Origin: Bernardetia sp. OM2101 | GTDB lineage: Bacteria; Bacteroidota; Bacteroidia; Cytophagales; Bernardetiaceae | Assembly (NCBI RefSeq): GCF_042180575.1 | Contig: NZ_CP170094.1 | Location: 1,912,604-1,976,603 of the forward strand | DNA length: 64,000 nucleotides | Direction: 5' to 3' | Shown: positions 1-64,000 of the stretch, one piece after another | How positions within the stretch are numbered: position 1 is the stretch's first letter | Layout: the number at the start of each line of letters is the position of its first letter | Program-made: the position numbers and the translations under genes | The notes under the pieces: model-generated | What the model saw: only the letters and a program-made list of their open reading frames with translations | What the model was told of the DNA's origin: nothing | The model's database searches: none

Positions 1-1
1 A

Positions 2-159
2 GCTCTTTGTTTCTTGGCTGGTGCAAATTCTATTTTTGCAGGTGATAAACTTCTTACTACTCCAAATCCAGATGCCAAAACAGACAAAGAATTATTCCAA
101 ATCTTGCAAATAAAACCTCGTCAGGCATTTAAGAATGAGGAAAATACAGTTAAGGCATA
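2..159 (+). CDS. bioB: Biotin synthase, C-terminal fragment (5' end lies outside the window)
   Basis: Open frame from the window edge translates to ...[39 protein letters not shown]..., matching the conserved BioB C-terminus; stop at 157-159. Confidence 0.6.
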
Positions 160-171
160 AAATATAAAAAA

Positions 172-215
172 ATTTTGTCAGTAGTTTTTTGGTAATCCAA
201 AATAACTCTGATAAT
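172..215. repeat. REP-like palindromic element (ttgtcagtagtttt..ggtaatccaaaataactctgacaatag); related copies at 12206 and 60822
   Basis: Inverted-repeat arms tgtcagtagtt / aactctgacaa; the same element recurs in inverted orientation at 12206-12245 and as a variant at 60822-60860. Confidence 0.6.
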
Positions 216-516
216 AGTTTAACATTTCAACTATTGACAGCCTTCTGAAAGGACTGTCAAAGTTTTAAATTGTTTTAAAGTCCATTATTTATTAAAAAAT
301 AGATAATGGATTTTTTTATTCTCTTCTAAACTCTTCTTCCTCTGTAGTTAAAATGTATTTGTATTTCATCCCTTTACGTTCTCTGTGAACTCTGTGTTTA
401 AAATGTATTCCCAAATTTAAAAATCGTACCTTTGCACCTTCGTTAAAAAAATACAACACTACACACAATCAAATAAAGAAAATACAGATAAAAACTTTAC
501 AAAATAAATTCAAAAA

Positions 517-2184
517 ATGACTTCGATATTCAAAAACTTTACTCAAAATTTTTCTAAAACCTTTACACAAAACCCCAAAGATGATGTTCTTTCAGGACTT
601 ACAGTTGCTTTAGCACTTGTTCCTGAAGCGATTGCCTTTGCTTTTGTGGCAGGAATTGACCCAATAATTGGACTTTATGGTGCTTTTATGATGGGCATTG
701 TTACAGCAATTTTTGGAGGACGACCAGGGATGATTTCAGGTGCTACGGGTGCGATGGCTGCCGTTGTAGTTAGTACGCATTTGATTATGAAAGGAAATGA
801 AGTAGGTGCAGCTTTAGGAATGGAAGCTGATTATTTAGGTGTGCAATGGCTCTTTATTACGCTTTTGTTAGTTGGTATATTTCAAGTTTTGGCTGGTGTT
901 TTTCGTTTGGGAAAGTTTGTCCGTTTGATTCCTCATCCTGTAATGATGGGTTTTGTAAATGGTCTTGCGATTGTGATTTTTATGGCACAAATAGATTTTT
1001 TTAAAGAAACTGTAACAGTCGCAGGTACTGCTGAAAAAGTATGGTTACAAGGAAATGATATGTATATTATGATTGGTCTGGTAGCTCTTACAATGGGAAT
1101 TATGTTTGGATTGCCAAAACTAACCAAAAAAGTTCCGTCGGCTTTAGTTGCCATTGTTGTAGTAGCTGCTATCACAATTTTAGGAAATATAGAAGTAGGA
1201 ACAGTAAAATCATTTGTAATTGAAGGAAGTGGAGGAAAATCAACAGGAATTGAGGGCTCTTTACCTACTTTTCAAAACCAAGTTTTTACGCTTTTCTATA
1301 CAATGAAAGAGCATTGGACACTTATTTTATCAACAGCTTTTCTTTTAGCTGCCGTAGGCTTGATAGAATCTTTAATGACTCTTAATTTATTGGATGAAAT
1401 GACAGAAAGCCGAGGAAGTGGAAATCGTGAGTGTGTCGCTCAAGGAACTGCAAATATTTTGAATGGTCTTTTTGGTGGAATGGGTGGTTGTGCAATGATT
1501 GGACAATCGATTATCAATGTAGAATCTGGTGGACGTGGTCGCTTGTCAGGTGTTATTGCTGCGATTGCGCTATTATGTTTTGTTCTTTTTGGTGCGCCAC
1601 TTATCGAACAAATTCCTATTGCTGCGCTTGTTGGTGTTATGTTTATGGTGGTTATCGGAACTTTTGCTTGGAGTAGTTTCCGTATTTTACACAAAATTCC
1701 TGTTTCTGATGCTATTGTTTTGATTACTGTTTCGGCTGTTACGGTGTGGCAAGATTTGGCGATTGCTGTTTTTGTTGGTGTAATTATGTCAGCTTTAGTT
1801 TTTGCTTGGGAAAATGCAACTCGTATTCGTGCTAGAAAACACACTAAAGAAAACGGAACAAAAGTATATGAGATTTGGGGACCTTTATTTTTTGGTTCGA
1901 CACAAGCTTTTAGTGCTAAATTTGACCCAAAAACAGACCCAGAAAAAGTAGAAATAGATTTTATAGAATCAAAAGTAAGCGACCATTCAGGCATTGAGGC
2001 ACTAAGAGGAGTTGCAAATCGTTATTTAGATTTAGGAAAAGAAATAAAACTAACCCATTTGAGCGAAGAGTGTATTACGCTTCTATTAAAAGCAAATCCA
2101 AAATTTGAAGAAGTAATTGAGCGTTCTATCGATGACCCTCGTTATTATGTGGTAAGTGATACAATGGACGCAGAAATAAAATAA
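517..2184 (+). CDS. SulP-family sulfate/inorganic anion permease with C-terminal STAS domain
   Basis: 555-aa polytopic membrane protein with SulP-type N-terminus and helices plus a STAS-like C-terminal domain. Confidence 0.85.
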   Translation: MTSIFKNFTQNFSKTFTQNPKDDVLSGLTVALALVPEAIAFAFVAGIDPIIGLYGAFMMGIVTAIFGGRPGMISGATGAMAAVVVSTHLIMKGNEVGAALGMEADYLGVQWLFITLLLVGIFQVLAGVFRLGKFVRLIPHPVMMGFVNGLAIVIFMAQIDFFKETVTVAGTAEKVWLQGNDMYIMIGLVALTMGIMFGLPKLTKKVPSALVAIVVVAAITILGNIEVGTVKSFVIEGSGGKSTGIEGSLPTFQNQVFTLFYTMKEHWTLILSTAFLLAAVGLIESLMTLNLLDEMTESRGSGNRECVAQGTANILNGLFGGMGGCAMIGQSIINVESGGRGRLSGVIAAIALLCFVLFGAPLIEQIPIAALVGVMFMVVIGTFAWSSFRILHKIPVSDAIVLITVSAVTVWQDLAIAVFVGVIMSALVFAWENATRIRARKHTKENGTKVYEIWGPLFFGSTQAFSAKFDPKTDPEKVEIDFIESKVSDHSGIEALRGVANRYLDLGKEIKLTHLSEECITLLLKANPKFEEVIERSIDDPRYYVVSDTMDAEIK

Positions 2185-2300
2185 ATTTAGATTTCAGAAG
2201 GTAAAATTTAGAATTAATTTCAAAATTTCAAATTTATTATGTATTGTATTCTAAATTGGTTTTTAATTCTGACTTCTAAAATCTAACTTCTAAATTTATT

Positions 2301-2864
2301 ATGAAATACATTTCCATTTTGAGAGGAATCAACGTAGGAGGAAAACGAAAAATTTTGATGAAAGATTTGAAAGAATTGTATCAAAACTTAGGTTTTCTGA
2401 ATATAGAAACCTATATCCAAAGTGGAAATGTAGTTTTTGATTCTGAGTTTAATTCAGATTTAGACAGAAGTGAAATTTCTACTAAGATAGAAAAAGCAAT
2501 TTTTGAGAAATATAATTTTGAAGTTCCTGTAATCATACGAACAAAAGAAGAATTAATTAATATTCAATCTTCAAATCCATTTATAAAAAATGAAGAAGAC
2601 AAAAAAGAATTAATCAATAATCTTCATCTGACTTTTTTGGAACATATTCCAACAACTGAAAATATAGAGAAAACAAAAGAAATTGAATCAAAGACAACAG
2701 ATAAATTTGAAATTACAGAAAATAATGTCTTTATTTTTTGTGAAGGAAAGTATCATACCTCAAAACTGACAAATAACTTTTTTGAGAAAAAATTAAAGAC
2801 AAAGGCAACAACAAGAAACTGGAAAACAATAGAAAAATTAACTGAATTAGTGATTAGTGATTAG
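2301..2864 (+). CDS. DUF1697 domain protein
   Basis: N-terminus MKYISILRGINVGGKRKILMKDLKELYQNLGF..YIQSGNVVF matches the DUF1697 signature. Confidence 0.75.
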   Translation: MKYISILRGINVGGKRKILMKDLKELYQNLGFLNIETYIQSGNVVFDSEFNSDLDRSEISTKIEKAIFEKYNFEVPVIIRTKEELINIQSSNPFIKNEEDKKELINNLHLTFLEHIPTTENIEKTKEIESKTTDKFEITENNVFIFCEGKYHTSKLTNNFFEKKLKTKATTRNWKTIEKLTELVISD

Positions 2865-2899
2865 TGATTAGTGATTAGTGATTAGTGATTAGTGATTAG
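2846..2899. repeat. Heptanucleotide microsatellite (TGATTAG)n, about 7 copies, overlapping the stop of the DUF1697 gene
   Basis: Perfect tandem tgattag units read directly; the first unit supplies the ...ISD* stop codon. Confidence 0.9.
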
Positions 2900-3029
2900 T
2901 TTCAAACGAGTAGGTTATTTTTTCGTTTCCATTAAAATCTAGTATTTTTGTGGCATTCTGTTACTTTTTAGATATAGCTGTATTTTTATAGTTGAATGAA
3001 TAGTAATTAAAATAAAATCCGATAATCTT

Positions 3030-3449
3030 ATGTTCAAAAAATCAGCACGCCTTCCCAAACACAAAAAATTTGAGTTTCAACCTCGCTTTTATAATCCAGA
3101 TAAAGAAGACTTAGACAAACGCAAACGCTGGGCAGAAGCCGAAGAACGATTAAAACAACTAGAAAAAGAGGAGGTAAAAGAAGAATTAAATGAACTTAGT
3201 AGCTACAATGAAGAACATTCTGTGTTAAGAGGTTCATTTGGAAGAGCAAAAGAAAAACGCAAAACATTATTTGGTAATATGTCAATCGTTGTTTTGATTG
3301 CTTTATTAGGTGGAGCAGCTTATATTTTTATAAATTTGGGGAGTAAAGGAGCTGATTATGGTTGGGAATTATATCTTGTTCTTTCTTTAATTCCACTTTA
3401 TATTTTATTTAGAATTCATGCTAATTCCAAAATTAAAAAAGAAGACTAA
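3030..3449 (+). CDS. Hypothetical protein with charged coiled-coil N-terminal part and one or two C-terminal TM helices
   Basis: ORF with KR/E-rich N-terminal half and hydrophobic C-terminal segment; no family recognised. Confidence 0.45.
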   Translation: MFKKSARLPKHKKFEFQPRFYNPDKEDLDKRKRWAEAEERLKQLEKEEVKEELNELSSYNEEHSVLRGSFGRAKEKRKTLFGNMSIVVLIALLGGAAYIFINLGSKGADYGWELYLVLSLIPLYILFRIHANSKIKKED

Positions 3450-3450
3450 T

Positions 3451-3800
3451 ACCAAAATAAAATCTATTTTTCCCTTTGGATTTCTCGTTCAAGTATTTTG
3501 CTTGGACGCTCTTTTTTGTCAGCATATGCTGACGAAATAGATAGATACAAGATAGAATCTTGCACCAGTGAAGTTTAATATTTATTTTGGTATAAATTTA
3601 GAAAATTCAAAAATAGTTCAGCAAAAAATGGTTTCAAATGTACATTTGAAACCATTTTTTATGACAAGATTATACCAAAATAAAAGTTATTTTTCCCTTT
3701 ACATATTTCTCGTTCAAGTATTTTGCTTGGACGCTCTTTTTTGTCAGTATATGCTGACGAAATAGATAGATACAAGATAGAATCTTGCACCAGTAAAAGA
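3451..3800. repeat. Two direct copies of a roughly 125-bp element, each containing a perfect 16-bp palindrome GTCAGCATATGCTGAC (second copy GTCAGTATATGCTGAC)
   Basis: 3451-3580 and 3672-3800 are near-identical (ataccaaaataaaa..tttttcccttt..tctcgttcaagtattttgcttggacgctcttttttgtcag.atatgctgacgaaatagatagatacaagatagaatcttgcaccagt). Confidence 0.85.
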
Positions 3801-3825
3801 GAAATGCAATATTTATATTACTTAT

Positions 3826-5571
3826 CTAAAATATATATTTTCCTCCCACCACAGCAGTAATTCCATTATTTGGATAATAAACAAAACGTTGATAATTCTG
3901 TCCAATTAGATTATATCCGTTCACAAAAGCAGAAATTCGGTCGGTAAATTTATACGAAACTGACAAACTCAAATCATGAATTGGTTTCAAATCATAAACT
4001 GTTTCAGAAACAGGATTTTGAGTTTGGATACCAAAAAGCTGCTGTAAAGTAAGTTCTGTTTTGAGCTTTTCTATAAACGTATAACCTACACTCAAACTTG
4101 TTTGAAAATTTGGACGATGATGAGCAATTTCTAAATCTGTAAGCGAGTAACCAAAATAGTTAGCCGACAAACGAGCATTAAAATTATTTTTTTGATAGGA
4201 AGAAGAAACTCCCAAACGGAAGATGTTTACTTTATCGTATAACAAACCAAACTGCGAAGAATCCGAAACAGAAGGAGCAAAAAAGGGCATATTATCATAC
4301 ATTGCAAATCCTACTTCTGCATTTGCTTTTAAATTTTTATTGATTTTGGCTTGAATAGCTAAGTTTGCATCCACTTGTGAAAAAGTATGGCTAAGAGGCT
4401 GCACAGAAGCTAAAAAAGGATTTTGAACGGTTAGCATTCTCAAAAATTGTGGTTTTACGCCTCCTCCAATCTCTCCCAAAATCCAAAATTTATCTTTAGC
4501 GAGTTGATAAGAAAAATCAATAGTTGGATAGAAAAAAAGTTTGTTTCCAGTTGCATTTTCCAAAAGAGAATCCGAACTATATGCCATTCCTGCACCAACA
4601 TTTAGCGTTAAATTTTCAGTAGAGAAGTTATAAGAAGGAACAAAACTAGCTAACATTCTATCATTTTTTAGTTTGATAGTTTGATTATCTATGCTTAAAA
4701 AATCACTTTTTTGTTGTGTTTGATGAAATTCTGCATCTAATTTAATTCTTGATTTCTCAGAAATAGCATACGTAATATTTCCCAAAACAGGAATTTGCCA
4801 TTCACTTACATTATCTCTAGCAGCAAAAAGATTAAATCCAACAGAAACTTCATACGCTAATTTATCAGCACTAGAATCTCCAAATTCATCTTTTTGAGGA
4901 AGCGACGAAAAATCAATTTTAGTTTCTAGTCTGTGATAAGTCTGACGAATATCTTTCTTTTCAGGTATTTCAAAATCCAATATATTTTTTGGATTATAGC
5001 CATAATAATGAACTCGTTCTAAGTTATAATTAATAGAAGATGAGAGAACAAACCTTTCTTTTGTGTGTTCCGAAAAAAGCAAAACATTTGTATTTCCATA
5101 ACCAGAGTTTTGTCCATCAACAACACCATTCATAGAAGAAAAATGACGAGCAAAAACACCGTATTTATTTCTTTCATTAAAATCATGGCTATAAAAACCT
5201 TCAAAATAAGGTGTTATATAATTTCCAAAACCTGCCTTTACATAATTCCCTAACATTTCTTTTGGGATAGATGGAGCAAGTTCATTTGGGATTTCTCTAA
5301 AAGTGAGCCTACTAAAGGTCATTGCCTCACTAAAATCAATCTCTTCATCTTTCGAAATTGTCAAATTCGGAAGTTCATCAATTTGAACGTTTGTTTTGAT
5401 AGGAGGTTTCGAAATTAATTCAAACTCATTGGTTTTATTGACATCAACATTTTCTTGCTCTAATTCGGCTTGCCCTTGAGCAAGGGCTTTTTGTCCAAAA
5501 TCTGGTGAGAAGACAGTCAGTAAATGGATAAAAAGGTAAATGGATAGAATTTTTGTAGCTATTTTTTTCAT
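3826..5571 (-). CDS. Putative outer-membrane beta-barrel protein (signal peptide, C-terminal aromatic residue ...GGKYIF)
   Basis: N-terminal signal sequence, alternating amphipathic beta-strand-like composition, terminal Phe; co-directional with the downstream TPR protein gene. Confidence 0.5.
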   Translation of the reverse strand: MKKIATKILSIYLFIHLLTVFSPDFGQKALAQGQAELEQENVDVNKTNEFELISKPPIKTNVQIDELPNLTISKDEEIDFSEAMTFSRLTFREIPNELAPSIPKEMLGNYVKAGFGNYITPYFEGFYSHDFNERNKYGVFARHFSSMNGVVDGQNSGYGNTNVLLFSEHTKERFVLSSSINYNLERVHYYGYNPKNILDFEIPEKKDIRQTYHRLETKIDFSSLPQKDEFGDSSADKLAYEVSVGFNLFAARDNVSEWQIPVLGNITYAISEKSRIKLDAEFHQTQQKSDFLSIDNQTIKLKNDRMLASFVPSYNFSTENLTLNVGAGMAYSSDSLLENATGNKLFFYPTIDFSYQLAKDKFWILGEIGGGVKPQFLRMLTVQNPFLASVQPLSHTFSQVDANLAIQAKINKNLKANAEVGFAMYDNMPFFAPSVSDSSQFGLLYDKVNIFRLGVSSSYQKNNFNARLSANYFGYSLTDLEIAHHRPNFQTSLSVGYTFIEKLKTELTLQQLFGIQTQNPVSETVYDLKPIHDLSLSVSYKFTDRISAFVNGYNLIGQNYQRFVYYPNNGITAVVGGKYIF

Positions 5572-5667
5572 TTTGGAAGAAAGCTATTGGTATATATTAG
5601 GATAGAATTTCAAATAAAGTAACTTGATAGTAGTCAGGCTACCAAATTACTTTATTTTGTAGGATAT

Positions 5668-8634
5668 TTAATTCAACAGTAAAGCTAATTTATTTGCTTT
5701 TTGTTGTGTTTCTGTTTGTTCTGCAAACTGTTTTTTCAAGTCTTTCAGAATTGATTTTGCACTTGAATCATCTCCGATATTGTGCATCAGTGCTGCCAGT
5801 TCGTAAAGAGCTTCTGAGGCATATTTTGGATTGGCTTGTCTATCATTTCCTAGTTTTGAAAAACCTTCAATGGCTGCATCTACTTGCTGTTGCCCTGCCA
5901 AAATTTTGTTTTCATACAACCGAACAAAGTCATTATTTGAGTATGATTTTTTGTTTCGAATGATAGCCAAATAATCGTTTGCCGTAGCATAATCTTCTTG
6001 CTTACAATAAGTTTTAGTTAGTTTTTCCCACGCTTCTATACGTTTTGCATCATTAGGAGCTGCTTTAGCCAAACTTTTATACTGTGTAATAGCACTATTA
6101 TAATTTTCTCTACCAAATTCAATATCCCCCATATCAGAAAGTGCATCCGTTTGCATTTGTCCTCCTACTCGCTGCAAATTATTTATTGCTTGAGAATTAT
6201 CACCATAATATTGATAACTTTTACCCAAATAATAATAAATACGGTCATAATGAATAGTTCCTGCAATTTCATGAGTAGCAATAATTTTTCTAAAAATAGC
6301 TATTGCACCTGAAAATTCATTGTTTTCATAAAGTTTGAATCCTTTATCAAATTCTTGTTGAATACCATCATTAGTAGTAGGATTTGTAATTGAATTTGAT
6401 GCTGTAGAATTATTGGGGTCATAATTTGAATTATTACGAGCATATATATTTCTAAGTTCATCTATATTTTCTACCACCACACCAAAATCAGGATAATTTT
6501 CTAGTGTATTGAGAGCCATTTTTGCTTTGTCTGTATTCGGATAATTTATAATTAATGCTGTATAGTCATTGATTACATTCTTATTTTCTCCTAATCCATA
6601 CCATGCATTTCCACGACTATATAAGGCTTCTGCTAGTTTTTCACTTTGAGGATAACGCTTAATAAAATCATCCAAAAGAGCTATCACTTGCTTGCGATTG
6701 CCTTGGCTTTCATAAATTTTTGCTTTCATCACTTGCGAATATTGAGCATACAACGAATTTGGCGTTTGCATTACTTTATCAAACTGATGCATGGCTTTTG
6801 AATAATCGTTCTGAACAAAATAAATTTGTCCTAAAGAAAAATTAATATATTCTGTCTCAGAATCTCCCAAAGTCAAGGCTTTCATAAAATTGACTTCGGC
6901 TTCTTTATAATGCTTATTGACAGCATAAATTGTTGCTACACGAGTAAGAGCATCGACAGCTTTTTCTTTTGTAATTCCAGTCGGCGTAGATAAATATTCT
7001 TCCAATAAAACAAGTGCATTTTGTTTGGCAACACTACTATAATTTGCTTTATTAAAATTAATAACTCCCATTCCATATTTTGCATCAGCATAAAAACGAC
7101 TAGAAGTAGGTATTTTTTTATAATAACTTTCAGCTTCTGTTACTTTTTGAGTATGTAAAAATGCTTCTGCTGTATAAAAATTAATAAAGTTTTGAAGTGA
7201 ATCATTGAGTTGCATGTCATTTTTGAGCTGCCCAATGGCTTGATTCATTTCATTGTACGAAGATTGATTAAAAAGTTCTTTGATAGACTGCAAAGCCAAA
7301 TGAACATACATTTTTTTGATTTGGTCTTGATTCTGATTTAGATTCTTCGAATCTCTAACTTTTAAATATGCCATTGCTGTTTGTGCATCTTGGTTAGAAG
7401 CTAGAGCATCAGCAGTAAATAAAATTGCTTCTGACAAATACAGACTTTGAGGAAATTTATTTTCAAACTTTTTACTTTCACTAATCAATACACTATATTC
7501 TTCTGATAAGTACAGATTTTTAAGTTTAGAATAATAGGCTTTTTCAGCTTCTGAAGGATTAAAGGCTGCTAATTCGTCATAAGTAGAAGCAGCTTTTTTG
7601 TAGTTATTTTGTTTTTCATAAATACTTGCCTTCATGAGTAAAATAGGAGAGTAAAATGCTCCACCCGCCAGTGAAGACGTTTCATAATCCAAAAACTCAT
7701 CATAATTTTCTACTGCATAAAGCGTATTGAGATATTGATAAGCAACAGAGTCAGAAAGCTGTTTGCTATTTCGTTTATAACGTCCAAACCATTCATAAGC
7801 CAAATCATATTCTTTGTTGAGGTAAGCACACTGAGCTGCATAATAAAAAAGTTCAACATCGTGTCTTTCATTTGCTATTGAAGACAGAAAATCACTCAAA
7901 CCTTGACATTCTTCCAAATTGTAATAGGCTTTAGCAATCAGTTTGTTTGTACTTTCTGTATATTTTTTGTCTGCCTTTGCTTGATTTAGATTTTCAATAG
8001 CTTGCTCAAAACTTCCTAATTCATAATTGATAAAACCTACATAATAACTAGCTTGAGCATAATATTCATTATTTTTTGATTGCAAAGAGGCAAAAGTACG
8101 TAGAGCTTCTTTTGTTCTTCCAATTTTGAAATACGAATATGCCAAACGAAAATTAATTTCTAATTCATCTTTTTCAGTAGGACGAGATTTTTCTAAAGGT
8201 GAAAAATAATAGGCTGCTCTTCGGTAATTTTCTTCATTGTAGAAAGAGTTGGCTAAAGCAAGTTTGAGATTATCAGCATAGAGCGTTTGTTCATATTTTG
8301 AAATAAATTCAATACTATTTTTTTCTGAGTATGATTTTTTGAGATACAACTCACAAAGTCGTACATAATAAGTCGCTTCTATTTTCTTGTTTAATTCATT
8401 CTGAGGGGAAACAGAAGAGTTTTCATAAGATAAAAAAGATAAAAAAGTTTTTTGAGCGGCCTCATAATGTTGCTGTTCGAAAAGAGTAAGGGCATTTTGG
8501 AAGGTGTTATCTAGTGGAATTGAGCCTGTAAGCGCATGATGTTGGGGAAAAGCATGCGAGAATGGCACAAAAAAAACTAGAAAAAAGTACGCACACATTC
8601 CCACCACATTATTTAGTAGATTTTGGAAAGGCAT
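5668..8634 (-). CDS. Large tetratricopeptide-repeat (TPR) protein
   Basis: 988 aa with many A/Y/L-rich 34-residue TPR-like repeats (e.g. ..AYYNLGEY..A...Y..AL..). Confidence 0.75.
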   Translation of the reverse strand: MPFQNLLNNVVGMCAYFFLVFFVPFSHAFPQHHALTGSIPLDNTFQNALTLFEQQHYEAAQKTFLSFLSYENSSVSPQNELNKKIEATYYVRLCELYLKKSYSEKNSIEFISKYEQTLYADNLKLALANSFYNEENYRRAAYYFSPLEKSRPTEKDELEINFRLAYSYFKIGRTKEALRTFASLQSKNNEYYAQASYYVGFINYELGSFEQAIENLNQAKADKKYTESTNKLIAKAYYNLEECQGLSDFLSSIANERHDVELFYYAAQCAYLNKEYDLAYEWFGRYKRNSKQLSDSVAYQYLNTLYAVENYDEFLDYETSSLAGGAFYSPILLMKASIYEKQNNYKKAASTYDELAAFNPSEAEKAYYSKLKNLYLSEEYSVLISESKKFENKFPQSLYLSEAILFTADALASNQDAQTAMAYLKVRDSKNLNQNQDQIKKMYVHLALQSIKELFNQSSYNEMNQAIGQLKNDMQLNDSLQNFINFYTAEAFLHTQKVTEAESYYKKIPTSSRFYADAKYGMGVINFNKANYSSVAKQNALVLLEEYLSTPTGITKEKAVDALTRVATIYAVNKHYKEAEVNFMKALTLGDSETEYINFSLGQIYFVQNDYSKAMHQFDKVMQTPNSLYAQYSQVMKAKIYESQGNRKQVIALLDDFIKRYPQSEKLAEALYSRGNAWYGLGENKNVINDYTALIINYPNTDKAKMALNTLENYPDFGVVVENIDELRNIYARNNSNYDPNNSTASNSITNPTTNDGIQQEFDKGFKLYENNEFSGAIAIFRKIIATHEIAGTIHYDRIYYYLGKSYQYYGDNSQAINNLQRVGGQMQTDALSDMGDIEFGRENYNSAITQYKSLAKAAPNDAKRIEAWEKLTKTYCKQEDYATANDYLAIIRNKKSYSNNDFVRLYENKILAGQQQVDAAIEGFSKLGNDRQANPKYASEALYELAALMHNIGDDSSAKSILKDLKKQFAEQTETQQKANKLALLLN

Positions 8635-9028
8635 ATTTAAATTAATTATAAAAGTAACAGATAGGATATTTTTAAGAAAGTCACATCTAAGAGAATTCTA
8701 CATAATGCAAATTCGTTTATTTTATTAATTTTTGCAAATCTTGTTTTTTAATTTGATGTGGATAATAGGTTGATTATAAAACTTTTGTTGTTTTACAAGC
8801 CCTCTTGTTTTATTTTATTTTTATACATAAAATAAATTTATCATATAATTATATCATTAATAGCAACTAACTAAACGAAAATAATAAAGGACATTAACTG
8901 TGGTTTTTTTATGTATTCCGTAAAAGTAATTTCAAAAATTAAGATAAAATTAAAATAATTAAGGTAATTAGTTACTTCTTATAGCTAATTTAATAGCTTG
9001 AAAGATGGATATAAACAGGATTTTTGGT

Positions 9029-9637
9029 TTAGCTTAGAAAAGCTATCCATTCTTTATATAGTTTTTGAACAGGTAATCCCATAACATTAAAATAACTTCC
9101 ATTTATTTTTTCCACTCCTATCATTCCGAGCCATTCTTGCGCTCCATACGAACCAGCTTTATCAAAAGGTTTATATTTTTGAATATAATAATCAATTTCA
9201 TTTTGACTTAATTCTTTAAAAAACACTTCTGTTTCATCCGAAAAGCTATGTAACTTTGATTTTGTACAAATACAAACCCCTGTAATAACCAAATGTTTTT
9301 TACCTGAAAGAAGATGTAGCATTTCTCTAGCTTCAAATTTATTTTGAGGTTTGTTGAGTATTTTATCTTCAATGACTACAATCGTATCTGAAGTAATTAA
9401 AACTTCATTCAAAAAGTCTGAATTGTTTTCCTTTAATTCACTTTGTTGTGCTAAGGCTTTTCGTTCTGCTAATTTTTGAGCGACTTCTTTTGTTTGCCAC
9501 TCAGGTAAAATATCTTCCTCTACGTCTTTTACACGCTGCTCAAACTCTATATCCATAGAAGATAAAAGCTGCTTTCTACGTGGAGAACCAGAACCTAAAA
9601 TGACTTTGTAATGATGTAAAAGGTGATTTAAAAGCAT
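9029..9637 (-). CDS. maf: Maf-like nucleoside triphosphate pyrophosphatase (septum formation protein Maf)
   Basis: N-terminal ILGSGSPRRKQLL motif and length typical of Maf/YhdE. Confidence 0.85.
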   Translation of the reverse strand: MLLNHLLHHYKVILGSGSPRRKQLLSSMDIEFEQRVKDVEEDILPEWQTKEVAQKLAERKALAQQSELKENNSDFLNEVLITSDTIVVIEDKILNKPQNKFEAREMLHLLSGKKHLVITGVCICTKSKLHSFSDETEVFFKELSQNEIDYYIQKYKPFDKAGSYGAQEWLGMIGVEKINGSYFNVMGLPVQKLYKEWIAFLS

Positions 9638-9683
9638 GTTTTTTTTGAATTATAAGTAGTAAATAATCAACTCAAAGTTTTTT

Positions 9684-10193
9684 TTATATCCGTGTCAGTT
9701 CTCTAATTAGCTTGCTATGTTTTGGAAATTCTTTTGATAACTCTTCATACTTAGCTAGTTCGAAATCAGCAAAATCAAATGCTGGAGCAACTGTACAACC
9801 CGATAAAGTAAAACCATTAGGATTCTGACAACGTGAAGCAAACCAAAGTCCAGCAGGAATTACAACTTGAGGAAACTGTTTTTTTTCAATATCTAGTCCC
9901 AATACTTTTTCATGAAGATTTCCCAAATCATCAAAAAAGAAAATGGAAAGTGGATCGCCATCATAAAAATGCCACATTTCGTCAGAAGCAATACGATGAA
10001 AAGCCGAAAAAGTATCTCCTGTAAGTAAAAAATAGATAGCAGTACTGTATGCACAATTTCCAAAAAAGTTCTTGGGTAATACACTTTTAGGAATAATTCC
10101 TTCTGCACGATATGTTTCTGCAAAAAAACCTCCTTCAGGATGAGAAGTCAAATTTAGTTTTTCAATCCAATAGTCTTGATTGTGATAACTCAT
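9684..10193 (-). CDS. Cupin-fold DUF985 protein
   Basis: LTSHPEGGFFAETYRA motif near the N-terminus is characteristic of DUF985 cupins. Confidence 0.7.
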   Translation of the reverse strand: MSYHNQDYWIEKLNLTSHPEGGFFAETYRAEGIIPKSVLPKNFFGNCAYSTAIYFLLTGDTFSAFHRIASDEMWHFYDGDPLSIFFFDDLGNLHEKVLGLDIEKKQFPQVVIPAGLWFASRCQNPNGFTLSGCTVAPAFDFADFELAKYEELSKEFPKHSKLIRELTRI

Positions 10194-10217
10194 TGATAAT
10201 AGATTTACTTGTTATAT

Positions 10218-10895
10218 TTATTTTGCCAATTTACCTTCTTTGTTCTCAAAACGATAATCTATTTCAAGAAACTCTATTTTTCCTTTTTCTACTTTTGTAA
10301 TCAGTTTTGGCGCAGATGTAATTCCTTGTAAGAATACAAAACCATTAAAATCAATAATTTTATATTCTGACTCCCATTCGTAATCTCTGTCTAACGTTTT
10401 AGTTTTAACTAATCCATTTTCTTGATAAGTAAATCTATATTCTTTTACTTTTTCAATAGATTGAAATAAAGGTGCTTTTATTAATTCTTTTTTCAATTTA
10501 TTTACAGTTGTATTACTTGGTTTTTCATTCAATTTGACATAAGACAATGTATATCCTTTATAGTTTATTGTCAGTGAATCGTTTGTATGGACGGTCATTG
10601 TTTCTTCTTCATTCAGTTTGTATATTTTGTCATCTAAAGAAGTCAAGTTTAATGTGTCTCTATAAACAAATACATTAGTTTCACCACTTTTCATATTTAT
10701 TCTGTCTTGAGTTTCCATTCTATGAAACTGATTTGACGTTGTGCTATAAAGAAAAATCTGAACTTTTGCTTGTTCCATAAAATTTCCTAAAGAATCATAC
10801 ACTCCTTTTGTTCTCCATAATTTTCCAGTTTCAATATTTTGTCCAAAACTTAGAGTTGAGATAAATAGCATTAGTAATACAAGTAGATTTTTCAT
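10218..10895 (-). CDS. Hypothetical secreted protein (signal peptide)
   Basis: N-terminal MKNLLVLLMLFISTLSFGQ signal; no recognisable domain. Confidence 0.45.
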   Translation of the reverse strand: MKNLLVLLMLFISTLSFGQNIETGKLWRTKGVYDSLGNFMEQAKVQIFLYSTTSNQFHRMETQDRINMKSGETNVFVYRDTLNLTSLDDKIYKLNEEETMTVHTNDSLTINYKGYTLSYVKLNEKPSNTTVNKLKKELIKAPLFQSIEKVKEYRFTYQENGLVKTKTLDRDYEWESEYKIIDFNGFVFLQGITSAPKLITKVEKGKIEFLEIDYRFENKEGKLAK

Positions 10896-11087
10896 GTTTT
10901 TATAGTTAAATTTTTAAATAATATACAAATATAATAAATTAAGTTACGACCTAAGTGAAGTAGGATTATTGAATTTCTTTTCAATAATTTCAACTAGAAA
11001 CAAAATCTTTTTCTAAAGTATAAAACTAAAACCCTAAATTTGCAAGACACAAATTTTAAATAAATAATTTTGTGAAACTTATCCACT

Positions 11088-12170
11088 ATGAAAAACTACG
11101 TAAAATTCAAGCCTAAAGACAAAAGTTTATTCTTTCCGACCTTAAAAAAGAGAGTAGATGATTATTTTATTACCAACAATATTAGTAAAAATGCAAATAC
11201 AGGTATGGTAATCAAGACGATTATTTTACTATCTGCCTATATTTTACCTTTTATTTATATTTTAGCTTACAACCCTAGTTTTATCATTTCTACTGTTTTA
11301 TGGTCAATAATGGGACTAGGTATTGCAGGAATTGGGATGAGTGTGATGCATGATGCAAATCATGGTTCGTATTCTCGTTCGGAATGGATAAACAAACTCT
11401 TAGGCAATACACTTACTTTGGTAGGTGGCTCGGTCGATAATTGGAAAGTACAACATAATTTATTGCACCATACTTTTACAAATGTAGTTCATCAAGACGA
11501 TGATATTTCTGATAAATTTGTTTTGCGTTTTTCTCCCCATACAGAAGTAAAGTGGTTTCACAAATATCAATATATTTATGCTTTCTTTTTTTATGGATTA
11601 CAAACTATTTATTGGGTTTTTGTAAAGGATTTTCTTCAATTTAAGCGTTATGTCATAAAAGGAGAAAAAAAATGGTTTACATTTATCAAATTAATTTTAT
11701 CCAAGATTATATATACTTTTGTAATCATATTACTTCCTATTGTATTTTTTGATATTCCTGTTTTGAATGTAGCCATAGGTTTTTTGGTCATGCAATTTGT
11801 AGCAGGATTAGTCCTAACAGTTATTTTTCAGTTGGCGCATACTGTTGAAGGAACTACACATCCATTGCCTAACGAAAAAAATGAAATTACACAAGATTGG
11901 GCAATCCATCAAATGAACACAACCGTAGATTTTGCACCAAAAAACAAGCTGCTCTCGTGGTATATTGGAGGTCTGAATTTTCAAGTAGAACATCATTTAT
12001 TTACCAAAATTTGTCATATTCATTATCCTGAAATCTCTAAAATAGTACAACAAACGGCTGCTGAATTTGATATTCCTTATTTAATGAATGAAAGTTTTTC
12101 TGATGCACTTATTGCTCATATAAACGCACTCAAAAGATTTGGCAAAGAAGAAAGTGGATTGTTGATTTAA
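11088..12170 (+). CDS. Membrane fatty-acid desaturase (three histidine boxes)
   Basis: HDANHG, HNLLHH and QVEHHLF histidine boxes with hydrophobic segments. Confidence 0.85.
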   Translation: MKNYVKFKPKDKSLFFPTLKKRVDDYFITNNISKNANTGMVIKTIILLSAYILPFIYILAYNPSFIISTVLWSIMGLGIAGIGMSVMHDANHGSYSRSEWINKLLGNTLTLVGGSVDNWKVQHNLLHHTFTNVVHQDDDISDKFVLRFSPHTEVKWFHKYQYIYAFFFYGLQTIYWVFVKDFLQFKRYVIKGEKKWFTFIKLILSKIIYTFVIILLPIVFFDIPVLNVAIGFLVMQFVAGLVLTVIFQLAHTVEGTTHPLPNEKNEITQDWAIHQMNTTVDFAPKNKLLSWYIGGLNFQVEHHLFTKICHIHYPEISKIVQQTAAEFDIPYLMNESFSDALIAHINALKRFGKEESGLLI

Positions 12171-12205
12171 AAAAATAAGTGTGCTGTTGTTTGGTCTAAA
12201 CTATT

Positions 12206-12245
12206 GTCAGAGTTATTTTGGATTACCAAAAACTACTGACAAAGT
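12206..12245. repeat. REP-like palindromic element, inverted copy of the 172-215 element
   Basis: ttgtcagagttattttggattaccaaaaactactgacaa is the reverse complement (with few mismatches) of the element at 172. Confidence 0.6.
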
Positions 12246-12300
12246 TTTCCTGTTGATTTGAATATATTCATCCAATTTTATAAATTCAATACTCATTTTC

Positions 12301-12702
12301 TTATAAAACCTGCTCTTTAAATATCGTTTCTAATGCTTTTTTGGGGTCACTATCTAATCCAGAGTAGGTTTTAGAACTTTGAATGATTGTGCTTCTGCTG
12401 GCTGTTAGCCATCCAAAACGTTCGGATAATTCTAATTGACCTATTTTTCCACTGGCAGAATTTCCTTCACAAACCAGTTTCCAAGCCTTTAAATAATCAT
12501 TCAATAATTCTAATTCTATTTCACATGAAAATGTCTTTAATTTTGTTTCATTAATAGTGTATTTGATGTCTAAAAACTTTTTTCGTTTACAAAAAACGAT
12601 AACACCTACATTAAAGAATTCTTCTCGTTCTACTTTTGGAACAATACGAATGATGGCGTATTTGAAGGTAAATTTGTCTTGTATATTTTGCCTATCTTGC
12701 AT
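12301..12702 (-). CDS. DUF3037 domain protein
   Basis: 133-aa protein with ...YAIIRIVPKVEREEFFNVGVIVFC... typical of DUF3037; overlaps the upstream HipA-like gene by 11 nt, suggesting an operon. Confidence 0.55.
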   Translation of the reverse strand: MQDRQNIQDKFTFKYAIIRIVPKVEREEFFNVGVIVFCKRKKFLDIKYTINETKLKTFSCEIELELLNDYLKAWKLVCEGNSASGKIGQLELSERFGWLTASRSTIIQSSKTYSGLDSDPKKALETIFKEQVL

Positions 12703-13477
12703 AATTAGCTTCTTTAACTAATAAGTCAATATTAGAGAGTTTGGTAGTTATAAATTCGATATAGGCTTCTCTCATTTCTTGTGGACTTAAACTGATAGAT
12801 TCACTCATCAACCAATCTTCTGGAATAGTCGATACAATATCAATAATTACATCTTTACTTAATAACTGCTTAATTTCGGTTGCAGCCTCAGTTAGTTTTT
12901 CGGCTTTACTTAAAAGAACGTGGTCTTTAATGAGTGGGAATGTTCTTGTCAGATGACTTTTCCAATTATCCCAGTTGTGATGAAAATAAAAACTAGCTCC
13001 ATTGTCGATTATCCATAATTCATTATTCCAATGTAATAGGTTTGTATTTTTATCTGTTCGGTCGATATTACTGATAATACTATCCAAAATTACTACTTTA
13101 GAAGCAATCATTTTATCTACATCATTTACTAAAGGGTCGTAGGTAATAGCAGACGATAAAAACTGCAAACCAAGGTTTAGACCAACACTAAATTTGAGTA
13201 AATCTTGAATTTCTTCATCAGGCTGACTCTTACTAAATGATTCATCAAGATTCATAAATACAAGTTCAGGAACTTTCAAGCCTATTGCTCGTGCCATTTC
13301 GCCACCAATAAATTCTGCGATTAAAGCCATTTTTCCTTGTCCTGCACCTCTAAATTTTAGGACATACAAAAAATCATCATCACCTTTGACAATAGCAGGA
13401 AGCGAACCACCTTCTCGTAAAGGTTGCAAATATTGAATAACATCTATGGTTCGAATATCTAATTTTTTCATCAACAA
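12692..13477 (-). CDS. HipA-like kinase-fold protein (DUF3037 partner)
   Basis: Catalytic-loop-like NIDRTDKN and metal-binding IDNG motifs resembling HipA/PI3-4K-like kinases; G-rich loop KFRGAGQGKMA near the N-terminus. Confidence 0.5.
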   Translation of the reverse strand: MLMKKLDIRTIDVIQYLQPLREGGSLPAIVKGDDDFLYVLKFRGAGQGKMALIAEFIGGEMARAIGLKVPELVFMNLDESFSKSQPDEEIQDLLKFSVGLNLGLQFLSSAITYDPLVNDVDKMIASKVVILDSIISNIDRTDKNTNLLHWNNELWIIDNGASFYFHHNWDNWKSHLTRTFPLIKDHVLLSKAEKLTEAATEIKQLLSKDVIIDIVSTIPEDWLMSESISLSPQEMREAYIEFITTKLSNIDLLVKEANYAR

Positions 13478-13629
13478 AAATACTCAAAATATAAATCTTT
13501 TTACAACTATTTTCAAAATCTGATTGCAGTTTTTACTTTATTTCATTTCTAATGATTCCATTTCAGTAAAATTATCAAAATTTTAAACTTCAATTTAGAA
13601 TTTCTAAAAGTCCTAATAATTAATTACAG

Positions 13630-13810
13630 GCAAATGCTAGGGCAAACGCACGAAAATAAAATGTGTGATTTTACACTCTTTTTGACCTATTTTTTTAGTT
13701 TTAAAATTCAAGCGAGGACGCTTGAATTAGACAAAAACTGGTTTAAGCGTCCTCGCTTGAACCAATTCTTAAAAAATAAAATTTCGTGCGTTTGCCTTAG
13801 GCAAATGCTG
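13630..13810. repeat. Nested palindromic element of about 180 bp in a divergent intergenic region
   Basis: Outer arms ggcaaacgcacgaaa / tttcgtgcgtttgcc plus repeated ggcaaatgc; inner hairpins ttcaagcgaggacgcttgaa and ttaagcgtcctcgcttgaa (reverse complements of each other). Confidence 0.8.
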
Positions 13811-13888
13811 TATTTAGACCAAAAACTAAATTTTATCCTTATTTTTGATATTCTGTTTAAATTGTTTTCGTTTTCTTACCTCATTCAC

Positions 13889-15133
13889 ATGTCAAAATTC
13901 TCTTTCATTGTTCCTTATCGCAACCGAGACACAAAAATAGCCAAACGCTGTTTGCTTTCTCTTCAGCATCAAAAACTCATTCAAAGAAATGATACAGACT
14001 ATGAAGTCATTTTTATAGATTATGGAAGTGATATTTCTATTTCGGATGAGTTAGAAGATTTTTGTGAAAATTTGGATAAAGTAAATTATGTTTTTAATGA
14101 AGTAAGAGGAATGTTTTGGTCACGTTCGGCTTCTATCAACAACGGCATTTATTTAGCAAAAGGAGAATATTGTATTATTGCTGATGTAGATATGATTTAT
14201 TCACCTAATTTTTTGGAAGAAGTCGATAAAAACGCAACTCAAAATACACTTTTGCATTATCAATGTTTTTATTTGAATGAAGACTTTGAGTATGATAAAT
14301 ATCAGGAAAATCATAGCTTAAATATTGAAAATCCGAATCAATTTGAAAAGAGTAGTAAAGAATCGGCTATGGGAATTGTCGTTATTCCAACAGAAAAACT
14401 AAAAAAAATAGGAGCTTTTGATGAATATTTTAGGCTTTGGGGAATAGAAGATAAAGATTTGAATAGACGATTATTGAACTATAAGTATGAGAAAAATAAA
14501 GATAAAAAGTTAGAAATGAAATGGCTCAATGCTGAAAAATCGCCTGTTTTTCATCAATGGCATCCAGCAGCAAATAATCCATTAGCACAACCAAAAGGCT
14601 GGGAAAAAATCGTAATTGACCATTATCACAATAAATATGATAAGCCAGAACTTACTATTCACACGAAAACAAATGGAATAGAAATAGGAAAAGTTTATAC
14701 AAAAGAAGAACGTCCTGCATTAAAAGTGTATGAAAGTACTCAATTAGATTCTAACCTCATTATTACTAATTATAGTTTTGAGTTTCCTATCGAAAAAGCC
14801 TATTCTTCTTTTGCAAGTCAGTTTATGAAATTAGAAAAAAACGAACCTCTTATTCTAAACCAATCCTTTTCTTTAATCGATGAAAAAGCAACCAGTAAAG
14901 CTGCAAAAGGAGTAAAGAAAATAAATACGCTTTTAGAAAAAGTAAAGGTTTCATACAGAATGACCGAACTTTTGAAACATACTTACGGAAATATAGATTT
15001 TTATCAAGTTCGTGATTTTCTATTTTATTTTATCGTCGATTTTGAGAATTTTATTGAAGATTATTATTACAAACAAGAAAATGGAAAAAATGGAAAGCCT
15101 GAAAAAATCACATTGATTTTATTCAAAAAGTAG
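13889..15133 (+). CDS. Family 2 glycosyltransferase. The start is placed at MSKFSFIVPYRNRD; the ORF-track start at 13634 runs through the palindromic element and is unlikely
   Basis: FSFIVPYRNRD N-terminus and DVDM (DxD) motif of GT2 enzymes. Confidence 0.65.
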   Translation: MSKFSFIVPYRNRDTKIAKRCLLSLQHQKLIQRNDTDYEVIFIDYGSDISISDELEDFCENLDKVNYVFNEVRGMFWSRSASINNGIYLAKGEYCIIADVDMIYSPNFLEEVDKNATQNTLLHYQCFYLNEDFEYDKYQENHSLNIENPNQFEKSSKESAMGIVVIPTEKLKKIGAFDEYFRLWGIEDKDLNRRLLNYKYEKNKDKKLEMKWLNAEKSPVFHQWHPAANNPLAQPKGWEKIVIDHYHNKYDKPELTIHTKTNGIEIGKVYTKEERPALKVYESTQLDSNLIITNYSFEFPIEKAYSSFASQFMKLEKNEPLILNQSFSLIDEKATSKAAKGVKKINTLLEKVKVSYRMTELLKHTYGNIDFYQVRDFLFYFIVDFENFIEDYYYKQENGKNGKPEKITLILFKK

Positions 15134-15143
15134 TTTATATTAA

Positions 15144-16463
15144 CTATACCAATTCAGAAACAGGCAAAACATTTACAGTTAGATTGGAATTAGACAAATC
15201 AATATCTTTCAATTCTACTTCTTGAAGTGTATTAGGCAAAGAAACATTATAGGCTTGATTTACACGAACATAATTTTCTGTAAATCCAAAGATTTTGTCT
15301 TCTTTGACTTCATTTTCCCACAAAACTATCTTGGCTTTTCCTAATTGAGATTGGTAAAAATAATTTCGTTTTTTATCAGAAAGACTATGTAACATCTTCG
15401 AACGCTCGGCACGAACTTTTTTAGGAACTGCATTTTTCATATCAGCAGCCTTTGTATTTTGGCGTTCTGAATAAGTAAAAACATGCAAATAAGAAATATC
15501 TAAGCTATGCAGAAAATTATATGTTTCCATAAAATGTTCTTCACTTTCGCCTGGAAAACCAACAATTACATCGACACCAATACACGCATCAGGCATTAGA
15601 TTTTTAATTTTTTCTATTCTTTCACTATACAAACTCGTTTTATAACGACGACGCATAAAACGCAAAATCTCATCGCTACCCGACTGTAAAGGAATATGAA
15701 AATGAGGCACAAACCTTTTAGAATTAGCTACAAATTCGATAATTTCATCAGATAATAAATTAGGTTCGATAGACGAAATACGAAAGCGCTCAATTCCTTC
15801 TACTTTATCCAGTTCTTGTACAAGTTCGAAAAAAGTATGAACACGCTCATTGTTTATCAAGCCATAATCACCTGTATTTACACCTGTCAAGACAATTTCT
15901 TTTACTTTTGTAGCTGCAATTTCTCTTGTAGCTTTCAAAATATTTTCTACTGTATCACTTCTGCTATTTCCTCTAGCAAGTGGAATCGTACAAAAAGCAC
16001 AATTATAATCACAACCATCTTGAACTTTCAAAAATGTACGTGTACGGTCGCCGAATGAATAAGCTGTATTAAAATCAGTCGCTTGTGAAATTTCAGAAGC
16101 GCAAAGTTGAACAGTATCTTTTTGCTCAAAATCATTCAAAACTTCAAACAAACGGAATTTTTCGGCTGCTCCCAAAACGGCATCAACACCTTTTATAGTA
16201 GCAATTTCTTGTGGTTTGAGTTGAGCATAACAACCAATAATAATTACAAAAGAATTTGGCGATGTTTTTTTAGCTTGTTTTACAATCTGCTTACACTTTT
16301 TATCTGCGTTTTCTGTAACCGAACAGGTATTGATGACAAAAATATCTGGATTTTCAGCAAATTCGACACGCTCATAACCACGCTCTTCAAACTGACGGGC
16401 AATAGTTGAGGTTTCAGAAAAATTGAGTTTGCAACCCAAGGTGTAAAAAGCTACTTTACGCAT
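15144..16463 (-). CDS. mtaB: Radical-SAM tRNA methylthiotransferase, MtaB-like
   Basis: N-terminal MTTase domain (YTLGCKLNFSE), radical SAM CDYNCAFC (CxxxCxxC) and TRAM-like C-terminus, 439 aa. Confidence 0.7.
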   Translation of the reverse strand: MRKVAFYTLGCKLNFSETSTIARQFEERGYERVEFAENPDIFVINTCSVTENADKKCKQIVKQAKKTSPNSFVIIIGCYAQLKPQEIATIKGVDAVLGAAEKFRLFEVLNDFEQKDTVQLCASEISQATDFNTAYSFGDRTRTFLKVQDGCDYNCAFCTIPLARGNSRSDTVENILKATREIAATKVKEIVLTGVNTGDYGLINNERVHTFFELVQELDKVEGIERFRISSIEPNLLSDEIIEFVANSKRFVPHFHIPLQSGSDEILRFMRRRYKTSLYSERIEKIKNLMPDACIGVDVIVGFPGESEEHFMETYNFLHSLDISYLHVFTYSERQNTKAADMKNAVPKKVRAERSKMLHSLSDKKRNYFYQSQLGKAKIVLWENEVKEDKIFGFTENYVRVNQAYNVSLPNTLQEVELKDIDLSNSNLTVNVLPVSELV

Positions 16464-16492
16464 AAATTAATTACGAATTACGAATTACGAAT
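16464..16492. repeat. Short array of ATTACGA/TTCGTAA-type heptamers
   Basis: attacgaattacgaattacgaatt read directly; same family as 31931-32070, 55048-55198, 55560-55640 and 61620-61656. Confidence 0.8.
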
Positions 16493-16733
16493 TTGATGTA
16501 GTAATTATCTACAGTTCGTGTTCTTATTATTAAATTATTGTTCGTGTTTTAATGATAGCAACACCAACAAGTAAGAAAGTCTGATCTAGTTACAGCAAAG
16601 GTACGAAATAAAATAAAATTTGCATTTATGAAAAAATACACTTTTATTAGCTAGGCTAAACAAAAATGTAAAAACTGAACTTATTTTTCAAAGAATTAGT
16701 TTGATTTTTATAAACCTTTTAAGTCTGTAAAAT

Positions 16734-16781
16734 GGGGATTTAGCTCAGTTGGCTAGAGCACTTCGCTAGCAGTGAAGGGGG
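16734..16781 (+). tRNA. tRNA-like 5' portion (acceptor strand, D-arm, anticodon arm) interrupted by an IS
   Basis: GGGGATT-TA-GCTCAGTTGGCTAGAGC-A-CTTCG-CTAGCAG-TGAAG gives a canonical 5' acceptor strand, D-arm and anticodon arm; followed directly by the IS left inverted repeat. Confidence 0.4.
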
Positions 16782-17957
16782 CAGTGATGTTAAGTTCTAA
16801 TTGATTTTGTATTTTTGTTTTTTTATTGACAGAATAAAATTTGGTTTATGGAATTTAGTGACTTTATCAGAAACATGGAAGATAGCCGTAGAAGTCAAGG
16901 TCAGCGTTACTCTTTTGAATCTATGATGTGGATGATTTTTTTGAGTATTGCTTGTGGCTATGAGAGTAGTCGTAAAATGGCTACTTTTTGTATTTCTTAT
17001 CAAGACGTATTTATAGATTATTTTGATTTAAAACATGGTACTCCTAGTTATGGCACTTTTCATACTTTTTTATCTTATTTAGATAGTTTATCTTTTGCAG
17101 CCTCTTTTAATACTGTTATGCTTTCTCATTCGGAATTAGAAAAAGGAGATTGGATAGCAGGAGATGGACAAACTCTATGTTCTACCGTTAGTTCTTCTCA
17201 TACAAGCAAACAAGATTATGTTAGTGTAGTGAGTTTATTTTGTCAAAAAACAGGTTTGAGTATTTTATTGAAAGATTATATGAATAAAGATAAACAAGAA
17301 TCAGAAGCTAAAATAGTTTTAGAGTTACTACTTAAGAATTTGAAAGACAAAGGCTTAATGTTTACATTGGATGCTCTACATTGCCAAAAAAAACATTAAA
17401 AAGTATTGTCGCTAGTGGAAATGACTTTACAGTTCAAGTAAAAGGAAATACTCCAAAGTTACTAGCTAGTTTAGAAACTACACTACTTACTACTACTCAT
17501 AGAGACACTCACATTATAGAAAAAAAAAGAATGGCATAAAAACAACTTGGCAATGCTACTGCTACGATTATGTGCAAAAAGTGAAAGAATGGCAGTGCAT
17601 TGAAACAATTATCGTAATTTATAAAACAGTTATTGAACCTACTAAAGTAACTCCTACTCGTCGTTATTATGTTTCAAATAAAAAACTAGAAGAGGGATTC
17701 TCAGCCAAGTCATTTAATGTAGGTATTAGAGGGCATTGGGATATTGAAAATAAAGCACACAGAAATAAAGATATTGTATTCAAACAGGATGATAACAAAG
17801 TTAAAAATAGTAAACATGCAGTAAATAGAGCTATTTTCAATACTATAGCACTCAATTTCCTAATAGATAAATATTCTGAAAATGTAATGTATAACCAAAT
17901 TTTATTTCGTACACAGTTTCAAAAAATATGCTTTAAAAAGAGAACTTAACATCACTG
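16782..17957 (+). mobile_element. ISAs1-family insertion sequence (about 1.18 kb) with 16-bp terminal inverted repeats and a 10-bp target duplication GTGAAGGGGG
   Basis: Left IR cagtgatgttaagttc (16782-16797) and right IR gaacttaacatcactg (17942-17957); gtgaaggggg repeated at 16772-16781 and 17958-17967. Confidence 0.8.
16848..17949 (+). pseudogene. ISAs1-family (H-repeat-associated) transposase, disrupted by frameshifts or stops
   Basis: N-terminal DDE_Tnp_1-assoc-like domain (..RRSQGQRYSFESMMWMIF..). The central segment ..SGNDFTVQVKGNTPKLL.. lies in another frame, and the C-terminal ..IRGHWDIENKAHRNKD.. piece in a third ORF. Confidence 0.75.
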
Positions 17958-17967
17958 GTGAAGGGGG

Positions 17968-17993
17968 GCATCGGTTCGAATCCGATATTACCA
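17968..17993 (+). tRNA. tRNA-like T-arm and 3' segment downstream of the IS (GCATCGG-TTCGAAT-CCGAT-ATTACCA)
   Basis: Canonical T-stem/loop GGTTCGAATCC; however the 3' strand ATTACCA does not pair with the 5' GGGGATT, so the two pieces do not reconstitute a clean tRNA. Confidence 0.3.
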
Positions 17994-18194
17994 TAGTTTT
18001 CAAAGGCTAATATCGCCATTTTCGATGTCCCTACTGATGATAACTTACAAAAAAAATAAAACATGATTAAATATCCTACTTTGTGTAACACCATTTAAAA
18101 AAAGAATTAGAAAGTGAGAATTTAAACTATCAAGACAACTTTGAGATATCAGACATAATTTGCTCAGTTACTTATTCTAATAATGACTTGAAAT

Positions 18195-19130
18195 TTATTC
18201 ATCATCTTCATCATCGTCTTCTTGCATAGCTGCAAGTTCTGCTCGTTTGGCAATTACGCCACGTTCTACATATTCGACTATTTTTGTAGCAATATCTACT
18301 TGTGTAGCCGTTTCTATTCCTTGCAAACCAGGAGAAGAATTTACTTCCAAAACCAAAGGTCCTCTATCGGAAATCAAAATATCTACACCAGCAACAGAAA
18401 GTCCCATTACTTTAGCAGCTTTTACGGCTGTTTTGCGTTCTATTTTTGAGAGTTCTATGATATTACTTTGCCCTCCTCTATGAAGGTTTGAACGAAACTC
18501 TCCTTCTTTTCCTTGTCGTTTCATCGAACCAACTACCTTTCCGTCCACTACAAAAGCACGAATATCAGCACCTCCAGCTTCTGCAATAAATTCTTGAATC
18601 AAAATATTAGCTTTCAAACCAGAAAATGCTTCGATAGTTGATTTTGCAGCTTGTGCTGTATCTGCCAAAACAACACCTAATCCTTGTGTTCCTTCTAAAA
18701 GTTTTATCACAACAGGTGTTCCTCCTACTTCACTAATAAGCATGTCGACTTCTTTGTCTTTTGGAAATTTAGCAAAAACCGTTTTAGGAATTCCGACACC
18801 TATTTTTGATAATAATTGAAGGCTACGAAGTTTGTCCCTAGATTGTGAAATACTTTGTGAACTATTGGCACAAAAAGTATCTCGCATTTCAAACTGACGA
18901 ACTACGGCTGTTCCGAAATAAGTAACAGATGCTCCAATTCTTGGAATAATGGCATCGTATTGACCCAGTAATTTTCCTTTGTAATAAATTGTTGGAAGTC
19001 CTTTTTCCATTCCAAAATGACATTTGGTATGGTCAATGACTCTAGCTGTATGCCCTTTTTGTTTGATGGCTTCGATGAGCCTACGTGTAGAATACAAAGT
19101 ATCACTTGTAGAGAGAACTGCAATTTTCAT
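18195..19130 (-). CDS. rimK: RimK-family ATP-grasp alpha-L-glutamate ligase; start placed at MKIAVLST
   Basis: ATP-grasp motifs and an acidic tail ...EDDDEDDE; its ATG overlaps the stop of the upstream gene (ATGA at 19127-19130). Confidence 0.8.
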
Positions 19131-19561
19131 TTCTTTTTCTTGGGTAGAGGCAATAAATAGGTTTGTGAACAATCTACCAAAAAACGTTTGCTTAATAACT
19201 TTCTACCAAGCAAAATTGGGTAGCGCATGTTTTTTCGGTTTGTAAGTGTAAAATAGGTCTTATAATCGCTTCGTCCGATACGTACACGAGTATGGATTTT
19301 GTAACGAGTTTGTGCTACTCCGTTTGAGCTACGCACTTTGGCTTGAGAAAACTCCTCCAATTTATATTCTTTTTCTTGATAATCTTCATGAGTGGGATCT
19401 AAAATCGAAAAACACAAAAACTGTTTTCCTTCTTCTTCTATTACCCTAATATTATGACAATGTAGTGAAGAGGTATAAGCTCCTGTATCTGTTTTGGCAT
19501 CTATTAAAGGAACTCCCAAATCAGTCAGTCCCACTTCTTCTACTCTTCCAATAATTTCCAT
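19127..19561 (-). CDS. RimK-associated putative ATP-dependent zinc protease (retropepsin-like, DUF785/Zn_protease family)
   Basis: 144-aa protein with ..[14 protein letters not shown].. immediately upstream of rimK and translationally coupled to it, the usual partner arrangement. Confidence 0.65.
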
Positions 19562-19694
19562 TTTATGCTCGTTTTTTTGTAAAAATTTTCAAAATTATAA
19601 TCTAAAACTTACTAATTTGTTTAGCTTTACAGAAAATCAATTAGGAATAGAATTAAATACCAACAACTACTATTTTATCAAAAAAGCTCAATGT

Positions 19695-20729
19695 ATGTTT
19701 AGAAAAGCACATTTTAATCTTTTATTTTGGATAGGAATAAGTACTCTTAGCCTCACTATTTTTAGTTGTCAAACAAAGAAAAGCGAAATAAGTCAGAATA
19801 GCGAATCTAGCACTAGAAATTTTGGAACAAAAGACAAAATAATTTTAGATTCAGACCCAAGTAAAGAAATTAACTTAGAAGACGACAAACAAAATTTTGA
19901 CGCTTTTATGAAAATTAGAAGCTCTATTGAAGGTTTGGATAGTTCGAATCAAACAAAAGAAAGTATTTACTATTGGGAAGGAAGTATTTATTCTTTCATT
20001 GATGGTCAGCGTAGTAAAAAGATACTGGGAATGAAAGGTTTTAGTGTATCAAGATGGCTAAAGACAGATTCTTCAAGACAATTATTGACTAGAGAAGTCG
20101 CTTTATATACAGACCCAAAAACAGGAAAGATTTTGGAGAAGATGAACAATCCTCTTTTAGATGAAAAAATTGATTCCGTGGAAATTATTCATGTTTGGAA
20201 TAACCCTGTAAATCAACGATTCCCATATAACATCAAAGAAAACTATGAACAAAACCATAAGGAAAGTACAGTTTATGGCATTCCTTATAGTGAATTAGGC
20301 GAAGATATTGTTTGTTTTTATGCTGATATTTTTCTGACTTATCCGTCACTTATCACTCGCAAAGAATTTCCTCAAAATGTACAAAGTGATTTGTATCAAG
20401 GTGCAGAATTATTTCAGTTTTTTGTAAAAAAATCAGATTTAGAAAATCCAATGCTGACAGATGTTCCTGCTACTATTTCTTGGACACGTATAGGACAATG
20501 GCTTCCTTTTATGAATATGGGTGATAGAAAAGGGTATTTGGTATATCAGTGTAGAGGTTATAAAGTTTTGGAAGGGTTTGAAGGGTTGCCAAAAGATGTA
20601 AAAGACTATGTAAGAGCAAAACAACCTATTTTTGAACACGCTCCGACAGAATATTCTCAACCAAATGAAACGAGTTGGTCATATTTTAAGAAGGTTAAGG
20701 AGAATAAAAAAATAGAGATTGGAGAATAA
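19695..20729 (+). CDS. Hypothetical lipoprotein; start placed at MFRKAHFNLLFWIGISTLSLTIFSCQ
   Basis: Lipoprotein signal peptide with Cys after the h-region; the ORF-track start at 19494 overlaps the divergent gene. Confidence 0.5.
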   Translation: MFRKAHFNLLFWIGISTLSLTIFSCQTKKSEISQNSESSTRNFGTKDKIILDSDPSKEINLEDDKQNFDAFMKIRSSIEGLDSSNQTKESIYYWEGSIYSFIDGQRSKKILGMKGFSVSRWLKTDSSRQLLTREVALYTDPKTGKILEKMNNPLLDEKIDSVEIIHVWNNPVNQRFPYNIKENYEQNHKESTVYGIPYSELGEDIVCFYADIFLTYPSLITRKEFPQNVQSDLYQGAELFQFFVKKSDLENPMLTDVPATISWTRIGQWLPFMNMGDRKGYLVYQCRGYKVLEGFEGLPKDVKDYVRAKQPIFEHAPTEYSQPNETSWSYFKKVKENKKIEIGE

Positions 20730-20766
20730 AAAATTTTATTTCCATGCAGACTGTACCTATACTTAA

Positions 20767-22578
20767 TTATTTCCCCTTCTTTATCGTATTTGGTAACTTC
20801 TTCTTTTTACTTACTTGTGAAAGCAAAATGGCAGGTAAAAGACTTACCAAAATAATTAGTAATGCAGGCAAAGCTGATTGAGCTACAAATTCTTGGTCTG
20901 CAAGTTCGTAGGCTTTTGTAGCAAGTGTATCATAATTAAAAGGGCGTAAAATAAGTGTCAGAGGTAATTCTTTACTCACATCTACAAAAACCAAAAGTAA
21001 AGCTGTCAGCATAGCAGGGCGAAGAAGTGGTAAAGTTATTTTGAAAAATGTCTGTGTCGAATTTTTACCTAACATTTTTGATGCAGACTCTAAAGAACTT
21101 CCTATTTTAATTAATTGACTTTCAACAGGTTGAAAACCAACCGACAAAAAACGAACAGAATACGCATAAATCAAAGAAACGACAGTTCCAGAAACAAACA
21201 AACCGATTTTTATATCAAAATTATTAAGTAAAAAGGAATATAACTTTTTATCAATCCAAAGAAAAACACCCAAAACTCCCACAGCAATCACAGCCCCTGG
21301 AACAGCATAACCCATAGTAGCAATTCGACTGATAGATTTTTGAAAGAATAATGAAAAAGGGTAATTTTTGATGTAACGAATAAAACTGTAATAATTTATT
21401 TTTTTGCCATTGTTGTTATCGTTACCTCTGCCGTTGTCCCCACTGACGAATACACTACCCCTCCTGCCGTTGTTGGTGTCCCCACCAACGACATGTAAAC
21501 TATTAATTCGTTTTTGAAAAAGACCTAATAAAATAGCTACAATCACAACTACAAAAGCACTTAAAAAAGCCAAAGTAATTGTATGAGAAGCCAAATCATA
21601 AATTTCTTGATTCAAAACTTCGCTTATTCCTTTATCTTGAAATTCTTTGACTGTCCAAAAAATAAGCTGCAAAACAGGAAACCCAAAGGCAAAACAAAAA
21701 ATAAAACTACAAAAAATTAAAGCGAGAGTTTGCTGATAAAAACTCAGTTTTTTTCTAGGCATTTGAGCCGTATTTTTATCATCTGAAAAACCCATCCTAC
21801 CACGTTGTTTTTTTTCCAAAATCACTAAGAAAACAATCACTCCCAAAAGACACAAAGCCAGTCGCAGAGCAGCCTTTACATCTCCAAACTTAGCCCACGC
21901 ACTAAAAATACCTGTTGTAAAAGTCTGGATTCCGTAATATTTGAATGTTCCGTATTCATTCAAAACTTCCATCAAGACAAGAAAAAGTCCACCAAAAATA
22001 AACGGACGAGCAAGTGGCAAAACAACCTTAAAAAAAGTATAGAAAGAGGATTTCCCTAGCATCTTTGAAGCCTCCCAAACACTTCCTAATTGATTCGAAA
22101 AAGCTGTTTTGCTTACTGCATAGACATACGGATAAAGAGCCAAAGACAAAATAAAAACACCTCCAAAATCTGACATAATTTGTACAGAAGGTAAATCATT
22201 TTCTCTCAAAAAAATACCAACTCCACCTGTATAAGAAAGTGTAGCAGCGTAAGTATAAGCCAAAATATAAGCAGGAATAGCAAGAGGCAATACCAACGCC
22301 CACTCAAAAAATTTACGTCCAAAAAAATCCGTTGTAGAAACAAGCCAAGCCGTCGGAACACCAAAAAAAAGCACTCCCACACTCACACCAAAAAGCATTT
22401 TGAGAGAGCCTAATGTATAATCCAATAAAAGATTTTTGGCAATATGATTCCAAGCTGTACTACTTTCACCATCAAAAGCTGTAAAAAGATACAAAATTGG
22501 CATACTCCACACCAAAAGAAGCCCAATTACTAAAAAATAAGACAAGAAAGAAGAAAAAATCGATTTTATTTTAGACAT
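20767..22578 (-). CDS. Fused two-domain ABC transporter permease (iron(III)/thiamine-type, FbpB/ThiP-like)
   Basis: Two tandem permease domains with EAA-like loops; contains an unusual G/N/D/R-rich low-complexity insert. Confidence 0.7.
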   Translation of the reverse strand: MSKIKSIFSSFLSYFLVIGLLLVWSMPILYLFTAFDGESSTAWNHIAKNLLLDYTLGSLKMLFGVSVGVLFFGVPTAWLVSTTDFFGRKFFEWALVLPLAIPAYILAYTYAATLSYTGGVGIFLRENDLPSVQIMSDFGGVFILSLALYPYVYAVSKTAFSNQLGSVWEASKMLGKSSFYTFFKVVLPLARPFIFGGLFLVLMEVLNEYGTFKYYGIQTFTTGIFSAWAKFGDVKAALRLALCLLGVIVFLVILEKKQRGRMGFSDDKNTAQMPRKKLSFYQQTLALIFCSFIFCFAFGFPVLQLIFWTVKEFQDKGISEVLNQEIYDLASHTITLAFLSAFVVVIVAILLGLFQKRINSLHVVGGDTNNGRRGSVFVSGDNGRGNDNNNGKKINYYSFIRYIKNYPFSLFFQKSISRIATMGYAVPGAVIAVGVLGVFLWIDKKLYSFLLNNFDIKIGLFVSGTVVSLIYAYSVRFLSVGFQPVESQLIKIGSSLESASKMLGKNSTQTFFKITLPLLRPAMLTALLLVFVDVSKELPLTLILRPFNYDTLATKAYELADQEFVAQSALPALLIILVSLLPAILLSQVSKKKKLPNTIKKGK

Positions 22579-22658
22579 TTAGATAAAATTCAATACTTTT
22601 TGCTAATTTTGTGAGCAGAATAATTTATCTTACAAAGGTAAAAAACTATTGATTATTT

Positions 22659-22691
22659 AAACCTATAAGGTTTTGAAAACCTTATAGGTTT
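22659..22691. promoter_or_regulatory. Perfect 33-bp palindrome AAACCTATAAGGTTTT-GA-AAAACCTTATAGGTTT in the divergent permease/recN promoter region
   Basis: Read directly; lies between the divergent starts at 22578 (-) and 22779 (+), so it is a candidate operator. Confidence 0.5.
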
Positions 22692-22778
22692 GTGTATTTT
22701 TAGTCTATTAAAAAAACATTCTAGTTATCTTTCAACCGTTGCTTGTGTTCCACGAGCGACAGTTTAATAAAAAATACT

Positions 22779-24434
22779 ATGCTCAAACATTTGCTTATCG
22801 ATAATTATGCGCTCATAGAGCATTTAGAAATCCAGCCAGATTCTCATCTCAACGTCATTACAGGCGAAACAGGTGCAGGAAAATCTATCTTGCGTGGTGC
22901 ATTAGGACTTTTGGCAGGAAACCGAGCAGACACAAAAGTGCTTCTCAATCCTGATGGCAAATGTGTCATTGAAGGTACTTTTGATATTGCAAATTATAAC
23001 CTTAAAAAAGTTTTTGAGAAAGAAGATGTAGAATACGACACAACATGTATTATCAGAAGGCAAATTTCGCCAAATGGTCGTTCAAGAGCTTTCATTAATG
23101 ATACACCTGTTCCTTTAGATTCACTCAAAAAAATTGCTGTTCGTTTGATGGATATTCACGCCCAACACGATACTATGCAGCTTTTTTCGAATGATTATCA
23201 GAGAGATGTTTTGGATTTGTATGCCAATACAAAAACACTTTTGGAGATGTATGGACATGAGTTTAAGCAATACAGAAAAATCATAAAGAAATATGAAGAG
23301 CTAAAAAATGAAGAGATACGACTTCGAAAAGAGTACGATTATAACATGCATCTTTTGGAAGAACTAGAAAAAGCAGATTTAGAAAAAATAAATAAAGAAG
23401 AACTAGAACAAGAGTTAGAACGCCTTGAAAATGTAGATTTTATCCGAACTCAAATGTCGATTGCCTTTAATTCTTTGTCTGATGAAGAATATTCGGCTGA
23501 AAATATTTTGAGAGAAGCTGTTCATGCGCTTTCAAAAACGAGTTCTTTTTCACCTTCTTTCAATGCACTTTATGAGCGTTTGAATAGTGCTATGATAGAA
23601 ATTCAAGATATTTCGAAAGAAATTGAAATCGAATCTGGTGAGTTAGTAACAGACGAAGAAACGGCAGGAATTGTAAAACAAATTTTGAGTGCTTTGTATC
23701 ATTTGGAAAACAAACACAATGTTCAGAGCAGTGAAGAATTAATACAAATTCGTGATGAAATTGCTGATAAAGTAAGAAAAGTAGAAAATTTTGATGATGA
23801 TTTGAAAGACTTAAAAGAAGAGATTTTAAGAAGTAAATCCTATTTGACAGATTTAGCAAATCAACTTACCGAACAAAGAAAGTCAGTTGTAGAAGATACA
23901 CAAAATGAAATAAATTACCTTTTGGGAGACTTAGGAATGCCAAATGCTCGTTTTCAAATCGAAATTACGCCTATTTCTCTTAGCCCATCTGGTGCTGATT
24001 TGGTAGAATTTTGGTTTTCAGCAAATAAAGGAATTTCTCCACAGCCATTGAAAGATGTCGCTTCTGGTGGAGAATTTTCTCGTTTGATGTTGTGTATAAA
24101 ATACCGTTTGGCAAAACACATTTCACTTCCTACACTCGTTTTTGATGAAATTGATACAGGTATTTCGGGAGAAATTGCCCTCAAAATGGGTAAAATCATT
24201 CAAGATATGTCCAAAACACACCAAGTTTTGATTATTAGTCATTTACCACAAGTTGCCTCACAGGGAAGTACACATTATTTTATTTACAAAGACAACTCAT
24301 CTGACCGTACTGTTTCAAGAATCAAAAAACTCTCAAACGATGAGCGAGTAAAAGAAATTGCTCAAATGATTGGAGGTTCTACGCCAAGTACGAGTACGTA
24401 TAATAGCGCAAAGGAACTTTTGCAAGTGAAATAA
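22779..24434 (+). CDS. recN: DNA repair protein RecN; start placed at MLKHLLIDNYALIEHLEI
   Basis: Walker A GETGAGKS, long coiled-coil middle region, C-terminal SGGE signature and Walker B. Confidence 0.9.
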   Translation: MLKHLLIDNYALIEHLEIQPDSHLNVITGETGAGKSILRGALGLLAGNRADTKVLLNPDGKCVIEGTFDIANYNLKKVFEKEDVEYDTTCIIRRQISPNGRSRAFINDTPVPLDSLKKIAVRLMDIHAQHDTMQLFSNDYQRDVLDLYANTKTLLEMYGHEFKQYRKIIKKYEELKNEEIRLRKEYDYNMHLLEELEKADLEKINKEELEQELERLENVDFIRTQMSIAFNSLSDEEYSAENILREAVHALSKTSSFSPSFNALYERLNSAMIEIQDISKEIEIESGELVTDEETAGIVKQILSALYHLENKHNVQSSEELIQIRDEIADKVRKVENFDDDLKDLKEEILRSKSYLTDLANQLTEQRKSVVEDTQNEINYLLGDLGMPNARFQIEITPISLSPSGADLVEFWFSANKGISPQPLKDVASGGEFSRLMLCIKYRLAKHISLPTLVFDEIDTGISGEIALKMGKIIQDMSKTHQVLIISHLPQVASQGSTHYFIYKDNSSDRTVSRIKKLSNDERVKEIAQMIGGSTPSTSTYNSAKELLQVK

Positions 24435-24464
24435 AAAGAATCATTTATTTTTACAAAAAAAATC

Positions 24465-25313
24465 ATGAAAATACCTAAGTACGATAAATTTATAATTCCA
24501 ACTTTGAAAGCATTAAAAAAACTTGGTGGTTCAGGTTCTATTGATGAAATTAATGAAACTGTGTATTTACTTGCAGAATTATCAGAAGAAATTTTGGAAG
24601 TTCAACACGATGAAAATGGCGTGCAAAGTGAGGTTGATTATCGTTTAGCTTGGGCAAGAACATACTTAAAGAAATATGGAGTTATAGAAAATTCTTCTCG
24701 TGGTGTTTGGTCATTAATAGATAATGAACTAGCCCCAGAAACTTTCAATTCTGATGAAATTGTAAAAAAAGTAAGAGAACTGACTTATCAAAGTAGAAAA
24801 GAGAAAAATACAAACATAAAAAACGAAGCAAAAGAAGAGGTAGAAGAAAATATAGACTGGAAAGAAAATTTAATATCAACTATCCTACAAATCGAACCCT
24901 CAGCTTTTGAAAGGCTTTGTCAAAGGATTCTTAGAGAAAGTGGTTTTGTGCAAGTGGAAGTAACTGGAAAAAGTGGAGATGGAGGAATTGATGGTAAAGG
25001 TATTGTTAGAATGAATGGTTTCTTGAGTTTTCACGTATTCTTTCAATCTAAGAGATATAAAGGCTCTGTTGGTTCGGGTGATGTGAGAGATTTCAGAGGT
25101 GCAATGCAAGGAAGAGCAGACAAAGGTCTTTTTATAACAACAGGAAATTTCACAAGAGAAGCTGTAAAAGAAGCCACTAGAGATGGTGCGCCTCCTATTG
25201 ATTTAATTGATGGAGATTTATTATGTGATAAATTGAAGGAGCTTTCATTAGGGGTTAAAACAGAACTTATAGAGGAGGTTTCAATTAATACAGAGTGGTT
25301 TAAGAGAATATGA
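24465..25313 (+). CDS. Mrr-like type IV restriction endonuclease (N-terminal winged helix plus Mrr_cat domain)
   Basis: MKIPKYDKFIIPTLKALKKLGGSGSIDEI N-terminus and C-terminal catalytic region FERLCQRILRESGF..GKSGDGGIDG. Confidence 0.75.
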   Translation: MKIPKYDKFIIPTLKALKKLGGSGSIDEINETVYLLAELSEEILEVQHDENGVQSEVDYRLAWARTYLKKYGVIENSSRGVWSLIDNELAPETFNSDEIVKKVRELTYQSRKEKNTNIKNEAKEEVEENIDWKENLISTILQIEPSAFERLCQRILRESGFVQVEVTGKSGDGGIDGKGIVRMNGFLSFHVFFQSKRYKGSVGSGDVRDFRGAMQGRADKGLFITTGNFTREAVKEATRDGAPPIDLIDGDLLCDKLKELSLGVKTELIEEVSINTEWFKRI

Positions 25314-25485
25314 ATATGGTATTTCTGATACAATTAGCTCAGTAAAACATCAAGATATAAAGTGAGTAATTTTTATTTCAACTCTTATTTATTTTCAAAT
25401 AAAACTAACTTTACATAAAAAATAAAATCTAGCATTGTCAGACGCTTTCATAAGTGTCAGACAATTTTAAAATATATAAACTGTA

Positions 25486-26655
25486 ATGATAGATATTTCA
25501 AAAATTCCTTCGCCTTGTTTTGTTTTGGAAGAAAAACTCCTTCGCCGAAATTTAGAAATTTTGGATAGTGTACAAAAGCAAACAGGAGCGCATATTATTT
25601 GTGCTTTAAAAGGCTTTTCGATGTTTAGTACATTTCCTTTGGTGCGCCAGTATTTACATGGTTGTACATCTAGTTCGCTTTATGAAGCTCGTTTGGCTTT
25701 TGAGGAATTTGGACAAGAAGTTCACGCCTACGCACCTGCTTATACAGATAAAGAATTTGACGAAATAATGACGTATGTAAATCATATTAGTTTCAATTCT
25801 CTTTCTCAATATGAACGTTTCAAAGATAAATTAGCCAAAAACGAAGCAAAAACAAGCAAAAAAATATCAGCAGGTTTGCGTATCAATCCCGAATATTCAG
25901 AAGTAGAAACCGATTTATACAATCCTTGTGTGCCAGGTTCCAGGTTCGGACTCACTTTTGATAAAATAGGCGAAAACCTTCCAGAAGGAATTGAAGGATT
26001 ACATTTTCATACACTTTGTGAGCAAGGTTCGGATACATTAGAGCGCACACTTATTCATGTAGAAGAAAAATTTGGACATCTTTTGCATCAAGCAAAATGG
26101 CTTAATATGGGTGGTGGGCATCATATCACTAGAAAAGATTATGATGTAGAGCTTTTAGTAAAACTACTCAATAGAATAAAAGAAAAATATAATGTTCAAA
26201 TTATCCTAGAACCAGGGGAAGCTATCGGTTGGCAAACAGGTTATTTGGTGGCTTCTGTTCAAGATGTGATGGATAGTAGAGGGATTGAGGTCGCTATTTT
26301 AGATGTTTCTTTCACGGCTCACATGCCAGACTGTTTGGAAATGCCCTATAAACCTAAAATTTGGAATGCAGAAGATGCTACTACAAGTTCGAAGAGTGAA
26401 GGAAAATACGTTTATCGTTTTGGTGGCTCTACGTGTTTGGCAGGAGATTTTATCGGAATGGGAGATTATGCCTTTGAAAATGAATTGAAAATTAATGATA
26501 AAATAGTTTTTGATGATATGATTCATTACACAATGGTCAAAACTTCTACTTTTAATGGCGTTCCACATCCAAGTATTGGCATTTGGAAAGAAAGCAATGA
26601 ATTTCAATTAGTTAGAGAAATTGGTTATGAAATGTTTAAGAATAAATTGTCTTAG
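25486..26655 (+). CDS. nspC: Carboxynorspermidine/carboxyspermidine decarboxylase
   Basis: 389-aa PLP-fold decarboxylase with an NspC-type N-terminus (..PSPCFVLEEKLLRRNLEIL..). Confidence 0.7.
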   Translation: MIDISKIPSPCFVLEEKLLRRNLEILDSVQKQTGAHIICALKGFSMFSTFPLVRQYLHGCTSSSLYEARLAFEEFGQEVHAYAPAYTDKEFDEIMTYVNHISFNSLSQYERFKDKLAKNEAKTSKKISAGLRINPEYSEVETDLYNPCVPGSRFGLTFDKIGENLPEGIEGLHFHTLCEQGSDTLERTLIHVEEKFGHLLHQAKWLNMGGGHHITRKDYDVELLVKLLNRIKEKYNVQIILEPGEAIGWQTGYLVASVQDVMDSRGIEVAILDVSFTAHMPDCLEMPYKPKIWNAEDATTSSKSEGKYVYRFGGSTCLAGDFIGMGDYAFENELKINDKIVFDDMIHYTMVKTSTFNGVPHPSIGIWKESNEFQLVREIGYEMFKNKLS

Positions 26656-26717
26656 AACAAAAATAATTAAAGGTACGTTTATTTAAAAAATAAACGTACT
26701 CACAAATCAGAAAAAAT

Positions 26718-26933
26718 ATGAAAGACCAAGAAATATACTCAAAGCTATTTTTACTTAACTCTGACAACTTAAAACAAGAGTTATTAAATTTTATGGATTA
26801 TTTACTCACAAAACAGTTTTCAGAAACTAAGACAAAGAAAACTCCTCAATTTGGTTGTGCAAAAGGAAAATTCAGAATGAGTGATGATTTTGATGAACCT
26901 TTAGACCATTTTGACGAATATATGCCCAATTAA
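26718..26933 (+). CDS. Putative antitoxin (DUF2281-like) of the PIN toxin
   Basis: 71-aa protein immediately upstream of and co-directional with the PIN gene; C-terminal ..DDFDEPLDHFDEYM.. typical of DUF2281 antitoxins. Confidence 0.55.
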   Translation: MKDQEIYSKLFLLNSDNLKQELLNFMDYLLTKQFSETKTKKTPQFGCAKGKFRMSDDFDEPLDHFDEYMPN

Positions 26934-26945
26934 TCAAAAAATTGA

Positions 26946-27341
26946 ATGAATATTTTGCTAGATACACATGCTTTAATTTGGTTTTTTGAAGGCGATAAAA
27001 AATTAAGTAATAAGGCAAGAAAAACTATACAAGAACCGAAGAATACTATATTTGTGAGTGTAGTAAGTTTTTGGGAAATTGTTATTAAAATAAGTATAGA
27101 CAAATTGGAGATGGATTTGTCAATGGAAGAACTACAAAAATTAGTTTGGGAAAATGGAATACAAATCCTTCCTATAAAAATAGAACATACATTTTTGCTG
27201 AGAAATTTACCGTATTTTCATAAAGACCCATTTGATAGATTACTTTTTGTACAAGCATCATCTGAGAACATGAATTTGGTAAGTTGTGATGTTATTTTTG
27301 ATGATTACTTAGATAGCAGTTCAATTAGTAGAATTTGGTAG
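26946..27341 (+). CDS. PIN-domain toxin (VapC-like)
   Basis: MNILLDTHALIWFFEGDKKLS N-terminus with conserved Asp; 131 aa. Confidence 0.8.
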   Translation: MNILLDTHALIWFFEGDKKLSNKARKTIQEPKNTIFVSVVSFWEIVIKISIDKLEMDLSMEELQKLVWENGIQILPIKIEHTFLLRNLPYFHKDPFDRLLFVQASSENMNLVSCDVIFDDYLDSSSISRIW

Positions 27342-27366
27342 AACAAATTAAAAATCAATGATTAAA

Positions 27367-27519
27367 ATCGTTTTTGATGATATGATTCATTATACAATGG
27401 TCAAAACTTCTACTTTTAATGGAGTTTCTCATCCAAGTATCGGAATTTGGAAAGAAAGTAATGAATTTCAATTAGTTCGAGAAATTGGTTATGAAATGTT
27501 TAAGAATAAACTTTCTTAG
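27367..27519 (+). pseudogene. Orphan duplicate of the nspC 3' end (right-hand direct repeat of the cassette)
   Basis: Translates to ..VFDDMIHYTMVKTSTFNGVSHPSIGIWKESNEFQLVREIGYEMFKNKLS*, near-identical to the true nspC C-terminus; no upstream coding context. Confidence 0.8.
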
Positions 27520-27577
27520 AAAGAATCTGAAACACACTCTTTACAAAAAAAACTTTTTTCACAGAGTGTGTTTTTCC

Positions 27578-27859
27578 TTACTCACAGTCCAAATCCCTAA
27601 GTGTTTCTTGAAAAGAAGAAATATCAGCACTACTATAACAACCTGAAATATATGCTTCTAAAGCAGCTTTATAGGCATTACAGTTTGCAACTGAATTTGG
27701 GTCAGAAGAATAAGCTTGGGCAGTAACAGTAATATCATTGGCTAAAGAAATACAATCATTATTATTATCTTCATCTCTTTCACAAGAAGTCAAAGTACTT
27801 GAAAAAACTACTATTGTTACAATAAAGAATATTTTAGAAAAAAATTGAGGTAACTTCAT
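27578..27859 (-). CDS. Small secreted Cys-containing hypothetical protein
   Basis: Signal peptide with lipobox-like LTSC; 93 aa. Confidence 0.4.
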   Translation of the reverse strand: MKLPQFFSKIFFIVTIVVFSSTLTSCERDEDNNNDCISLANDITVTAQAYSSDPNSVANCNAYKAALEAYISGCYSSADISSFQETLRDLDCE

Positions 27860-28138
27860 TTTAATATCAGTTTGTGGTGTATCTAAAGTAAAATTAAACT
27901 TTTAGAGCTTTTATTATTGATTATTTGCTCTCAGTTTAAAGATACAAAATAGTTATCTAAATTTGGAGTACGACGATTTTCCCTTGTCTATAAAATACAA
28001 AATTCTCAATAGTCTTTTACAAAAAAAGCTCTTGATAATAGTTCAACTTGGATAGTTGTTGTTCCTTCTTACCTTTTTAAAAAGATAATTCAAGATTTTC
28101 CCCTTTTTTTATTCATTAAATTTGAGTTTTTTTGTAAG

Positions 28139-30880
28139 TTGTATAAAATTTTACAAAAATCTTTTTTCAGTATGAATAAATCGCTACGTTTCCCTTCTTT
28201 TTTTTCTGCTCAGTTTGTGCCTACATTTTTTGCAGTTCTTTTTTTCGTTTCTACTTCGCTTTTTGTGTCGTCGTGTAAACCTACACAATCTACCACGGAT
28301 AATTCCACTAAAAAAGACACAACAAATACAGCCAATGAATTTCTTGTTCCGATAGAAGAATCTGAAAATCAATTTAAAAAAGATATTCCAGAGCCAATTT
28401 GGAAACCCAAAAAAGGAAGTTATCATGCTACCAAAACAAAAGAATTTGATTTACTTCATACAAAACTTAATATTACTCCAGATTGGGAAAGACAGTGGGT
28501 TTACTCAACAGCTACTCTGACAGTTCAGCCTCATTTTTATGACCAAAATAAAATTGATTTAGATGCAAAAGGACTAGCAATAGAATCTATAAAACTCTTG
28601 GCAGGAAGTTCAAAAAACCAAACTACAAAGCCGTTGCGTTGGGATTATGATGGAAAGTGGCTCACTATTCGTTTGGATAGAGAATATAAAAAAGATGAAA
28701 AAATAACAGTAGAAATAAATTATATAGCCAAACCAAATGAGGCAATTTGGACAAATAGTGTACTTTCAAATATTGAAGAAGAAGGTTTTTTCTTTATCAA
28801 CCCAGAAGGCAAAACAAAAGGAAAACCAAAACAGATTTGGACACAAGGCGAAACGTCAAACAATTCCATGTGGTTTCCAACTTTTGAAGGTTCTAATTTT
28901 AGAGGAACACAAGAAGTTTTAATTACTGTAGCTGATTCTTTACAGACACTTTCAAATGGAAGACTTGTTTCTTCTCAAAAAAATAATGACGGAACACGTA
29001 CCGATTATTGGAAAATGGAAAAGCCTCATGCGCCCTACCTTACAATGGTTGCCGTAGGAGAATTTGCAATTATTGAAGACAAATGGAAAGATGTCCCTTT
29101 GTATTATTACACCGAAAAATGGCACGCTCCGTATGCAAAAGATGTTTTTGGTAAAACGCCTGAAATGATAGAATTTTATTCCAACTACTTAGATTATCCA
29201 TATCCTTGGGAAAAATACGCTCAAATTATCGTTCGTGATTATACTTCGGGTGCAATGGAAAATACAAGTGCTTCCGTTTTTATGGAAGGGCTTTTAGTAG
29301 ATAAGCGTTCGGTTCAAGACCACGACTGGGAAGGAATTATTTCTCATGAACTCTTCCATCAATGGTTTGGAGATTTGATGACAGCAGAATCTTGGGCAAA
29401 TCTTGCCATGAACGAATCTTTTGCTGATTATGGAGAGTATCTTTGGTTAGAGCATAGCAAAGGAAAAAAAGATGCCGACCAAAATATTGCCAATGAAAAA
29501 ACAAGCTATTTTAGAGAATCTCAAGCCAAAAGAGAGCCTATTATTCGTTATTTTTATACAAGTGAGGATGATATGTTTGATTCTCATTCTTATGCAAAAG
29601 GTGCAGTAGTTTTGAATATGTTGCGTTATCATATTGGAGATGAAGCCTTCAAAATTACGCTTCAAAAATACGTAAAAGCAAATGCTTTCAAATCCGTAGA
29701 ATTAGATAATTTGAGATTAATAGCAGAGGAAGTTACAGGAATGGATTTAAAGTGGTTTTTTAATCAATGGTTTATGGAAGCAGGGCATCCAGAACTAAAT
29801 ATTGAACAAAATTACCAAGATGGAACGCTCAAAATGACCATTACGCAGACACAAGATTTGCGTTATTCTCCTATTTATCGCCTACCTTTAGAAGTGGATA
29901 TTTGGGAAAATGGAAAATCTACAAGACATAAATTTACCTTAGATAAAGCAGAACAGATTTTTGAATTTAAAACGGAATCAAAACCAGAGTTAGTTGTCTT
30001 TGATCCTTCTGGTTATCTTTTAGCTCAAAAAAATCAAGAAGAAAAAACACATCAAGAATGGCGTTTGCAAGCAAAGTATTATGAAAATTATATTCCAAAA
30101 ATAGCAGCTTTATATAATTTGGCTGGTTCGGTAGAAAATGATACAACTTTTAATTTATTAATGGAAGTAGCAAAAAATAATGATTTTGCAGCATATAGAA
30201 CACAGGCTATTCGTTCGCTAGGAGAATATAATCTTGCAAATTTAGAAAATCCAGAAGCAGAAGATGTTGAAAAACATATTACAGAAGTCGTAACTTTACT
30301 CAAAGAAATGGCTCTTAATGATAAAGATAACCTAACTCGTGCCTCTGCTATTGATATTGTTTCACAGTATGGAGCTTTTCCTCAACTTTGGGAACAAACT
30401 CTAAAAGATTCTTCTTATTTTGTGATCAGTAATACAATTTATTCATTGATAAATGTATATGGTGCAGAGGCGTTGGATAAAGTTGAGCCTTTCGAAAATA
30501 TTGAAGAGCGTCATGTCGTTTATGCTTTAGGAGAATATTATTCTGTTTATGGAATTGAAGGAAAATATGATTGGTTTGTGAAAAATATGAATAGAATTTC
30601 GGGTTCAGAAATGAGTTATTTTCTCAATCATTTTACGCAATATCTTATCAATCAACCTAAAGATATTCAAAAAAAAGGAATTGATTATTTAGTTTATCAA
30701 GCCAAAACAAATTCGTTTGTTCAAACTCGTAAAGATGCTTATCAATCACTTATTGTACTCAAAAATGCTCTTGATGAAGAAACAAAACTTGAACTAGAAA
30801 TCGAACAAAAAATGGATGAAATCAGAAACGAAGAAAAAGACCGTAGAGTAGCCGAATTTCAACAAGCTCTTGGTTTTTAA
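28139..30880 (+). CDS. M1-family zinc aminopeptidase (aminopeptidase N-like) lipoprotein with C-terminal HEAT-like repeats; alternative start at 28172
   Basis: GAMEN exopeptidase motif, HELFHQWFGDLMT (HEXXH) and downstream NESFADY Glu ligand; N-terminal signal and Cys. Confidence 0.85.
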   Translation: MYKILQKSFFSMNKSLRFPSFFSAQFVPTFFAVLFFVSTSLFVSSCKPTQSTTDNSTKKDTTNTANEFLVPIEESENQFKKDIPEPIWKPKKGSYHATKTKEFDLLHTKLNITPDWERQWVYSTATLTVQPHFYDQNKIDLDAKGLAIESIKLLAGSSKNQTTKPLRWDYDGKWLTIRLDREYKKDEKITVEINYIAKPNEAIWTNSVLSNIEEEGFFFINPEGKTKGKPKQIWTQGETSNNSMWFPTFEGSNFRGTQEVLITVADSLQTLSNGRLVSSQKNNDGTRTDYWKMEKPHAPYLTMVAVGEFAIIEDKWKDVPLYYYTEKWHAPYAKDVFGKTPEMIEFYSNYLDYPYPWEKYAQIIVRDYTSGAMENTSASVFMEGLLVDKRSVQDHDWEGIISHELFHQWFGDLMTAESWANLAMNESFADYGEYLWLEHSKGKKDADQNIANEKTSYFRESQAKREPIIRYFYTSEDDMFDSHSYAKGAVVLNMLRYHIGDEAFKITLQKYVKANAFKSVELDNLRLIAEEVTGMDLKWFFNQWFMEAGHPELNIEQNYQDGTLKMTITQTQDLRYSPIYRLPLEVDIWENGKSTRHKFTLDKAEQIFEFKTESKPELVVFDPSGYLLAQKNQEEKTHQEWRLQAKYYENYIPKIAALYNLAGSVENDTTFNLLMEVAKNNDFAAYRTQAIRSLGEYNLANLENPEAEDVEKHITEVVTLLKEMALNDKDNLTRASAIDIVSQYGAFPQLWEQTLKDSSYFVISNTIYSLINVYGAEALDKVEPFENIEERHVVYALGEYYSVYGIEGKYDWFVKNMNRISGSEMSYFLNHFTQYLINQPKDIQKKGIDYLVYQAKTNSFVQTRKDAYQSLIVLKNALDEETKLELEIEQKMDEIRNEEKDRRVAEFQQALGF

Positions 30881-30948
30881 TTTCTATCCTCAACGACGGT
30901 CTTGACCTCGTTGACGGTTTCTAGTTCACTTATTTAATCTAAAACACT

Positions 30949-31437
30949 ATGAAATTTATTATTCCTATATTTATATTATTTCTTTGCTTTTCTTGTGATT
31001 CGCCTTCAAAAAGTCACGCAAGTACAGACGAATCTGATAAAAAAGTAGAAGAAAAAAATGAAGAACAAAAGAAAGTCAAAAAAGCCCCTATCCAAATAGG
31101 AACAGATGAAGTTTTATTTAAAAGTTTTGGAACTGAACCTTTTTGGAGTGCAGAAGTTCGTAAAAGTGGTATTTTGTTTTCAAAATATGGATTAGATTCT
31201 ATAACTTTCGAATATGTAGAACCGAAAGCAGCAGAAAGCAGACCCATAGAATATTTTATGACTTATTTTTTGGAAGACCAAGACGGAAAACAAGCGCAAT
31301 TAGTCGTCAAAAAAGGAGAAGAGTGTGCTTGTTCAGACGGAATGTCGGACAAAGATTATGGTTATCACACTTTCTTTTTATATGACAATCAAATGTTTGA
31401 AGGATGTGGAGAGAAATCAGTTACCAGTGAGGAGTAA
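30949..31437 (+). CDS. Hypothetical lipoprotein
   Basis: Signal peptide with FLCFSCDS lipobox; no confident domain. Confidence 0.45.
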   Translation: MKFIIPIFILFLCFSCDSPSKSHASTDESDKKVEEKNEEQKKVKKAPIQIGTDEVLFKSFGTEPFWSAEVRKSGILFSKYGLDSITFEYVEPKAAESRPIEYFMTYFLEDQDGKQAQLVVKKGEECACSDGMSDKDYGYHTFFLYDNQMFEGCGEKSVTSEE

Positions 31438-31558
31438 TTAGTTACCAGTTAATTTCAAATGAAATTTCAAAAATGTATTGGTATTTATCTTCATTTTATC
31501 ATAAAAATCATATTAATCACTCGCTAATAAGTTACGGTATTTTAATAATTTAAGAAAA

Positions 31559-31930
31559 ATGGCAAAAATTCAAAACACATTCAAACATATTGAGGAAGAA
31601 AAAGAAATCAAAATTCCTACAAAAAGAGGCTTTTGGAGAAATCTAGCTGAGTGGGATTTTACCATTGACCAAGATTTTTTATTCCGAATAATGCCTTATG
31701 TTTTGTATGTTTCTTTTTTTGGAATTATCTATATTGCAAATCGTCATTATACAGAACGAGTAGTTAGAGAAGTTACTCAGCTTCGTCAAGAAGTAGAAGA
31801 ATATCAAATCGATTATCATGCTTTACAAACTCGTTATGTATATGATAGCAGAAGACAAGTAGTAGCTAAAAAAGCTGAACAATTAGGCTTAAAAGAAAGA
31901 GAAAAACCATTAGTAAGAATATCGGAATAG
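31559..31930 (+). CDS. ftsL: Putative cell-division protein FtsL (single TM, immediately upstream of ftsI)
   Basis: Small bitopic protein with one TM helix and coiled-coil region in the expected dcw-cluster position. Confidence 0.45.
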   Translation: MAKIQNTFKHIEEEKEIKIPTKRGFWRNLAEWDFTIDQDFLFRIMPYVLYVSFFGIIYIANRHYTERVVREVTQLRQEVEEYQIDYHALQTRYVYDSRRQVVAKKAEQLGLKEREKPLVRISE

Positions 31931-32070
31931 CCAATTACGAATTGTCAATTACGAATTACGATAAACTACTATTTCTATGCTAAATTTAGTAGTCGTAATT
32001 TTTAATTCATAGTTCGTAATTCGTAATCCGTAATTCGTAATTCGTAATCCGTAATTCGTAATTCGTAATT
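31931..32070. repeat. Array of TTCGTAA/TCCGTAA heptamer repeats with internal dyad symmetry between ftsL and ftsI
   Basis: ..caattacgaattacgataaactacta..tagtagtcgtaatttttaattc..gttcgtaattcgtaatccgtaattcgtaattcgtaatccgtaattcgtaattcgtaattg. Confidence 0.85.
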
Positions 32071-32075
32071 GATTT

Positions 32076-34202
32076 ATGGCAAAAACAGGAATAAGAAAAT
32101 ACATACTCGCTCGTGTCCGAATCGCTTTTTTGGTGGTTTCACTGATTGCCTTAGTGATTGTTTATAAAATGATGAACATTCAGATTGTAGAAGGCGAGCG
32201 TTGGAGCAGTAAAGCTAGAGGTGTAGAAATGCGTGATGTACAACCGACTAGAGGAAGCATTTTGGCAGATGATGGCAGTCTTTTGGCTACTTCTTTGCCT
32301 TTTTATCGTGTTGCTATTGACCCAACAGTGGCAGATAGCAGCATTTTTGAAGGTGGAATTGATTCTTTAGGAATGCTCTTATCTAAGTTTTATAAGGAAG
32401 AAGAGCCTAGTTATTATGTAAATATTTTAAGAGACTATCGTAAAAACAAAAAGAAATATTACGTAATTAGTAAAGAATTAATTGACCACGAAAACTATAA
32501 AAAACTATCTAAATTTCCCATTTTTAGAGAAGGTAGAAATAAAGGAGGCGTAATTTACGAACAAACCGACAGACGTTTTTTACCTTTTGGAGAACTTGCA
32601 AGACGTACTATTGGCTTTGTAACCGAAGAAGATACCACTCAATCCTTGAACGGTAGAGGATTGGAGTATAGTTTTAATAGTGAGTTGCAAGGTGTGGCAG
32701 GTGAGGCATTGTACGAACTTATTGCAGGTGGTTTTTGGAAGCCTGTTGATGATATGTCGCAAGTCAGACCCAAACCAGGGATTGATATTCAGACTACGAT
32801 TGATATAAATCTGCAAGATACAGTCCATCAGATTCTACAAAATGCACTTCGTCAGTATAAAGCAGAATATGGTTCAGTTATTTTAATGGAAGTAGCAACA
32901 GGAGAAATAAAGGCTCTTGTAAACTTGGGAATAAACTCAAACGGTTCGTATGTAGAAAACAATAATTATGCTGTCGGAGATATGGGACTTGCCGAACCTG
33001 GATCTACATTTAAGTTGATGTCTATGGCTGCACTTTTTGAAGATGAAGAAATTCCCATTTCATTATCAGATAGTGTCCAAACAGGTGATGGAGTTCATAA
33101 GTATTACGATGATGCAATTATGCGTGATGTGGCTGCGCTTGGAAAATTAAGTGTACAAGAAGTTTTTGAAAAGTCATCTAATGTTGGAATGTCGCTTTTG
33201 GTGTGGAAGTATTTCCGTAAAAATCCTGAAAAGTATTACGAATATCTCAAAAAATTTGGGCTTTCTCGTCCGTTAGGTTTTCAAATGGCAGGAGAAGCAC
33301 AGCCTTATATCAAATCTCCTTCTGACTCTTCGTGGAGTGGAAGTACACTTCCTTGGATGTCTATTGGTTATGAGCTTAAATTATCTCCTCTTCAAACACT
33401 TTCATTTTATAATACGGTTGCTAATAATGGAGTAATGGTTGAGCCAATTATTGTAAGCCAGACAAGACAAGCAGGAAAAACACTAAAAAGTTTTGATTCT
33501 AAAGTATTAAACAAACAAACACTTTCAGAAAAAACAGTCAAAATATTACAAACAATGCTTCGTGGTGCAGTAGAAAATGGAACTGCCAAAAAAATTGACA
33601 CAAAAATCTATCAAATTGCAGGAAAAACAGGAACTGCCGAAAAGGTCAGAAATGGAGAATATACCGAAGACCACTATACTTCTTTTGCTGGTTATTTTCC
33701 TGCTGACAATCCAAAATACTCGTGTATTGTAGTCATTGACGACCCAAAAACAGATAAGCGTTATGCTTCTGAAGTAGCTGCACCTATTTTTCGTAAGGTT
33801 TCTGATGTAGTTTATCAACGTTATTTGCACAAGCCTCTTTCAGAAGTTGAGCCAACAGCAACTGATAGTTTACACATGCGTTTGCCTTTTATTCGTGCTG
33901 GTTATCGTCCAGATTTGGATTTGGTATGTTCTCAATTAGGAATCAAAACAGAAAACCAAACGGTTCAGCAATGGGTAAAAACGAAAGTTGCAACCGATAC
34001 AGTTATGTGGATAGACAATCAAGCTGCTGCAAGTCTTGTTCCTGATGTGCGTGGAATGCGCCTTCGTGATGCACTTTATTTGTTGGAAAACTTAGGAATG
34101 AAAGTCGCCTTTGAAGGAAAAGGAAGAATTGTATCACAATCTTTAAATCCTAATGTAGCCATTCCAAAAGGAAAAACTATTTATTTGAAATTGAAGGAAT
34201 AG
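32076..34202 (+). CDS. ftsI: Penicillin-binding protein (FtsI/PBP3-like class B transpeptidase) with C-terminal PASTA-like domain
   Basis: STFK (SxxK), SSN and KTGTA active-site motifs; N-terminal TM anchor. Confidence 0.85.
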   Translation: MAKTGIRKYILARVRIAFLVVSLIALVIVYKMMNIQIVEGERWSSKARGVEMRDVQPTRGSILADDGSLLATSLPFYRVAIDPTVADSSIFEGGIDSLGMLLSKFYKEEEPSYYVNILRDYRKNKKKYYVISKELIDHENYKKLSKFPIFREGRNKGGVIYEQTDRRFLPFGELARRTIGFVTEEDTTQSLNGRGLEYSFNSELQGVAGEALYELIAGGFWKPVDDMSQVRPKPGIDIQTTIDINLQDTVHQILQNALRQYKAEYGSVILMEVATGEIKALVNLGINSNGSYVENNNYAVGDMGLAEPGSTFKLMSMAALFEDEEIPISLSDSVQTGDGVHKYYDDAIMRDVAALGKLSVQEVFEKSSNVGMSLLVWKYFRKNPEKYYEYLKKFGLSRPLGFQMAGEAQPYIKSPSDSSWSGSTLPWMSIGYELKLSPLQTLSFYNTVANNGVMVEPIIVSQTRQAGKTLKSFDSKVLNKQTLSEKTVKILQTMLRGAVENGTAKKIDTKIYQIAGKTGTAEKVRNGEYTEDHYTSFAGYFPADNPKYSCIVVIDDPKTDKRYASEVAAPIFRKVSDVVYQRYLHKPLSEVEPTATDSLHMRLPFIRAGYRPDLDLVCSQLGIKTENQTVQQWVKTKVATDTVMWIDNQAAASLVPDVRGMRLRDALYLLENLGMKVAFEGKGRIVSQSLNPNVAIPKGKTIYLKLKE

Positions 34203-34241
34203 ATTGTAGGGAATAGTATTATAGTTTTAAAATAAAATTTT

Positions 34242-35234
34242 ATGAAAAAATTAAAGACAATAGATTTATTTGCAGGAATTGGAGGATTACGTTTAGCTTT
34301 TAAAAAATATAATTGTCAAAATGTATTTACTTCAGAATGGGATAAAGATGCTCAAAAAATGTATGAAGCAAATTTTGATGAAAAACCCTTTGGAGATATT
34401 ACTCAAATTCTGCCACAAGAAATACCAAATCATGATATTTTATTAGCAGGGTTTCCTTGTCAGCCTTTTTCAGTAATTGGAAATAGAGAAGGTTTTTCGG
34501 ATACTAGAGGAACTCTTTTTTTTAATATTGAAGAAATTCTCAAAGAAAAAAAACCTTATTCATTTGTCTTAGAAAATGTAAAACAGTTACGTTCACATGA
34601 TAAAGGGCGAACTTTTAAAGTTATTTTACAAAAACTAGAAGAGTTAGGATATTTTGTACATCATACAGTTTTAAATGCTTTAGATTTTGGACTTCCACAA
34701 AAAAGAGAGCGTACAATTATTGTAGGTTTTAGAGAAAACATAAACTTCCAGTTTCCCAAGCCTTTAGGAGAATACCCACCACTTTCTGAATTTTTGACAC
34801 CTGAAAATGAAGTAGATAAAAAACTTTTTGCTTCTCAAAAAATTTTAGATAAAAGACAAGCAAGATTAAAAAAAGAACCCTTTTTTCCCTCTATTTGGCA
34901 CGAAAACAAAGGTGGAAATATTTCAGTTTTGCCTTATTCTTGTGCTTTACGTGCAGGAGGTTCTTACAATTATTTATTAGTAAATGGAAATAGAAGACTT
35001 TCAGAAAGAGAACTTTTACGTTTACAAGGCTTTCCAGAAGATTTTAAAGTTGTGGTTAGTTATACAGCAATGCGAAAACTGACAGGAAATAGTGTCGCCA
35101 TTCCAGTTTTTGAAGCTGTTGCAGAAAAAATGATGGAGGCAATGGAAAGCAAAAAAATTCTTCCAATTACAAGACAACTTACTATTTTAGAATCTAATTA
35201 TGAATATTCAAATAGCAATACAGGCACTAGATAA
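34242..35234 (+). CDS. DNA cytosine-5 methyltransferase
   Basis: Motif I DLFAGIGG, motif IV GFPCQPFS, motif VI ENV, motif VIII QKRER. Confidence 0.9.
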   Translation: MKKLKTIDLFAGIGGLRLAFKKYNCQNVFTSEWDKDAQKMYEANFDEKPFGDITQILPQEIPNHDILLAGFPCQPFSVIGNREGFSDTRGTLFFNIEEILKEKKPYSFVLENVKQLRSHDKGRTFKVILQKLEELGYFVHHTVLNALDFGLPQKRERTIIVGFRENINFQFPKPLGEYPPLSEFLTPENEVDKKLFASQKILDKRQARLKKEPFFPSIWHENKGGNISVLPYSCALRAGGSYNYLLVNGNRRLSERELLRLQGFPEDFKVVVSYTAMRKLTGNSVAIPVFEAVAEKMMEAMESKKILPITRQLTILESNYEYSNSNTGTR

Positions 35235-35642
35235 AGTTATCCAAAAATCAAGAGTTCATTTGTATAAACCTATACAAATTGCTGAAATTCTTTATAGGGA
35301 TAGAGTAGAAAGAGATATTGACCTTTCTAATTTAGAAACTTATCGCAATCCTTCTAAAAAATGGCGAGACATAATTTGTATGCAGTTTCTGGGTAGAGTC
35401 AGTACTTCATCAGCTCGTTATCAAGATGATATTTTCAATCAAAATGCTATTCCTCCTGCTTTATTAGAGATATTGGGAAAAGAAAACAGAGCGAAAAATG
35501 GAATTATAGAAGCACATATTTACACACAATTTTCAAAGCGTTTTACTCAAATGAATAGTGCTTTAGATTATTGCAAATTACATGATAGAAGCAATTTTCA
35601 GCTCACAGAGTTTTTAGATTTATTTTGGAAGGAAAAAGGTTT
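35200..35642 (+). pseudogene. 5' portion of a putative cognate restriction endonuclease gene, truncated by IS insertion (the last residues of the ORF are encoded by the IS inverted repeat)
   Basis: Overlaps the methyltransferase stop by 35 nt (typical R-M coupling); the ORF runs into the IS left inverted repeat at 35643. Confidence 0.4.
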
Positions 35643-36556
35643 AGAGCCTGTTCGAGTTTAGTTTAAAAAAAAAGAACATCAGATTTTTTTATTAGTTAAG
35701 TAATTGATTTTCAGTTACTAATTAAAATATCAATTTCTATGTTTACTAATGAATATTTATCTGATGCTCTTTGGCAATATATGAAAAAATTTATACCTTC
35801 TTCGTATTTGAAAAGAAAACGCAAACACAGTTTGTATAATTTATTTTCTGGTCTATTCTATCTTACTCGTTCAGGTAGCAGTTGGCGTTTGCTTCCTAGT
35901 AGTTATGGTGTTCCTTGGAGTAGCTTGTATGATTATTTCAGTAAGTGGCAGCAGACAGGTTGGTATAAAAAGCTGTTAGATAAGCTTGTTAGAAGGGAAC
36001 GTATAGCACAAGGTAGAAATCCAAGACCTTCTTTGGGTTGTATAGACTCTCAAAGTGTTCAGAGTGTTTATGGAGGAGAGGCGATAGGAGTGGACGGCTA
36101 TAAGCTCAAAAAAGGACGGAAACGGCATATTTTAGTAGATACGCAAGGAAATTTACTAGAATTAGAGATTAGTCCAGCCAATCAAGCCGATGTAAATCAA
36201 CTTGCTTATTTGTCGTATTTAGCTCAGTTTAGAGGCAGACCATTTTTCAAAATTCTTGCTGATGCAGGGTATAGAAGTGGGGCTTTGGCTACTGAAATAT
36301 TTAGTCAAACAGGAGTGCAAGTGGAAATTGTCAATAGTCCAAGAAGAGAAAAAAAAGATGATAAAGCATTTGTTCCACAACCCAAAAGATGGGTTGTAGA
36401 AAGAACATTTGCGTGGCTCAATCAGAACCGAAGACTAAAAGTAGATTATGAAAAAACAAGAAAATCTGCAAAGGCATTTGTGTATTTAGCTATGATTTTG
36501 AATCTCATAAACAAAGGAGCTAAAAGAAATAAAAAATAAAAACTCGAACAGGCTCT
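35643..36556 (+). mobile_element. IS5-family (ISL2/IS1031-like) insertion sequence, about 914 bp, with 17-bp terminal inverted repeats
   Basis: agagcctgttcgagttt (35643-35659) and aaactcgaacaggctct (36540-36556) are perfect inverted repeats flanking the transposase ORF. Confidence 0.8.
35739..36539 (+). CDS. IS5-family DDE transposase
   Basis: DDE_Tnp_1-type motifs including ..WVVERTFAWLNQNRRL.. near the C-terminus. Confidence 0.85.
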   Translation: MFTNEYLSDALWQYMKKFIPSSYLKRKRKHSLYNLFSGLFYLTRSGSSWRLLPSSYGVPWSSLYDYFSKWQQTGWYKKLLDKLVRRERIAQGRNPRPSLGCIDSQSVQSVYGGEAIGVDGYKLKKGRKRHILVDTQGNLLELEISPANQADVNQLAYLSYLAQFRGRPFFKILADAGYRSGALATEIFSQTGVQVEIVNSPRREKKDDKAFVPQPKRWVVERTFAWLNQNRRLKVDYEKTRKSAKAFVYLAMILNLINKGAKRNKK

Positions 36557-36621
36557 TAAAAAGAAGTCTCGATAAAATTTATGAAATAATCGTTTTTGCC
36601 CTTTTTTCTTCACTCGTTGAA

Positions 36622-37161
36622 GTGCTAGAAATTGATATTGAAGTTTCTTACAGCCCCTCTAAAAAGCCTATTTTAGAAGAGTTTTCTGATTTTACTTCTC
36701 GCATTTTAAATCTATCCACAGACAAAAATAACTTTAAAACTAAAGCAAAAATTCATAGAGTTGGAGTTACTAATGCAGCAGATAGAGGGTTGGATATGTG
36801 GTCTAGTTTTGGTTTAGCAATTCAAATAAAACATCTTTCATTAAATGAAGAAATGGCTGAAAATATTGTCAATTCTATTACAGCAGATAGAATAGTAATT
36901 GTATGTAAAAAAGCTGAACAAAAAATAATTCTTTCTCTTCTTAATCAAATTGGTTGGAAGTCAAAAATTCAGACTATTGTAACAGAAGTAGATTTAATAA
37001 ATTGGTATGAAAAGGCTTTAAGAGGAGAAAACAACAATTTGATAGGACATAAAGTAATAGAAATTTTGAATAGCGAAATTGAAACAGAATTTCCTGCAAC
37101 GAAAAATACAGAGTTTGAAGACTTTGTTAAATCAAGAAATTATCAACTGCTTTATACATAA
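36622..37161 (+). CDS. Hypothetical protein; possibly the 3' portion of the IS-disrupted restriction endonuclease
   Basis: ORF begins just downstream of the IS right end, co-directional with the methyltransferase and the upstream fragment; no family recognised. Confidence 0.35.
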   Translation: MLEIDIEVSYSPSKKPILEEFSDFTSRILNLSTDKNNFKTKAKIHRVGVTNAADRGLDMWSSFGLAIQIKHLSLNEEMAENIVNSITADRIVIVCKKAEQKIILSLLNQIGWKSKIQTIVTEVDLINWYEKALRGENNNLIGHKVIEILNSEIETEFPATKNTEFEDFVKSRNYQLLYT

Positions 37162-37757
37162 AACTCTATAAAAAAACCTCCCCAAAAGAAAGATAAACAT
37201 TCTTTTGAGGAGGTTTCAATTAAAGTTAAATTAGAAAATGCACAATTATCTAGCAACCTTCAAAATTTGATGAGTTTGCTTAAATTAAAAGATAAAGAGT
37301 AATAAACTTAGAGTAGAGTTTTTGCGTTAATTATGAAGAACATTAAAAAATATAATTATATGAATACTACCTATTTAGTTGATACAGAAGGAAATAAAAT
37401 AGCTGTGCAAATTCCAATAGCTGAATGGAATTTGATTGAAAAAGAAATGCAAAAACTACGTAAAAAATTGAAATTAGTGAGAATTTTAAAAAAAATTAGA
37501 ACCTGAAAGTTTAAACTGTCAAGCCACTTTTAAAATTTCAGACAGATTGTAATAACCTATAAATAATTTTGCCCAGTTACTTAACCCAAAACTTTCTATC
37601 TATTTGTATAAAGCCTATTCAAAGTGTTAAAATTGAATAGGTTTTTTGTTTGTGCTTATAAATTCTATTAAAAATCAAAATTAGAGAATTACTTTAGAGA
37701 GTTTTATCAAACTCTTTGTTACTTTTGTGGCTACAAATTTTATTTAAAACTTGATTT

Positions 37758-38285
37758 ATGCCAAATCTTCATTCTAAATACGTGTTAAGACTTTTATACT
37801 CTTCTCTTATTTGTTTTCCTTTTTTACTCTCTAGTTGTGAAAACTGCACTTTTATTAGTGATAATGTACAATTTGCAGCTATTTCCTTTTATGCAAACGA
37901 AGATAGTGAAGTAGCTATAGACACAGCATTTAATAAAATTGTAGGGGTTTTTACTCGTACTAATGAAGTAATGCCTACTGCGCTATACGATTCTACAAAT
38001 AAATTGAAGACTTTCGAACTGCCTATTTTCACTCGTGTAGATACAACAATGTTTGTTTTTTATAAATATAGAACTCTAAATTCGGTTCGTGATACTATTC
38101 AAGATACTTTGACAATGAAATATAGAGTCAATGTAGAAATTTTACCTCCTGATTGTGGGTATGATGAAGCCATTAATAACGTAGAAATTCTTTACAGTAC
38201 TTTTACTAGTGCGAAGGTAATAAGAGAAGAATTGAAAGAAATCAATGCAGATAATCCTTTACCTCATATCAGAATTATTCGATAA
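37758..38285 (+). CDS. Hypothetical lipoprotein
   Basis: Signal peptide with LLSSCEN lipobox. Confidence 0.45.
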   Translation: MPNLHSKYVLRLLYSSLICFPFLLSSCENCTFISDNVQFAAISFYANEDSEVAIDTAFNKIVGVFTRTNEVMPTALYDSTNKLKTFELPIFTRVDTTMFVFYKYRTLNSVRDTIQDTLTMKYRVNVEILPPDCGYDEAINNVEILYSTFTSAKVIREELKEINADNPLPHIRIIR

Positions 38286-38312
38286 GTTAAAATAGATTTA
38301 ATTGTAACTATA

Positions 38313-39083
38313 ATGAAAAAAAAATATTTTAATTTTTTTACACCATTTTTTTTGACAACTCTATTATTTATTTCATTTTTTGGAATGAATACTGTTTTGG
38401 CACAATTTACAACAAATGATACTACACAAGTAGTTGTAAAAAAGAAAAAAGAACCAAAGTCTCCAGCCGTTTATACACCTATTTCTTTTCGTTTGGGATT
38501 AGATATGTGGTCTATGATTAATAATGCTCGTAATCCAAATATTTTGCGTTTTAATGGTAATGCAGAAATTACCTTGAACAATATTTGGTTTGCTGTTTTG
38601 GAAGGTGGTTATGGTGATGCACTTTCCTTCAAAGATATTCCAAATTCTTTTGAGTATCAAAATGTAGGTTATTTTGGTACAATAGGTGTGGAATATAATG
38701 TAATACACCGTCTTTTGGATAGAGAAGCTATTGTTTTGGGAGCAAAATATGGTTTTGCTAACTTTTCTCACAAAGTAAATTATAATATTGATGATCGTTA
38801 TTGGGATTTAGAAGCTGTCGAAAATCCACGTACCCGTTTTTCAAGACAATTAAATGAAGATAATATAACTTTTAGTTGGGCAGAAATTAATGCTGGATTA
38901 AAAGTAAATCTAGCTAGAAAAGGATTTTTATCGCATATCTACATGAGTTATTTGTTCAGAATTCGTATGCGAATCAATCAACCAGATGATGTACTTGCTA
39001 AACCCACAACGATTGCAGGTTTTGGGCAAAATGATAAGCCTGTAAACCTTGGTTTTAGTTACTTTCTGAGTTATGAATTTTAA
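38313..39083 (+). CDS. Putative outer-membrane beta-barrel protein (ends in aromatic ..YEF)
   Basis: Signal peptide, alternating beta-strand-like segments, C-terminal Phe. Confidence 0.5.
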   Translation: MKKKYFNFFTPFFLTTLLFISFFGMNTVLAQFTTNDTTQVVVKKKKEPKSPAVYTPISFRLGLDMWSMINNARNPNILRFNGNAEITLNNIWFAVLEGGYGDALSFKDIPNSFEYQNVGYFGTIGVEYNVIHRLLDREAIVLGAKYGFANFSHKVNYNIDDRYWDLEAVENPRTRFSRQLNEDNITFSWAEINAGLKVNLARKGFLSHIYMSYLFRIRMRINQPDDVLAKPTTIAGFGQNDKPVNLGFSYFLSYEF

Positions 39084-39172
39084 GTGTATAATATGTTGCT
39101 TGTATAGACATAAACAAAAAAAAGTATTCAATTAAAGCTAAAGAAAATACGTCCTCAGAAGCAAACATATAA

Positions 39173-40093
39173 TTATGCCTTGAAATTCAATTTTAATTGC
39201 TCGCAATATTCCATAAAATCACATTTATAAGGAGAAAGACAATACTCTCCCATTTCTATTTTTGGCTCTTCGCTCGCAAGTACAGTTTTGAATTTTTGTA
39301 TTAATGAATCTATATCTTTTATTCTTTCCTCTAATTCATTTTTTACATCAATTATATTTCCTTCGTTATTTTCATCTCTCAAAACGACATTGAATGTATT
39401 GATGGCTGTTTCTCCAAACTTTTGTTTACAGATGAAATATTGAATTGCCAAATCATTCCAAATTACGTCCTGCATATAAATATGAGATTTGATTTCATAA
39501 AAATCATACAAGTTTTCACTTATTTTATCCACCACATCACACATGACCAAAATATCACTTTCTATAAAAGTAGCTTCAAAAAGAGTGATTTTTTCGTTTT
39601 TTTTCAATAAAAAGTCTGTATAAGAAGGAAAATAACCAAAATTGAAACCTAGGTTTTCTTTTACATTGATTCCATTTTCAAAATTTTGTTCTCTAAAAAG
39701 GTCTTCAAATTGATGTCCTTTTTTGAAAAGTGCTAGTGTTTTTGCGCTTGGTGGAGTGCGTTCTTTTTTCTTGTGTTTGTCCAAATACAGATATTTTACA
39801 CATTGTTTTCCCTTGACAAATGAAGATTTAGAGAGATTCCAGTTTTGAAACTCTAAGGCAGACTGAGATTTATTTTCGTTTTTTTCTTGCTTTTCTTCTT
39901 CTTTAACTTCATTGATTTTCTCTTCCAAAAGACTAATCAAATGCAATGGATATTTTTCATTTCCTTTATATTGCTTGAGTTTTTTTATTGCTTTTTTATA
40001 ATTCGTAAAGCTAAGGTTGTAGTCTTTCATTTCGAAAGCTATTTTGCCTAGTTTTATCGAATTGCTGTCTATGAATTTTATGTAGTCATTCAT
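39173..40093 (-). CDS. Cas4-like PD-(D/E)XK nuclease-fold protein with four-Cys (Fe-S) signature
   Basis: One N-terminal Cys (..KGKQCVKYLYL..), core D..D...EIK (CDVVDK...DFYEIKS) and C-terminal C-x5-C-x5-C (CLSPYKCDFMEYC), the RecB/Cas4 arrangement. Confidence 0.45.
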   Translation of the reverse strand: MNDYIKFIDSNSIKLGKIAFEMKDYNLSFTNYKKAIKKLKQYKGNEKYPLHLISLLEEKINEVKEEEKQEKNENKSQSALEFQNWNLSKSSFVKGKQCVKYLYLDKHKKKERTPPSAKTLALFKKGHQFEDLFREQNFENGINVKENLGFNFGYFPSYTDFLLKKNEKITLFEATFIESDILVMCDVVDKISENLYDFYEIKSHIYMQDVIWNDLAIQYFICKQKFGETAINTFNVVLRDENNEGNIIDVKNELEERIKDIDSLIQKFKTVLASEEPKIEMGEYCLSPYKCDFMEYCEQLKLNFKA

Positions 40094-40108
40094 GAGAAAT
40101 GAGTAGTT

Positions 40109-40576
40109 TTAAAATTTAGGTGTTGGCATAACAGAATTCCACATAAAAATCATTGCTATTACTCCTCCCAAAAGCATAAAAGGAATCGTTATTTTGATAT
40201 ACTTTGCACTAGGATTATTTCTTAAAAGTCCTGGATGATTTGCCATAAACTCTGCTCCACCTTTGAAATAAACCCACCAAGCCATTAGGATATATAATCC
40301 TATAAGTGAAAAATGAAAAAATAATACTATCGGATTCATCATTCTAGGAGCAAAAAACTCAAAAATATTATTTGTCATTCCTGTCAAATCTCCTATTCCC
40401 ATTATAACCCAAGGAATATTTCCAAAGAAAACCCAGCCTTTGAAGTAGTTATCATACCCTTCTTTTAGTTCAGGATTCTGTTCTATGTACTTATTAGCTC
40501 TAAATTTTAGGATAACACCGTTGAGCAGTGTTACTAAAATGAATAGTATCCAGCCATGTTTGAATATAAGTTCCAT
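40109..40576 (-). CDS. Hypothetical integral membrane protein (four predicted TM helices)
   Basis: Hydrophobic 155-aa ORF. Confidence 0.45.
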   Translation of the reverse strand: MELIFKHGWILFILVTLLNGVILKFRANKYIEQNPELKEGYDNYFKGWVFFGNIPWVIMGIGDLTGMTNNIFEFFAPRMMNPIVLFFHFSLIGLYILMAWWVYFKGGAEFMANHPGLLRNNPSAKYIKITIPFMLLGGVIAMIFMWNSVMPTPKF

Positions 40577-40599
40577 TTTTTAAGTGATTAGTTTTTGTA

Positions 40600-41607
40600 G
40601 ATAATAGACTTTATTACGATAATTTTTGATAGGTTATTCTTGTCTTTACCCTTAAATTATGAATACCACACGCAATTTCCATGACTTGGTCTCTTACCTC
40701 TTCTCCCCACAATCGGATTTCATCTAAGACAATTCTAAGTCTTTTTACTCCTGCTATGCTGTGTTCTGCACGTACTCTACGACTAGACTTTTTACTATTT
40801 TCAGCCTTGTCCTGCTCCGATAATTCTTTTCCTCTAGGCTTTTTTTTGGGTTGCTCAATAAGGACACCTTTAGGTCTATGACCTTGATAACCAGTATCTT
40901 GATGAAGAATAGTTCCCTCAGGAAAGGTAATATCATCTTCTTCTAATAAACGTTTATCGTGTACTTTTCCTGTTTCTGTATCTCCTAAAAAAACTACCTC
41001 TTGATGTTTATCTGTAACTAAAGTATTTTTTATAGTGTGCTTTTTTTTTTCCACTATATACTTCTTTTTGAGCTTTGTAATCGGAGGGACGAGGAATTTC
41101 ACGTTCGCTTCCATCTACCCATAACTCTAAGGCTTTACCTGCTTCTTCAACACGATCTGCAAGTTTTATTGTCCATTCCGATTCATTTCTTGCAGGCAAT
41201 ACATTAATTTTTCTTAAACTTTCTTTTAAAATGGGAAGAAGGCTGTTAATCCATTGATTAACTTTTCCTTGAGAAACATCAAAAGTAAGAGCTAAAGATT
41301 CCTGTAAAGGGTTGTTTTTCAAGTAGTAAAGGATAAAAAAAAGTTTCATTTCACTACCTTTTAGTTGTATTTTTGCGTGTTCTCGGAAGGTGGGCTTATT
41401 TCTAGCCTTTCCTTTGAGGTCATAATACATATAATGTTTTTCCCAAAGTGGAGAAAAAGTAGCTAATAACTCATCAAACTCTTTGATAGTCAAGCTAGTA
41501 AGAGCCATAAAAGGCTTTTCTTTTTTACGTAAGTTAGGTAAATCAATCATAAAGTAAGGATAAAATGACCGCTAATATAATAAAATTTACGTTTTAAAGT
41601 CTAATAA
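40600..41607 (-). mobile_element. IS element of about 1 kb encoding an HTH_Tnp_4 plus DDE_Tnp_4 (IS5-family/Harbinger-type) transposase with imperfect terminal inverted repeats
   Basis: Ends ATAGACTTTATTACGATAATTTT (40602-40625) and, in reverse complement, ATTAGACTTTAAAACGTAAATTTT (41582-41605). Confidence 0.65.
40614..41550 (-). pseudogene. DDE_Tnp_4 transposase split into two overlapping frames at an A10 run (frameshifted, or expressed by programmed frameshift)
   Basis: N-terminal part (41008-41550) and C-terminal part (40614-41114) overlap around the homopolymer at 41040-41052; together about 310 aa with GKKKAHY.. and C-terminal DDE motifs. Confidence 0.6.
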
Positions 41608-41626
41608 TAAAACAAGATTTTTTTTA

Positions 41627-42091
41627 TCAAAAATCCCAACGCCAAAACTTCCATTTACCCTCACATTTTACGCCCCATTTATTGGCTTTTTTATCTAAAT
41701 CCATGTACCAATAATTGAAACCTTCTTCAAAACCAGCTCCTATTGTAAGAGAATTCCAAGCTATACTTAAACTACTAAAGATAATTAATATTCCAATACA
41801 AATCCTGTATAAAACCTTGATTACCTTACTTTCGTTGTAGAATTTTATGAATTTTGAAATGACTAACTGAAGTATAATTAGTATAATACTCCAAACAAGT
41901 GTATTCCAAATTACACCAAAAACACTATAATAACGTTCTAACGAAGTTCCTAAAGATTGTTCTGCAAAAACGAAAGGACTAGCATAATAAGTAGGAAACA
42001 TGTCTTGCCCTGTACTACAATTATATTCAATCCTTATAATTAATGATAAAACAAGTCCTAGGGCAATAAATGGAATTAGTATGTATTTCAT
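41627..42091 (-). CDS. Hypothetical membrane protein
   Basis: Multiple hydrophobic segments; Trp-rich C-terminus. Confidence 0.4.
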   Translation of the reverse strand: MKYILIPFIALGLVLSLIIRIEYNCSTGQDMFPTYYASPFVFAEQSLGTSLERYYSVFGVIWNTLVWSIILIILQLVISKFIKFYNESKVIKVLYRICIGILIIFSSLSIAWNSLTIGAGFEEGFNYWYMDLDKKANKWGVKCEGKWKFWRWDF

Positions 42092-42103
42092 TTTTTTTTA
42101 AGA

Positions 42104-44152
42104 TTAATAACTCAAAATCTTAAATTCCACTCTACGATTAAGTTTTTTACTTTCCTCATCTCTTTGTCGTGTAATGGGTTGTGTACTTCCATACGGACGA
42201 GTTTCGATTCTTAATTTATCAATTTTTTTCTTGACTAAATAATCTTGAATTGCTTTTACACGCAGTGCAGAAAGTTTCATATTCATAGTAGGTATTCCTT
42301 CAAGGTCGGTGTGTCCTTCTACTTCTATTTTTATGGTCGGATTCTCTAGCATAAAAATAACTAAACGGTCAAGCTCTGGATAAGATTCTACTAAAAGTTC
42401 ATTTGTTCCTCGTTTGAAAAAGACATTATTCAGCCTTATTTTTTGTCCAACTTCTATTGGAGTAAGGTATAAATCTCGTTTTATTTCTTTATAGACTTCA
42501 TTTCCTCTAGCATCAATATTTTCACTTACCGACACAAAACCTCTTGACTTTGCCAAGAAACCATAATTTGAATTTGGTGGTAAAGCTATTTTATAACTCC
42601 CTGTTTGTGGGTCGGCTTGAGCTGTTCCTGCATTGTCTCCTGATGGCAACATTTCATAAAAAATTTCTGCACCGATTGGTTCTTTTGTTTTGGAATTATA
42701 GACTGTTCCTGAAATAAGTAAAATTGGGTCTGGACGAACTTCTACGTGGAGTTTTGCACGATAAATATCTAGCTCAGAAACTGTCGTTTTGTTTGAATGT
42801 TTGGAAGAAGAAAAATAAGCATATTCTCCACTAGCATCAATAGAATAACCTGCATCCCAACCTGCTGAATTCAGAACATTTCCCAAATTCAACGGCTCAC
42901 TCCAATTTGTCCATGTATCATCTAACCTACGACTAACATACATATCAAAACTTCCATAACCACTACGTCCATCCGAAGCAAAATAAAGCGTTTTGTTATC
43001 CGATGAAAGTGTAGGCGTAATTTCAGAAGCTGCCGAATTGAGCATATTGCCCATATTTTTTGGGGCAGACCAAGAGTTATCTTTTTGTAAAAAACTAACA
43101 TACAAATCTCGTGAACCGAACGTGTCTTCTCTACGAATAGCCATAATCAAAACTTTGCGATTGGGAGCAAGACAAATCTCTGCATATCTATCAGTATTAT
43201 AAAAATCCTTGATTTTCAAAGGTTCTGGGTACGACCAAGAACCATCAATAGTTTTGTATGAGATTGATGCACCTTGATCCATTTTTCCATTAGGTAAATA
43301 AGCATTAGCAAGCAAAATAACATTCCCATCAGGTGTTACCGAACACACATAATTGTGTTGATTATTATTTACAGGTTCACCTAATCGCTGTGCTTCACTC
43401 CAAACTGTGTCTGAAAGGTGACGAGAAAACCAAACATCATCATTTTCTTTTCCTGCTGAAATAGAAGGTGTGTTTTGTGGATGGTCTTTTCTATCAAAAA
43501 AAAGTGTTTTTCCATCAGGAGAAATAATGGGTAAAATTTCGCTATACGAAGAATTTACTGTTCTTGGAAGGCGTTCTACTTCATTGAAAGGAATAACTGG
43601 TGTGATATTTATTTCTGCCTTTATTTGTATATCGCTTTCCGAAATTCCGATGGCATCAATACTATTCCATCCTCCTACATCAATGGTATTGAGTTTTATT
43701 TTTACAGCTTTTACTCTATAAGTTGTTTTTTGTTTTAGATAAACATTGAGCATTCTACCTTGTGTAGAAATTGGTTCTGTTCGCTGATTTTTATAAATCA
43801 AATGTCCTTTATCTTCTGTATCGTAGAGAATAATCGCCGAAACTGCACCAGCACCAAAACTCTCTGCAATAGCAATTTGCTTCACAAAAATAGCTTTTTC
43901 AAAACCCACTTTTATCCATTCATCTTGACGAGCTTCTGGACGTGCTGGCGACCAAGCACACGGACTTTGCCAAATAGCAGGCAAAACATTTGGTTTTCCT
44001 AAAACTTGTGTTGCTGTATGTTGGGTAGGGTTATTTTCATCAAAATATTCAGAAGAAAAATCAATGAGTTTGCTTGCCCAAAAAACATTTGTATTTGTTT
44101 GTGCCTTTGATAGGGAGGAGAAAAAAAATATCCCAAAAAAAATGATAAACAT
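42104..44152 (-). CDS. OmpA-family protein with TolB-like beta-propeller repeats and C-terminal OmpA/MotB peptidoglycan-binding domain; start placed at the signal peptide MFIIFFGIFFFSSLSKA
   Basis: Repeated WD40-like/TolB motifs (..S.DGK.L.F..) and C-terminal OmpA-like ..NRRVEFKI... The C-terminal domain family is certain; the exact architecture is less so. Confidence 0.7.
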   Translation of the reverse strand: MFIIFFGIFFFSSLSKAQTNTNVFWASKLIDFSSEYFDENNPTQHTATQVLGKPNVLPAIWQSPCAWSPARPEARQDEWIKVGFEKAIFVKQIAIAESFGAGAVSAIILYDTEDKGHLIYKNQRTEPISTQGRMLNVYLKQKTTYRVKAVKIKLNTIDVGGWNSIDAIGISESDIQIKAEINITPVIPFNEVERLPRTVNSSYSEILPIISPDGKTLFFDRKDHPQNTPSISAGKENDDVWFSRHLSDTVWSEAQRLGEPVNNNQHNYVCSVTPDGNVILLANAYLPNGKMDQGASISYKTIDGSWSYPEPLKIKDFYNTDRYAEICLAPNRKVLIMAIRREDTFGSRDLYVSFLQKDNSWSAPKNMGNMLNSAASEITPTLSSDNKTLYFASDGRSGYGSFDMYVSRRLDDTWTNWSEPLNLGNVLNSAGWDAGYSIDASGEYAYFSSSKHSNKTTVSELDIYRAKLHVEVRPDPILLISGTVYNSKTKEPIGAEIFYEMLPSGDNAGTAQADPQTGSYKIALPPNSNYGFLAKSRGFVSVSENIDARGNEVYKEIKRDLYLTPIEVGQKIRLNNVFFKRGTNELLVESYPELDRLVIFMLENPTIKIEVEGHTDLEGIPTMNMKLSALRVKAIQDYLVKKKIDKLRIETRPYGSTQPITRQRDEESKKLNRRVEFKILSY

Positions 44153-44293
44153 AGAAAAGCTGACTTTTCTTGAATAAGAAAAAAAATCAGCTAAAGAATT
44201 GTCCAATAAGTAAAAGTTTTGTAGCATAAACACAAAGATACATAGAGAATGGAAATAAGATAGTTAAAATTTACTTCCTTTTTTTCTATTTGT

Positions 44294-44803
44294 TTAGTCC
44301 CAATCTTGAGCCACAAATTTCATTCTTTTTCCGTCTTCTGAAGAAAGTGTTAGAAAATGTCCTTCTAATTTGTAAGTTATCATATCAGCAAGGTTTTTTC
44401 CAAAACTGGTTTCTAGTTCCATATTTTGCTGACAAGCTTTTCTTGTCATTCCTATTTGAGAGAACGTTATATTATTACTTAAATTAGTTTTTTCGTTGGT
44501 CGAAATTGAAAAAAAGATATTGTTACACCCCATAAATGCACTTCCTTGTGCAAGTCGCTTACCTTCTAAGTCAGTTGTAATTTCTTTTAGTTTGGTAAGG
44601 TCTAGTTTAGCTCCTACTTTTATGAAGTCTTCTTTTGAAAAATTATTTCCTTCATTTACATTCATATCTGTTAGCATCCAAACTCTAGCTAATTTTTGAT
44701 TTTCGGTAAGGTTTGTTGTTTTTTTATTGCTTTTGCAGCTTGAAAATAAAATGGCAGTTGAAAAAATTATAAGTAAAGATAAAAAAAATGGCTTGATATG
44801 CAT
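44294..44803 (-). CDS. META-domain (HslJ-like) lipoprotein
   Basis: Lipoprotein signal ..LFSSCKS and META-like ..LEGHFLTLSSEDGKRMKFVAQ.. segments. Confidence 0.55.
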   Translation of the reverse strand: MHIKPFFLSLLIIFSTAILFSSCKSNKKTTNLTENQKLARVWMLTDMNVNEGNNFSKEDFIKVGAKLDLTKLKEITTDLEGKRLAQGSAFMGCNNIFFSISTNEKTNLSNNITFSQIGMTRKACQQNMELETSFGKNLADMITYKLEGHFLTLSSEDGKRMKFVAQDWD

Positions 44804-46592
44804 CTTTGGTTTTAGTTTTAATGAATAATAATAATGTAGTTCATAAACTAACTTTTTGTGAATAATGTTTTTATAAAAAAACTAATCCTTACCATTCTAA
44901 AAATAGTAAGGATTAGGCTATATAAGATGCTTTCATAACGAAGGAACAAATTTTAAATAAAAATACAATAAATAAAACTGACTTTGTTCGCTGTTTTTTT
45001 GTACTAAATTGATTCTAACTCAAACTATCAAAAGATACATAACTACTAAGTTCGAATAAAATTGATTTTGTAGGATTAGACAGGATAAAATACAACTAGA
45101 TAAATTTCATTTTATCTGAAAAGTAAGCGAAAATGATGAATTATCGTGAAATAGATTTTGTAAAAGATATGAAAACAGATTTTACTTGTTTTCTTAATTA
45201 CTAATTACATTATCTGGTTTCCTGTGGGCTTACTATATTAGTTGAGACCTGAATTTAGAACAAGAGAAATACATCTTGAATTAAAATTAACATAAGTGTT
45301 GAGCAAATTTGTATGGTTTATTTGAAGCTCTAGGTGAAACATTAGTAAAGATACAAGTGAAGTTATTATTATCAATATTGAATAAATAATAACTGATTGA
45401 AATGTTTTTTGAATAAATGGCTTATCTTTTTAATTGTTTATAATAAGTATGAAAAAATAAGAATTACAAATTACTAGACTTCAAAATTAAAACTAATGTG
45501 GTTACTTTGATGCGAAAGGTTAAAAGCAAAGTATTTAGCTTTCATTACTCTCCAAAGGAATATATTTACATTACCATTTTGAATGTTTCATAAGAGTTCT
45601 GTTATCATATTTATACGTTTTCTTATTCGTACAAAATTTGAAACTGAAAATTGTTTTTAAAAGATTCTCACTATTTTTGTAGAGAGAATTTATAAATAGT
45701 TCTTTACCCTATTCATAACTACTATTTACTTAGATTTTACTTAAGCCTTTCCATCACTAATTTTCAAACAAAACATCAAGTGATTCACTATTTTTCACAG
45801 ATAAACGTTTTCTAAAAAACAAATCTGAATATTTTTTATACCATATAATTAAAATTAAATTAACAATACGAGTAAAAATGAAGTAGCTTTTCTTCCAAAA
45901 CCTAAAAAATCCCGATTGAATAATTTAGATGATTAATAGTAGAAATAACTACATTAAACTGCGAGTTACAGTAAATTTACTTTTATGCATATAACAAAAT
46001 TGTTTTTGTACTATTACCTTTTCAAACAAATTTGAAGGTCTCAAAAGTAATACTACTTTTTGTAGATGAGGTAAAACTTATCAAAAATTCAGTATAAAAA
46101 TTTCTAAAAAAGTATTGACGATTTCAATAAAAATTAGAAATAAAACATCAAAAGCAAATTGTTAAATATTCTTTCAAAAACACCTTTTGTGTCTTTTAAT
46201 TCTGTAACTTGATTCAATATAGAAATTAAATTCCGATTATGCAAGTTTTTATAGAATTATTTTTCAAAAACATCTCTAACTATTACTTCCAATTTACTTA
46301 CTTTGCAACGTAGTTTATTTTTCATTCGTAATGAATAAATTATTTTATTAAAATAAACTTTAACTAAAAATTATGTTCTATTATTAAAAAAGAAAAAGTC
46401 TAACTTTTCTGTTTTTTGCTTTTATTTTTTTGTCTGCTTCTTCTGCCACAGCCCAAATAAATGATTCTATCAATGATATTATTACTTCACGACTTCGCAG
46501 AAATGTAGAAATTCTTGCACTTGGAGTTCCTACTCACAACAGAAAAGGAACAATAAATACGCATAGAATTGATATAATCAAAAAAAGGTTTC

Positions 46593-46625
46593 GAAAAACT
46601 TGTTGCTTTTCGAAACCCTTTTAGT
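46593..46625 (-). terminator. Rho-independent terminator of the acyl-CoA ligase gene
   Basis: On the minus strand gggtttcgaaaagcaacaagtttttcgaaacc forms a hairpin followed by a T7 run. Confidence 0.7.
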
Positions 46626-46653
46626 TGTGAAATCATTTGTTTATTCTAAATAA

Positions 46654-48333
46654 CTAGACTTTTTCAGTTCCTAGTTCTTGTTCTTTCAAGACACGTCTAA
46701 GAATTTTACCTACATTAGATTTTGGTAATTCATCTTTAAAAACAACGTGTTTTGGCACTTTATAACCTGTCAAATGTTCTTTACAAAAAGCCCTTATTTC
46801 TTCTTTTGTAAGGCTATCATCTTTCTTAACGATACAAGCCATAATTGCTTCGTGTGATTTTTCATCTGGAATTCCGATTACACCTACTTCCAAAACTTTG
46901 TCATTGAGTGCAATTACACCCTCAATTTCGTTTGGATAAACATTGAAACCTGAAACCAAAATCATTTCTTTCTTTCTATCCACAATTTTGAAATACCCTT
47001 CTTCATCCATTACACCAATATCTCCTGTTTTGAAATAATCACCTATCATCACATTTGCAGTTTCTTCTGGACGCTCCCAATAGCCTTTCATAATTTGAGG
47101 TCCTTTTCCACAAATTTCACCTGGTTGTCCAAGTTCTACATCGTTTCCTGCATCATCCAAAATACGTACTTCTGTACTTGGGAGAGGCAATCCAATCCAA
47201 CCAATACGCACATCTCCAGCTAGAGGATTTACGATAAGTCCTGGTGAAGTTTCGGTAAGTCCATACGCTTCTGCAATAGGTTGTCCTGTAACAGCTTTCC
47301 AACGATTATTTACAGCTTCTTGCACTGCCATTCCACCACCTAAAGCAACTTTAAGATGAGAAAAATCTACATTTTTAAATTCTGGTTGATTCAAAAGACC
47401 ATTAAAAAGTGTATTTACACCACTAATAAGTCCCATTTTATGTTTTTTGAGTTCTTCTACAAATCCTTCCATATCTCTAGGATTTGTAATCAAAACATTC
47501 TTAACTCCATAACGCAAAAATCCAAAACAGTTGAAGGTAAGTGCAAAGATATGATACAATGGAAGCGCAGTAATACCTGTTTCGACTCCTTCTTTAATTG
47601 GACTAGCATTTATCCAAGCAACCAACTGTTGCATATTGGCTAAAATATTTCGGTGTGTTAGCATTGCACCCTTCGAAACTCCTGTTGTTCCTCCTGTATA
47701 TTGTAAGAAAGCAACATCTCCAGAATCAAATTTTGGCTTACTATAATTATACTTCTTGCCTTCATAAATTGCATCTGTAAAAGAAACAGCTTGAGGAAGA
47801 GAATAAGAAGGAACCATTTTCTTCAAATACTTGATTGCCATATTCATAGCCCAACCTTTTATACCACCTACCATATCAGCTACTTCTGTAACAAAAACAT
47901 GTTCTATACTTGTATGCTTGATTACCTTTTCAAGGTTAGAAGCAAAATTTGCTAAAATCAAAATCCCTTTTGCACCCGAATCTGTAAACTGATGTTCCAT
48001 TTCCTTGGGAGTGTAGAGTGGATTTGTATTTACCACAATCAATCCTGCACGCAAAATGCCAAAAATAGCGATTGGATATTGAATAAGATTAGGTGATTGA
48101 ATAACAAAACGATCGCCTTTCTGTAACCCTTTTCTTTGTAGATAAGCTGCAAAGGCTGCACTTTTTTCATCTAATTCATTAAATGTAAGTGTTGCTCCCA
48201 TGTTTTCATAAGCAACTTTATTACCATATTTTGCAACACTTTCTTCGAATAATCCTAATAAAGAAGAATATTCATCAGGATTTATTTCTGCTGGAATGCC
48301 TTCTGGGTATGATTTGAGCCAAATTTTGTCCAT
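46654..48333 (-). CDS. fadD: Long-chain fatty acid-CoA ligase (AMP-binding enzyme family)
   Basis: AMP-binding signature region ..LQYTGGTTGVSKGAMLTH.. and C-terminal ..GKILRR.. lysine motif. Confidence 0.85.
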   Translation of the reverse strand: MDKIWLKSYPEGIPAEINPDEYSSLLGLFEESVAKYGNKVAYENMGATLTFNELDEKSAAFAAYLQRKGLQKGDRFVIQSPNLIQYPIAIFGILRAGLIVVNTNPLYTPKEMEHQFTDSGAKGILILANFASNLEKVIKHTSIEHVFVTEVADMVGGIKGWAMNMAIKYLKKMVPSYSLPQAVSFTDAIYEGKKYNYSKPKFDSGDVAFLQYTGGTTGVSKGAMLTHRNILANMQQLVAWINASPIKEGVETGITALPLYHIFALTFNCFGFLRYGVKNVLITNPRDMEGFVEELKKHKMGLISGVNTLFNGLLNQPEFKNVDFSHLKVALGGGMAVQEAVNNRWKAVTGQPIAEAYGLTETSPGLIVNPLAGDVRIGWIGLPLPSTEVRILDDAGNDVELGQPGEICGKGPQIMKGYWERPEETANVMIGDYFKTGDIGVMDEEGYFKIVDRKKEMILVSGFNVYPNEIEGVIALNDKVLEVGVIGIPDEKSHEAIMACIVKKDDSLTKEEIRAFCKEHLTGYKVPKHVVFKDELPKSNVGKILRRVLKEQELGTEKV

Positions 48334-48574
48334 AATATAAATTGAGGAGATAAGAGTGAGTTAGGTTTTTTTATGTAAAAATAGACTTTAGGGTCTATTG
48401 TCAGAATCTTTGATTGAAGTAAAATAATTATACAAAAACTAGAATGTATATGCTATAATTATAGTAATGCTATTATTGATACAAGATATTACTTTTACAG
48501 GTAATTTTCAAACTAATTAAGAATCAAAGTAGTGTTTATTTTGAAATATCCTTTAAAATCCGAATTTTTTTAGG

Positions 48575-49108
48575 TTAATGCAAGTAAACACCATATTTTT
48601 TTTCATCATCTAAGATAACTTCGATTCGTTCTTGTAAAGTGGTTGATAACCGAAAACCTGCAAAATCTGCTGCAATAGGAAAAGAATGATGCCCTCTATC
48701 TATCAAAACTGCTGTATGAAGTTCTTTAATTCTTACTTTTAAAAATGGGCGAAGGCTATAAGCGAGTGTTCTGCCTGTATTCAAAACATCGTCTATCAAA
48801 ACAATAGATTTATTTTCAAAAACAGAAGTTTCACAATCCAAAACTACCTCACTTTGAGTAGGTTGAAGTTTATCCAAACGTACACAGATTTGAGTAATTT
48901 CTAAAGGCGAAATTTGTTTTAGTTCTTCAGCAAGTAGTTTTGTAAGAATCATTCCCATTCCTTCAATTCCTGCCAAAATAAGCGTTTTTTCTTCAAAATT
49001 TTCTTCATAAATCTCAAAGGCTAATCTGCGTATTTTTTGTTTGGTTTGTTCAGCGTTGAGAATTTGCCCTGTTTCTTGATTTGGATTTGATATAGTTGAG
49101 GATTGCAA
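48575..49108 (-). CDS. pyrR: Bifunctional pyrimidine operon regulator/uracil phosphoribosyltransferase PyrR
   Basis: Close similarity in order and spacing to PyrR: ..LAGIEGMGMILTKLLAEELKQI.., PRPP motif VLIDDVLNTGRT, ..AVLIDRGHHSFPIAADF... Confidence 0.8.
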   Translation of the reverse strand: MQSSTISNPNQETGQILNAEQTKQKIRRLAFEIYEENFEEKTLILAGIEGMGMILTKLLAEELKQISPLEITQICVRLDKLQPTQSEVVLDCETSVFENKSIVLIDDVLNTGRTLAYSLRPFLKVRIKELHTAVLIDRGHHSFPIAADFAGFRLSTTLQERIEVILDDEKKYGVYLH

Positions 49109-49169
49109 AATGAGTCGTGTTTTAAATTTAAAAAGTATTTTGATAGACTAAGATACCAATTTTTTTATT

Positions 49170-49433
49170 TTATTTAGGGAAATTAAATGATAACCAAACA
49201 ACAAATGAAATAAGACCAATCAAAAAAAATAATGAGCCATAAAAAAATCCCCAAAGAGTATTTTTTGAAGCTCTATCTGTATTTTTAGAAAAATGAAAAG
49301 CTCCAATTACTGTGACTTTAAAAAAAAGTAATGAAAGAATTAAGCAAAAATTATCTAGAAGTTTTAGAAAATAAACGAGTAAAAAATCTATAACAAATAC
49401 TAAAATTAAAAACAAATATTTCATTTTCTGCAT
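49170..49433 (-). CDS. Small hypothetical membrane protein
   Basis: 87 aa, three hydrophobic segments. Confidence 0.35.
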   Translation of the reverse strand: MQKMKYLFLILVFVIDFLLVYFLKLLDNFCLILSLLFFKVTVIGAFHFSKNTDRASKNTLWGFFYGSLFFLIGLISFVVWLSFNFPK

Positions 49434-49765
49434 CTTTAAATGGAAATTACTGATTGATTAAAAACTAAATATAATAGGAAATGATTACAAACTAGGATTA
49501 TGTCACTTTTTAACAAAGTCGGTTTTTAAAAGTAAAATACTTTATTTAATGATTTTTAACACCTAAATTAGAATTATTAAAAGTCAGTTTTTAGCAAATA
49601 ACCTTCTTCATTGTGCATACTTTTTTCTGCTTTTGTCGTATTAGAAAGTAAATCATCTTAATTGTCTTGTTTTCATAGTAACCATCAATGAAATTCAAAT
49701 GAAACCGTCATTGAGGTATTAAATAAAAACTCTAATTCCATTTTACCCATCAAATTTCTACTACA

Positions 49766-50575
49766 ATGAATTACCTTAAAATTAACTCAAAACTTATTTT
49801 ATCTCTTTTATTAATTACTATTCTTTCATTTTCTATTTCTTCATGTGGCATCGTCCGACCAGGAGAAGTAGGCGTAAAACAGCGTTTAGGAAAAATAAAA
49901 GGAGGAGTAAGACAACCTGGAATGTATTTGCACAATCCTTTTTTTACTAAAATTGTCAAAGTACCAACACGCACAATAAATATGTATGCTTCTCTCAGTT
50001 CTCTTCCTACCAAAGAAGGACTGGCGATTAGTTGTGATTTGTCTGTTTTATTTCATATCCAAGAAGAATATGCTATAAAAGTAGTTCAGACAGTTGGTGT
50101 GAAAAATGGTCAGGATATAATTATGAATGTTTTGCGCTCTTCTGTGGCTGATGTTACAGCTAACTTTTTTGCTAAGGATTTATACAACTCTGAACGTAAG
50201 GAGATAGAACTTGCCATTGCTAAAAAAATGGCTGAACGCTTAGGAGATAGAGGTTTTGTTGTAGAATCTATTCTTTTGAAAAGTATTAACTTACCTGCCA
50301 ATCTTTCAAGAACAATAGAAGAAAAGTTACAAGCCGAACAACGAGCGCAAACCATGCAATTCGTTTTGGAACGTGAAAGACAAGAAGCTGAAAGAATGAA
50401 AATTGAAGCTGAAGCCATTCGTGATGCCCAAAAAATCATTAATGAATCACTCAATGAAATTACACTAAAATATTTAAGCATACAAGCATTCAAAGAGCTT
50501 TCAAAATCGAATAATGCAAAAGTAATTATCACAAATGGAAAAACTCCTTTTTTGATAGATGAAGATGGAAAGTAG
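49766..50575 (+). CDS. SPFH/Band-7 (prohibitin/HflC-like) domain lipoprotein
   Basis: ..IVRPGEVGVKQRLGKIKGGVRQPGMYLHNPFFTKIVKVPTRT.. SPFH N-terminal region plus coiled-coil tail. Confidence 0.7.
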   Translation: MNYLKINSKLILSLLLITILSFSISSCGIVRPGEVGVKQRLGKIKGGVRQPGMYLHNPFFTKIVKVPTRTINMYASLSSLPTKEGLAISCDLSVLFHIQEEYAIKVVQTVGVKNGQDIIMNVLRSSVADVTANFFAKDLYNSERKEIELAIAKKMAERLGDRGFVVESILLKSINLPANLSRTIEEKLQAEQRAQTMQFVLERERQEAERMKIEAEAIRDAQKIINESLNEITLKYLSIQAFKELSKSNNAKVIITNGKTPFLIDEDGK

Positions 50576-50752
50576 GAGTTTGAGATTTCATAGTGTAGAA
50601 ACTTTAAATTTTACACTATGAATTATCTAATTTTTAATTGAAAAGCCCTAAAACAAACAGTATTTTTTCTAATCAATAAATAAAGAGTATATTTACAATA
50701 GTTAATTTAACTAACTATTTTACAGATACGCTACTTTTAATAAAAAACGATT

Positions 50753-51958
50753 ATGAAAAAGTTATTTTTTGGGAAGACAAATTTTGTTATTATTTTACTA
50801 TGCTTTGCTATTTTTTCTTGTAAAAAAGATGAGGAAACAAAACTAAACGAGAGTCCAACAATTCAAATAAATTCGCCACAAGACCAAGCAGATTTTAATC
50901 TAGGAGAAGTTATTACTTTCAAAGCAACAGCAAATGATGCAGAAGATGGTGCTTTGACAAACATAACTTGGAACTCTGATAAAGACGGACAAATCGGAAC
51001 AGGAAGTGAAATTTCTGTAAGTAACTTAACTGAAAATACGCATATTATTACTGCAACAGTAGAAGATAGTAAAGGAATTTCGGTTACAGCAAGTGTTACT
51101 ATTTTTGTAAGTGTGCCTAATACTGCGCCTCAAATTAGTTTAGTAGAAACACCCATCGCCAAAACCTATCAAAATCGTTCTTTTTCAGCCAGTGTAACAG
51201 CCACTGATGTAGAAGACGGAAATCTGACAACTATAACATGGGTTTCGGATAAAGATGGAGAAATTGGAACAGGAACAACAGTTACTTTTTCAGATCTTTC
51301 GCCAGCTACGCATCAAATTACAGCTACTACAACTGATTCGAAGGGACTTAGTGCAGAAGTTAGTTTTAATGTGGAAGTATTGGCTATCAATCCAGAACTT
51401 TTTAAGTTAGCAAATTGGATGGTAGGTTCATTTAGTAGTCAAAATCAAGCTGACTCTAGTAGTGATGTTTATCATGTAGATGTGCGTGTTCAGTTGGTTC
51501 AGATTTGGGATGAGCGTACAGATGGATATTGGCTCTATATCGAACAGGCGTATGCAGATGATTTGGGCAGTCCGTACCGTAAGCGTATTTATCATTTGTT
51601 TGAACAAAACGGAGTGTTGAAAGACTTAATTTATGAACTTCCTAGAGGTTTGAATTTTAATGGACAATGGGCAAACCCTGATTTTTTTGATGTAGCAACA
51701 CCAGCAGATTTGACCGAAAAAGTGGGTTGTGGATTAGACTTTGAATTTATTGAAGACAAAAACTGGTTTTTTACCGAAACAATAGGAAAAGACTGTACGG
51801 CTTCTATTCCAGGGGTAGCGTACTTAAAAACTACTGCTACCATTGCAGAAGACCATTTTACGAGTTGGGATTTGGGATATAATTCGTCTGACGTAATTGT
51901 TTTAGGACCTTATTCTCCTTATTATTTTGATAAAATTGAAACTTACACAGTAAAGTAA
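50753..51958 (+). CDS. Lipoprotein with two tandem Ig-like repeats and a C-terminal CpcT/CpeT-like (DUF1001) domain
   Basis: Internal duplication of about 90 aa (..ATANDAEDGALTNITWNSDKDGQIGTG.. and ..ATDVEDGNLTTITWVSDKDGEIGTG..); the C-terminal ..YHVDVRVQLVQIWDERTDGYWLYIEQA.. resembles CpcT/CpeT-family domains. Confidence 0.5.
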   Translation: MKKLFFGKTNFVIILLCFAIFSCKKDEETKLNESPTIQINSPQDQADFNLGEVITFKATANDAEDGALTNITWNSDKDGQIGTGSEISVSNLTENTHIITATVEDSKGISVTASVTIFVSVPNTAPQISLVETPIAKTYQNRSFSASVTATDVEDGNLTTITWVSDKDGEIGTGTTVTFSDLSPATHQITATTTDSKGLSAEVSFNVEVLAINPELFKLANWMVGSFSSQNQADSSSDVYHVDVRVQLVQIWDERTDGYWLYIEQAYADDLGSPYRKRIYHLFEQNGVLKDLIYELPRGLNFNGQWANPDFFDVATPADLTEKVGCGLDFEFIEDKNWFFTETIGKDCTASIPGVAYLKTTATIAEDHFTSWDLGYNSSDVIVLGPYSPYYFDKIETYTVK

Positions 51959-51994
51959 TTTGAATTTATAAAAAAACAATTCTATTCTTATCCT

Positions 51995-52072
51995 TTATAA
52001 AACTCTCTACAAAATCAAAAAAAATTATGTAGAGAGTTTATTTTTGAGTAAATTTTGGAGAAAAATAAAATC
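51995..52072. repeat. Hairpin-containing element (ctctctacaaaatcaaaaaaaattatgtagagag plus T-rich tail), left direct repeat of the 52-kb cassette
   Basis: Near-identical second copy at 52578-52652; looks like the terminator of the upstream lipoprotein gene. Confidence 0.8.
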
Positions 52073-52074
52073 TT

Positions 52075-52464
52075 ATGAGTAATCAATGGAAAATAGACGA
52101 AAAATTAGCTAAAAAAGTCTATGCAAGAATAGAAAATTATACTGACGAAGAAAAACAAATTCTTTGGGATAAAATTAAAAATGAACTTCAAGAATATGAT
52201 TCTTTTACAGGAACTATTTTTGTAAAAGCTCCCTTTGGTGTTTTTTTGGATATTGGGAAAGAATTTCCTGCTTTGTTAAGAGTTGTAGCTATGAAGAATC
52301 TTAATGGTAGAAATTATCCCAATTACATGAATGATGAAATATGTAATCTAGGAGCAAAAATAAAAGTCTATTTTGTGGGGATGAGTGATGATGTAAAAGA
52401 TTTTATTGTTACAGAATATACAAAAGAACATATAGAATCTAATAAAGACCGTATTTTTACCTAA
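52075..52464 (+). CDS. Hypothetical 129-aa protein carried on a cassette flanked by duplicated terminator repeats
   Basis: ORF between the two repeat copies; no family recognised. Confidence 0.5.
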   Translation: MSNQWKIDEKLAKKVYARIENYTDEEKQILWDKIKNELQEYDSFTGTIFVKAPFGVFLDIGKEFPALLRVVAMKNLNGRNYPNYMNDEICNLGAKIKVYFVGMSDDVKDFIVTEYTKEHIESNKDRIFT

Positions 52465-52577
52465 AAAATAAAAATATTTTCTTCAAAAAATCGTATTTCT
52501 ACATTGAGAAATAACCCAAAACGTTTCGAATGTTTTAGCAAGGGGCATCGTCTATATGAGCATTTGGCGTTGGGTTT

Positions 52578-52652
52578 TATTCAAAACTCTCTACAAAATC
52601 AAAAAATTATGTAGAGAGTTTATTTTTGAGTAAATTTTGGGGAAAATAAATC
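52578..52652. repeat. Second copy of the hairpin/terminator element (right direct repeat), abutting the IS1 left inverted repeat
   Basis: aaactctctacaaaatcaaaaaattatgtagagagtttatttttgagtaaattttgg matches 52000-52058; followed directly by the IS1 inverted repeat at 52653. Confidence 0.8.
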
Positions 52653-53513
52653 GGTAGTGTTCTAAATATAAGGATGTTTTTTTTGAAAAAATGGCAATGA
52701 GTTGTGATATTTGTAAAATGCAAACTAAACAAACTCACATTTGCCCTCATTGCCAAGGCAAATATACCGTAAAAAACGGTCAAACTTATTACAATAAGCA
52801 AAATTACAAGTGTAAAACTTGTAAACGCCAATTTGTAGAACGTCCTTTACCTGAAAGTAAGGAAGCTATTATTAGTTCTTACCAAGATGAGTTAGTAGCT
52901 CAACTTCTATTAGAACGTATTGCTTTAAGAGGCATTAGTCGCCTTTTTAAAAAAAGTGTCAGTTGGGTTACTTCTCGTATGAAACTCTGCTATGAGCGAA
53001 TAAAAGAAGATTTGCCTATTGGTCGTTTAGCTTCAGCAGATATAGATTTATATCTGGTAGAAGCCGACGAGTTATGGAGTTTAGCTACGCTGAGCTCGCA
53101 AGCTCGGTTTGTAGGTGCTAAAGATTGTCCAGAATGGATCTGGTTAGCTATCGAAAGACGTACAGGATTGGTAGTTGGATTTCATAGTGGAGGTAGAGAT
53201 CAAGAGGGTGCATTAGGACTTTATTTGAGTATAGATAAGAAATTAAGAGAAAAAGCCATTGTTTATGCTGATGATTTTGCTTCTTATGGAACTGTATTTC
53301 CTAAAAAACAACTCCGACAAGAAGGTAAAAAAGAAACTACTAAAATTGAGCGTTTTAATAACACAATCAGACAGAGAAATAGCCCATTAGTTAGGCTTTC
53401 TTTATCCTTTTCTAAAAAATGGGAGAATCATTATAATTCAATCAAATATTTTATAGTAAATTACAACAATGAAATTATTGCATAGAATCCATCCTTATAA
53501 AAAGAACACCACC
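52653..53513 (+). mobile_element. IS1-family insertion sequence (about 861 bp) with 24-bp inverted repeats
   Basis: Left IR GGTAGTGTTCTAAATATAAGGATG; right end CATCCTTATAAAAAGAACACCACC (reverse complement GGTGGTGTTCTTTTTATAAGGATG); IS1-type GGT(A/G)GTG termini. Confidence 0.8.
52691..53485 (+). CDS. IS1-family transposase (single-ORF InsA zinc-finger fused to InsB-like)
   Basis: N-terminal C4 zinc finger (CDIC..CPHC, CKTC) and C-terminal ..ERFNNTIRQRNSPLVRLSLSFSKKWENH.. matching the IS1 InsB tail ([24 protein letters not shown]..). Confidence 0.8.
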   Translation: MAMSCDICKMQTKQTHICPHCQGKYTVKNGQTYYNKQNYKCKTCKRQFVERPLPESKEAIISSYQDELVAQLLLERIALRGISRLFKKSVSWVTSRMKLCYERIKEDLPIGRLASADIDLYLVEADELWSLATLSSQARFVGAKDCPEWIWLAIERRTGLVVGFHSGGRDQEGALGLYLSIDKKLREKAIVYADDFASYGTVFPKKQLRQEGKKETTKIERFNNTIRQRNSPLVRLSLSFSKKWENHYNSIKYFIVNYNNEIIA

Positions 53514-54001
53514 TAAAAATATCAATGTTGTACACAAAGAAATATTTTTTTTTATCCCTACATTACTATAATGGGAGAGTAAATCTGAAATGTAATCTTC
53601 AATAGCCATCTGTTTTTTTAAAACAAAGATAAGGTTTTTTGCATTACTAATGAACTTGTCCGTAGTTGTCAGTATTCTATAAATTTCCATTTCTTGAAAA
53701 AAACACAAAAGGAATAAAATGGCAAGATGGAAGATGGAGAGAGTACGTGTACATGGCTGAAAGTGGTGAAGTCATCTATCAAGAATAAAACCATCTACAA
53801 AAATTGCCTGCCCCAAATATTCTAAAACATAACCATTTCACAAAAGTTCTTTAGACTGGACAAAAAACTATTTCATTTTTTGTTCGTAAATTTGCATTTT
53901 ATTTAAACACAGAGTTCCTAGATAAAATATATTTAAAATTCACTACTGTACAGGAAAAGGCATGCCTTTTCCCTACAATTCTTAAATCTAACTTTATTAT
54001 C

Positions 54002-54316
54002 ATGGCAGTTATAGACATAGACGACTCAAACGTAAAAGAAAACTTGAACCAAAACGAAAAAGTAATTGTAAAATATTATGCGTCTTGGTGTGGCTCATGC
54101 AGACTAATCAAACCAAAATACAAGCGTCTTTCTAATGATGAGCGTTTTGAAGCAATTACTTTTTTAGATACTGATGCAGAACACAACCCAGAAGCTAGAG
54201 GTTTAGCAGGTGTTCAGAGCCTTCCTTATTTTGCTATTTTCAAAAATGGAGAATTGGTAGAAGGTCTTTCTACAAGCAAAGAAGAGAGTTTAATTGAGCT
54301 TTTAGAGAAATTATAA
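54002..54316 (+). CDS. trxA: Thioredoxin
   Basis: WCGSC active-site motif, 104 aa. Confidence 0.8.
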   Translation: MAVIDIDDSNVKENLNQNEKVIVKYYASWCGSCRLIKPKYKRLSNDERFEAITFLDTDAEHNPEARGLAGVQSLPYFAIFKNGELVEGLSTSKEESLIELLEKL

Positions 54317-54330
54317 TATTTTGTATAGTT

Positions 54331-54786
54331 ATGAATATTACAAAAAACTTAGAAAAAGCTAATATAACTCTTCCTTCTGTTTCAACTCCTGGAGGAACTT
54401 ATGTATCTGTAAATGTAAGAGCAAACATTGCCTACGTTGCTATTCAATTTCCAATCTTAGATGGAGAATATAAGTTTCAAGGTAGATTAGGAGATGAAAT
54501 TTCCACAGAAGAAGGATATGAAGCAATGAAATTATGTGCTTTAAATATTTTAGCTCAAATTGATTCAAAAATAGGTTTTGAAAATATTATGGGTCTAAAT
54601 CATATAGATGCTTACTTTCAATCCAATGAAACATGGGATGATTCTCCAAAAGTTGTCAATGGAGCTTCTGATTTATTTGTGCAAATATTAGAAGATAAAG
54701 GCATTCATTCAAGAGCTATTTTTGGAGTTCACAAATTACCTAGAAATTTCTCTGTTGGATTAACAGCTACTTTTACTATCAAATAA
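54331..54786 (+). CDS. RidA/YjgF-family (Rid) protein
   Basis: C-terminal ..RAIFGVHKLPRNFSVGLTATFTI.. resembles the RidA signature R.A..V..LP....VE..A.A. Confidence 0.5.
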   Translation: MNITKNLEKANITLPSVSTPGGTYVSVNVRANIAYVAIQFPILDGEYKFQGRLGDEISTEEGYEAMKLCALNILAQIDSKIGFENIMGLNHIDAYFQSNETWDDSPKVVNGASDLFVQILEDKGIHSRAIFGVHKLPRNFSVGLTATFTIK

Positions 54787-54804
54787 AATTATTGAACTAA
54801 TATC

Positions 54805-55047
54805 ATGAAATTACCAGTTATAAAACAATTAGTAGAAACTCATTCGTTAGAAGACCTCAAAAAAGCTGAAATGGCTATGGAAGAAGGAGAAAACCCTACT
54901 TTTGAAGTAAAAGGCGAAGACGAAGGCGAACAATTTACACACGTAATTGCAGCCGTTTGGGTAAAAGAAAAAATGGAAAAAGATGGCGTTGATGCTCGTG
55001 CTGCAATGCGTGAATATACACAGAAAGTAAGAAATTCAATAAGTTAA
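54805..55047 (+). CDS. Small hypothetical protein (80 aa, acidic)
   Basis: ORF with reasonable codon usage; no family recognised. Confidence 0.4.
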   Translation: MKLPVIKQLVETHSLEDLKKAEMAMEEGENPTFEVKGEDEGEQFTHVIAAVWVKEKMEKDGVDARAAMREYTQKVRNSIS

Positions 55048-55198
55048 ATTACGAATTTTCAATTACGACCTGCTAAAGCAGCGCAGCTAATTACGAATTG
55101 AAATACAAAAATAAACCTAGTATATTTATCATATATAAAAACAAAAGCTTATTGAGTATTCATTATTTTACTCTCGTAATTTTTAATTCGTAATTGAT
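55048..55198. repeat. TTCGTAA-family repeat region ending in the conserved motif cgtaatttttaattcgtaattga directly before the start codon
   Basis: aattacgaattttcaattacgacctgctaaagcagcgcagctaattacgaattg ... ctcgtaatttttaattcgtaattgatATG. Confidence 0.8.
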
Positions 55199-55552
55199 AT
55201 GAAAGAAGACAACATTATTCAGAAAAAGAGCTTTGATTTTGCTATCCGAATAGTGAATGCTTATAAGTTTTTGATTTCTAAACAAGAATATGTTTTGTCA
55301 AAACAATTATTACGTAGTGGAACTTCAATAGGTGCAAACGTAGAAGAGGCTATAGGTGGATATTCTAGGACAGATTTTGGTTTTAAATTATCCATTGCAT
55401 ACAAAGAAGCTAGAGAAACACTTTATTGGATTAAACTCTTAGAAGCAACTGACTATCTTTCAGAAGAAATGAGTAAAAGTCTGATTCAAGATGCAGAAGA
55501 AATCTGCAAAATAATTGGTAAAATACAAACTTCTTTAAAGAAAAATCAGTAA
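55199..55552 (+). CDS. Four-helix-bundle protein (23S rRNA intervening-sequence protein / Avd-like family)
   Basis: ..KKSFDFAIRIVNAYKFL...LLRSGTSIGANVEEA.. is the hallmark of the TIGR02436-type four-helix-bundle family. Confidence 0.75.
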   Translation: MKEDNIIQKKSFDFAIRIVNAYKFLISKQEYVLSKQLLRSGTSIGANVEEAIGGYSRTDFGFKLSIAYKEARETLYWIKLLEATDYLSEEMSKSLIQDAEEICKIIGKIQTSLKKNQ

Positions 55553-55559
55553 TAAATAA

Positions 55560-55640
55560 AACAGCGAAGCTAGTTAAGCTATAGAATTTCGTAATTAAAA
55601 ATTCGTAATCCGTAATTGACCAATTCGTAATTAAATTAAG
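55560..55640. repeat. TTCGTAA-family repeat region (cgtaattaaaaattcgtaatccgtaattgaccaattcgtaatt)
   Basis: Read directly; variant of the conserved roughly 30-nt motif. Confidence 0.8.
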
Positions 55641-55653
55641 TTTTTAACGGACT

Positions 55654-56883
55654 TTGAATCCGTTTCAAAAAAACAATACTATGAATATAACTACAAAAAA
55701 TCCAGAAAACCCTAATTCGAAAGGAAGAGTTTTGGTCGCCATGAGTGGTGGAATTGATAGTTCGTTGGCAGCCGTTTTGTTGCACGAACAAGGTTATGAA
55801 GTCATCGGAATGACGATGAAAACGTGGGATTATGCTGCTTCGGGTGGCAATATGAAAAAAGAAACGGGCTGTTGTAGCTTGGATTCTATCAATGATGCCC
55901 GTTCTATTTCGGTTGATTTGGGTTTCCCTCATTATATTTTGGACATTCGTTCCGAATTTGGCGATTACGTCATCGATTATTTTACAGAAGAATATATGGA
56001 AGGCAGAACGCCAAATCCATGTGTACTTTGCAATACGCATATCAAATGGGACGCACTTTTAAGACGTGCTGATAATTTGGGTTGTCAGTATATTGCGACA
56101 GGTCATTATGCCAATATTAGAGAGGAAAACGGACGTTTTGTAGTTTCGAAAGGTGTCGATACCAAAAAAGACCAATCGTATGTTTTGTGGGGTGTTTCGC
56201 AAGAAAGTTTGAGCCGTACTATGCTTCCTTTGGGAAATCTTACCAAAGCACAAATTCGTCAAATGGCATTGGATAGAGGTTTTGATGAGCTTGTCAAAAA
56301 ATCAGAATCGTATGAAATCTGTTTTATTCCTGATAATGATTACCGTAGTTTCTTGAAAAGAAGAGTTCCAGATATGGACGAAAAAGTAGGAAAAGGAAAC
56401 TTCATAATGACAACTGGAGAAGTAGTCGGACAACATGAAGGTTATCCGTTTTATACGGTCGGACAGCGCAAAGGATTAGGAATTGCACTCGGCGAACCTG
56501 CTTATGTAGTAGAAATTAAAAAAGATACCAATGAAGTTATTTTAGGTTTCAAAGATGATTTGTATAGAGATGGAATGATTGTCAAAAAATTAAATCTTCA
56601 AAAATATGCAAACATTGAAGGCGATTTACTGACCACTACAAAAGTTCGTGTACACCACGCAGGCGCACCAGCAACCATCACACAAAGCGAAGACGGACAA
56701 GAACTTACTGTTCTTTTTCACGAGCCTGTCGATGCCATTGCCCCTGGACAATCTGCCGTTTTTTATGATGGCGATGATGTCATTGGTGGAGGTTGGATAG
56801 TTTCTTCCTTCCAACAAATTGGAAACGAACGAATAGAGAAAAACTTGTTTCCTACGGAAGTTTATAAGCCGAAGACGGTTTAA
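55654..56883 (+). CDS. mnmA: tRNA-specific 2-thiouridylase MnmA; alternative start at 55681
   Basis: PP-loop VLVAMSGGIDSS, catalytic Cys region, C-terminal beta-barrel; about 400 aa. Confidence 0.9.
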   Translation: MNPFQKNNTMNITTKNPENPNSKGRVLVAMSGGIDSSLAAVLLHEQGYEVIGMTMKTWDYAASGGNMKKETGCCSLDSINDARSISVDLGFPHYILDIRSEFGDYVIDYFTEEYMEGRTPNPCVLCNTHIKWDALLRRADNLGCQYIATGHYANIREENGRFVVSKGVDTKKDQSYVLWGVSQESLSRTMLPLGNLTKAQIRQMALDRGFDELVKKSESYEICFIPDNDYRSFLKRRVPDMDEKVGKGNFIMTTGEVVGQHEGYPFYTVGQRKGLGIALGEPAYVVEIKKDTNEVILGFKDDLYRDGMIVKKLNLQKYANIEGDLLTTTKVRVHHAGAPATITQSEDGQELTVLFHEPVDAIAPGQSAVFYDGDDVIGGGWIVSSFQQIGNERIEKNLFPTEVYKPKTV

Positions 56884-56974
56884 TATATTTACCGAACGGT
56901 TCGCTTTGAGTGAACTGTTCGGTATTTTTTTGTATCTTAGATAAAGAGTTTTATAACTTAAAAGATAAAATAAA

Positions 56975-57229
56975 TTGATTATGGCAAAAATAGAACTACT
57001 ATTAAAAGACCTTGAAAACCTAAATCGTGATGAAATTTGGGTTGTCTGGGAATTTCTACAACAAAAAATAAAATCTTATACTCTAAATCCTGCTCAATCC
57101 GTAGAAAAAGAAGAAACAAAAAGACTACAATTTGATGATTTTTCGTTTGGACGTACTAGAGAAATTTTGAAAGGAAAAAATCTGAATTTGAGTGATGCTG
57201 TTATTGAAGAAAGGAGAAGTTACGAATGA
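56975..57229 (+). CDS. Putative antitoxin of the PIN toxin
   Basis: 84-aa ORF overlapping the PIN gene start by 4 nt (ATGA coupling). Confidence 0.5.
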   Translation: MIMAKIELLLKDLENLNRDEIWVVWEFLQQKIKSYTLNPAQSVEKEETKRLQFDDFSFGRTREILKGKNLNLSDAVIEERRSYE

Positions 57230-57651
57230 ATTTATTTTTAGATACTTCTGCATTATTGAAATTATACGATAATGAAATAGGCAGTGATGAAATGGAACTT
57301 TTATTCACTACCAATAAAATTGAAAAAATCTATCTCTCTTCTCTTACGATTTTAGAATTAGAATCTGCTATCAGAAAAAAACAACGTATGAAATTACTTA
57401 CAGAAAGTGAAACTGAAGAAATTTCAAGGCTTTTTACTGAAGATTCTAGCAAATTTACTTGGATAGAGATTGATGATAAAATTTTACAAAGAGCATTTCT
57501 ATTATTAAAAAAATACGGAATAGAAGGTTTGAGAACTTTAGATGCTATTCAATTATCAAGTGCCATTGAAGTAAAAAATGATGTTGCTTTGAATATTACT
57601 TATGATAAATTGCTAAAAAGTTTATTTGAAAAAGAAGATTTGAATAACTAA
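57226..57651 (+). CDS. PIN-domain toxin (VapC-like)
   Basis: MNLFLDTSALLKLYDNEIGSDEME.. N-terminal PIN motif with conserved Asp. Confidence 0.75.
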   Translation: MNLFLDTSALLKLYDNEIGSDEMELLFTTNKIEKIYLSSLTILELESAIRKKQRMKLLTESETEEISRLFTEDSSKFTWIEIDDKILQRAFLLLKKYGIEGLRTLDAIQLSSAIEVKNDVALNITYDKLLKSLFEKEDLNN

Positions 57652-57660
57652 AAAAATGAC

Positions 57661-57735
57661 TTCCAACAAATTGGAAACGAACGAATAGAGAAAAATTTGT
57701 TTCCTACGGAAGTTTATAAGCCTAAAACGGTTTAG
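57661..57735 (+). repeat. Orphan duplicate of the last 75 bp of mnmA (right direct repeat of the cassette)
   Basis: ttccaacaaattggaaacgaacgaatagagaaaaatttgtttcctacggaagtttataagcctaaaacggtttag compared with 56809-56883. Confidence 0.85.
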
Positions 57736-57760
57736 AGTTTCTTTTTAGGTAAAAAAAAGT

Positions 57761-59015
57761 GGTTCTTCCGACAATTTAGCGATAATTTCTTAATTTAGCC
57801 TTTCTATGGATACTAACACAATAGCAATTTTATTAGGTTTTTCAGATTTTTCAGTAACGAAAATAGAATCTTCTCCACTTCGCTTAACTATTTATGGAGA
57901 AAGTAATTTAGCCGATTCTATTTGTCCTAATTGCTTGAAAAAGTGCAATAAAGTGACTTCTACTTCAGAACGTATTGTTCGTGACCGAAATATTTTAGAC
58001 AAAGAGGTTTATTTACACTTAACTTCTCGTCAATTTCATTGTCAAGATTGTACTCGTTACTTTCAAGAAGTTTTTAGTTTTGTTTCTAAGCAAAAAAATC
58101 AAACTCATCGTTTGGAAAAATATCTTTATTTATGTTTGAAAGATAGCAGTTTCAAAGAAGTAGCTATCCGAGAAAACATACTTTGGGATGTTTTAGATGG
58201 TATTTTTAAAACCTATAGTAAACGTGAGATAAAAAAACACCTAGATTATTTTCCTCGACGTTTAGGTATTGATGAATTTGCTTACAAAAAAGGAAAAAAG
58301 GAATATGCTGTTGTTTTAGTAGATTTAGATACAGGTCAAGTTTGGGATATTTTAGAATACCGTAATAAAGAGTATTTAAAAGCCTATTTTTTATCCAAAG
58401 GCGAAGTTTTTTGTACTAGTATAGAAGTATTTTCTTGTGATATGTGGGAGGGATTTTCAAATACAGCAAAAGAAGTATTTCCTAACGCTGATGTAGTAAT
58501 AGATCGCTTTCATTTTTTTCAGCATTGTAATAAAGTGCTAGATAGCATTCGTAAAGAATTACGACGAAAAGATGATAAAAACGTTCATTTCAAGCAAATA
58601 AAATGGCTTTTATACAAGGCATGGAAAGACCTTACTTATAAAGAAAGACGAGTTTTACTTAAAGCGTTTAGGTTTAGCTCAACGCTTAGACAGGTGTATT
58701 TTATGAAAGTGGAATTACAAAATATATTTAATACTGATTTGAGTAAACAAGAAGCTAAAAAACTACTAGACCAATGGATAGAAGAAGCTCAAAAAATAAA
58801 TCATAAGGCTCTAAATAGATTTATAAATACGTTTAATTCTTGGAAAAATGATATTATTAATTTCTTCAAAGATAGATATTCTAACGGAATAGTAGAGGGA
58901 ATTAATAATAAAATTAAGACCCTCAAAAGGAGTGGGTATGGGTTTAGAAACTTTCAAAATTTTAGATTGAGAATGATAGTCAAATTCATATAATCGCTAA
59001 AAAGTCGGAAGAGCC
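57761..59015 (+). mobile_element. ISL3-family insertion sequence (about 1255 bp) with 23-bp inverted repeats and a perfect 8-bp target duplication AAAAAAGT
   Basis: Left IR GGTTCTTCCGACAATTTAGCGAT, right ATCGCTAAAAAGTCGGAAGAGCC; aaaaaagt at 57753-57760 and 59016-59023. Confidence 0.85.
57806..58993 (+). CDS. ISL3-family transposase
   Basis: N-terminal zinc-finger region (CPNC..C..; HCQDC) and DDE_Tnp_ISL3-like core, 395 aa. Confidence 0.8.
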   Translation: MDTNTIAILLGFSDFSVTKIESSPLRLTIYGESNLADSICPNCLKKCNKVTSTSERIVRDRNILDKEVYLHLTSRQFHCQDCTRYFQEVFSFVSKQKNQTHRLEKYLYLCLKDSSFKEVAIRENILWDVLDGIFKTYSKREIKKHLDYFPRRLGIDEFAYKKGKKEYAVVLVDLDTGQVWDILEYRNKEYLKAYFLSKGEVFCTSIEVFSCDMWEGFSNTAKEVFPNADVVIDRFHFFQHCNKVLDSIRKELRRKDDKNVHFKQIKWLLYKAWKDLTYKERRVLLKAFRFSSTLRQVYFMKVELQNIFNTDLSKQEAKKLLDQWIEEAQKINHKALNRFINTFNSWKNDIINFFKDRYSNGIVEGINNKIKTLKRSGYGFRNFQNFRLRMIVKFI

Positions 59016-59224
59016 AAAAAAGTTATATTTGAGCTATAAAATATTAAAGAAAATGTCCTATGGGGGCTAACGGAAGCTACAACCTCCAAATTGAAACATT
59101 TGGAATTGGGTTCAGGTTTTTTTCAAGAAATCCTGTAAAATGAAAACTTATTTTTATTTGTACTTGCCGTGTCAAAAGTATTCGCTGTTTACAGTGAATA
59201 CTTTTTTTATAAAAAAAAATAATT

Positions 59225-60730
59225 ATGGAAAAAATAATTCTAGGTGACATACAGAAAGAAGCTGAACAGAAAGCTGCTCAATATAATTTGTATCATAATT
59301 ATTTACATCTTGAGCACAAAAGAAATTGTCGTAGGTTGAAAAATCCTCCTGCAAAAGATGTTAGAACACCTGAAGAGTGGGGAGAAGACCGTAAATTTAA
59401 TCCATTTTATGTGTTAAAACACAAAAAGCAGATAGCAAGATCAATATCTAAGAAACTTTTAGACAAAAATTATAAGCCTAATCCTCCATATATAAAAATA
59501 ATACCTAAGAAAGGAGGAGGTACAAGAACAATAAGTATTTATCAAATCCCTGATTCTGCCGTATCTGATAGGTTTTATTATAACCTTTTAGGAAAAAATA
59601 GACATCGGTTTAGCTCATTGTCTTATGCTTATCGTAATGATAGAAATATACATTTTGCAATTCAAGATATAGCACAAGAGCTAACAAGTATTCCACGCAT
59701 TTATGTAGCTGAATTTGATTTTAGCAACTTTTTTGGGTCTATAGATCATAATTATTTGTTTCATCAATTAAAACAAAACTCTTTTTTAGTTAGTGAGCTA
59801 GAAATACATGTTATTGAATCTTTCTTAGAACCCTATAAAGAAGATAAGAAGGGAATCCCACTTGGTACTTCTATTTCACTATTTCTTGCTAATATAGTTT
59901 GTTGGGAACTAGATAGAAAGTTTGAAGATGCTGGGATTCGTTTTGCAAGATATGCTGATGACACGATAATATGGTCAAGAGATTATTCAAAAATCTCTAA
60001 AGCATTTGATATAATTGCAGATTTTTCTAAAGAAACAGGTATTTCACTAAACTATAAAAAATCTGATGGTATAAGTCTACTACAAAAGACAGGGTTAAAA
60101 TCGGAGTTTCACAATTCAAAAGAATTCATAGAATTCTTAGGATATAAAATATCATGTGAGAATGTGGGAATTAAAGATGCTTCTATATACAAAATAAAAA
60201 AGCAAATTTCTTATCTTTTGTATCGTAATTTAATTCAACCTATTAGAACTAAATCATTCAAAGCAATGAATCTTCCTGCAAATAATATGGATAAAGACTT
60301 TATAACTGCTATTATGCAGATAAGAAGATATTTGTATGGTAACCTAACTGAAATTACTCTCAAAAAGTATTTGAATGGTACATATAAACGATTTTCTTTT
60401 AAAGGAATTATGAGCTTTTATCCGTTAATAACGGATGAAAATCAGATGATTGAAATGGATAAATGGCTTTTGAGTACAGTAATGAACGTTTTAAATAAAC
60501 GTAAAAAGCTATTAAAAAGTCATATACCTACTTTTAACGAAGATCAATTTCCTTTTAATTGTAATAAAGATGATTTGATAAATGAATGTAGAAATAAATT
60601 GGTTTATCGTAAAAAAGGATTAATTGAATTACCCTCTTTCTTAAGAATATACAAGGCTATAAAAAAAGGTGTAGTAAATGAAGGAATAGAAAAAGTTATG
60701 CATCCGAATTCAAACTCATATTATGAATAA
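59225..60730 (+). CDS. Stand-alone reverse transcriptase (retron/Abi/defence-associated-type RT domain with N- and C-terminal extensions)
   Basis: RT motifs: 1-2 IIPKKGGGTRTISIYQIPDSAVSDRFYYNLL; 2a SYAYRNDRNIHFA; 3 YVAEFDFSNFFGSIDH; 4 GIPLGTSISLFLANIVC; 5 ARYADDTIIW; 6 LNYKKSDGI; 7 FLGYKIS; no endonuclease or maturase-like domain recognised. Confidence 0.8.
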   Translation: MEKIILGDIQKEAEQKAAQYNLYHNYLHLEHKRNCRRLKNPPAKDVRTPEEWGEDRKFNPFYVLKHKKQIARSISKKLLDKNYKPNPPYIKIIPKKGGGTRTISIYQIPDSAVSDRFYYNLLGKNRHRFSSLSYAYRNDRNIHFAIQDIAQELTSIPRIYVAEFDFSNFFGSIDHNYLFHQLKQNSFLVSELEIHVIESFLEPYKEDKKGIPLGTSISLFLANIVCWELDRKFEDAGIRFARYADDTIIWSRDYSKISKAFDIIADFSKETGISLNYKKSDGISLLQKTGLKSEFHNSKEFIEFLGYKISCENVGIKDASIYKIKKQISYLLYRNLIQPIRTKSFKAMNLPANNMDKDFITAIMQIRRYLYGNLTEITLKKYLNGTYKRFSFKGIMSFYPLITDENQMIEMDKWLLSTVMNVLNKRKKLLKSHIPTFNEDQFPFNCNKDDLINECRNKLVYRKKGLIELPSFLRIYKAIKKGVVNEGIEKVMHPNSNSYYE

Positions 60731-60821
60731 TATTTCCTTGCGCTTATTAGTGTTTTAGCATAGTGACATTTTTTTTCACGAAGCTATTTTAACTTTCATT
60801 TTTTCCTCAAAAAAAACTTTG

Positions 60822-60905
60822 TCAGTAGTTTGCCTAAGCAAACTCTGACAATAGTTAAAAGCAGTATAATCTAAACTATTGTCAAAGTCTGATTACAGAC
60901 TATTG
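60822..60905. repeat. Two adjacent REP-like hairpins of the ttgtcag...ctgacaa family
   Basis: ctttgtcagtagtttgcctaagcaaactctgacaatag and ctattgtcaaagtctgattacagactattgacaaag. Confidence 0.6.
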
Positions 60906-60945
60906 ACAAAGTTCAAATAATTTTTACATAAAAACACACACAACT

Positions 60946-61305
60946 ATGGCACTAACAGAACAAGAAATTAAAGAAATCATTGAAAATGAAATCATTGTAG
61001 ATGCTTATACTGATGAAGAAGCAGAAACAGGCTGGGCAACATACATGGAAGACAATATCAATTTTCCATTTGAAGCAGAATATTTAGTAAGGAGAGCATC
61101 TAAACCAAACGAATGGAAAAAAGTCAAAATTATAGAGAATTATACAAACTCTTCAAATTATGAAGGAGGAGAGTTTTATTTATCAGCTCTACTTGAAGAT
61201 GTGGATATGGTTATTCCAGTAGAAATAAGTGAACTAAGAAATGTAGAAGCAGATGAAGATACATTAGATACTTTTCAAATATGGGAATACAGAAATAAAT
61301 ATTAA
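60946..61305 (+). CDS. Small strongly acidic hypothetical protein (119 aa)
   Basis: 29 D/E against 10 K/R counted in the translation; downstream of and co-directional with the RT. Confidence 0.5.
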   Translation: MALTEQEIKEIIENEIIVDAYTDEEAETGWATYMEDNINFPFEAEYLVRRASKPNEWKKVKIIENYTNSSNYEGGEFYLSALLEDVDMVIPVEISELRNVEADEDTLDTFQIWEYRNKY

Positions 61306-61349
61306 TTTAACGACAAACTAAAAACTCTCACTCAAAAAACAAAAAAACA

Positions 61350-61550
61350 ATGTTTTCAGAAAAATATCCGAATTTAGAATATTGGGTTGATGCACAAGGT
61401 TGGATTGAACTCGGTTCAGATGAAAATAGCGACTCTTGGATTAGAATCATGGACACAGGAGGATTATGCTATGAAGATGAAGATTCAAGTTCATTAGATG
61501 AAGCCTTAGAAAAAGCTGAACGCTGGGCTGCTGAAGAAAATGAAGAGTAA
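61350..61550 (+). CDS. Small strongly acidic hypothetical protein (66 aa)
   Basis: 20 D/E against 4 K/R; follows the 119-aa ORF after 44 bp. Confidence 0.45.
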   Translation: MFSEKYPNLEYWVDAQGWIELGSDENSDSWIRIMDTGGLCYEDEDSSSLDEALEKAERWAAEENEE

Positions 61551-61619
61551 TTTTAAACTTATTTTATCTAAAAAATATGACGAAGAAAAATAAAAAACGA
61601 ACGGTTCACACAAAAGCAA

Positions 61620-61656
61620 ACCGTTCGTAATTTTTAATTCGTAATCCGTAATTGTA
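61620..61656. repeat. TTCGTAA-family motif copy (cgtaatttttaattcgtaatccgtaattg)
   Basis: Fourth occurrence of the conserved roughly 30-nt motif. Confidence 0.8.
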
Positions 61657-61658
61657 TC

Positions 61659-63995
61659 TTATTCTCTCAATAAAGAAACCCAACCTTTCAAAATCAAAAC
61701 TTCATCAGTTGGATTCAAACGATTAAAAGTAACTTTGACTTGGAAATAATACATTCCAGAAGGCATTTCTTTTCCGTTGTTATTTTCTCCATTCCAATCA
61801 ATAAAGACATTATTATCTTCATCGCTTGTAGTTTCAAAAACCAAATCTTCCCAACGGCTATAAATTTTGGTTTCTACATTTTTGACAAAAGCAGGACAGT
61901 CTAATGCTCTAAATGTATCATTTATTCCGTCGCCATTTGGTGTAAATACATTTGGTAGCGCATAATTTGGACAGTTATCATTACATACTTGATTACTAAA
62001 TGTACTCTCATTTCCAGACGCATCAAGAGCTGTAACAACATAACAACCTGCCACAGAACGAACTTGTTCGTGTGTATAAGTCGTGTCAGTAGTATTTATC
62101 AAAAGCTGCAATGAATCATTAATTTGGGCTTTGAAGTATAAATTATAACTACTCACTTCCAAATCACAATCAGGCGAATAATCATTTTGCCATCTCAATT
62201 CATTTCTAAAAAGAGAATCACTACAATAAATTGGATCTTCAAAATTAATGGTTTCACAAATCAAAGAGTCTAAAAACAAGGTTGTAGGCGAACAAGGAGG
62301 CGTTTCGTCAAGTGGAACAATACATACTTTTTGAGACTTGTTCAAAAGTGGTTCTGGCAAACCTTCTTTATTGTAACTTCCTTGTGTTGTAACAAAATAA
62401 CAATATTCTACCTTGTCTAAAAGCTCTGTATCAGTATAAGAAAACGAGCCACTAAAGACATTTATACTATCCAAAAGAACAAAATCAGTTCCATCAGCAT
62501 CCGTTTGACGATAAATATAATGTTGTGGAAAACGTGAATCAGTATTGTTCCAAGGCACTTCTGCACGCCAACTTAAAGTAGCTGCATTTACTAAAGGAGT
62601 TGCATTCAAACGAACAGAACTTGCCACAGCCGAAGAATCTACCAAATTATCATTTGAATAAAAAAGAACTCTATAATTATAAACTTCTTCTTCAGTATTC
62701 AGATTTGTGTCTCTAAAAGTAGTGTCATTTTCAGCAAAACGTTCTCCTAATTGCGTATAATTCTGAGTTCCAGAGAAACCATCTGCACGGAAAAGTTCAT
62801 ATTCATAAGGTCTTGGAAAATCTTCTTCTATGAGGTCTTGGGGTTTTGTCCATTCCACTTGCATTTCTCCATTTTCGGTGTCTGTTTCTTCTACACTTAC
62901 TTTTGTAATATACGGTGCATTGGTTGGAATAATTACACAAACTTCGTCAGAAACATAACTTTCTCCTCCTGCTGGATTTGGGAATCTTGCAAAAATACGG
63001 TAGCAATATGTTTTTCCTCGTTCTAATCCTTCTCCATTATTATCATCTAAATAGAATAGATTACCAATTTCATTTGTTCCAATTTGTGTATAACCTGTAT
63101 AAGCAGGCAAACCTGTTTCACATGTATCAGGGTTAAACTCAAAAGAGCCTACTCTTCGCCAAATAGTCATTTCACTAGCATTCGGACACTGATAAGAAAA
63201 CCAACTCAATGAAATGCTATTATCAACTGTATTGACATCAGCAATGAGCGTATCAGGTTTTGGACCTACAACTCGGATTTGCCACGTTTTTAAATCTACT
63301 AATTTGTTGCTGCTGGGTTGAGGTTGGTCTTCTGCTTTAAAAGTAACAGCATAAGGTTGCAAACGTACATCTTCACAGACTGTTTGCCAATCAAAAACAC
63401 CCTTTTCTTCTCCATTTGGAGGCTGAATATTCAAAACATTAAAATTCGCATAATTTCTTGGTGGAACAGATTGTAATACATTTGCATCTCTAAATAATGC
63501 ACTATAAGCAAAAAGTTTAACAAAATCTTCATCAGGGTCTGTTCCTGTAATTGTATCTCTTAAAAATGCTCCTGCCGTAACACAGGTATCTCTAGGAATT
63601 TCTAAAATAGGACGTTTATTTGGATTATCTCTTACAATAATCTGCATATCACGGTTTACTTGTCCAATCAAAATACCTTCTCGCCATTCTTGAACAATAA
63701 AAGCTACATTAAACTGCCCTGTTCGCCCAGGTGTATTCCAAACCAAATCTCCTGTAATGGGGTCAAGAGTAGCAATAGTTGCTCCTCCCTCTTCACGTTC
63801 TCCCCCAAATGAAGGGTCATCTAACAGACTAAAACCCTCAACTGGCGTATTTATATCACGTTTGGGAGTAACAAAAATATATGCTAAACTATCACCATCA
63901 GCATCATACGCCCCTGGATTATGAATAAATTTTTCACCTACACGAGCAAAGTCAATCGGTGGAACAAGCAAAATAGGTGACCTATTTAATCCCAA
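61659..63995 (-). CDS. Large cell-surface protein with T9SS/gliding-motility-type C-terminal sorting domain; the 5' end lies beyond the window
   Basis: C-terminal ..YALPNVFTPNGDGINDTF.. plus repeated beta-rich modules; the ORF is open to the window edge. Confidence 0.7.
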   Translation of the reverse strand: MGLNRSPILLVPPIDFARVGEKFIHNPGAYDADGDSLAYIFVTPKRDINTPVEGFSLLDDPSFGGEREEGGATIATLDPITGDLVWNTPGRTGQFNVAFIVQEWREGILIGQVNRDMQIIVRDNPNKRPILEIPRDTCVTAGAFLRDTITGTDPDEDFVKLFAYSALFRDANVLQSVPPRNYANFNVLNIQPPNGEEKGVFDWQTVCEDVRLQPYAVTFKAEDQPQPSSNKLVDLKTWQIRVVGPKPDTLIADVNTVDNSISLSWFSYQCPNASEMTIWRRVGSFEFNPDTCETGLPAYTGYTQIGTNEIGNLFYLDDNNGEGLERGKTYCYRIFARFPNPAGGESYVSDEVCVIIPTNAPYITKVSVEETDTENGEMQVEWTKPQDLIEEDFPRPYEYELFRADGFSGTQNYTQLGERFAENDTTFRDTNLNTEEEVYNYRVLFYSNDNLVDSSAVASSVRLNATPLVNAATLSWRAEVPWNNTDSRFPQHYIYRQTDADGTDFVLLDSINVFSGSFSYTDTELLDKVEYCYFVTTQGSYNKEGLPEPLLNKSQKVCIVPLDETPPCSPTTLFLDSLICETINFEDPIYCSDSLFRNELRWQNDYSPDCDLEVSSYNLYFKAQINDSLQLLINTTDTTYTHEQVRSVAGCYVVTALDASGNESTFSNQVCNDNCPNYALPNVFTPNGDGINDTFRALDCPAFVKNVETKIYSRWEDLVFETTSDEDNNVFIDWNGENNNGKEMPSGMYYFQVKVTFNRLNPTDEVLILKGWVSLLRE

Positions 63996-64000
63996 AAAAG

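What the first reader, a model, noticed from the sequence alone, without database searches (positions are those of the whole stretch)
56809..57735. Second toxin-antitoxin cassette with the same architecture: antitoxin/PIN pair inserted after mnmA with a 75-bp duplication of the mnmA 3' end
56809-56883 (the final codons and stop of mnmA) is repeated at 57661-57735 with 4 mismatches, flanking a 0.78-kb cassette. An independent second instance of the target-3'-end-duplication cassette structure argues for a recurrent, specific mechanism rather than a chance duplication.
Basis: seen in the sequence. Interest (0 to 1): 0.8.

Follow-up and report, generated by a model that had tools for sequence, protein, structure and literature searches.

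The report
Toxin-antitoxin islet flanked by duplicated mnmA end
A small toxin-antitoxin gene pair sits just after the tRNA-modification gene mnmA between two copies of that gene's last 25 codons; the pattern is real and recurs in this genus, but it looks like a by-product of ordinary recombination between strain variants, not a new insertion machine.

Summary
Window 56808-56883 (last 25 codons and stop of mnmA) recurs at 57660-57735 with 4 mismatches, all synonymous third-position changes. The two copies flank a 776-nt VapBC-type toxin-antitoxin (TA) islet.

The architecture recurs. It occurs at nspC in this window, at aspS (a MazEF pair) in another Bernardetia genome, and at a DNA-alkylation-repair gene in a third, where the TA is inverted. 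One relative has three mnmA-end copies separating a TA cassette from a non-TA cassette.

Nothing points to a dedicated mechanism:
- No recombinase, terminal inverted repeats, attC-like fold or shared junction motif was found.
- The repeats are 60-176 nt long.
- In three cases homology stops at the target's stop codon, where strain alleles diverge.
- TA-free single-copy alleles exist, and so does a TA-bearing contig with no second copy directly after the TA.
- The same TA|repeat junction is joined to different downstream alleles in two genomes.

Best reading (about 45% confidence): two alleles of a variable region were joined head to tail by one rare insertion-duplication event. The islet then spread by host homologous recombination, with the displaced copy as a portable right-hand homology arm, and toxin addiction opposes loop-out. 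A trans-acting integrase is not excluded. I rate it a new variant of a known kind, of moderate interest.

The parts
55654..56883 (+). mnmA (tRNA 2-thiouridine synthase), the target gene. The likely start is the ATG at 55681. The last 25 codons are a lineage-specific C-terminal tail beyond the conserved MnmA domain.
   Evidence: NCBIfam NF001138 E 5.6e-126, with the alignment ending at residue 382 of 409. The tail is conserved at protein level in a 79%-identical Bernardetiaceae MnmA (L006).
56808..56883 (+). R1: the functional copy of the mnmA 3' end (25 codons + TAA)
56890..56931 (+). Intrinsic terminator hairpin (TACCGAACGGTTCG...CGAACTGTTCGGTA + T-run). In the TA-free strain L085 the same hairpin type follows mnmA directly. 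Hairpins of this type recur elsewhere in the genus.
56981..57229 (+). Putative antitoxin, 82 aa, with no family match. It overlaps the toxin gene by ATGA and is present upstream of the toxin in L001-L003, L086 and L087 (partially in L004).
57226..57651 (+). PIN-domain (VapC-type) toxin, 141 aa
   Evidence: Pfam PF01850 E 3.2e-11; homologues named VapC by their sources
57660..57735 (+). R2: displaced second copy of the mnmA 3' end. It starts 8 nt after the toxin stop and ends in TAG. It is not part of any long ORF.
57760..59016 (+). ISL3-family insertion sequence (27-nt terminal inverted repeats, transposase 57806-58993). It is a later insertion into an A-run 17-24 nt after R2, with an AAAAAAG duplication.
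59225..60730 (+). DRT9 defence reverse transcriptase. This is the cargo of the allele that follows R2.
   Evidence: PADLOC PDLC03766 E 2.7e-210, full length
60946..61305 (+). CcbP-like gene with its promoter region (about 60800-60945). This is the conserved right-hand part of the variable region in the window and L005, and it is truncated in L001.
26483..26657 (+). nspC cassette, R1: functional 3' end of nspC (gene 25486-26655)
26718..27341 (+). nspC cassette cargo: DUF2281/VapB antitoxin (26718-26933) and PIN toxin (26946-27341), preceded by a hairpin (about 26661-26692)
27346..27521 (+). nspC cassette, R2: displaced nspC 3' end. It starts 4 nt after the toxin stop. A 1-nt indel lies in its leftmost 17 nt, and the sequence after it is the native downstream sequence.

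Best explanation
The feature is a compact type II toxin-antitoxin islet (small antitoxin + PIN/VapC toxin with its own upstream terminator). It lies in a strain-variable region directly behind the conserved gene mnmA.

The two copies of the mnmA end mark the point where two different alleles of this region are joined head to tail. The first allele is mnmA-R1-terminator-TA. The second allele restarts 75 nt before the mnmA stop and runs R2 - DRT9 - ccbP.

Proposed history:
1. Inferred: one rare insertion-duplication event made the first TA|R2 junction. This could be one homologous plus one illegitimate join of incoming DNA, or a single-crossover integration of a circularised fragment.
2. Partly shown, partly inferred: the structure then spread among strains by ordinary host homologous recombination. 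The left crossover falls inside mnmA. The right crossover falls between R2 and the recipient's own mnmA end, so R2 acts as a portable right-hand homology arm that works whatever lies downstream. Each transfer replaces the right part of R2 with the recipient's formerly functional end.
3. Inferred: loss of the cassette by R1 x R2 loop-out, or by replacement with a TA-free allele, is opposed by post-segregational killing. Repeat-flanked insertions therefore persist mainly when they carry a TA.

No element-encoded recombinase is involved.
For: Shown:
- TA-free, single-copy alleles exist: L085 is mnmA-R-terminator and L005 is mnmA-R-hairpin2 followed by other genes. At nspC, relative L002 has nspC followed directly by the sequence that follows R2 in the window.
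- The window and L001 share the same TA|R2 junction, but after the R2 stop codon they continue into different alleles. The window continues into DRT9. L001 continues into hairpin2 + 87-aa + 224-aa genes, and that hairpin2 sequence matches what follows the single mnmA copy in L005.
- L001 has three mnmA-end copies. The third is followed by an L085-type terminator and preceded by a truncated ccbP-like gene, so whole allele fragments are concatenated.
- At mnmA, nspC and the alkylation-repair gene, homology between the copies stops at the target's stop codon, which is where strain alleles diverge. At aspS weaker similarity continues into the terminator.
- At nspC, 9 of the 10 codons that differ between R1 and R2 are synonymous. 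Relative to outgroup L002, the R2 lineage carries 4 synonymous and 1 non-synonymous codon change. R2 therefore evolved as coding sequence. Its leftmost 17 nt are degraded (3 mismatches + 1 indel), and the left edge of the aspS repeat also carries an indel. This fits a right part that is renewed and a left part that is not.
- No integrase or transposase lies in the variable regions of the window, L001, L003, L005 or L085. No terminal inverted repeats pair the cassette ends, no attC-like fold was found, and no shared junction motif was found.
- Unrelated TA families (two PIN types at 26% identity, and MazF) sit at four different target genes in either orientation.
- No viral carrier and no plasmid-borne copy of the cassette was found.

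From the literature:
- TA-only islets between core genes, lacking mobile-element genes and proposed to spread by homologous recombination at flanking core genes, are described in PMC13617665.
- Insertion rates by transformation fall geometrically with insert size (PMC5850275). That would favour very compact cassettes.
- One-sided homologous plus illegitimate integration is an established process (PMC3240628).
Against: - The founding event is not observed, and its expected signature is missing. There is no microhomology of 3 nt or more at the mnmA or nspC TA|R2 junctions.
- The right end of the TA module lies within 0-20 nt of the toxin stop in every context. That is tidier than random illegitimate joins predict, and compaction by selection is only an assumption.
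- Apparently independent junctions in mnmA fall within about 12 nt of each other, next to the palindrome TTCCAAcaaaTTGGAA. These are TA|R2 in the window and L001, the remnant in L086, and ccbP'|R3 in L001. This hints at a preferred break or crossover site.
- In the window and L001, R1 and R2 share a rare ACG codon that other strains lack. That fits gene conversion or in-situ duplication better than renewal of R2 by a foreign allele.
- With only 4 differences at mnmA, two of them probably on the coding copy, the synonymous signal at this locus alone is weak.
- Whether Bernardetia is naturally transformable, and whether this TA is addictive, is unknown.
Confidence: 0.45

Rival explanations
1. 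Site-specific integration. The repeats are attL/attR of small integrase-less elements (satellites or decayed islands). An integrase encoded elsewhere in the genome mobilises them in trans. Each element carries a copy of the target gene's 3' end so that integration restores the gene, as phages and integrative elements do at tRNA and protein-gene ends. Arrays arise by successive integrations.
For: - Direct repeats made of the target's 3' end that stop at the end of the gene are the classical att signature (established knowledge of tyrosine-integrase elements).
- L001 has a tandem array of three copies.
- Junctions at mnmA cluster within about 12 nt beside a short palindrome.
- The cassette ends are tight.
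- Allelic, synonymous divergence of the copies is also what an element-borne mimic of the gene end would show.
Against: - No integrase lies in or next to any cassette or variable region examined.
- At least four different target genes have no common core sequence, so several cognate integrases would be needed, each with its own satellite.
- The right end of one 'element' in L001 is a truncated chromosomal gene (ccbP-like), not a defined element end.
- The same TA has several different right-hand junctions.
- Repeats of intergenic terminators flank other small cassettes.
Confidence: 0.2
2. Self-propagating circle. The mobile unit is an 852-bp circle (R + terminator + TA) released by recombination between R1 and R2. 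It re-integrates into a naive mnmA end by a single (Campbell-type) homologous crossover, which regenerates the duplication each time.
For: - The product geometry is exactly that of insertion-duplication by a single crossover.
- Unit sizes are similar: 852, 863-864, 736 and 966 nt.
- Either cargo orientation is allowed.
- No recombinase is needed, and 60-176 nt of homology is within reach of RecA-type recombination (general knowledge).
Against: - No circle or empty-site product can be observed with these data.
- A non-replicating circle of under 1 kb must pass between cells.
- The model does not explain how the first circle arose.
- It does not explain L001's second cassette, which ends in a truncated gene.
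- It is not needed to explain the same junction sitting with different downstream alleles, which a double crossover explains equally well.
Confidence: 0.15
3. In-situ long target duplication. An unknown insertion process, such as repair of widely staggered nicks or a target-primed mechanism, placed a discrete TA cassette into the gene end and duplicated 60-176 nt of the resident sequence. The copies diverged afterwards.
For: - Within a genome R1 and R2 are very similar and share a rare codon variant in the window and L001.
- The cassette ends are tight.
- A reverse transcriptase gene lies nearby.
- At the alkylation-repair gene the copies differ by 8 non-synonymous and 4 synonymous changes, as free drift would give.
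Against: - Repeat lengths vary threefold, and in three cases the repeat ends exactly at a stop codon. A sequence-blind staggered cut does not predict that.
- The nspC copies differ almost only synonymously and the displaced copy keeps its frame.
- There are no terminal inverted repeats and no transposase.
- The RT is a DRT9 defence enzyme, and L001 shows the same structure with no RT gene among the called genes of the 8.9-kb locus.
Confidence: 0.08

Closest known systems
Chromosomal TA islets: TA operons alone between two core genes (PMC13617665 and the work it cites)
   Same: A TA pair lies alone behind a housekeeping gene with no mobile-element genes. It shows a presence/absence polymorphism among close relatives, and spread by homologous recombination at conserved flanks is the proposed route.
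   Different: Here the islet is bracketed by a 60-176-nt duplication of the coding 3' end of the upstream gene. A text search of that paper found no mention of this ('direct repeat' 0 hits). The paper's closest case is a 24-bp res-like palindrome duplicated on both sides of one TA.
Integrase-mediated genomic islands, prophages and integrase-less cis-mobilisable elements at the 3' ends of tRNA or protein genes
   Same: Direct repeats consist of the target's 3' end, the gene is restored by the proximal copy, and tandem arrays of elements are separated by att copies.
   Different: No integrase was found, the cassettes are under 1 kb, there are several unrelated targets with no common core, and at least one cassette ends in a truncated chromosomal gene. 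Membership is not supported (see the membership test).
Integron gene cassettes, which often carry TA pairs in chromosomal integrons
   Same: Compact, recombinase-less cassettes in either orientation, with a repeat immediately after the ORF, arranged in arrays.
   Different: The repeat is a copy of a host gene end, not an attC hairpin. No structured fold was found, and no intI or attI was seen.
Insertion-duplication by single crossover, and homology-facilitated illegitimate recombination (PMC3240628)
   Same: The product has one homologous side and a duplicated or illegitimately joined other side. Only host functions are needed.
   Different: These are known as laboratory or rare events, not as a recurrent natural architecture tied to TA cargo. 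The expected microhomology is not seen at the two window junctions.
Free-standing homing-endonuclease genes in fungal mitochondria that bring a replacement 3' end of the host gene and leave the old end downstream (own knowledge, not checked here)
   Same: The mobile insert supplies a functional copy of the gene's C-terminal coding region, and the displaced original end remains as a downstream relic with mostly silent differences.
   Different: Those inserts encode a DNA endonuclease that makes the targeting break. A PIN toxin is expected to be an RNase, and nothing here shows DNA cleavage.

Membership tests
Type II toxin-antitoxin, VapBC type | Toxin with a PIN domain | tested here: met
   PF01850 E 3.2e-11 over residues 4-128. 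Homologues are named VapC by their sources.
Type II toxin-antitoxin, VapBC type | Small antitoxin gene immediately upstream in one operon | tested here: met
   The 82-aa ORF 56981-57229 overlaps the toxin start by ATGA. The pair is conserved together in L001, L002, L003, L086 and L087.
Type II toxin-antitoxin, VapBC type | Antitoxin belongs to a recognised antitoxin family | tested here: not met
   No Pfam, NCBIfam or PADLOC match, and no similarity to the DUF2281 VapB of the nspC cassette. This lowers certainty about the antitoxin's type, not about the pair's organisation.
Type II toxin-antitoxin, VapBC type | Toxicity neutralised by the antitoxin; addiction | not testable with these tools
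   Needs expression experiments.
Integrase-mediated integrative element / cis-mobilisable element | Direct repeats (att) at both ends that include the target's 3' end | tested here: met
Integrase-mediated integrative element / cis-mobilisable element | Integrase gene in the element or adjacent to the array | tested here: not met
   None among the ORFs of the window's cassettes and mnmA-ccbP gap, or in the variable regions of L001, L003, L005 and L085. A trans-acting enzyme elsewhere in the 5.9-Mb genome could not be searched.
Integrase-mediated integrative element / cis-mobilisable element | Fixed crossover position or common core at independent insertions | tested here: inconclusive
   At mnmA, junctions lie within about 12 nt of each other. 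Different targets share no core.
Integron cassette | attC: an imperfect hairpin recombination site after the ORF | tested here: not met
   The repeats at mnmA, nspC, aspS and the alkylation-repair gene fold little or no better than shuffles (z between -2.0 and +0.6).
Integron cassette | intI integrase and attI next to the array | tested here: not met
   Not found in the loci examined.
Transposon / insertion sequence with target-site duplication | Terminal inverted repeats, a transposase, and a short duplication of fixed length | tested here: not met
   No inverted repeats pair the cassette ends and there is no transposase in the cassette. The duplications are 60-176 nt long and diverged. The neighbouring ISL3 is a separate, complete element with its own 7-bp duplication.
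Diversity-generating retroelement (variable repeat at the gene end, template repeat, RT) | Mismatches between the repeats confined to adenines of the template copy | tested here: not met
   Only 1 of 4 (mnmA) and 2-3 of 11 (nspC) mismatches involve an A in either candidate template. The RT is a DRT9 defence enzyme, and no RT gene is called in L001's 8.9-kb locus.
Homology-facilitated illegitimate recombination product | Microhomology of 3-10 nt at the illegitimate joint | tested here: not met
   None at the mnmA or nspC TA|R2 junctions. A possible ATNNTT overlap exists at the ccbP'|R3 junction of L001. Later mutation of the non-coding joint cannot be excluded.

The most novel reading that the evidence does not exclude
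These are homology-armed selfish cassettes, a recombinase-free kind of mobile element. A TA pair carries a copy of the 3' end of a conserved host gene as a targeting arm. It can therefore home behind that gene in any strain through the host's own homologous recombination, regardless of what lies downstream. Toxin addiction blocks both loop-out and replacement by TA-free alleles. The tight cassette ends and the recurrence across TA families and target genes would then be adaptations of the element and not accidents.
Probability: 0.3. Interest if true: 0.7.

Novelty: new variant of a known kind. Interest (0 to 1): 0.5.

Why it matters
TA-only islets behind core genes are common, but how they get there and why they persist is still debated. 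Here the islets keep a legible record of their arrival: a displaced copy of the target gene's coding end that differs from the working copy mostly by silent changes.

If the displaced copy works as a portable homology arm, selfish or defensive cassettes could move between strains through variable hotspots with no recombinase. That would also link TA addiction to resistance against curing by recombination.

The idea is directly testable in Bernardetia, where several independent examples exist (mnmA, nspC, aspS and an alkylation-repair gene). If a trans-acting recombinase is responsible instead, the loci would mark a family of very small satellite elements. In either case the duplicated gene ends are useful markers for dating and tracing cassette gain in hotspots that also hold defence genes such as DRT9.

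Tried and rejected
- **Diversity-generating retroelement** (repeat at the gene end plus a nearby RT). The mismatches are not adenine-specific. The RT is DRT9. L001 shows the same structure with no RT gene called.
- **Transposon with target duplication.** There are no terminal inverted repeats and no transposase. The repeats are long, variable and diverged.
- **Integron-like cassette.** There is no attC-like fold and no integrase.
Only A-rich hexamers are shared, and nothing is in register.
- **Microhomology at the junctions.** None was found at the two window cassettes.
- **Phage or plasmid carrier.** The repeat and the PIN have no match in viral contigs. In plasmids only the terminator hairpin matched, on a Bernardetia chromid.
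- **Known RNA families.** There are no Rfam matches anywhere in the window.
- **The mnmA tail as element-derived sequence.** Rejected, because the tail is conserved at protein level in a 79%-identical Bernardetiaceae MnmA that has no cassette.
- **Assembly artefact.** Rejected. The structure is in an isolate genome, the same architecture occurs in a second complete Bernardetia replicon, and related metagenome contigs show it too.
- **Protein-level scan for older, degraded tail duplications in the window.** It found only the mnmA and nspC cases.
- **Metagenome scan for the repeat.** It returned a single contig (L085), so a population-level test of crossover positions was not possible.
- **L098** (a Cyclobacteriaceae relative of the nspC-type TA). 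Its flanking repeat is a GC-rich structured element, so I did not count it as the same phenomenon.
- **Literature.** Searches found no description of TA cassettes flanked by duplicated target-gene 3' ends. I could not open Pandey & Gerdes 2005, which from memory mentions direct repeats flanking some TA loci.
Full report
**1. The observation**

The window comes from Bernardetia (Cytophagales). Its 131-aa PIN protein is 100% identical to one from Bernardetia sp. OM2101 on a 5.9-Mb contig.
- mnmA (55654/55681-56883) is a clear MnmA equivalog.
- Its last 76 nt (56808-56883) recur at 57660-57735 with four mismatches. All four are at third codon positions and synonymous, including TAA/TAG.
- A 30-mer of the repeat occurs twice, against 0 expected.
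- The 776 nt between the copies hold a strong intrinsic terminator (56890-56924), an 82-aa ORF with no family match, and a PIN-domain ORF that overlaps it by ATGA. No terminator-like site was detected between the toxin stop and R2, 8 nt later.
- The sister cassette at nspC is equally real. It has a 176-nt repeat at 92% with one indel, a DUF2281/VapB antitoxin and a PIN toxin, and R2 starts 4 nt after the toxin stop.

**2. The repeated segment is native mnmA sequence**

The repeat covers exactly the C-terminal tail that lies beyond the conserved MnmA domain; the HMM alignment ends at residue 382 of 409. Most of the Cytophagales MnmA matches recovered stop aligning near that point. The tail is nevertheless conserved at protein level in a 79%-identical Bernardetiaceae gene that has only a terminator behind it (L006). 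The repeat is therefore mnmA coding sequence and not an element end.

**3. What relatives show at mnmA**

| Locus | Arrangement after mnmA |
|---|---|
| L085 | R - terminator, then unrelated DNA; no TA, one copy |
| L005 (96% MnmA) | R - a different hairpin ('hp2') - two genes - ccbP; no TA, one copy |
| L003/L004 | R - terminator - TA - 262-aa gene; no second copy directly after the TA |
| L086 | R - terminator - TA - short remnant of the mnmA end - a second, L085-type terminator |
| L001 | R1 - terminator - TA \| R2 - hp2 - 87-aa - 224-aa - ccbP promoter - first 17 ccbP-like codons \| R3 - terminator |
| Window | R1 - terminator - TA \| R2 - (ISL3) - DRT9 - ccbP |

Three points follow.
- The gap between mnmA and the next conserved genes is a hotspot with many alleles.
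- The TA-bearing genomes look like two or three such alleles joined head to tail. Each later allele restarts about 75 nt before the mnmA stop.
- The window and L001 share the same TA|R2 junction but diverge immediately after the R2 stop codon into different alleles.

No integrase or transposase is present in any of these regions, apart from the separate, complete ISL3.

**4. The architecture elsewhere**

- In L002, a 3-Mb contig of a related species, a 71%-identical TA lies in inverted orientation behind a DNA-alkylation-repair gene. Two 135-nt copies of that gene's end flank it, and both end in a stop codon at the same position.
- The same contig has nspC followed directly by the sequence that follows R2 in the window. 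This is an empty nspC site.
- In the 602-kb chromid of Bernardetia sp. Wsw4-3y2, aspS is followed by an antitoxin + MazF pair and then a 60-nt copy of the aspS end that overlaps the MazF stop codon.
- In L091 an 83-nt repeat that includes the end of a TonB-receptor gene brackets two non-TA ORFs next to an nspC-type TA.
- Small non-TA ORFs bracketed by duplicated intergenic terminators occur in the window (51994-52069 / 52576-52650) and in the chromid.
- These structures are not common in the other sequence examined. The self-comparison listed a scatter of other direct repeats in about 1.2 Mb of other Cytophagales mnmA loci, some of them apparent paralogous or tandem repeats; I did not check whether any duplicates a gene end. 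About 250 kb of the chromid holds two. A protein-level scan of the window finds only the mnmA and nspC tail duplications.

**5. What the copies say about origin**

A fresh target duplication followed by drift of the non-functional copy should give mostly non-synonymous differences and frame damage.
- At nspC, 9 of 10 differing codons are synonymous. With L002 as outgroup, the displaced copy's own lineage shows 4 synonymous and 1 non-synonymous codon change. It evolved as coding sequence, so it is an allele that once served as a real gene end.
- Only the leftmost 17 nt of the nspC R2 are degraded, with an indel. The left edge of the aspS repeat has an indel too.
- At mnmA, nspC and the alkylation-repair gene, similarity stops at the stop codon. 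At aspS weaker similarity continues into the terminator. Stopping at the stop codon is what two alleles sharing the gene but not the flank would show.
- Caveats: at mnmA there are only four differences, and two variants are probably on the coding copy. R1 and R2 of the window and L001 share a rare ACG codon, which suggests gene conversion or a shared in-situ origin. The alkylation-repair copies differ by 8 non-synonymous and 4 synonymous changes.

**6. Mechanism**

The data exclude these readings:
- a transposon-type duplication;
- an integron (no attC-like fold);
- a diversity-generating retroelement (mismatches not at adenines; the RT is DRT9);
- phage carriage; a plasmid search matched only the terminator hairpin, not the cassette.

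The cassettes share no junction motif, and neither window junction has microhomology.

The reading that fits most facts has three steps.
1. A rare insertion-duplication joined a TA-bearing allele to a resident allele.
2. The structure then spread by ordinary double crossover, with mnmA as the left arm and R2 as a portable right arm. This explains four things: one junction combined with different downstream alleles, renewal of the right part of R2 by functional alleles, decay of its left edge, and the absence of any recombinase.
3. TA addiction opposes loop-out between the repeats and replacement by TA-free alleles. That would explain why such unstable duplications are seen mainly around TA pairs.

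The literature supports the framework:
- TA-only islets thought to move by recombination at core flanks (PMC13617665);
- geometric decline of insertion rate with insert size (PMC5850275);
- one-sided homologous plus illegitimate integration (PMC3240628);
- the idea that recombination cures genomes of selfish inserts (PMC4795794).

**7. What this reading does not explain**

- The right end of the TA module lies within 0-20 nt of the toxin stop in every context.
- Apparently independent junctions in mnmA fall within about 12 nt of each other, beside the palindrome TTCCAAcaaaTTGGAA.

Both facts are what a site-specific process would produce. A trans-acting integrase with integrase-less satellites therefore stays a serious rival (about 0.2), as does a circle-based cycle using host recombination (about 0.15). 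I could not search the rest of the genome for recombinases. The short-read contigs L003 and L086 both begin inside the repeat, so their copy number is uncertain.

**8. Verdict**

- The TA islet itself is an ordinary kind of object.
- The bracketing by diverged copies of the target gene's coding end recurs across TA families and target genes in one genus. I could not find this described, and I rate it a new variant of a known kind with moderate interest (0.5).

Noticed in passing
window 59225-60730 (leader 59017-59224); ISL3 at 57760-59016: The reverse transcriptase downstream of the cassette is a full-length DRT9 defence RT (PADLOC E 2.7e-210). An ISL3 insertion sequence with a 7-bp AAAAAAG duplication sits just upstream of its leader, 17-24 nt after R2. 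The mnmA-ccbP gap is thus a defence/TA hotspot with at least five different alleles among relatives.
   Followed up: partly
window 55048-55609 (gene 55199-55552): The 23S-rRNA-IVP (four-helix-bundle) gene upstream of mnmA is itself a presence/absence cassette. It is present in the window and L001 and absent in L005 and L085. It is bracketed by inverted blocks of the heptamer repeat TCGTAAT/ATTACGA. Similar heptamer arrays occur at 31993-32069 and 61625-61659.
   Followed up: partly
window 51994-52069 and 52576-52650, ORF 52075-52464: A third repeat-flanked mini-cassette: a 129-aa ORF with a weak S1-like match. It lies between two copies (92% with gaps) of an intergenic terminator hairpin that follows a CpeT/PKD-domain gene. 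The cargo is not a TA and the repeat is non-coding.
   Followed up: partly
window 3442-3569 and 3666-3794: An intergenic direct duplication of about 130 nt at 93% identity, 224 nt apart start to start, beginning at the stop codon of ORF 3030-3449. No ORF of 90 aa or more lies between the copies.
   Followed up: no
L001 4380-4530: The promoter and first 17 codons of a ccbP-like gene (with ATG mutated to ATA) are fused in frame to a third copy of the mnmA tail. A possible 6-nt overlap (ATNNTT) lies at the joint.
   Followed up: partly
L092 (NZ_CP147018.1) 43771-46283: The Bernardetia sp. Wsw4-3y2 'plasmid' carries housekeeping genes (secA, aspS, prfA, gyrB, uvrA), so it is really a chromid. Its aspS is followed by a MazEF-type TA flanked by a 60-nt duplication of the aspS end.
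   Followed up: yes
window 56890-56924; L001 2196-2225, 4531-4561, 8066-8108; NZ_CP147018.1 553534-553569: The terminator hairpin after R1 (CCGAACGGTTCG...CGAACCGTTCGG) belongs to a hairpin type that recurs at several loci and replicons in the genus. It may be a REP-like element.
   Followed up: no
L098 23-105 and 3423-3506: In a Cyclobacteriaceae MAG, a 3.3-kb block ending in an nspC-type TA is bracketed by an 84-nt, 98%-identical, GC-rich and very strongly folding element (z = -8.4). This is probably a different kind of repeat from the gene-end duplications.
   Followed up: partly

What the first reader, a model, noticed from the sequence alone, without database searches (positions are those of the whole stretch)
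59016..61560. Stand-alone reverse transcriptase with a structured upstream leader and two small acidic partner ORFs: candidate retron-like or defence-associated RT system of non-canonical architecture
The 501-aa protein carries the complete RT motif set (motifs 1-7 including the FF.SI box, YADD and FLG) but has no group-II maturase or endonuclease, no CRISPR context and no DGR components (no variable/template repeat pair). It has a roughly 100-aa N-terminal and 170-aa C-terminal extension. About 200 bp of non-coding sequence precede it, containing short hairpins (ccaaatt..atttgg; aaaagtattcgctg/cagtgaatactttt followed by a T-run) that could represent an msr/msd-like or other RT-templating ncRNA. 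It is followed, after a pair of REP-like hairpins, by two very acidic small proteins. The locus sits in an island with a toxin-antitoxin cassette and a freshly inserted ISL3. A single RT plus ncRNA plus small effector or mimic proteins is the theme of retrons, DRT and Abi systems, but this gene combination does not match a canonical layout I can name.
Basis: partly seen in the sequence, partly recalled or inferred. Interest (0 to 1): 0.85.

Follow-up and report, generated by a model that had tools for sequence, protein, structure and literature searches.

The report
Ordinary DRT9 antiphage reverse transcriptase locus
This is a standard two-part DRT9 phage-defence system (a reverse transcriptase plus its upstream templating RNA) in a Bernardetia genome; the two small acidic genes next to it are unrelated chromosomal neighbours.

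Summary
The layout is canonical, though. The 501-aa RT (59225-60730) matches the PADLOC Drt9 model end to end (697 bits; next best family 113 bits). It is 52% identical over its full length to SenDRT9, whose structure is solved (PDB 9ioa/9nlv). It keeps the YADD box and the C-terminal tyrosine pair.

The 209-bp leader holds the DRT9 ncRNA at 59054-59211. A covariance model built from 12 homologous loci, with the window left out, hits the window only there (88.7 bits). It also hits upstream of DRT9 RTs in Bacillus, Hymenobacter and a Salmonella-like contig. Of 34 modelled pairs, 25 show compensatory changes. The invariant CUUAYUUUUA tract corresponds to the published poly-U template.

The two acidic ORFs are not partners. 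They are absent from 12 other DRT9 loci. They are conserved at the same syntenic site in three Bernardetia genomes that have no RT.

An ISL3 with an intact 8-bp target duplication sits directly against the candidate ncRNA promoter box.

Verdict: a new member of a known, mechanistically characterised family. Interest is low.

The parts
59024..59031 (+). Candidate Bacteroidota-type -7 promoter box TATATTTG for the ncRNA/RT unit. The ISL3 target duplication (59016-59023) abuts it directly.
   Evidence: Read from the sequence. A TAnnTTTG box lies just upstream of the ncRNA in the homologous loci (consensus TATATTTG in alignment A1). Promoter function is inferred and was not tested.
59054..59211 (+). 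DRT9 non-coding RNA. The true 5' end may lie about 15 nt further upstream, near 59038.
   Evidence: Covariance model R1, built from 12 homologous loci without the window, gives 88.7 bits, E about 1e-18, full model length. It is the only significant hit in the 64 kb. On 16 sequences, 25 of 34 pairs have compensatory changes and 94.6% of cells are paired, against 42-52% when partners are slid.
59055..59067 (+). ncRNA stem-loop 1 (GUCCU-AUG-GGGGC).
   Evidence: Helix 1: 4 of 5 pairs covary and 98.8% of cells are paired.
59070..59080 (+). 5' strand of the long-range closing helix (invariant ACGG and its extension). It pairs with 59160-59170.
   Evidence: Helix 2: 4 invariant pairs plus 6 covarying pairs. 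Seen in the MFE fold.
59085..59104 (+). Internal stem-loop (UCCAAAU/AUUUGGA).
   Evidence: Present in the MFE fold. A hairpin of different sequence occupies the same position in the homologues (alignments).
59111..59137 (+). Internal stem-loop (CAGG/CCUG) with a U7 loop.
   Evidence: Helix 3: all 7 pairs covary. Seen in the MFE fold.
59145..59156 (+). Conserved AACUUAUUUUUA tract. U 59152-59155 align with the four invariant U's and are the inferred poly-dA template.
   Evidence: Four invariant T columns plus flanking invariant CTTA in 13 sequences. The same motif (AACUUACUUUUA) occurs in L013, whose RT is 76% identical to SenDRT9. SenDRT9 U123-U126 are the experimentally defined template (PMC12483538).
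59160..59171 (+). 3' strand of the closing helix, ending in the invariant CCGUG.
59174..59208 (+). Terminal stem-loop followed by a U-run, terminator-like.
   Evidence: Helix 5: 8 of 8 pairs covary and 100% of cells are paired. Seen in the MFE fold.
59225..60730 (+). DRT9 (UG28) reverse transcriptase, 501 aa. YADD at residues 243-246; C-terminal tyrosines Y499 and Y500.
   Evidence: PADLOC Drt9 E = 2.7e-210, 697 bits, residues 1-499 on profile positions 1-487 of 488. PDB SenDRT9 9ioa/9nlv 541 bits, E = 1.8e-161. 52% identity over 492 aa. YADD and a terminal Y-pair are present in 14 of 14 homologues.
57761..59015 (+). ISL3-family insertion sequence next to the system. It is not a component, but it replaces the sequence upstream of the promoter box.
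   Evidence: Pfam DDE_Tnp_ISL3 E = 1.9e-70. Inverted repeats at 57761-57783 and 58993-59015. 8-bp target duplication AAAAAAGT at 57753-57760 and 59016-59023.

Best explanation
The locus is a canonical two-component DRT9 (UG28, class 2 UG/Abi) antiphage system. It consists of a roughly 155-170-nt structured ncRNA (59054-59211) and, immediately downstream, the RT (59225-60730).

By homology to SenDRT9, the RT binds its ncRNA and forms an RNA-stabilised oligomer. On phage infection it repeatedly copies the short conserved U-tract (59152-59155). Synthesis is primed from a tyrosine in its own C-terminal tail (Y499/Y500). The product is kilobase-long poly-dA covalently attached to the enzyme, and its accumulation causes growth arrest or death of the infected cell (abortive infection).

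Shown here: family membership of the RT, presence of the ncRNA, its covarying structure and its conserved U-tract, and the catalytic and priming residues.

Inferred from the characterised orthologue: poly-dA synthesis, oligomerisation, the phage trigger and abortive infection.

The cassette is compact, running from about 59024 to about 60740. It lies in a variable stretch between mnmA and a conserved ccbP-like gene in Bernardetia sp. OM2101. An ISL3 copy has inserted directly against its candidate promoter box and may alter expression.
For: - RT: PADLOC Drt9 697 bits end to end; the next best family scores 113 bits. phmmer against the PDB gives SenDRT9 chains (9ioa, 9nlv and others) at 541 bits over residues 9-499; the next best is a group II RT at 70 bits. 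BLASTP identity is 52% with 1% gaps.
- Residues: YADD and two tyrosines within the last 2-5 residues occur in the window and in 13 homologues. Sen Y496/Y498 are the published primers (PMC12483538).
- ncRNA: a covariance model built without the window hits 59054-59211 at 88.7 bits. It also hits directly upstream of DRT9 RTs in a B. cereus plasmid (93 bits), a Hymenobacter plasmid (61.6 bits) and a Sen-like contig (62.7 bits). Covariation is strong.
- Template: the CUUAYUUUUA tract is invariant.
- Prior listing: close homologues of this RT (Flavobacterium chungangense, Bacteroides graminisolvens; 65-67% identity) appear as UG28 in Supplementary Table 1 of PMC12483538.
- Literature: DRT9 is an RT plus an upstream ncRNA, both required for defence (PMC9226505; PMC12483538).
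Against: - No experiment has been done on this orthologue or on any Bacteroidota DRT9, as far as the papers read here show.
- The window ncRNA has two internal hairpins inside the closing helix. The Sen-like ncRNA has three, so the details of oligomer assembly may differ.
- The window has U5 where Sen-like sequences have CU4.
- The ISL3 insertion has replaced everything upstream of the -7 box, so the system may be poorly expressed or silenced in this strain.
- The terminal hairpin and U-run end only about 17 nt before the RT start codon, so RT translation depends on read-through. The high ncRNA:mRNA ratio reported in PMC9226505 is consistent with this, but it was not tested here.
Confidence: 0.92

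Rival explanations
1. One reading: a non-canonical multi-component RT system in which the CcbP-like 119-aa and the 66-aa acidic proteins act as effector or mimic partners of the RT.
For: The genes are adjacent, on the same strand and very acidic.
Against: tblastn with both small proteins found no homologue in 12 other DRT9 loci with up to 4 kb of flank. None is annotated in the Bacillus or Hymenobacter plasmid DRT9 loci. The ccbP-like gene, and in two of the three genomes the 66-aa gene as well, occupy the same syntenic site in three Bernardetia genomes with no RT in 16 kb. The conserved upstream region of the ccbP-like gene starts within about 10 bp of the RT stop codon. That shows the DRT9 cassette was dropped in next to a pre-existing gene. 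The 119-aa protein belongs to Pfam Calci_bind_CcbP, which has no PADLOC hit.
Confidence: 0.03
2. The DRT9 cassette in this strain is silenced or decaying, because the ISL3 insertion has disrupted its promoter. It would then be a genomic relic rather than an active defence. This is compatible with the family assignment.
For: The right end of the ISL3 (59015) plus the 8-bp duplication abuts the TATATTTG box at 59024-59031, so the upstream (-33) promoter region is now IS sequence. IS inactivation of costly abortive-infection systems is common; this point rests on general knowledge.
Against: The RT ORF is full length with all motifs, and the ncRNA matches the full length of the model. The -7 box is retained. 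The IS end carries an outward-facing sigma-70-like match, TTGAGA-16-TATAAT, at 58967-58994, although that consensus may not apply in Bacteroidota. The perfect target duplication implies the insertion is recent, so decay would not yet be visible.
Confidence: 0.15
3. A retron: an RT with msr/msd RNA that produces msDNA and guards an effector.
For: A stand-alone RT with a structured RNA upstream. There is weak similarity to retron RT models (NCBIfam retron_St85_RT 63.5 bits).
Against: The retron model score is far below its cut-off (63.5 against 235). The PADLOC Drt9 score is about six times that of any other RT family. The RNA matches the DRT9 ncRNA model rather than an msr/msd layout. The RT is 501 aa with DRT9-specific N- and C-terminal regions that align to SenDRT9.
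Confidence: 0.01
4. A group II intron RT/maturase remnant, or a DGR RT. An Avd-like (23S_rRNA_IVP family) gene lies 3.7 kb upstream at 55199-55552.
For: NCBIfam group_II_RT_mat scores 135.9 bits. The IVP/Avd-like gene is nearby.
Against: 135.9 bits is below the cut-off of 300 and covers only the fingers-palm region. Rfam finds no intron RNA. There is no TR/VR repeat pair within 52-64 kb. The IVP gene is separated from the RT by mnmA, the toxin-antitoxin cassette and the IS.
Confidence: 0.005

Closest known systems
DRT9 (UG28) of Salmonella enterica, SenDRT9 (PDB 9NLV/9IOA; PMC12483538, PMC12489045)
   Same: Same two-part layout, with the ncRNA immediately upstream of the RT. The RT is 52% identical over its full length, including the N-terminal extension, the YADD box and the C-terminal tyrosine pair. 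The ncRNA shares SL1, the ACGG/CCGUG closing helix, the CUUAYUUUUA template tract and the terminal hairpin.
   Different: The host phylum is Bacteroidota (Bernardetia). The ncRNA has one fewer internal hairpin than the Sen-like form. It has U5 instead of CU4. The tyrosines are adjacent (YYE) rather than Y-D-Y. There is no functional data.
Bacteroidota UG28 homologues already listed in Supplementary Table 1 of PMC12483538 (e.g. Flavobacterium chungangense WP_031457641.1, Bacteroides graminisolvens)
   Same: 60-71% RT identity across the related loci found; the two species named here are at 65-67%. The ncRNA has the same length class and motifs. Flanking genes vary between loci and there are no conserved partner genes.
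   Different: The chromosomal insertion site differs. This copy has an ISL3 against its promoter box.
DRT2 (UG2)
   Same: A class 2 UG/Abi RT with an upstream structured ncRNA that serves as template.
   Different: DRT2 performs rolling-circle-like cDNA synthesis that assembles a de novo gene. The PADLOC Drt2 model scores only 68.6 bits here, against 697 bits for Drt9.
DRT10 (UG17) and telomerase-like repeat synthesis
   Same: Protein-primed, repeated copying of a short ncRNA template.
   Different: DRT10 needs a SLATT effector and makes tandem repeats. The RT_UG17 model scores 109 bits here. None of the seven ORFs scanned with Pfam between 55199 and 61550 has a SLATT domain.

Membership tests
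DRT9 / UG28 | The RT belongs to the UG28 clade, with a full-length match to the family profile. | tested here: met
   PADLOC Drt9 E = 2.7e-210, 697 bits, 1-499 on 1-487 of 488; next family 113 bits. SenDRT9 PDB chains 541 bits over 9-499.
DRT9 / UG28 | [quoted passage not shown] | tested here: met
   The covariance model built without the window hits 59054-59211 at 88.7 bits, ending 14 nt before the ATG. 25 of 34 pairs covary.
DRT9 / UG28 | A universally conserved uridine tract in the ncRNA, which is the poly-dA template. | tested here: met
   Four invariant U's within CUUAYUUUUA at 59147-59156, conserved in all 13 aligned sequences and in the Sen-like L013.
DRT9 / UG28 | A YADD catalytic box. 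| tested here: met
   YADD at residues 243-246, aligned to the Sen YADD.
DRT9 / UG28 | Conserved tyrosines in the C-terminal tail that act as the protein primer. | tested here: met
   The tail is ...NSNSYYE (Y499, Y500). Sen has ...SLNYDYE (Y496, Y498). A Y-pair is present in 14 of 14 homologues.
DRT9 / UG28 | An N-terminal helical extension that contacts the ncRNA and thumb. | tested here: met
   Residues 9-92, upstream of RVT_1, align without large gaps to Sen residues 11-95. This is sequence-level evidence only.
DRT9 / UG28 | ncRNA-templated, protein-primed poly-dA synthesis; an RNA-mediated hexamer; abortive-infection defence. | not testable with these tools
   Needs biochemistry and phage assays. 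Inferred from PMC12483538 and PMC12489045.
Retron | A retron-clade RT together with an msr/msd RNA. | tested here: not met
   retron_St85_RT scores 63.5 bits against a cut-off of 235. The RNA matches the DRT9 ncRNA model instead.
Group II intron RT/maturase | A maturase-clade RT inside an intron RNA with domains I-VI. | tested here: not met
   TIGR04416 scores 135.9 bits against a cut-off of 300. Rfam finds no intron in 57600-61700.
Diversity-generating retroelement | A TR/VR repeat pair and a target gene next to the RT. | tested here: not met
   No such repeat in 52000-64000. The RT is in the Drt9 clade.
   tblastn found them in 0 of 12 DRT9 loci, and none is annotated in the two plasmid loci. 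They are present without an RT in 3 Bernardetia genomes at the same site.

The most novel reading that the evidence does not exclude
The Bacteroidota/Bacillus-type DRT9 ncRNA seen here is a shorter structural variant, with two internal hairpins where the Salmonella-type has three. It might therefore assemble the RT-RNA oligomer differently, or respond to a different trigger. In this strain, expression might also be re-wired by the ISL3 inserted at the promoter. Neither point changes the family assignment.
Probability: 0.15. Interest if true: 0.3.

Novelty: new member of a known kind. Interest (0 to 1): 0.12.

Why it matters
It matters little beyond annotation. The locus adds a Bernardetia (Cytophagia) example to a defence family whose mechanism was solved in 2025. 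It shows that the ncRNA core is conserved across Bacteroidota, Bacillota and Proteobacteria: SL1, the ACGG/CCGUG helix, the U-tract and the terminal hairpin. The practical value is negative. The attractive idea of a new RT system with acidic partner proteins can be dropped, because those genes are conserved neighbours that do not depend on the RT.

Tried and rejected
1. Rfam scan of 57600-61700 at a permissive E-value. It returned only spurious miRNA-model hits on the palindrome at 60815-60913, on both strands. Rfam 15 gave no DRT9 ncRNA hit.
2. Exact-sequence look-up of the RT and of the CcbP-like protein in the assembly index. Neither is on record. The source organism was instead identified from a 100% identical CcbP-like cluster representative, Bernardetia sp. 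OM2101.
3. Search for a ready-made SenDRT9 ncRNA sequence in the paper's supplement. It is not held as text. I substituted a Sen-like locus, L013, whose RT is 76% identical to SenDRT9 and which came from viral contigs.
4. Test of whether the variable mnmA-ccbP region is a defence hotspot in other Bernardetia genomes. PADLOC gave no meaningful hit for the 9 cargo proteins, so that label was not adopted.
5. The sigma-70 promoter scan is of doubtful relevance in Bacteroidota and was used only as a side remark.
6. Helix 4 of the automatic consensus (AGAA/UUUU around the template) shows no double-sided changes. It is probably not a real helix but the single-stranded template region, so it is not claimed.
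Full report
**Observation**

- ORF 59225..60730 (+) encodes a 501-aa protein. Pfam RVT_1 covers residues 93-309 and YADD is at residue 243.
- The 209 bp between the end of an ISL3 element and the start codon contain no credible ORF.
- Downstream, 60810-60915 is a strongly folding double palindrome (z = -5.3).
- Two very acidic small ORFs follow, of 119 aa (pI 4.07) and 66 aa (pI 4.05).
- Upstream lie an antitoxin-like ORF plus a PIN protein.
- The ISL3 copy spans 57761-59015. It has terminal inverted repeats and a perfect 8-bp target duplication, AAAAAAGT, at 57753-57760 and 59016-59023.

**What the RT is**

Against PADLOC the protein matches the Drt9 model end to end: residues 1-499 on profile positions 1-487 of 488, 697 bits, E = 2.7e-210. 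The next best family scores 113 bits.

Against the PDB it matches the Salmonella enterica DRT9 RT (9ioa, 9iob, 9nlv, 9nlx and others) at 541 bits over residues 9-499. Group II and retron RTs score 70 bits or less. BLASTP identity to SenDRT9 is 52% with 1% gaps.

The NCBIfam models for group II maturase, Drt2, Drt3a, Drt4 and retron RTs all fall far below their cut-offs.

The C-terminal tail ends ...NSNSYYE. SenDRT9 ends ...SLNYDYE, and its Y496 and Y498 are the protein primers (PMC12483538). All 14 homologues examined carry YADD and two tyrosines in the last few residues.

Close relatives of this RT (60-71% identity) include Flavobacterium chungangense and Bacteroides graminisolvens (65-67%). 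Both already appear as UG28 in that paper's Supplementary Table 1.

**What the leader is**

DRT9 is defined as an RT plus an ncRNA encoded immediately upstream. Both are required for defence, and the ncRNA is unusually well conserved in sequence and structure (PMC9226505; PMC12483538).

Aligning the window's upstream region with those of 12 homologous loci shows:

- invariant blocks AACGG, GGU, CUUAYUUUUA and CCGUG;
- a terminal hairpin with a U-run;
- a TATATTTG box upstream.

I built a covariance model from the 12 homologues with the window left out. In the whole 64-kb window it gives one significant hit, 59054-59211 on the + strand, at 88.7 bits and E about 1e-18 over the full model length.

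The same model finds an RNA directly upstream of DRT9 RTs in three further places:

| Locus | Source | Score |
|---|---|---|
| L014 | Bacillus cereus plasmid | 93 bits |
| L015 | Hymenobacter plasmid | 61.6 bits |
| L013 | contig whose RT is 76% identical to SenDRT9 | 62.7 bits |

On the 16 aligned RNAs, 94.6% of cells form standard pairs, against 42-52% when partners are slid. Of 34 pairs, 25 show compensatory changes, and 0 of 500 shuffles reach the observed values. That alignment is fitted to the model, which favours the modelled structure. The independent MAFFT/RNAalifold analysis gave the same helices, with 15 of 25 pairs compensatory.

The U-tract at 59151-59155 aligns with the four invariant U's. 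SenDRT9 U123-U126 are the demonstrated poly-dA template.

**What the small acidic ORFs are**

The 119-aa protein belongs to Pfam Calci_bind_CcbP (E = 5.6e-23). The 66-aa protein has no family match.

Neither has a homologue in the 12 DRT9 loci (tblastn), and none is annotated in the two plasmid loci.

A homologue search shows the 119-aa protein is 100% identical to a protein of Bernardetia sp. OM2101. That identifies the source organism. The protein is conserved at 70-88% identity across other Bernardetia.

In Bernardetia sp. Wsw4-3y2, B. litoralis DSM 6794 and a metagenomic Bernardetia chromosome, the gene sits in the same synteny as here: thioredoxin - DUF6952 - mnmA - [variable genes] - ccbP-like - (66-aa ORF in two of the three) - ... 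- CHU_C protein. No RT occurs in the 16 kb examined in any of them.

The conserved upstream region of the ccbP-like gene begins within about 10 bp of the RT stop codon. The DRT9 cassette, about 59024-60740, is therefore a compact insertion in a variable stretch, and the acidic ORFs are resident neighbours.

The palindrome at 60817-60908 is present in this genome and in one other, and absent in two. Related copies lie at 166-222 and 12195-12248 of the window. It is a REP-like dispersed repeat and not an RT-associated RNA.

**Mechanism (inferred by homology)**

The RT binds the ncRNA and forms an RNA-stabilised oligomer. On infection it repeatedly copies the U-tract, priming from a C-terminal tyrosine, to give long protein-linked poly-dA. 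Accumulation of that product drives abortive infection (PMC12483538, PMC12489045).

The sequence-level prerequisites are shown here: clade membership, ncRNA, U-tract, YADD, tyrosines and the N-terminal extension. The activity itself is not shown.

There are two local peculiarities.

1. Inside the ACGG/CCGU closing helix the window RNA has two hairpins. The Sen-like RNA has three.
2. The ISL3 target duplication abuts the candidate -7 box at 59024-59031, so the original upstream promoter region is now 1.26 kb away. Expression may be reduced, or may be driven from the IS end. This is untested.

**Rivals**

- A retron, a group II intron RT and a DGR RT fail their defining features.
- A silenced-locus reading is compatible with the family assignment and cannot be excluded (about 0.15).

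**Novelty and score**

This is a routine, previously uncharacterised member of a family whose layout was described in 2022 and whose mechanism was solved in 2025. Standard defence-finder tools would label it DRT9. Interest is 0.12.

Noticed in passing
window 56808-56882 and 57660-57734: A 75-nt direct repeat (96% identical) consisting of the 3' end of mnmA brackets the antitoxin + PIN cassette (56975-57651). Bernardetia sp. Wsw4-3y2 (L016) carries the same duplication but only the antitoxin homologue. This suggests a small cassette integrated at the 3' end of mnmA with duplication of the attachment site.
   Followed up: partly
window 60817-60908; also 166-222 and 12195-12248; L020 3991-4042: A dispersed REP-like palindromic repeat family (TTTGTCAGTAGTTT...AAACTCTGACAATAGTT). 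The double unit upstream of the ccbP-like gene is present in this genome and in L020 and absent in L016 and L017, so it is an indel.
   Followed up: partly
window 55055-55639 (ORF 55199-55552): A 23S_rRNA_IVP / Avd-like four-helix-bundle gene lies in a stretch of about 585 bp between DUF6952 and mnmA. That stretch is absent from the three other Bernardetia genomes. No TR/VR repeat is nearby, so there is no sign of a DGR.
   Followed up: partly
window 56884-60740 compared with L016 4809-7980, L017 5445-7960, L020 6317-7900: The interval between mnmA and the ccbP-like gene carries different cargo in each of four Bernardetia genomes. Here the cargo is the toxin-antitoxin cassette, the ISL3 and DRT9. 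The cargo proteins of the other three genomes have no meaningful PADLOC hit.
   Followed up: partly
window 52019-52064 and 52601-52646: A 46-nt direct repeat (98% identical) brackets a 129-aa ORF (52075-52464). A 264-aa ORF with a zinc-finger-like N-terminus, which looks transposase-like by eye but was not scanned, lies next to it at 52691-53485.
   Followed up: no
window 58967-58994: A near-consensus sigma-70-type promoter match (TTGAGA-16-TATAAT, 11 of 12) inside the right end of the ISL3 points outward toward the DRT9 ncRNA. Its relevance in a Bacteroidota host is doubtful.
   Followed up: no
L001 (contig binned as Sulfurovum sp. MAG): The closest DRT9 RT homologue (71% identity) lies on a 5-kb contig binned to a Campylobacterota MAG. 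Its ncRNA and promoter region look Bacteroidota-like, which suggests either horizontal transfer or a mis-binned contig.
   Followed up: no
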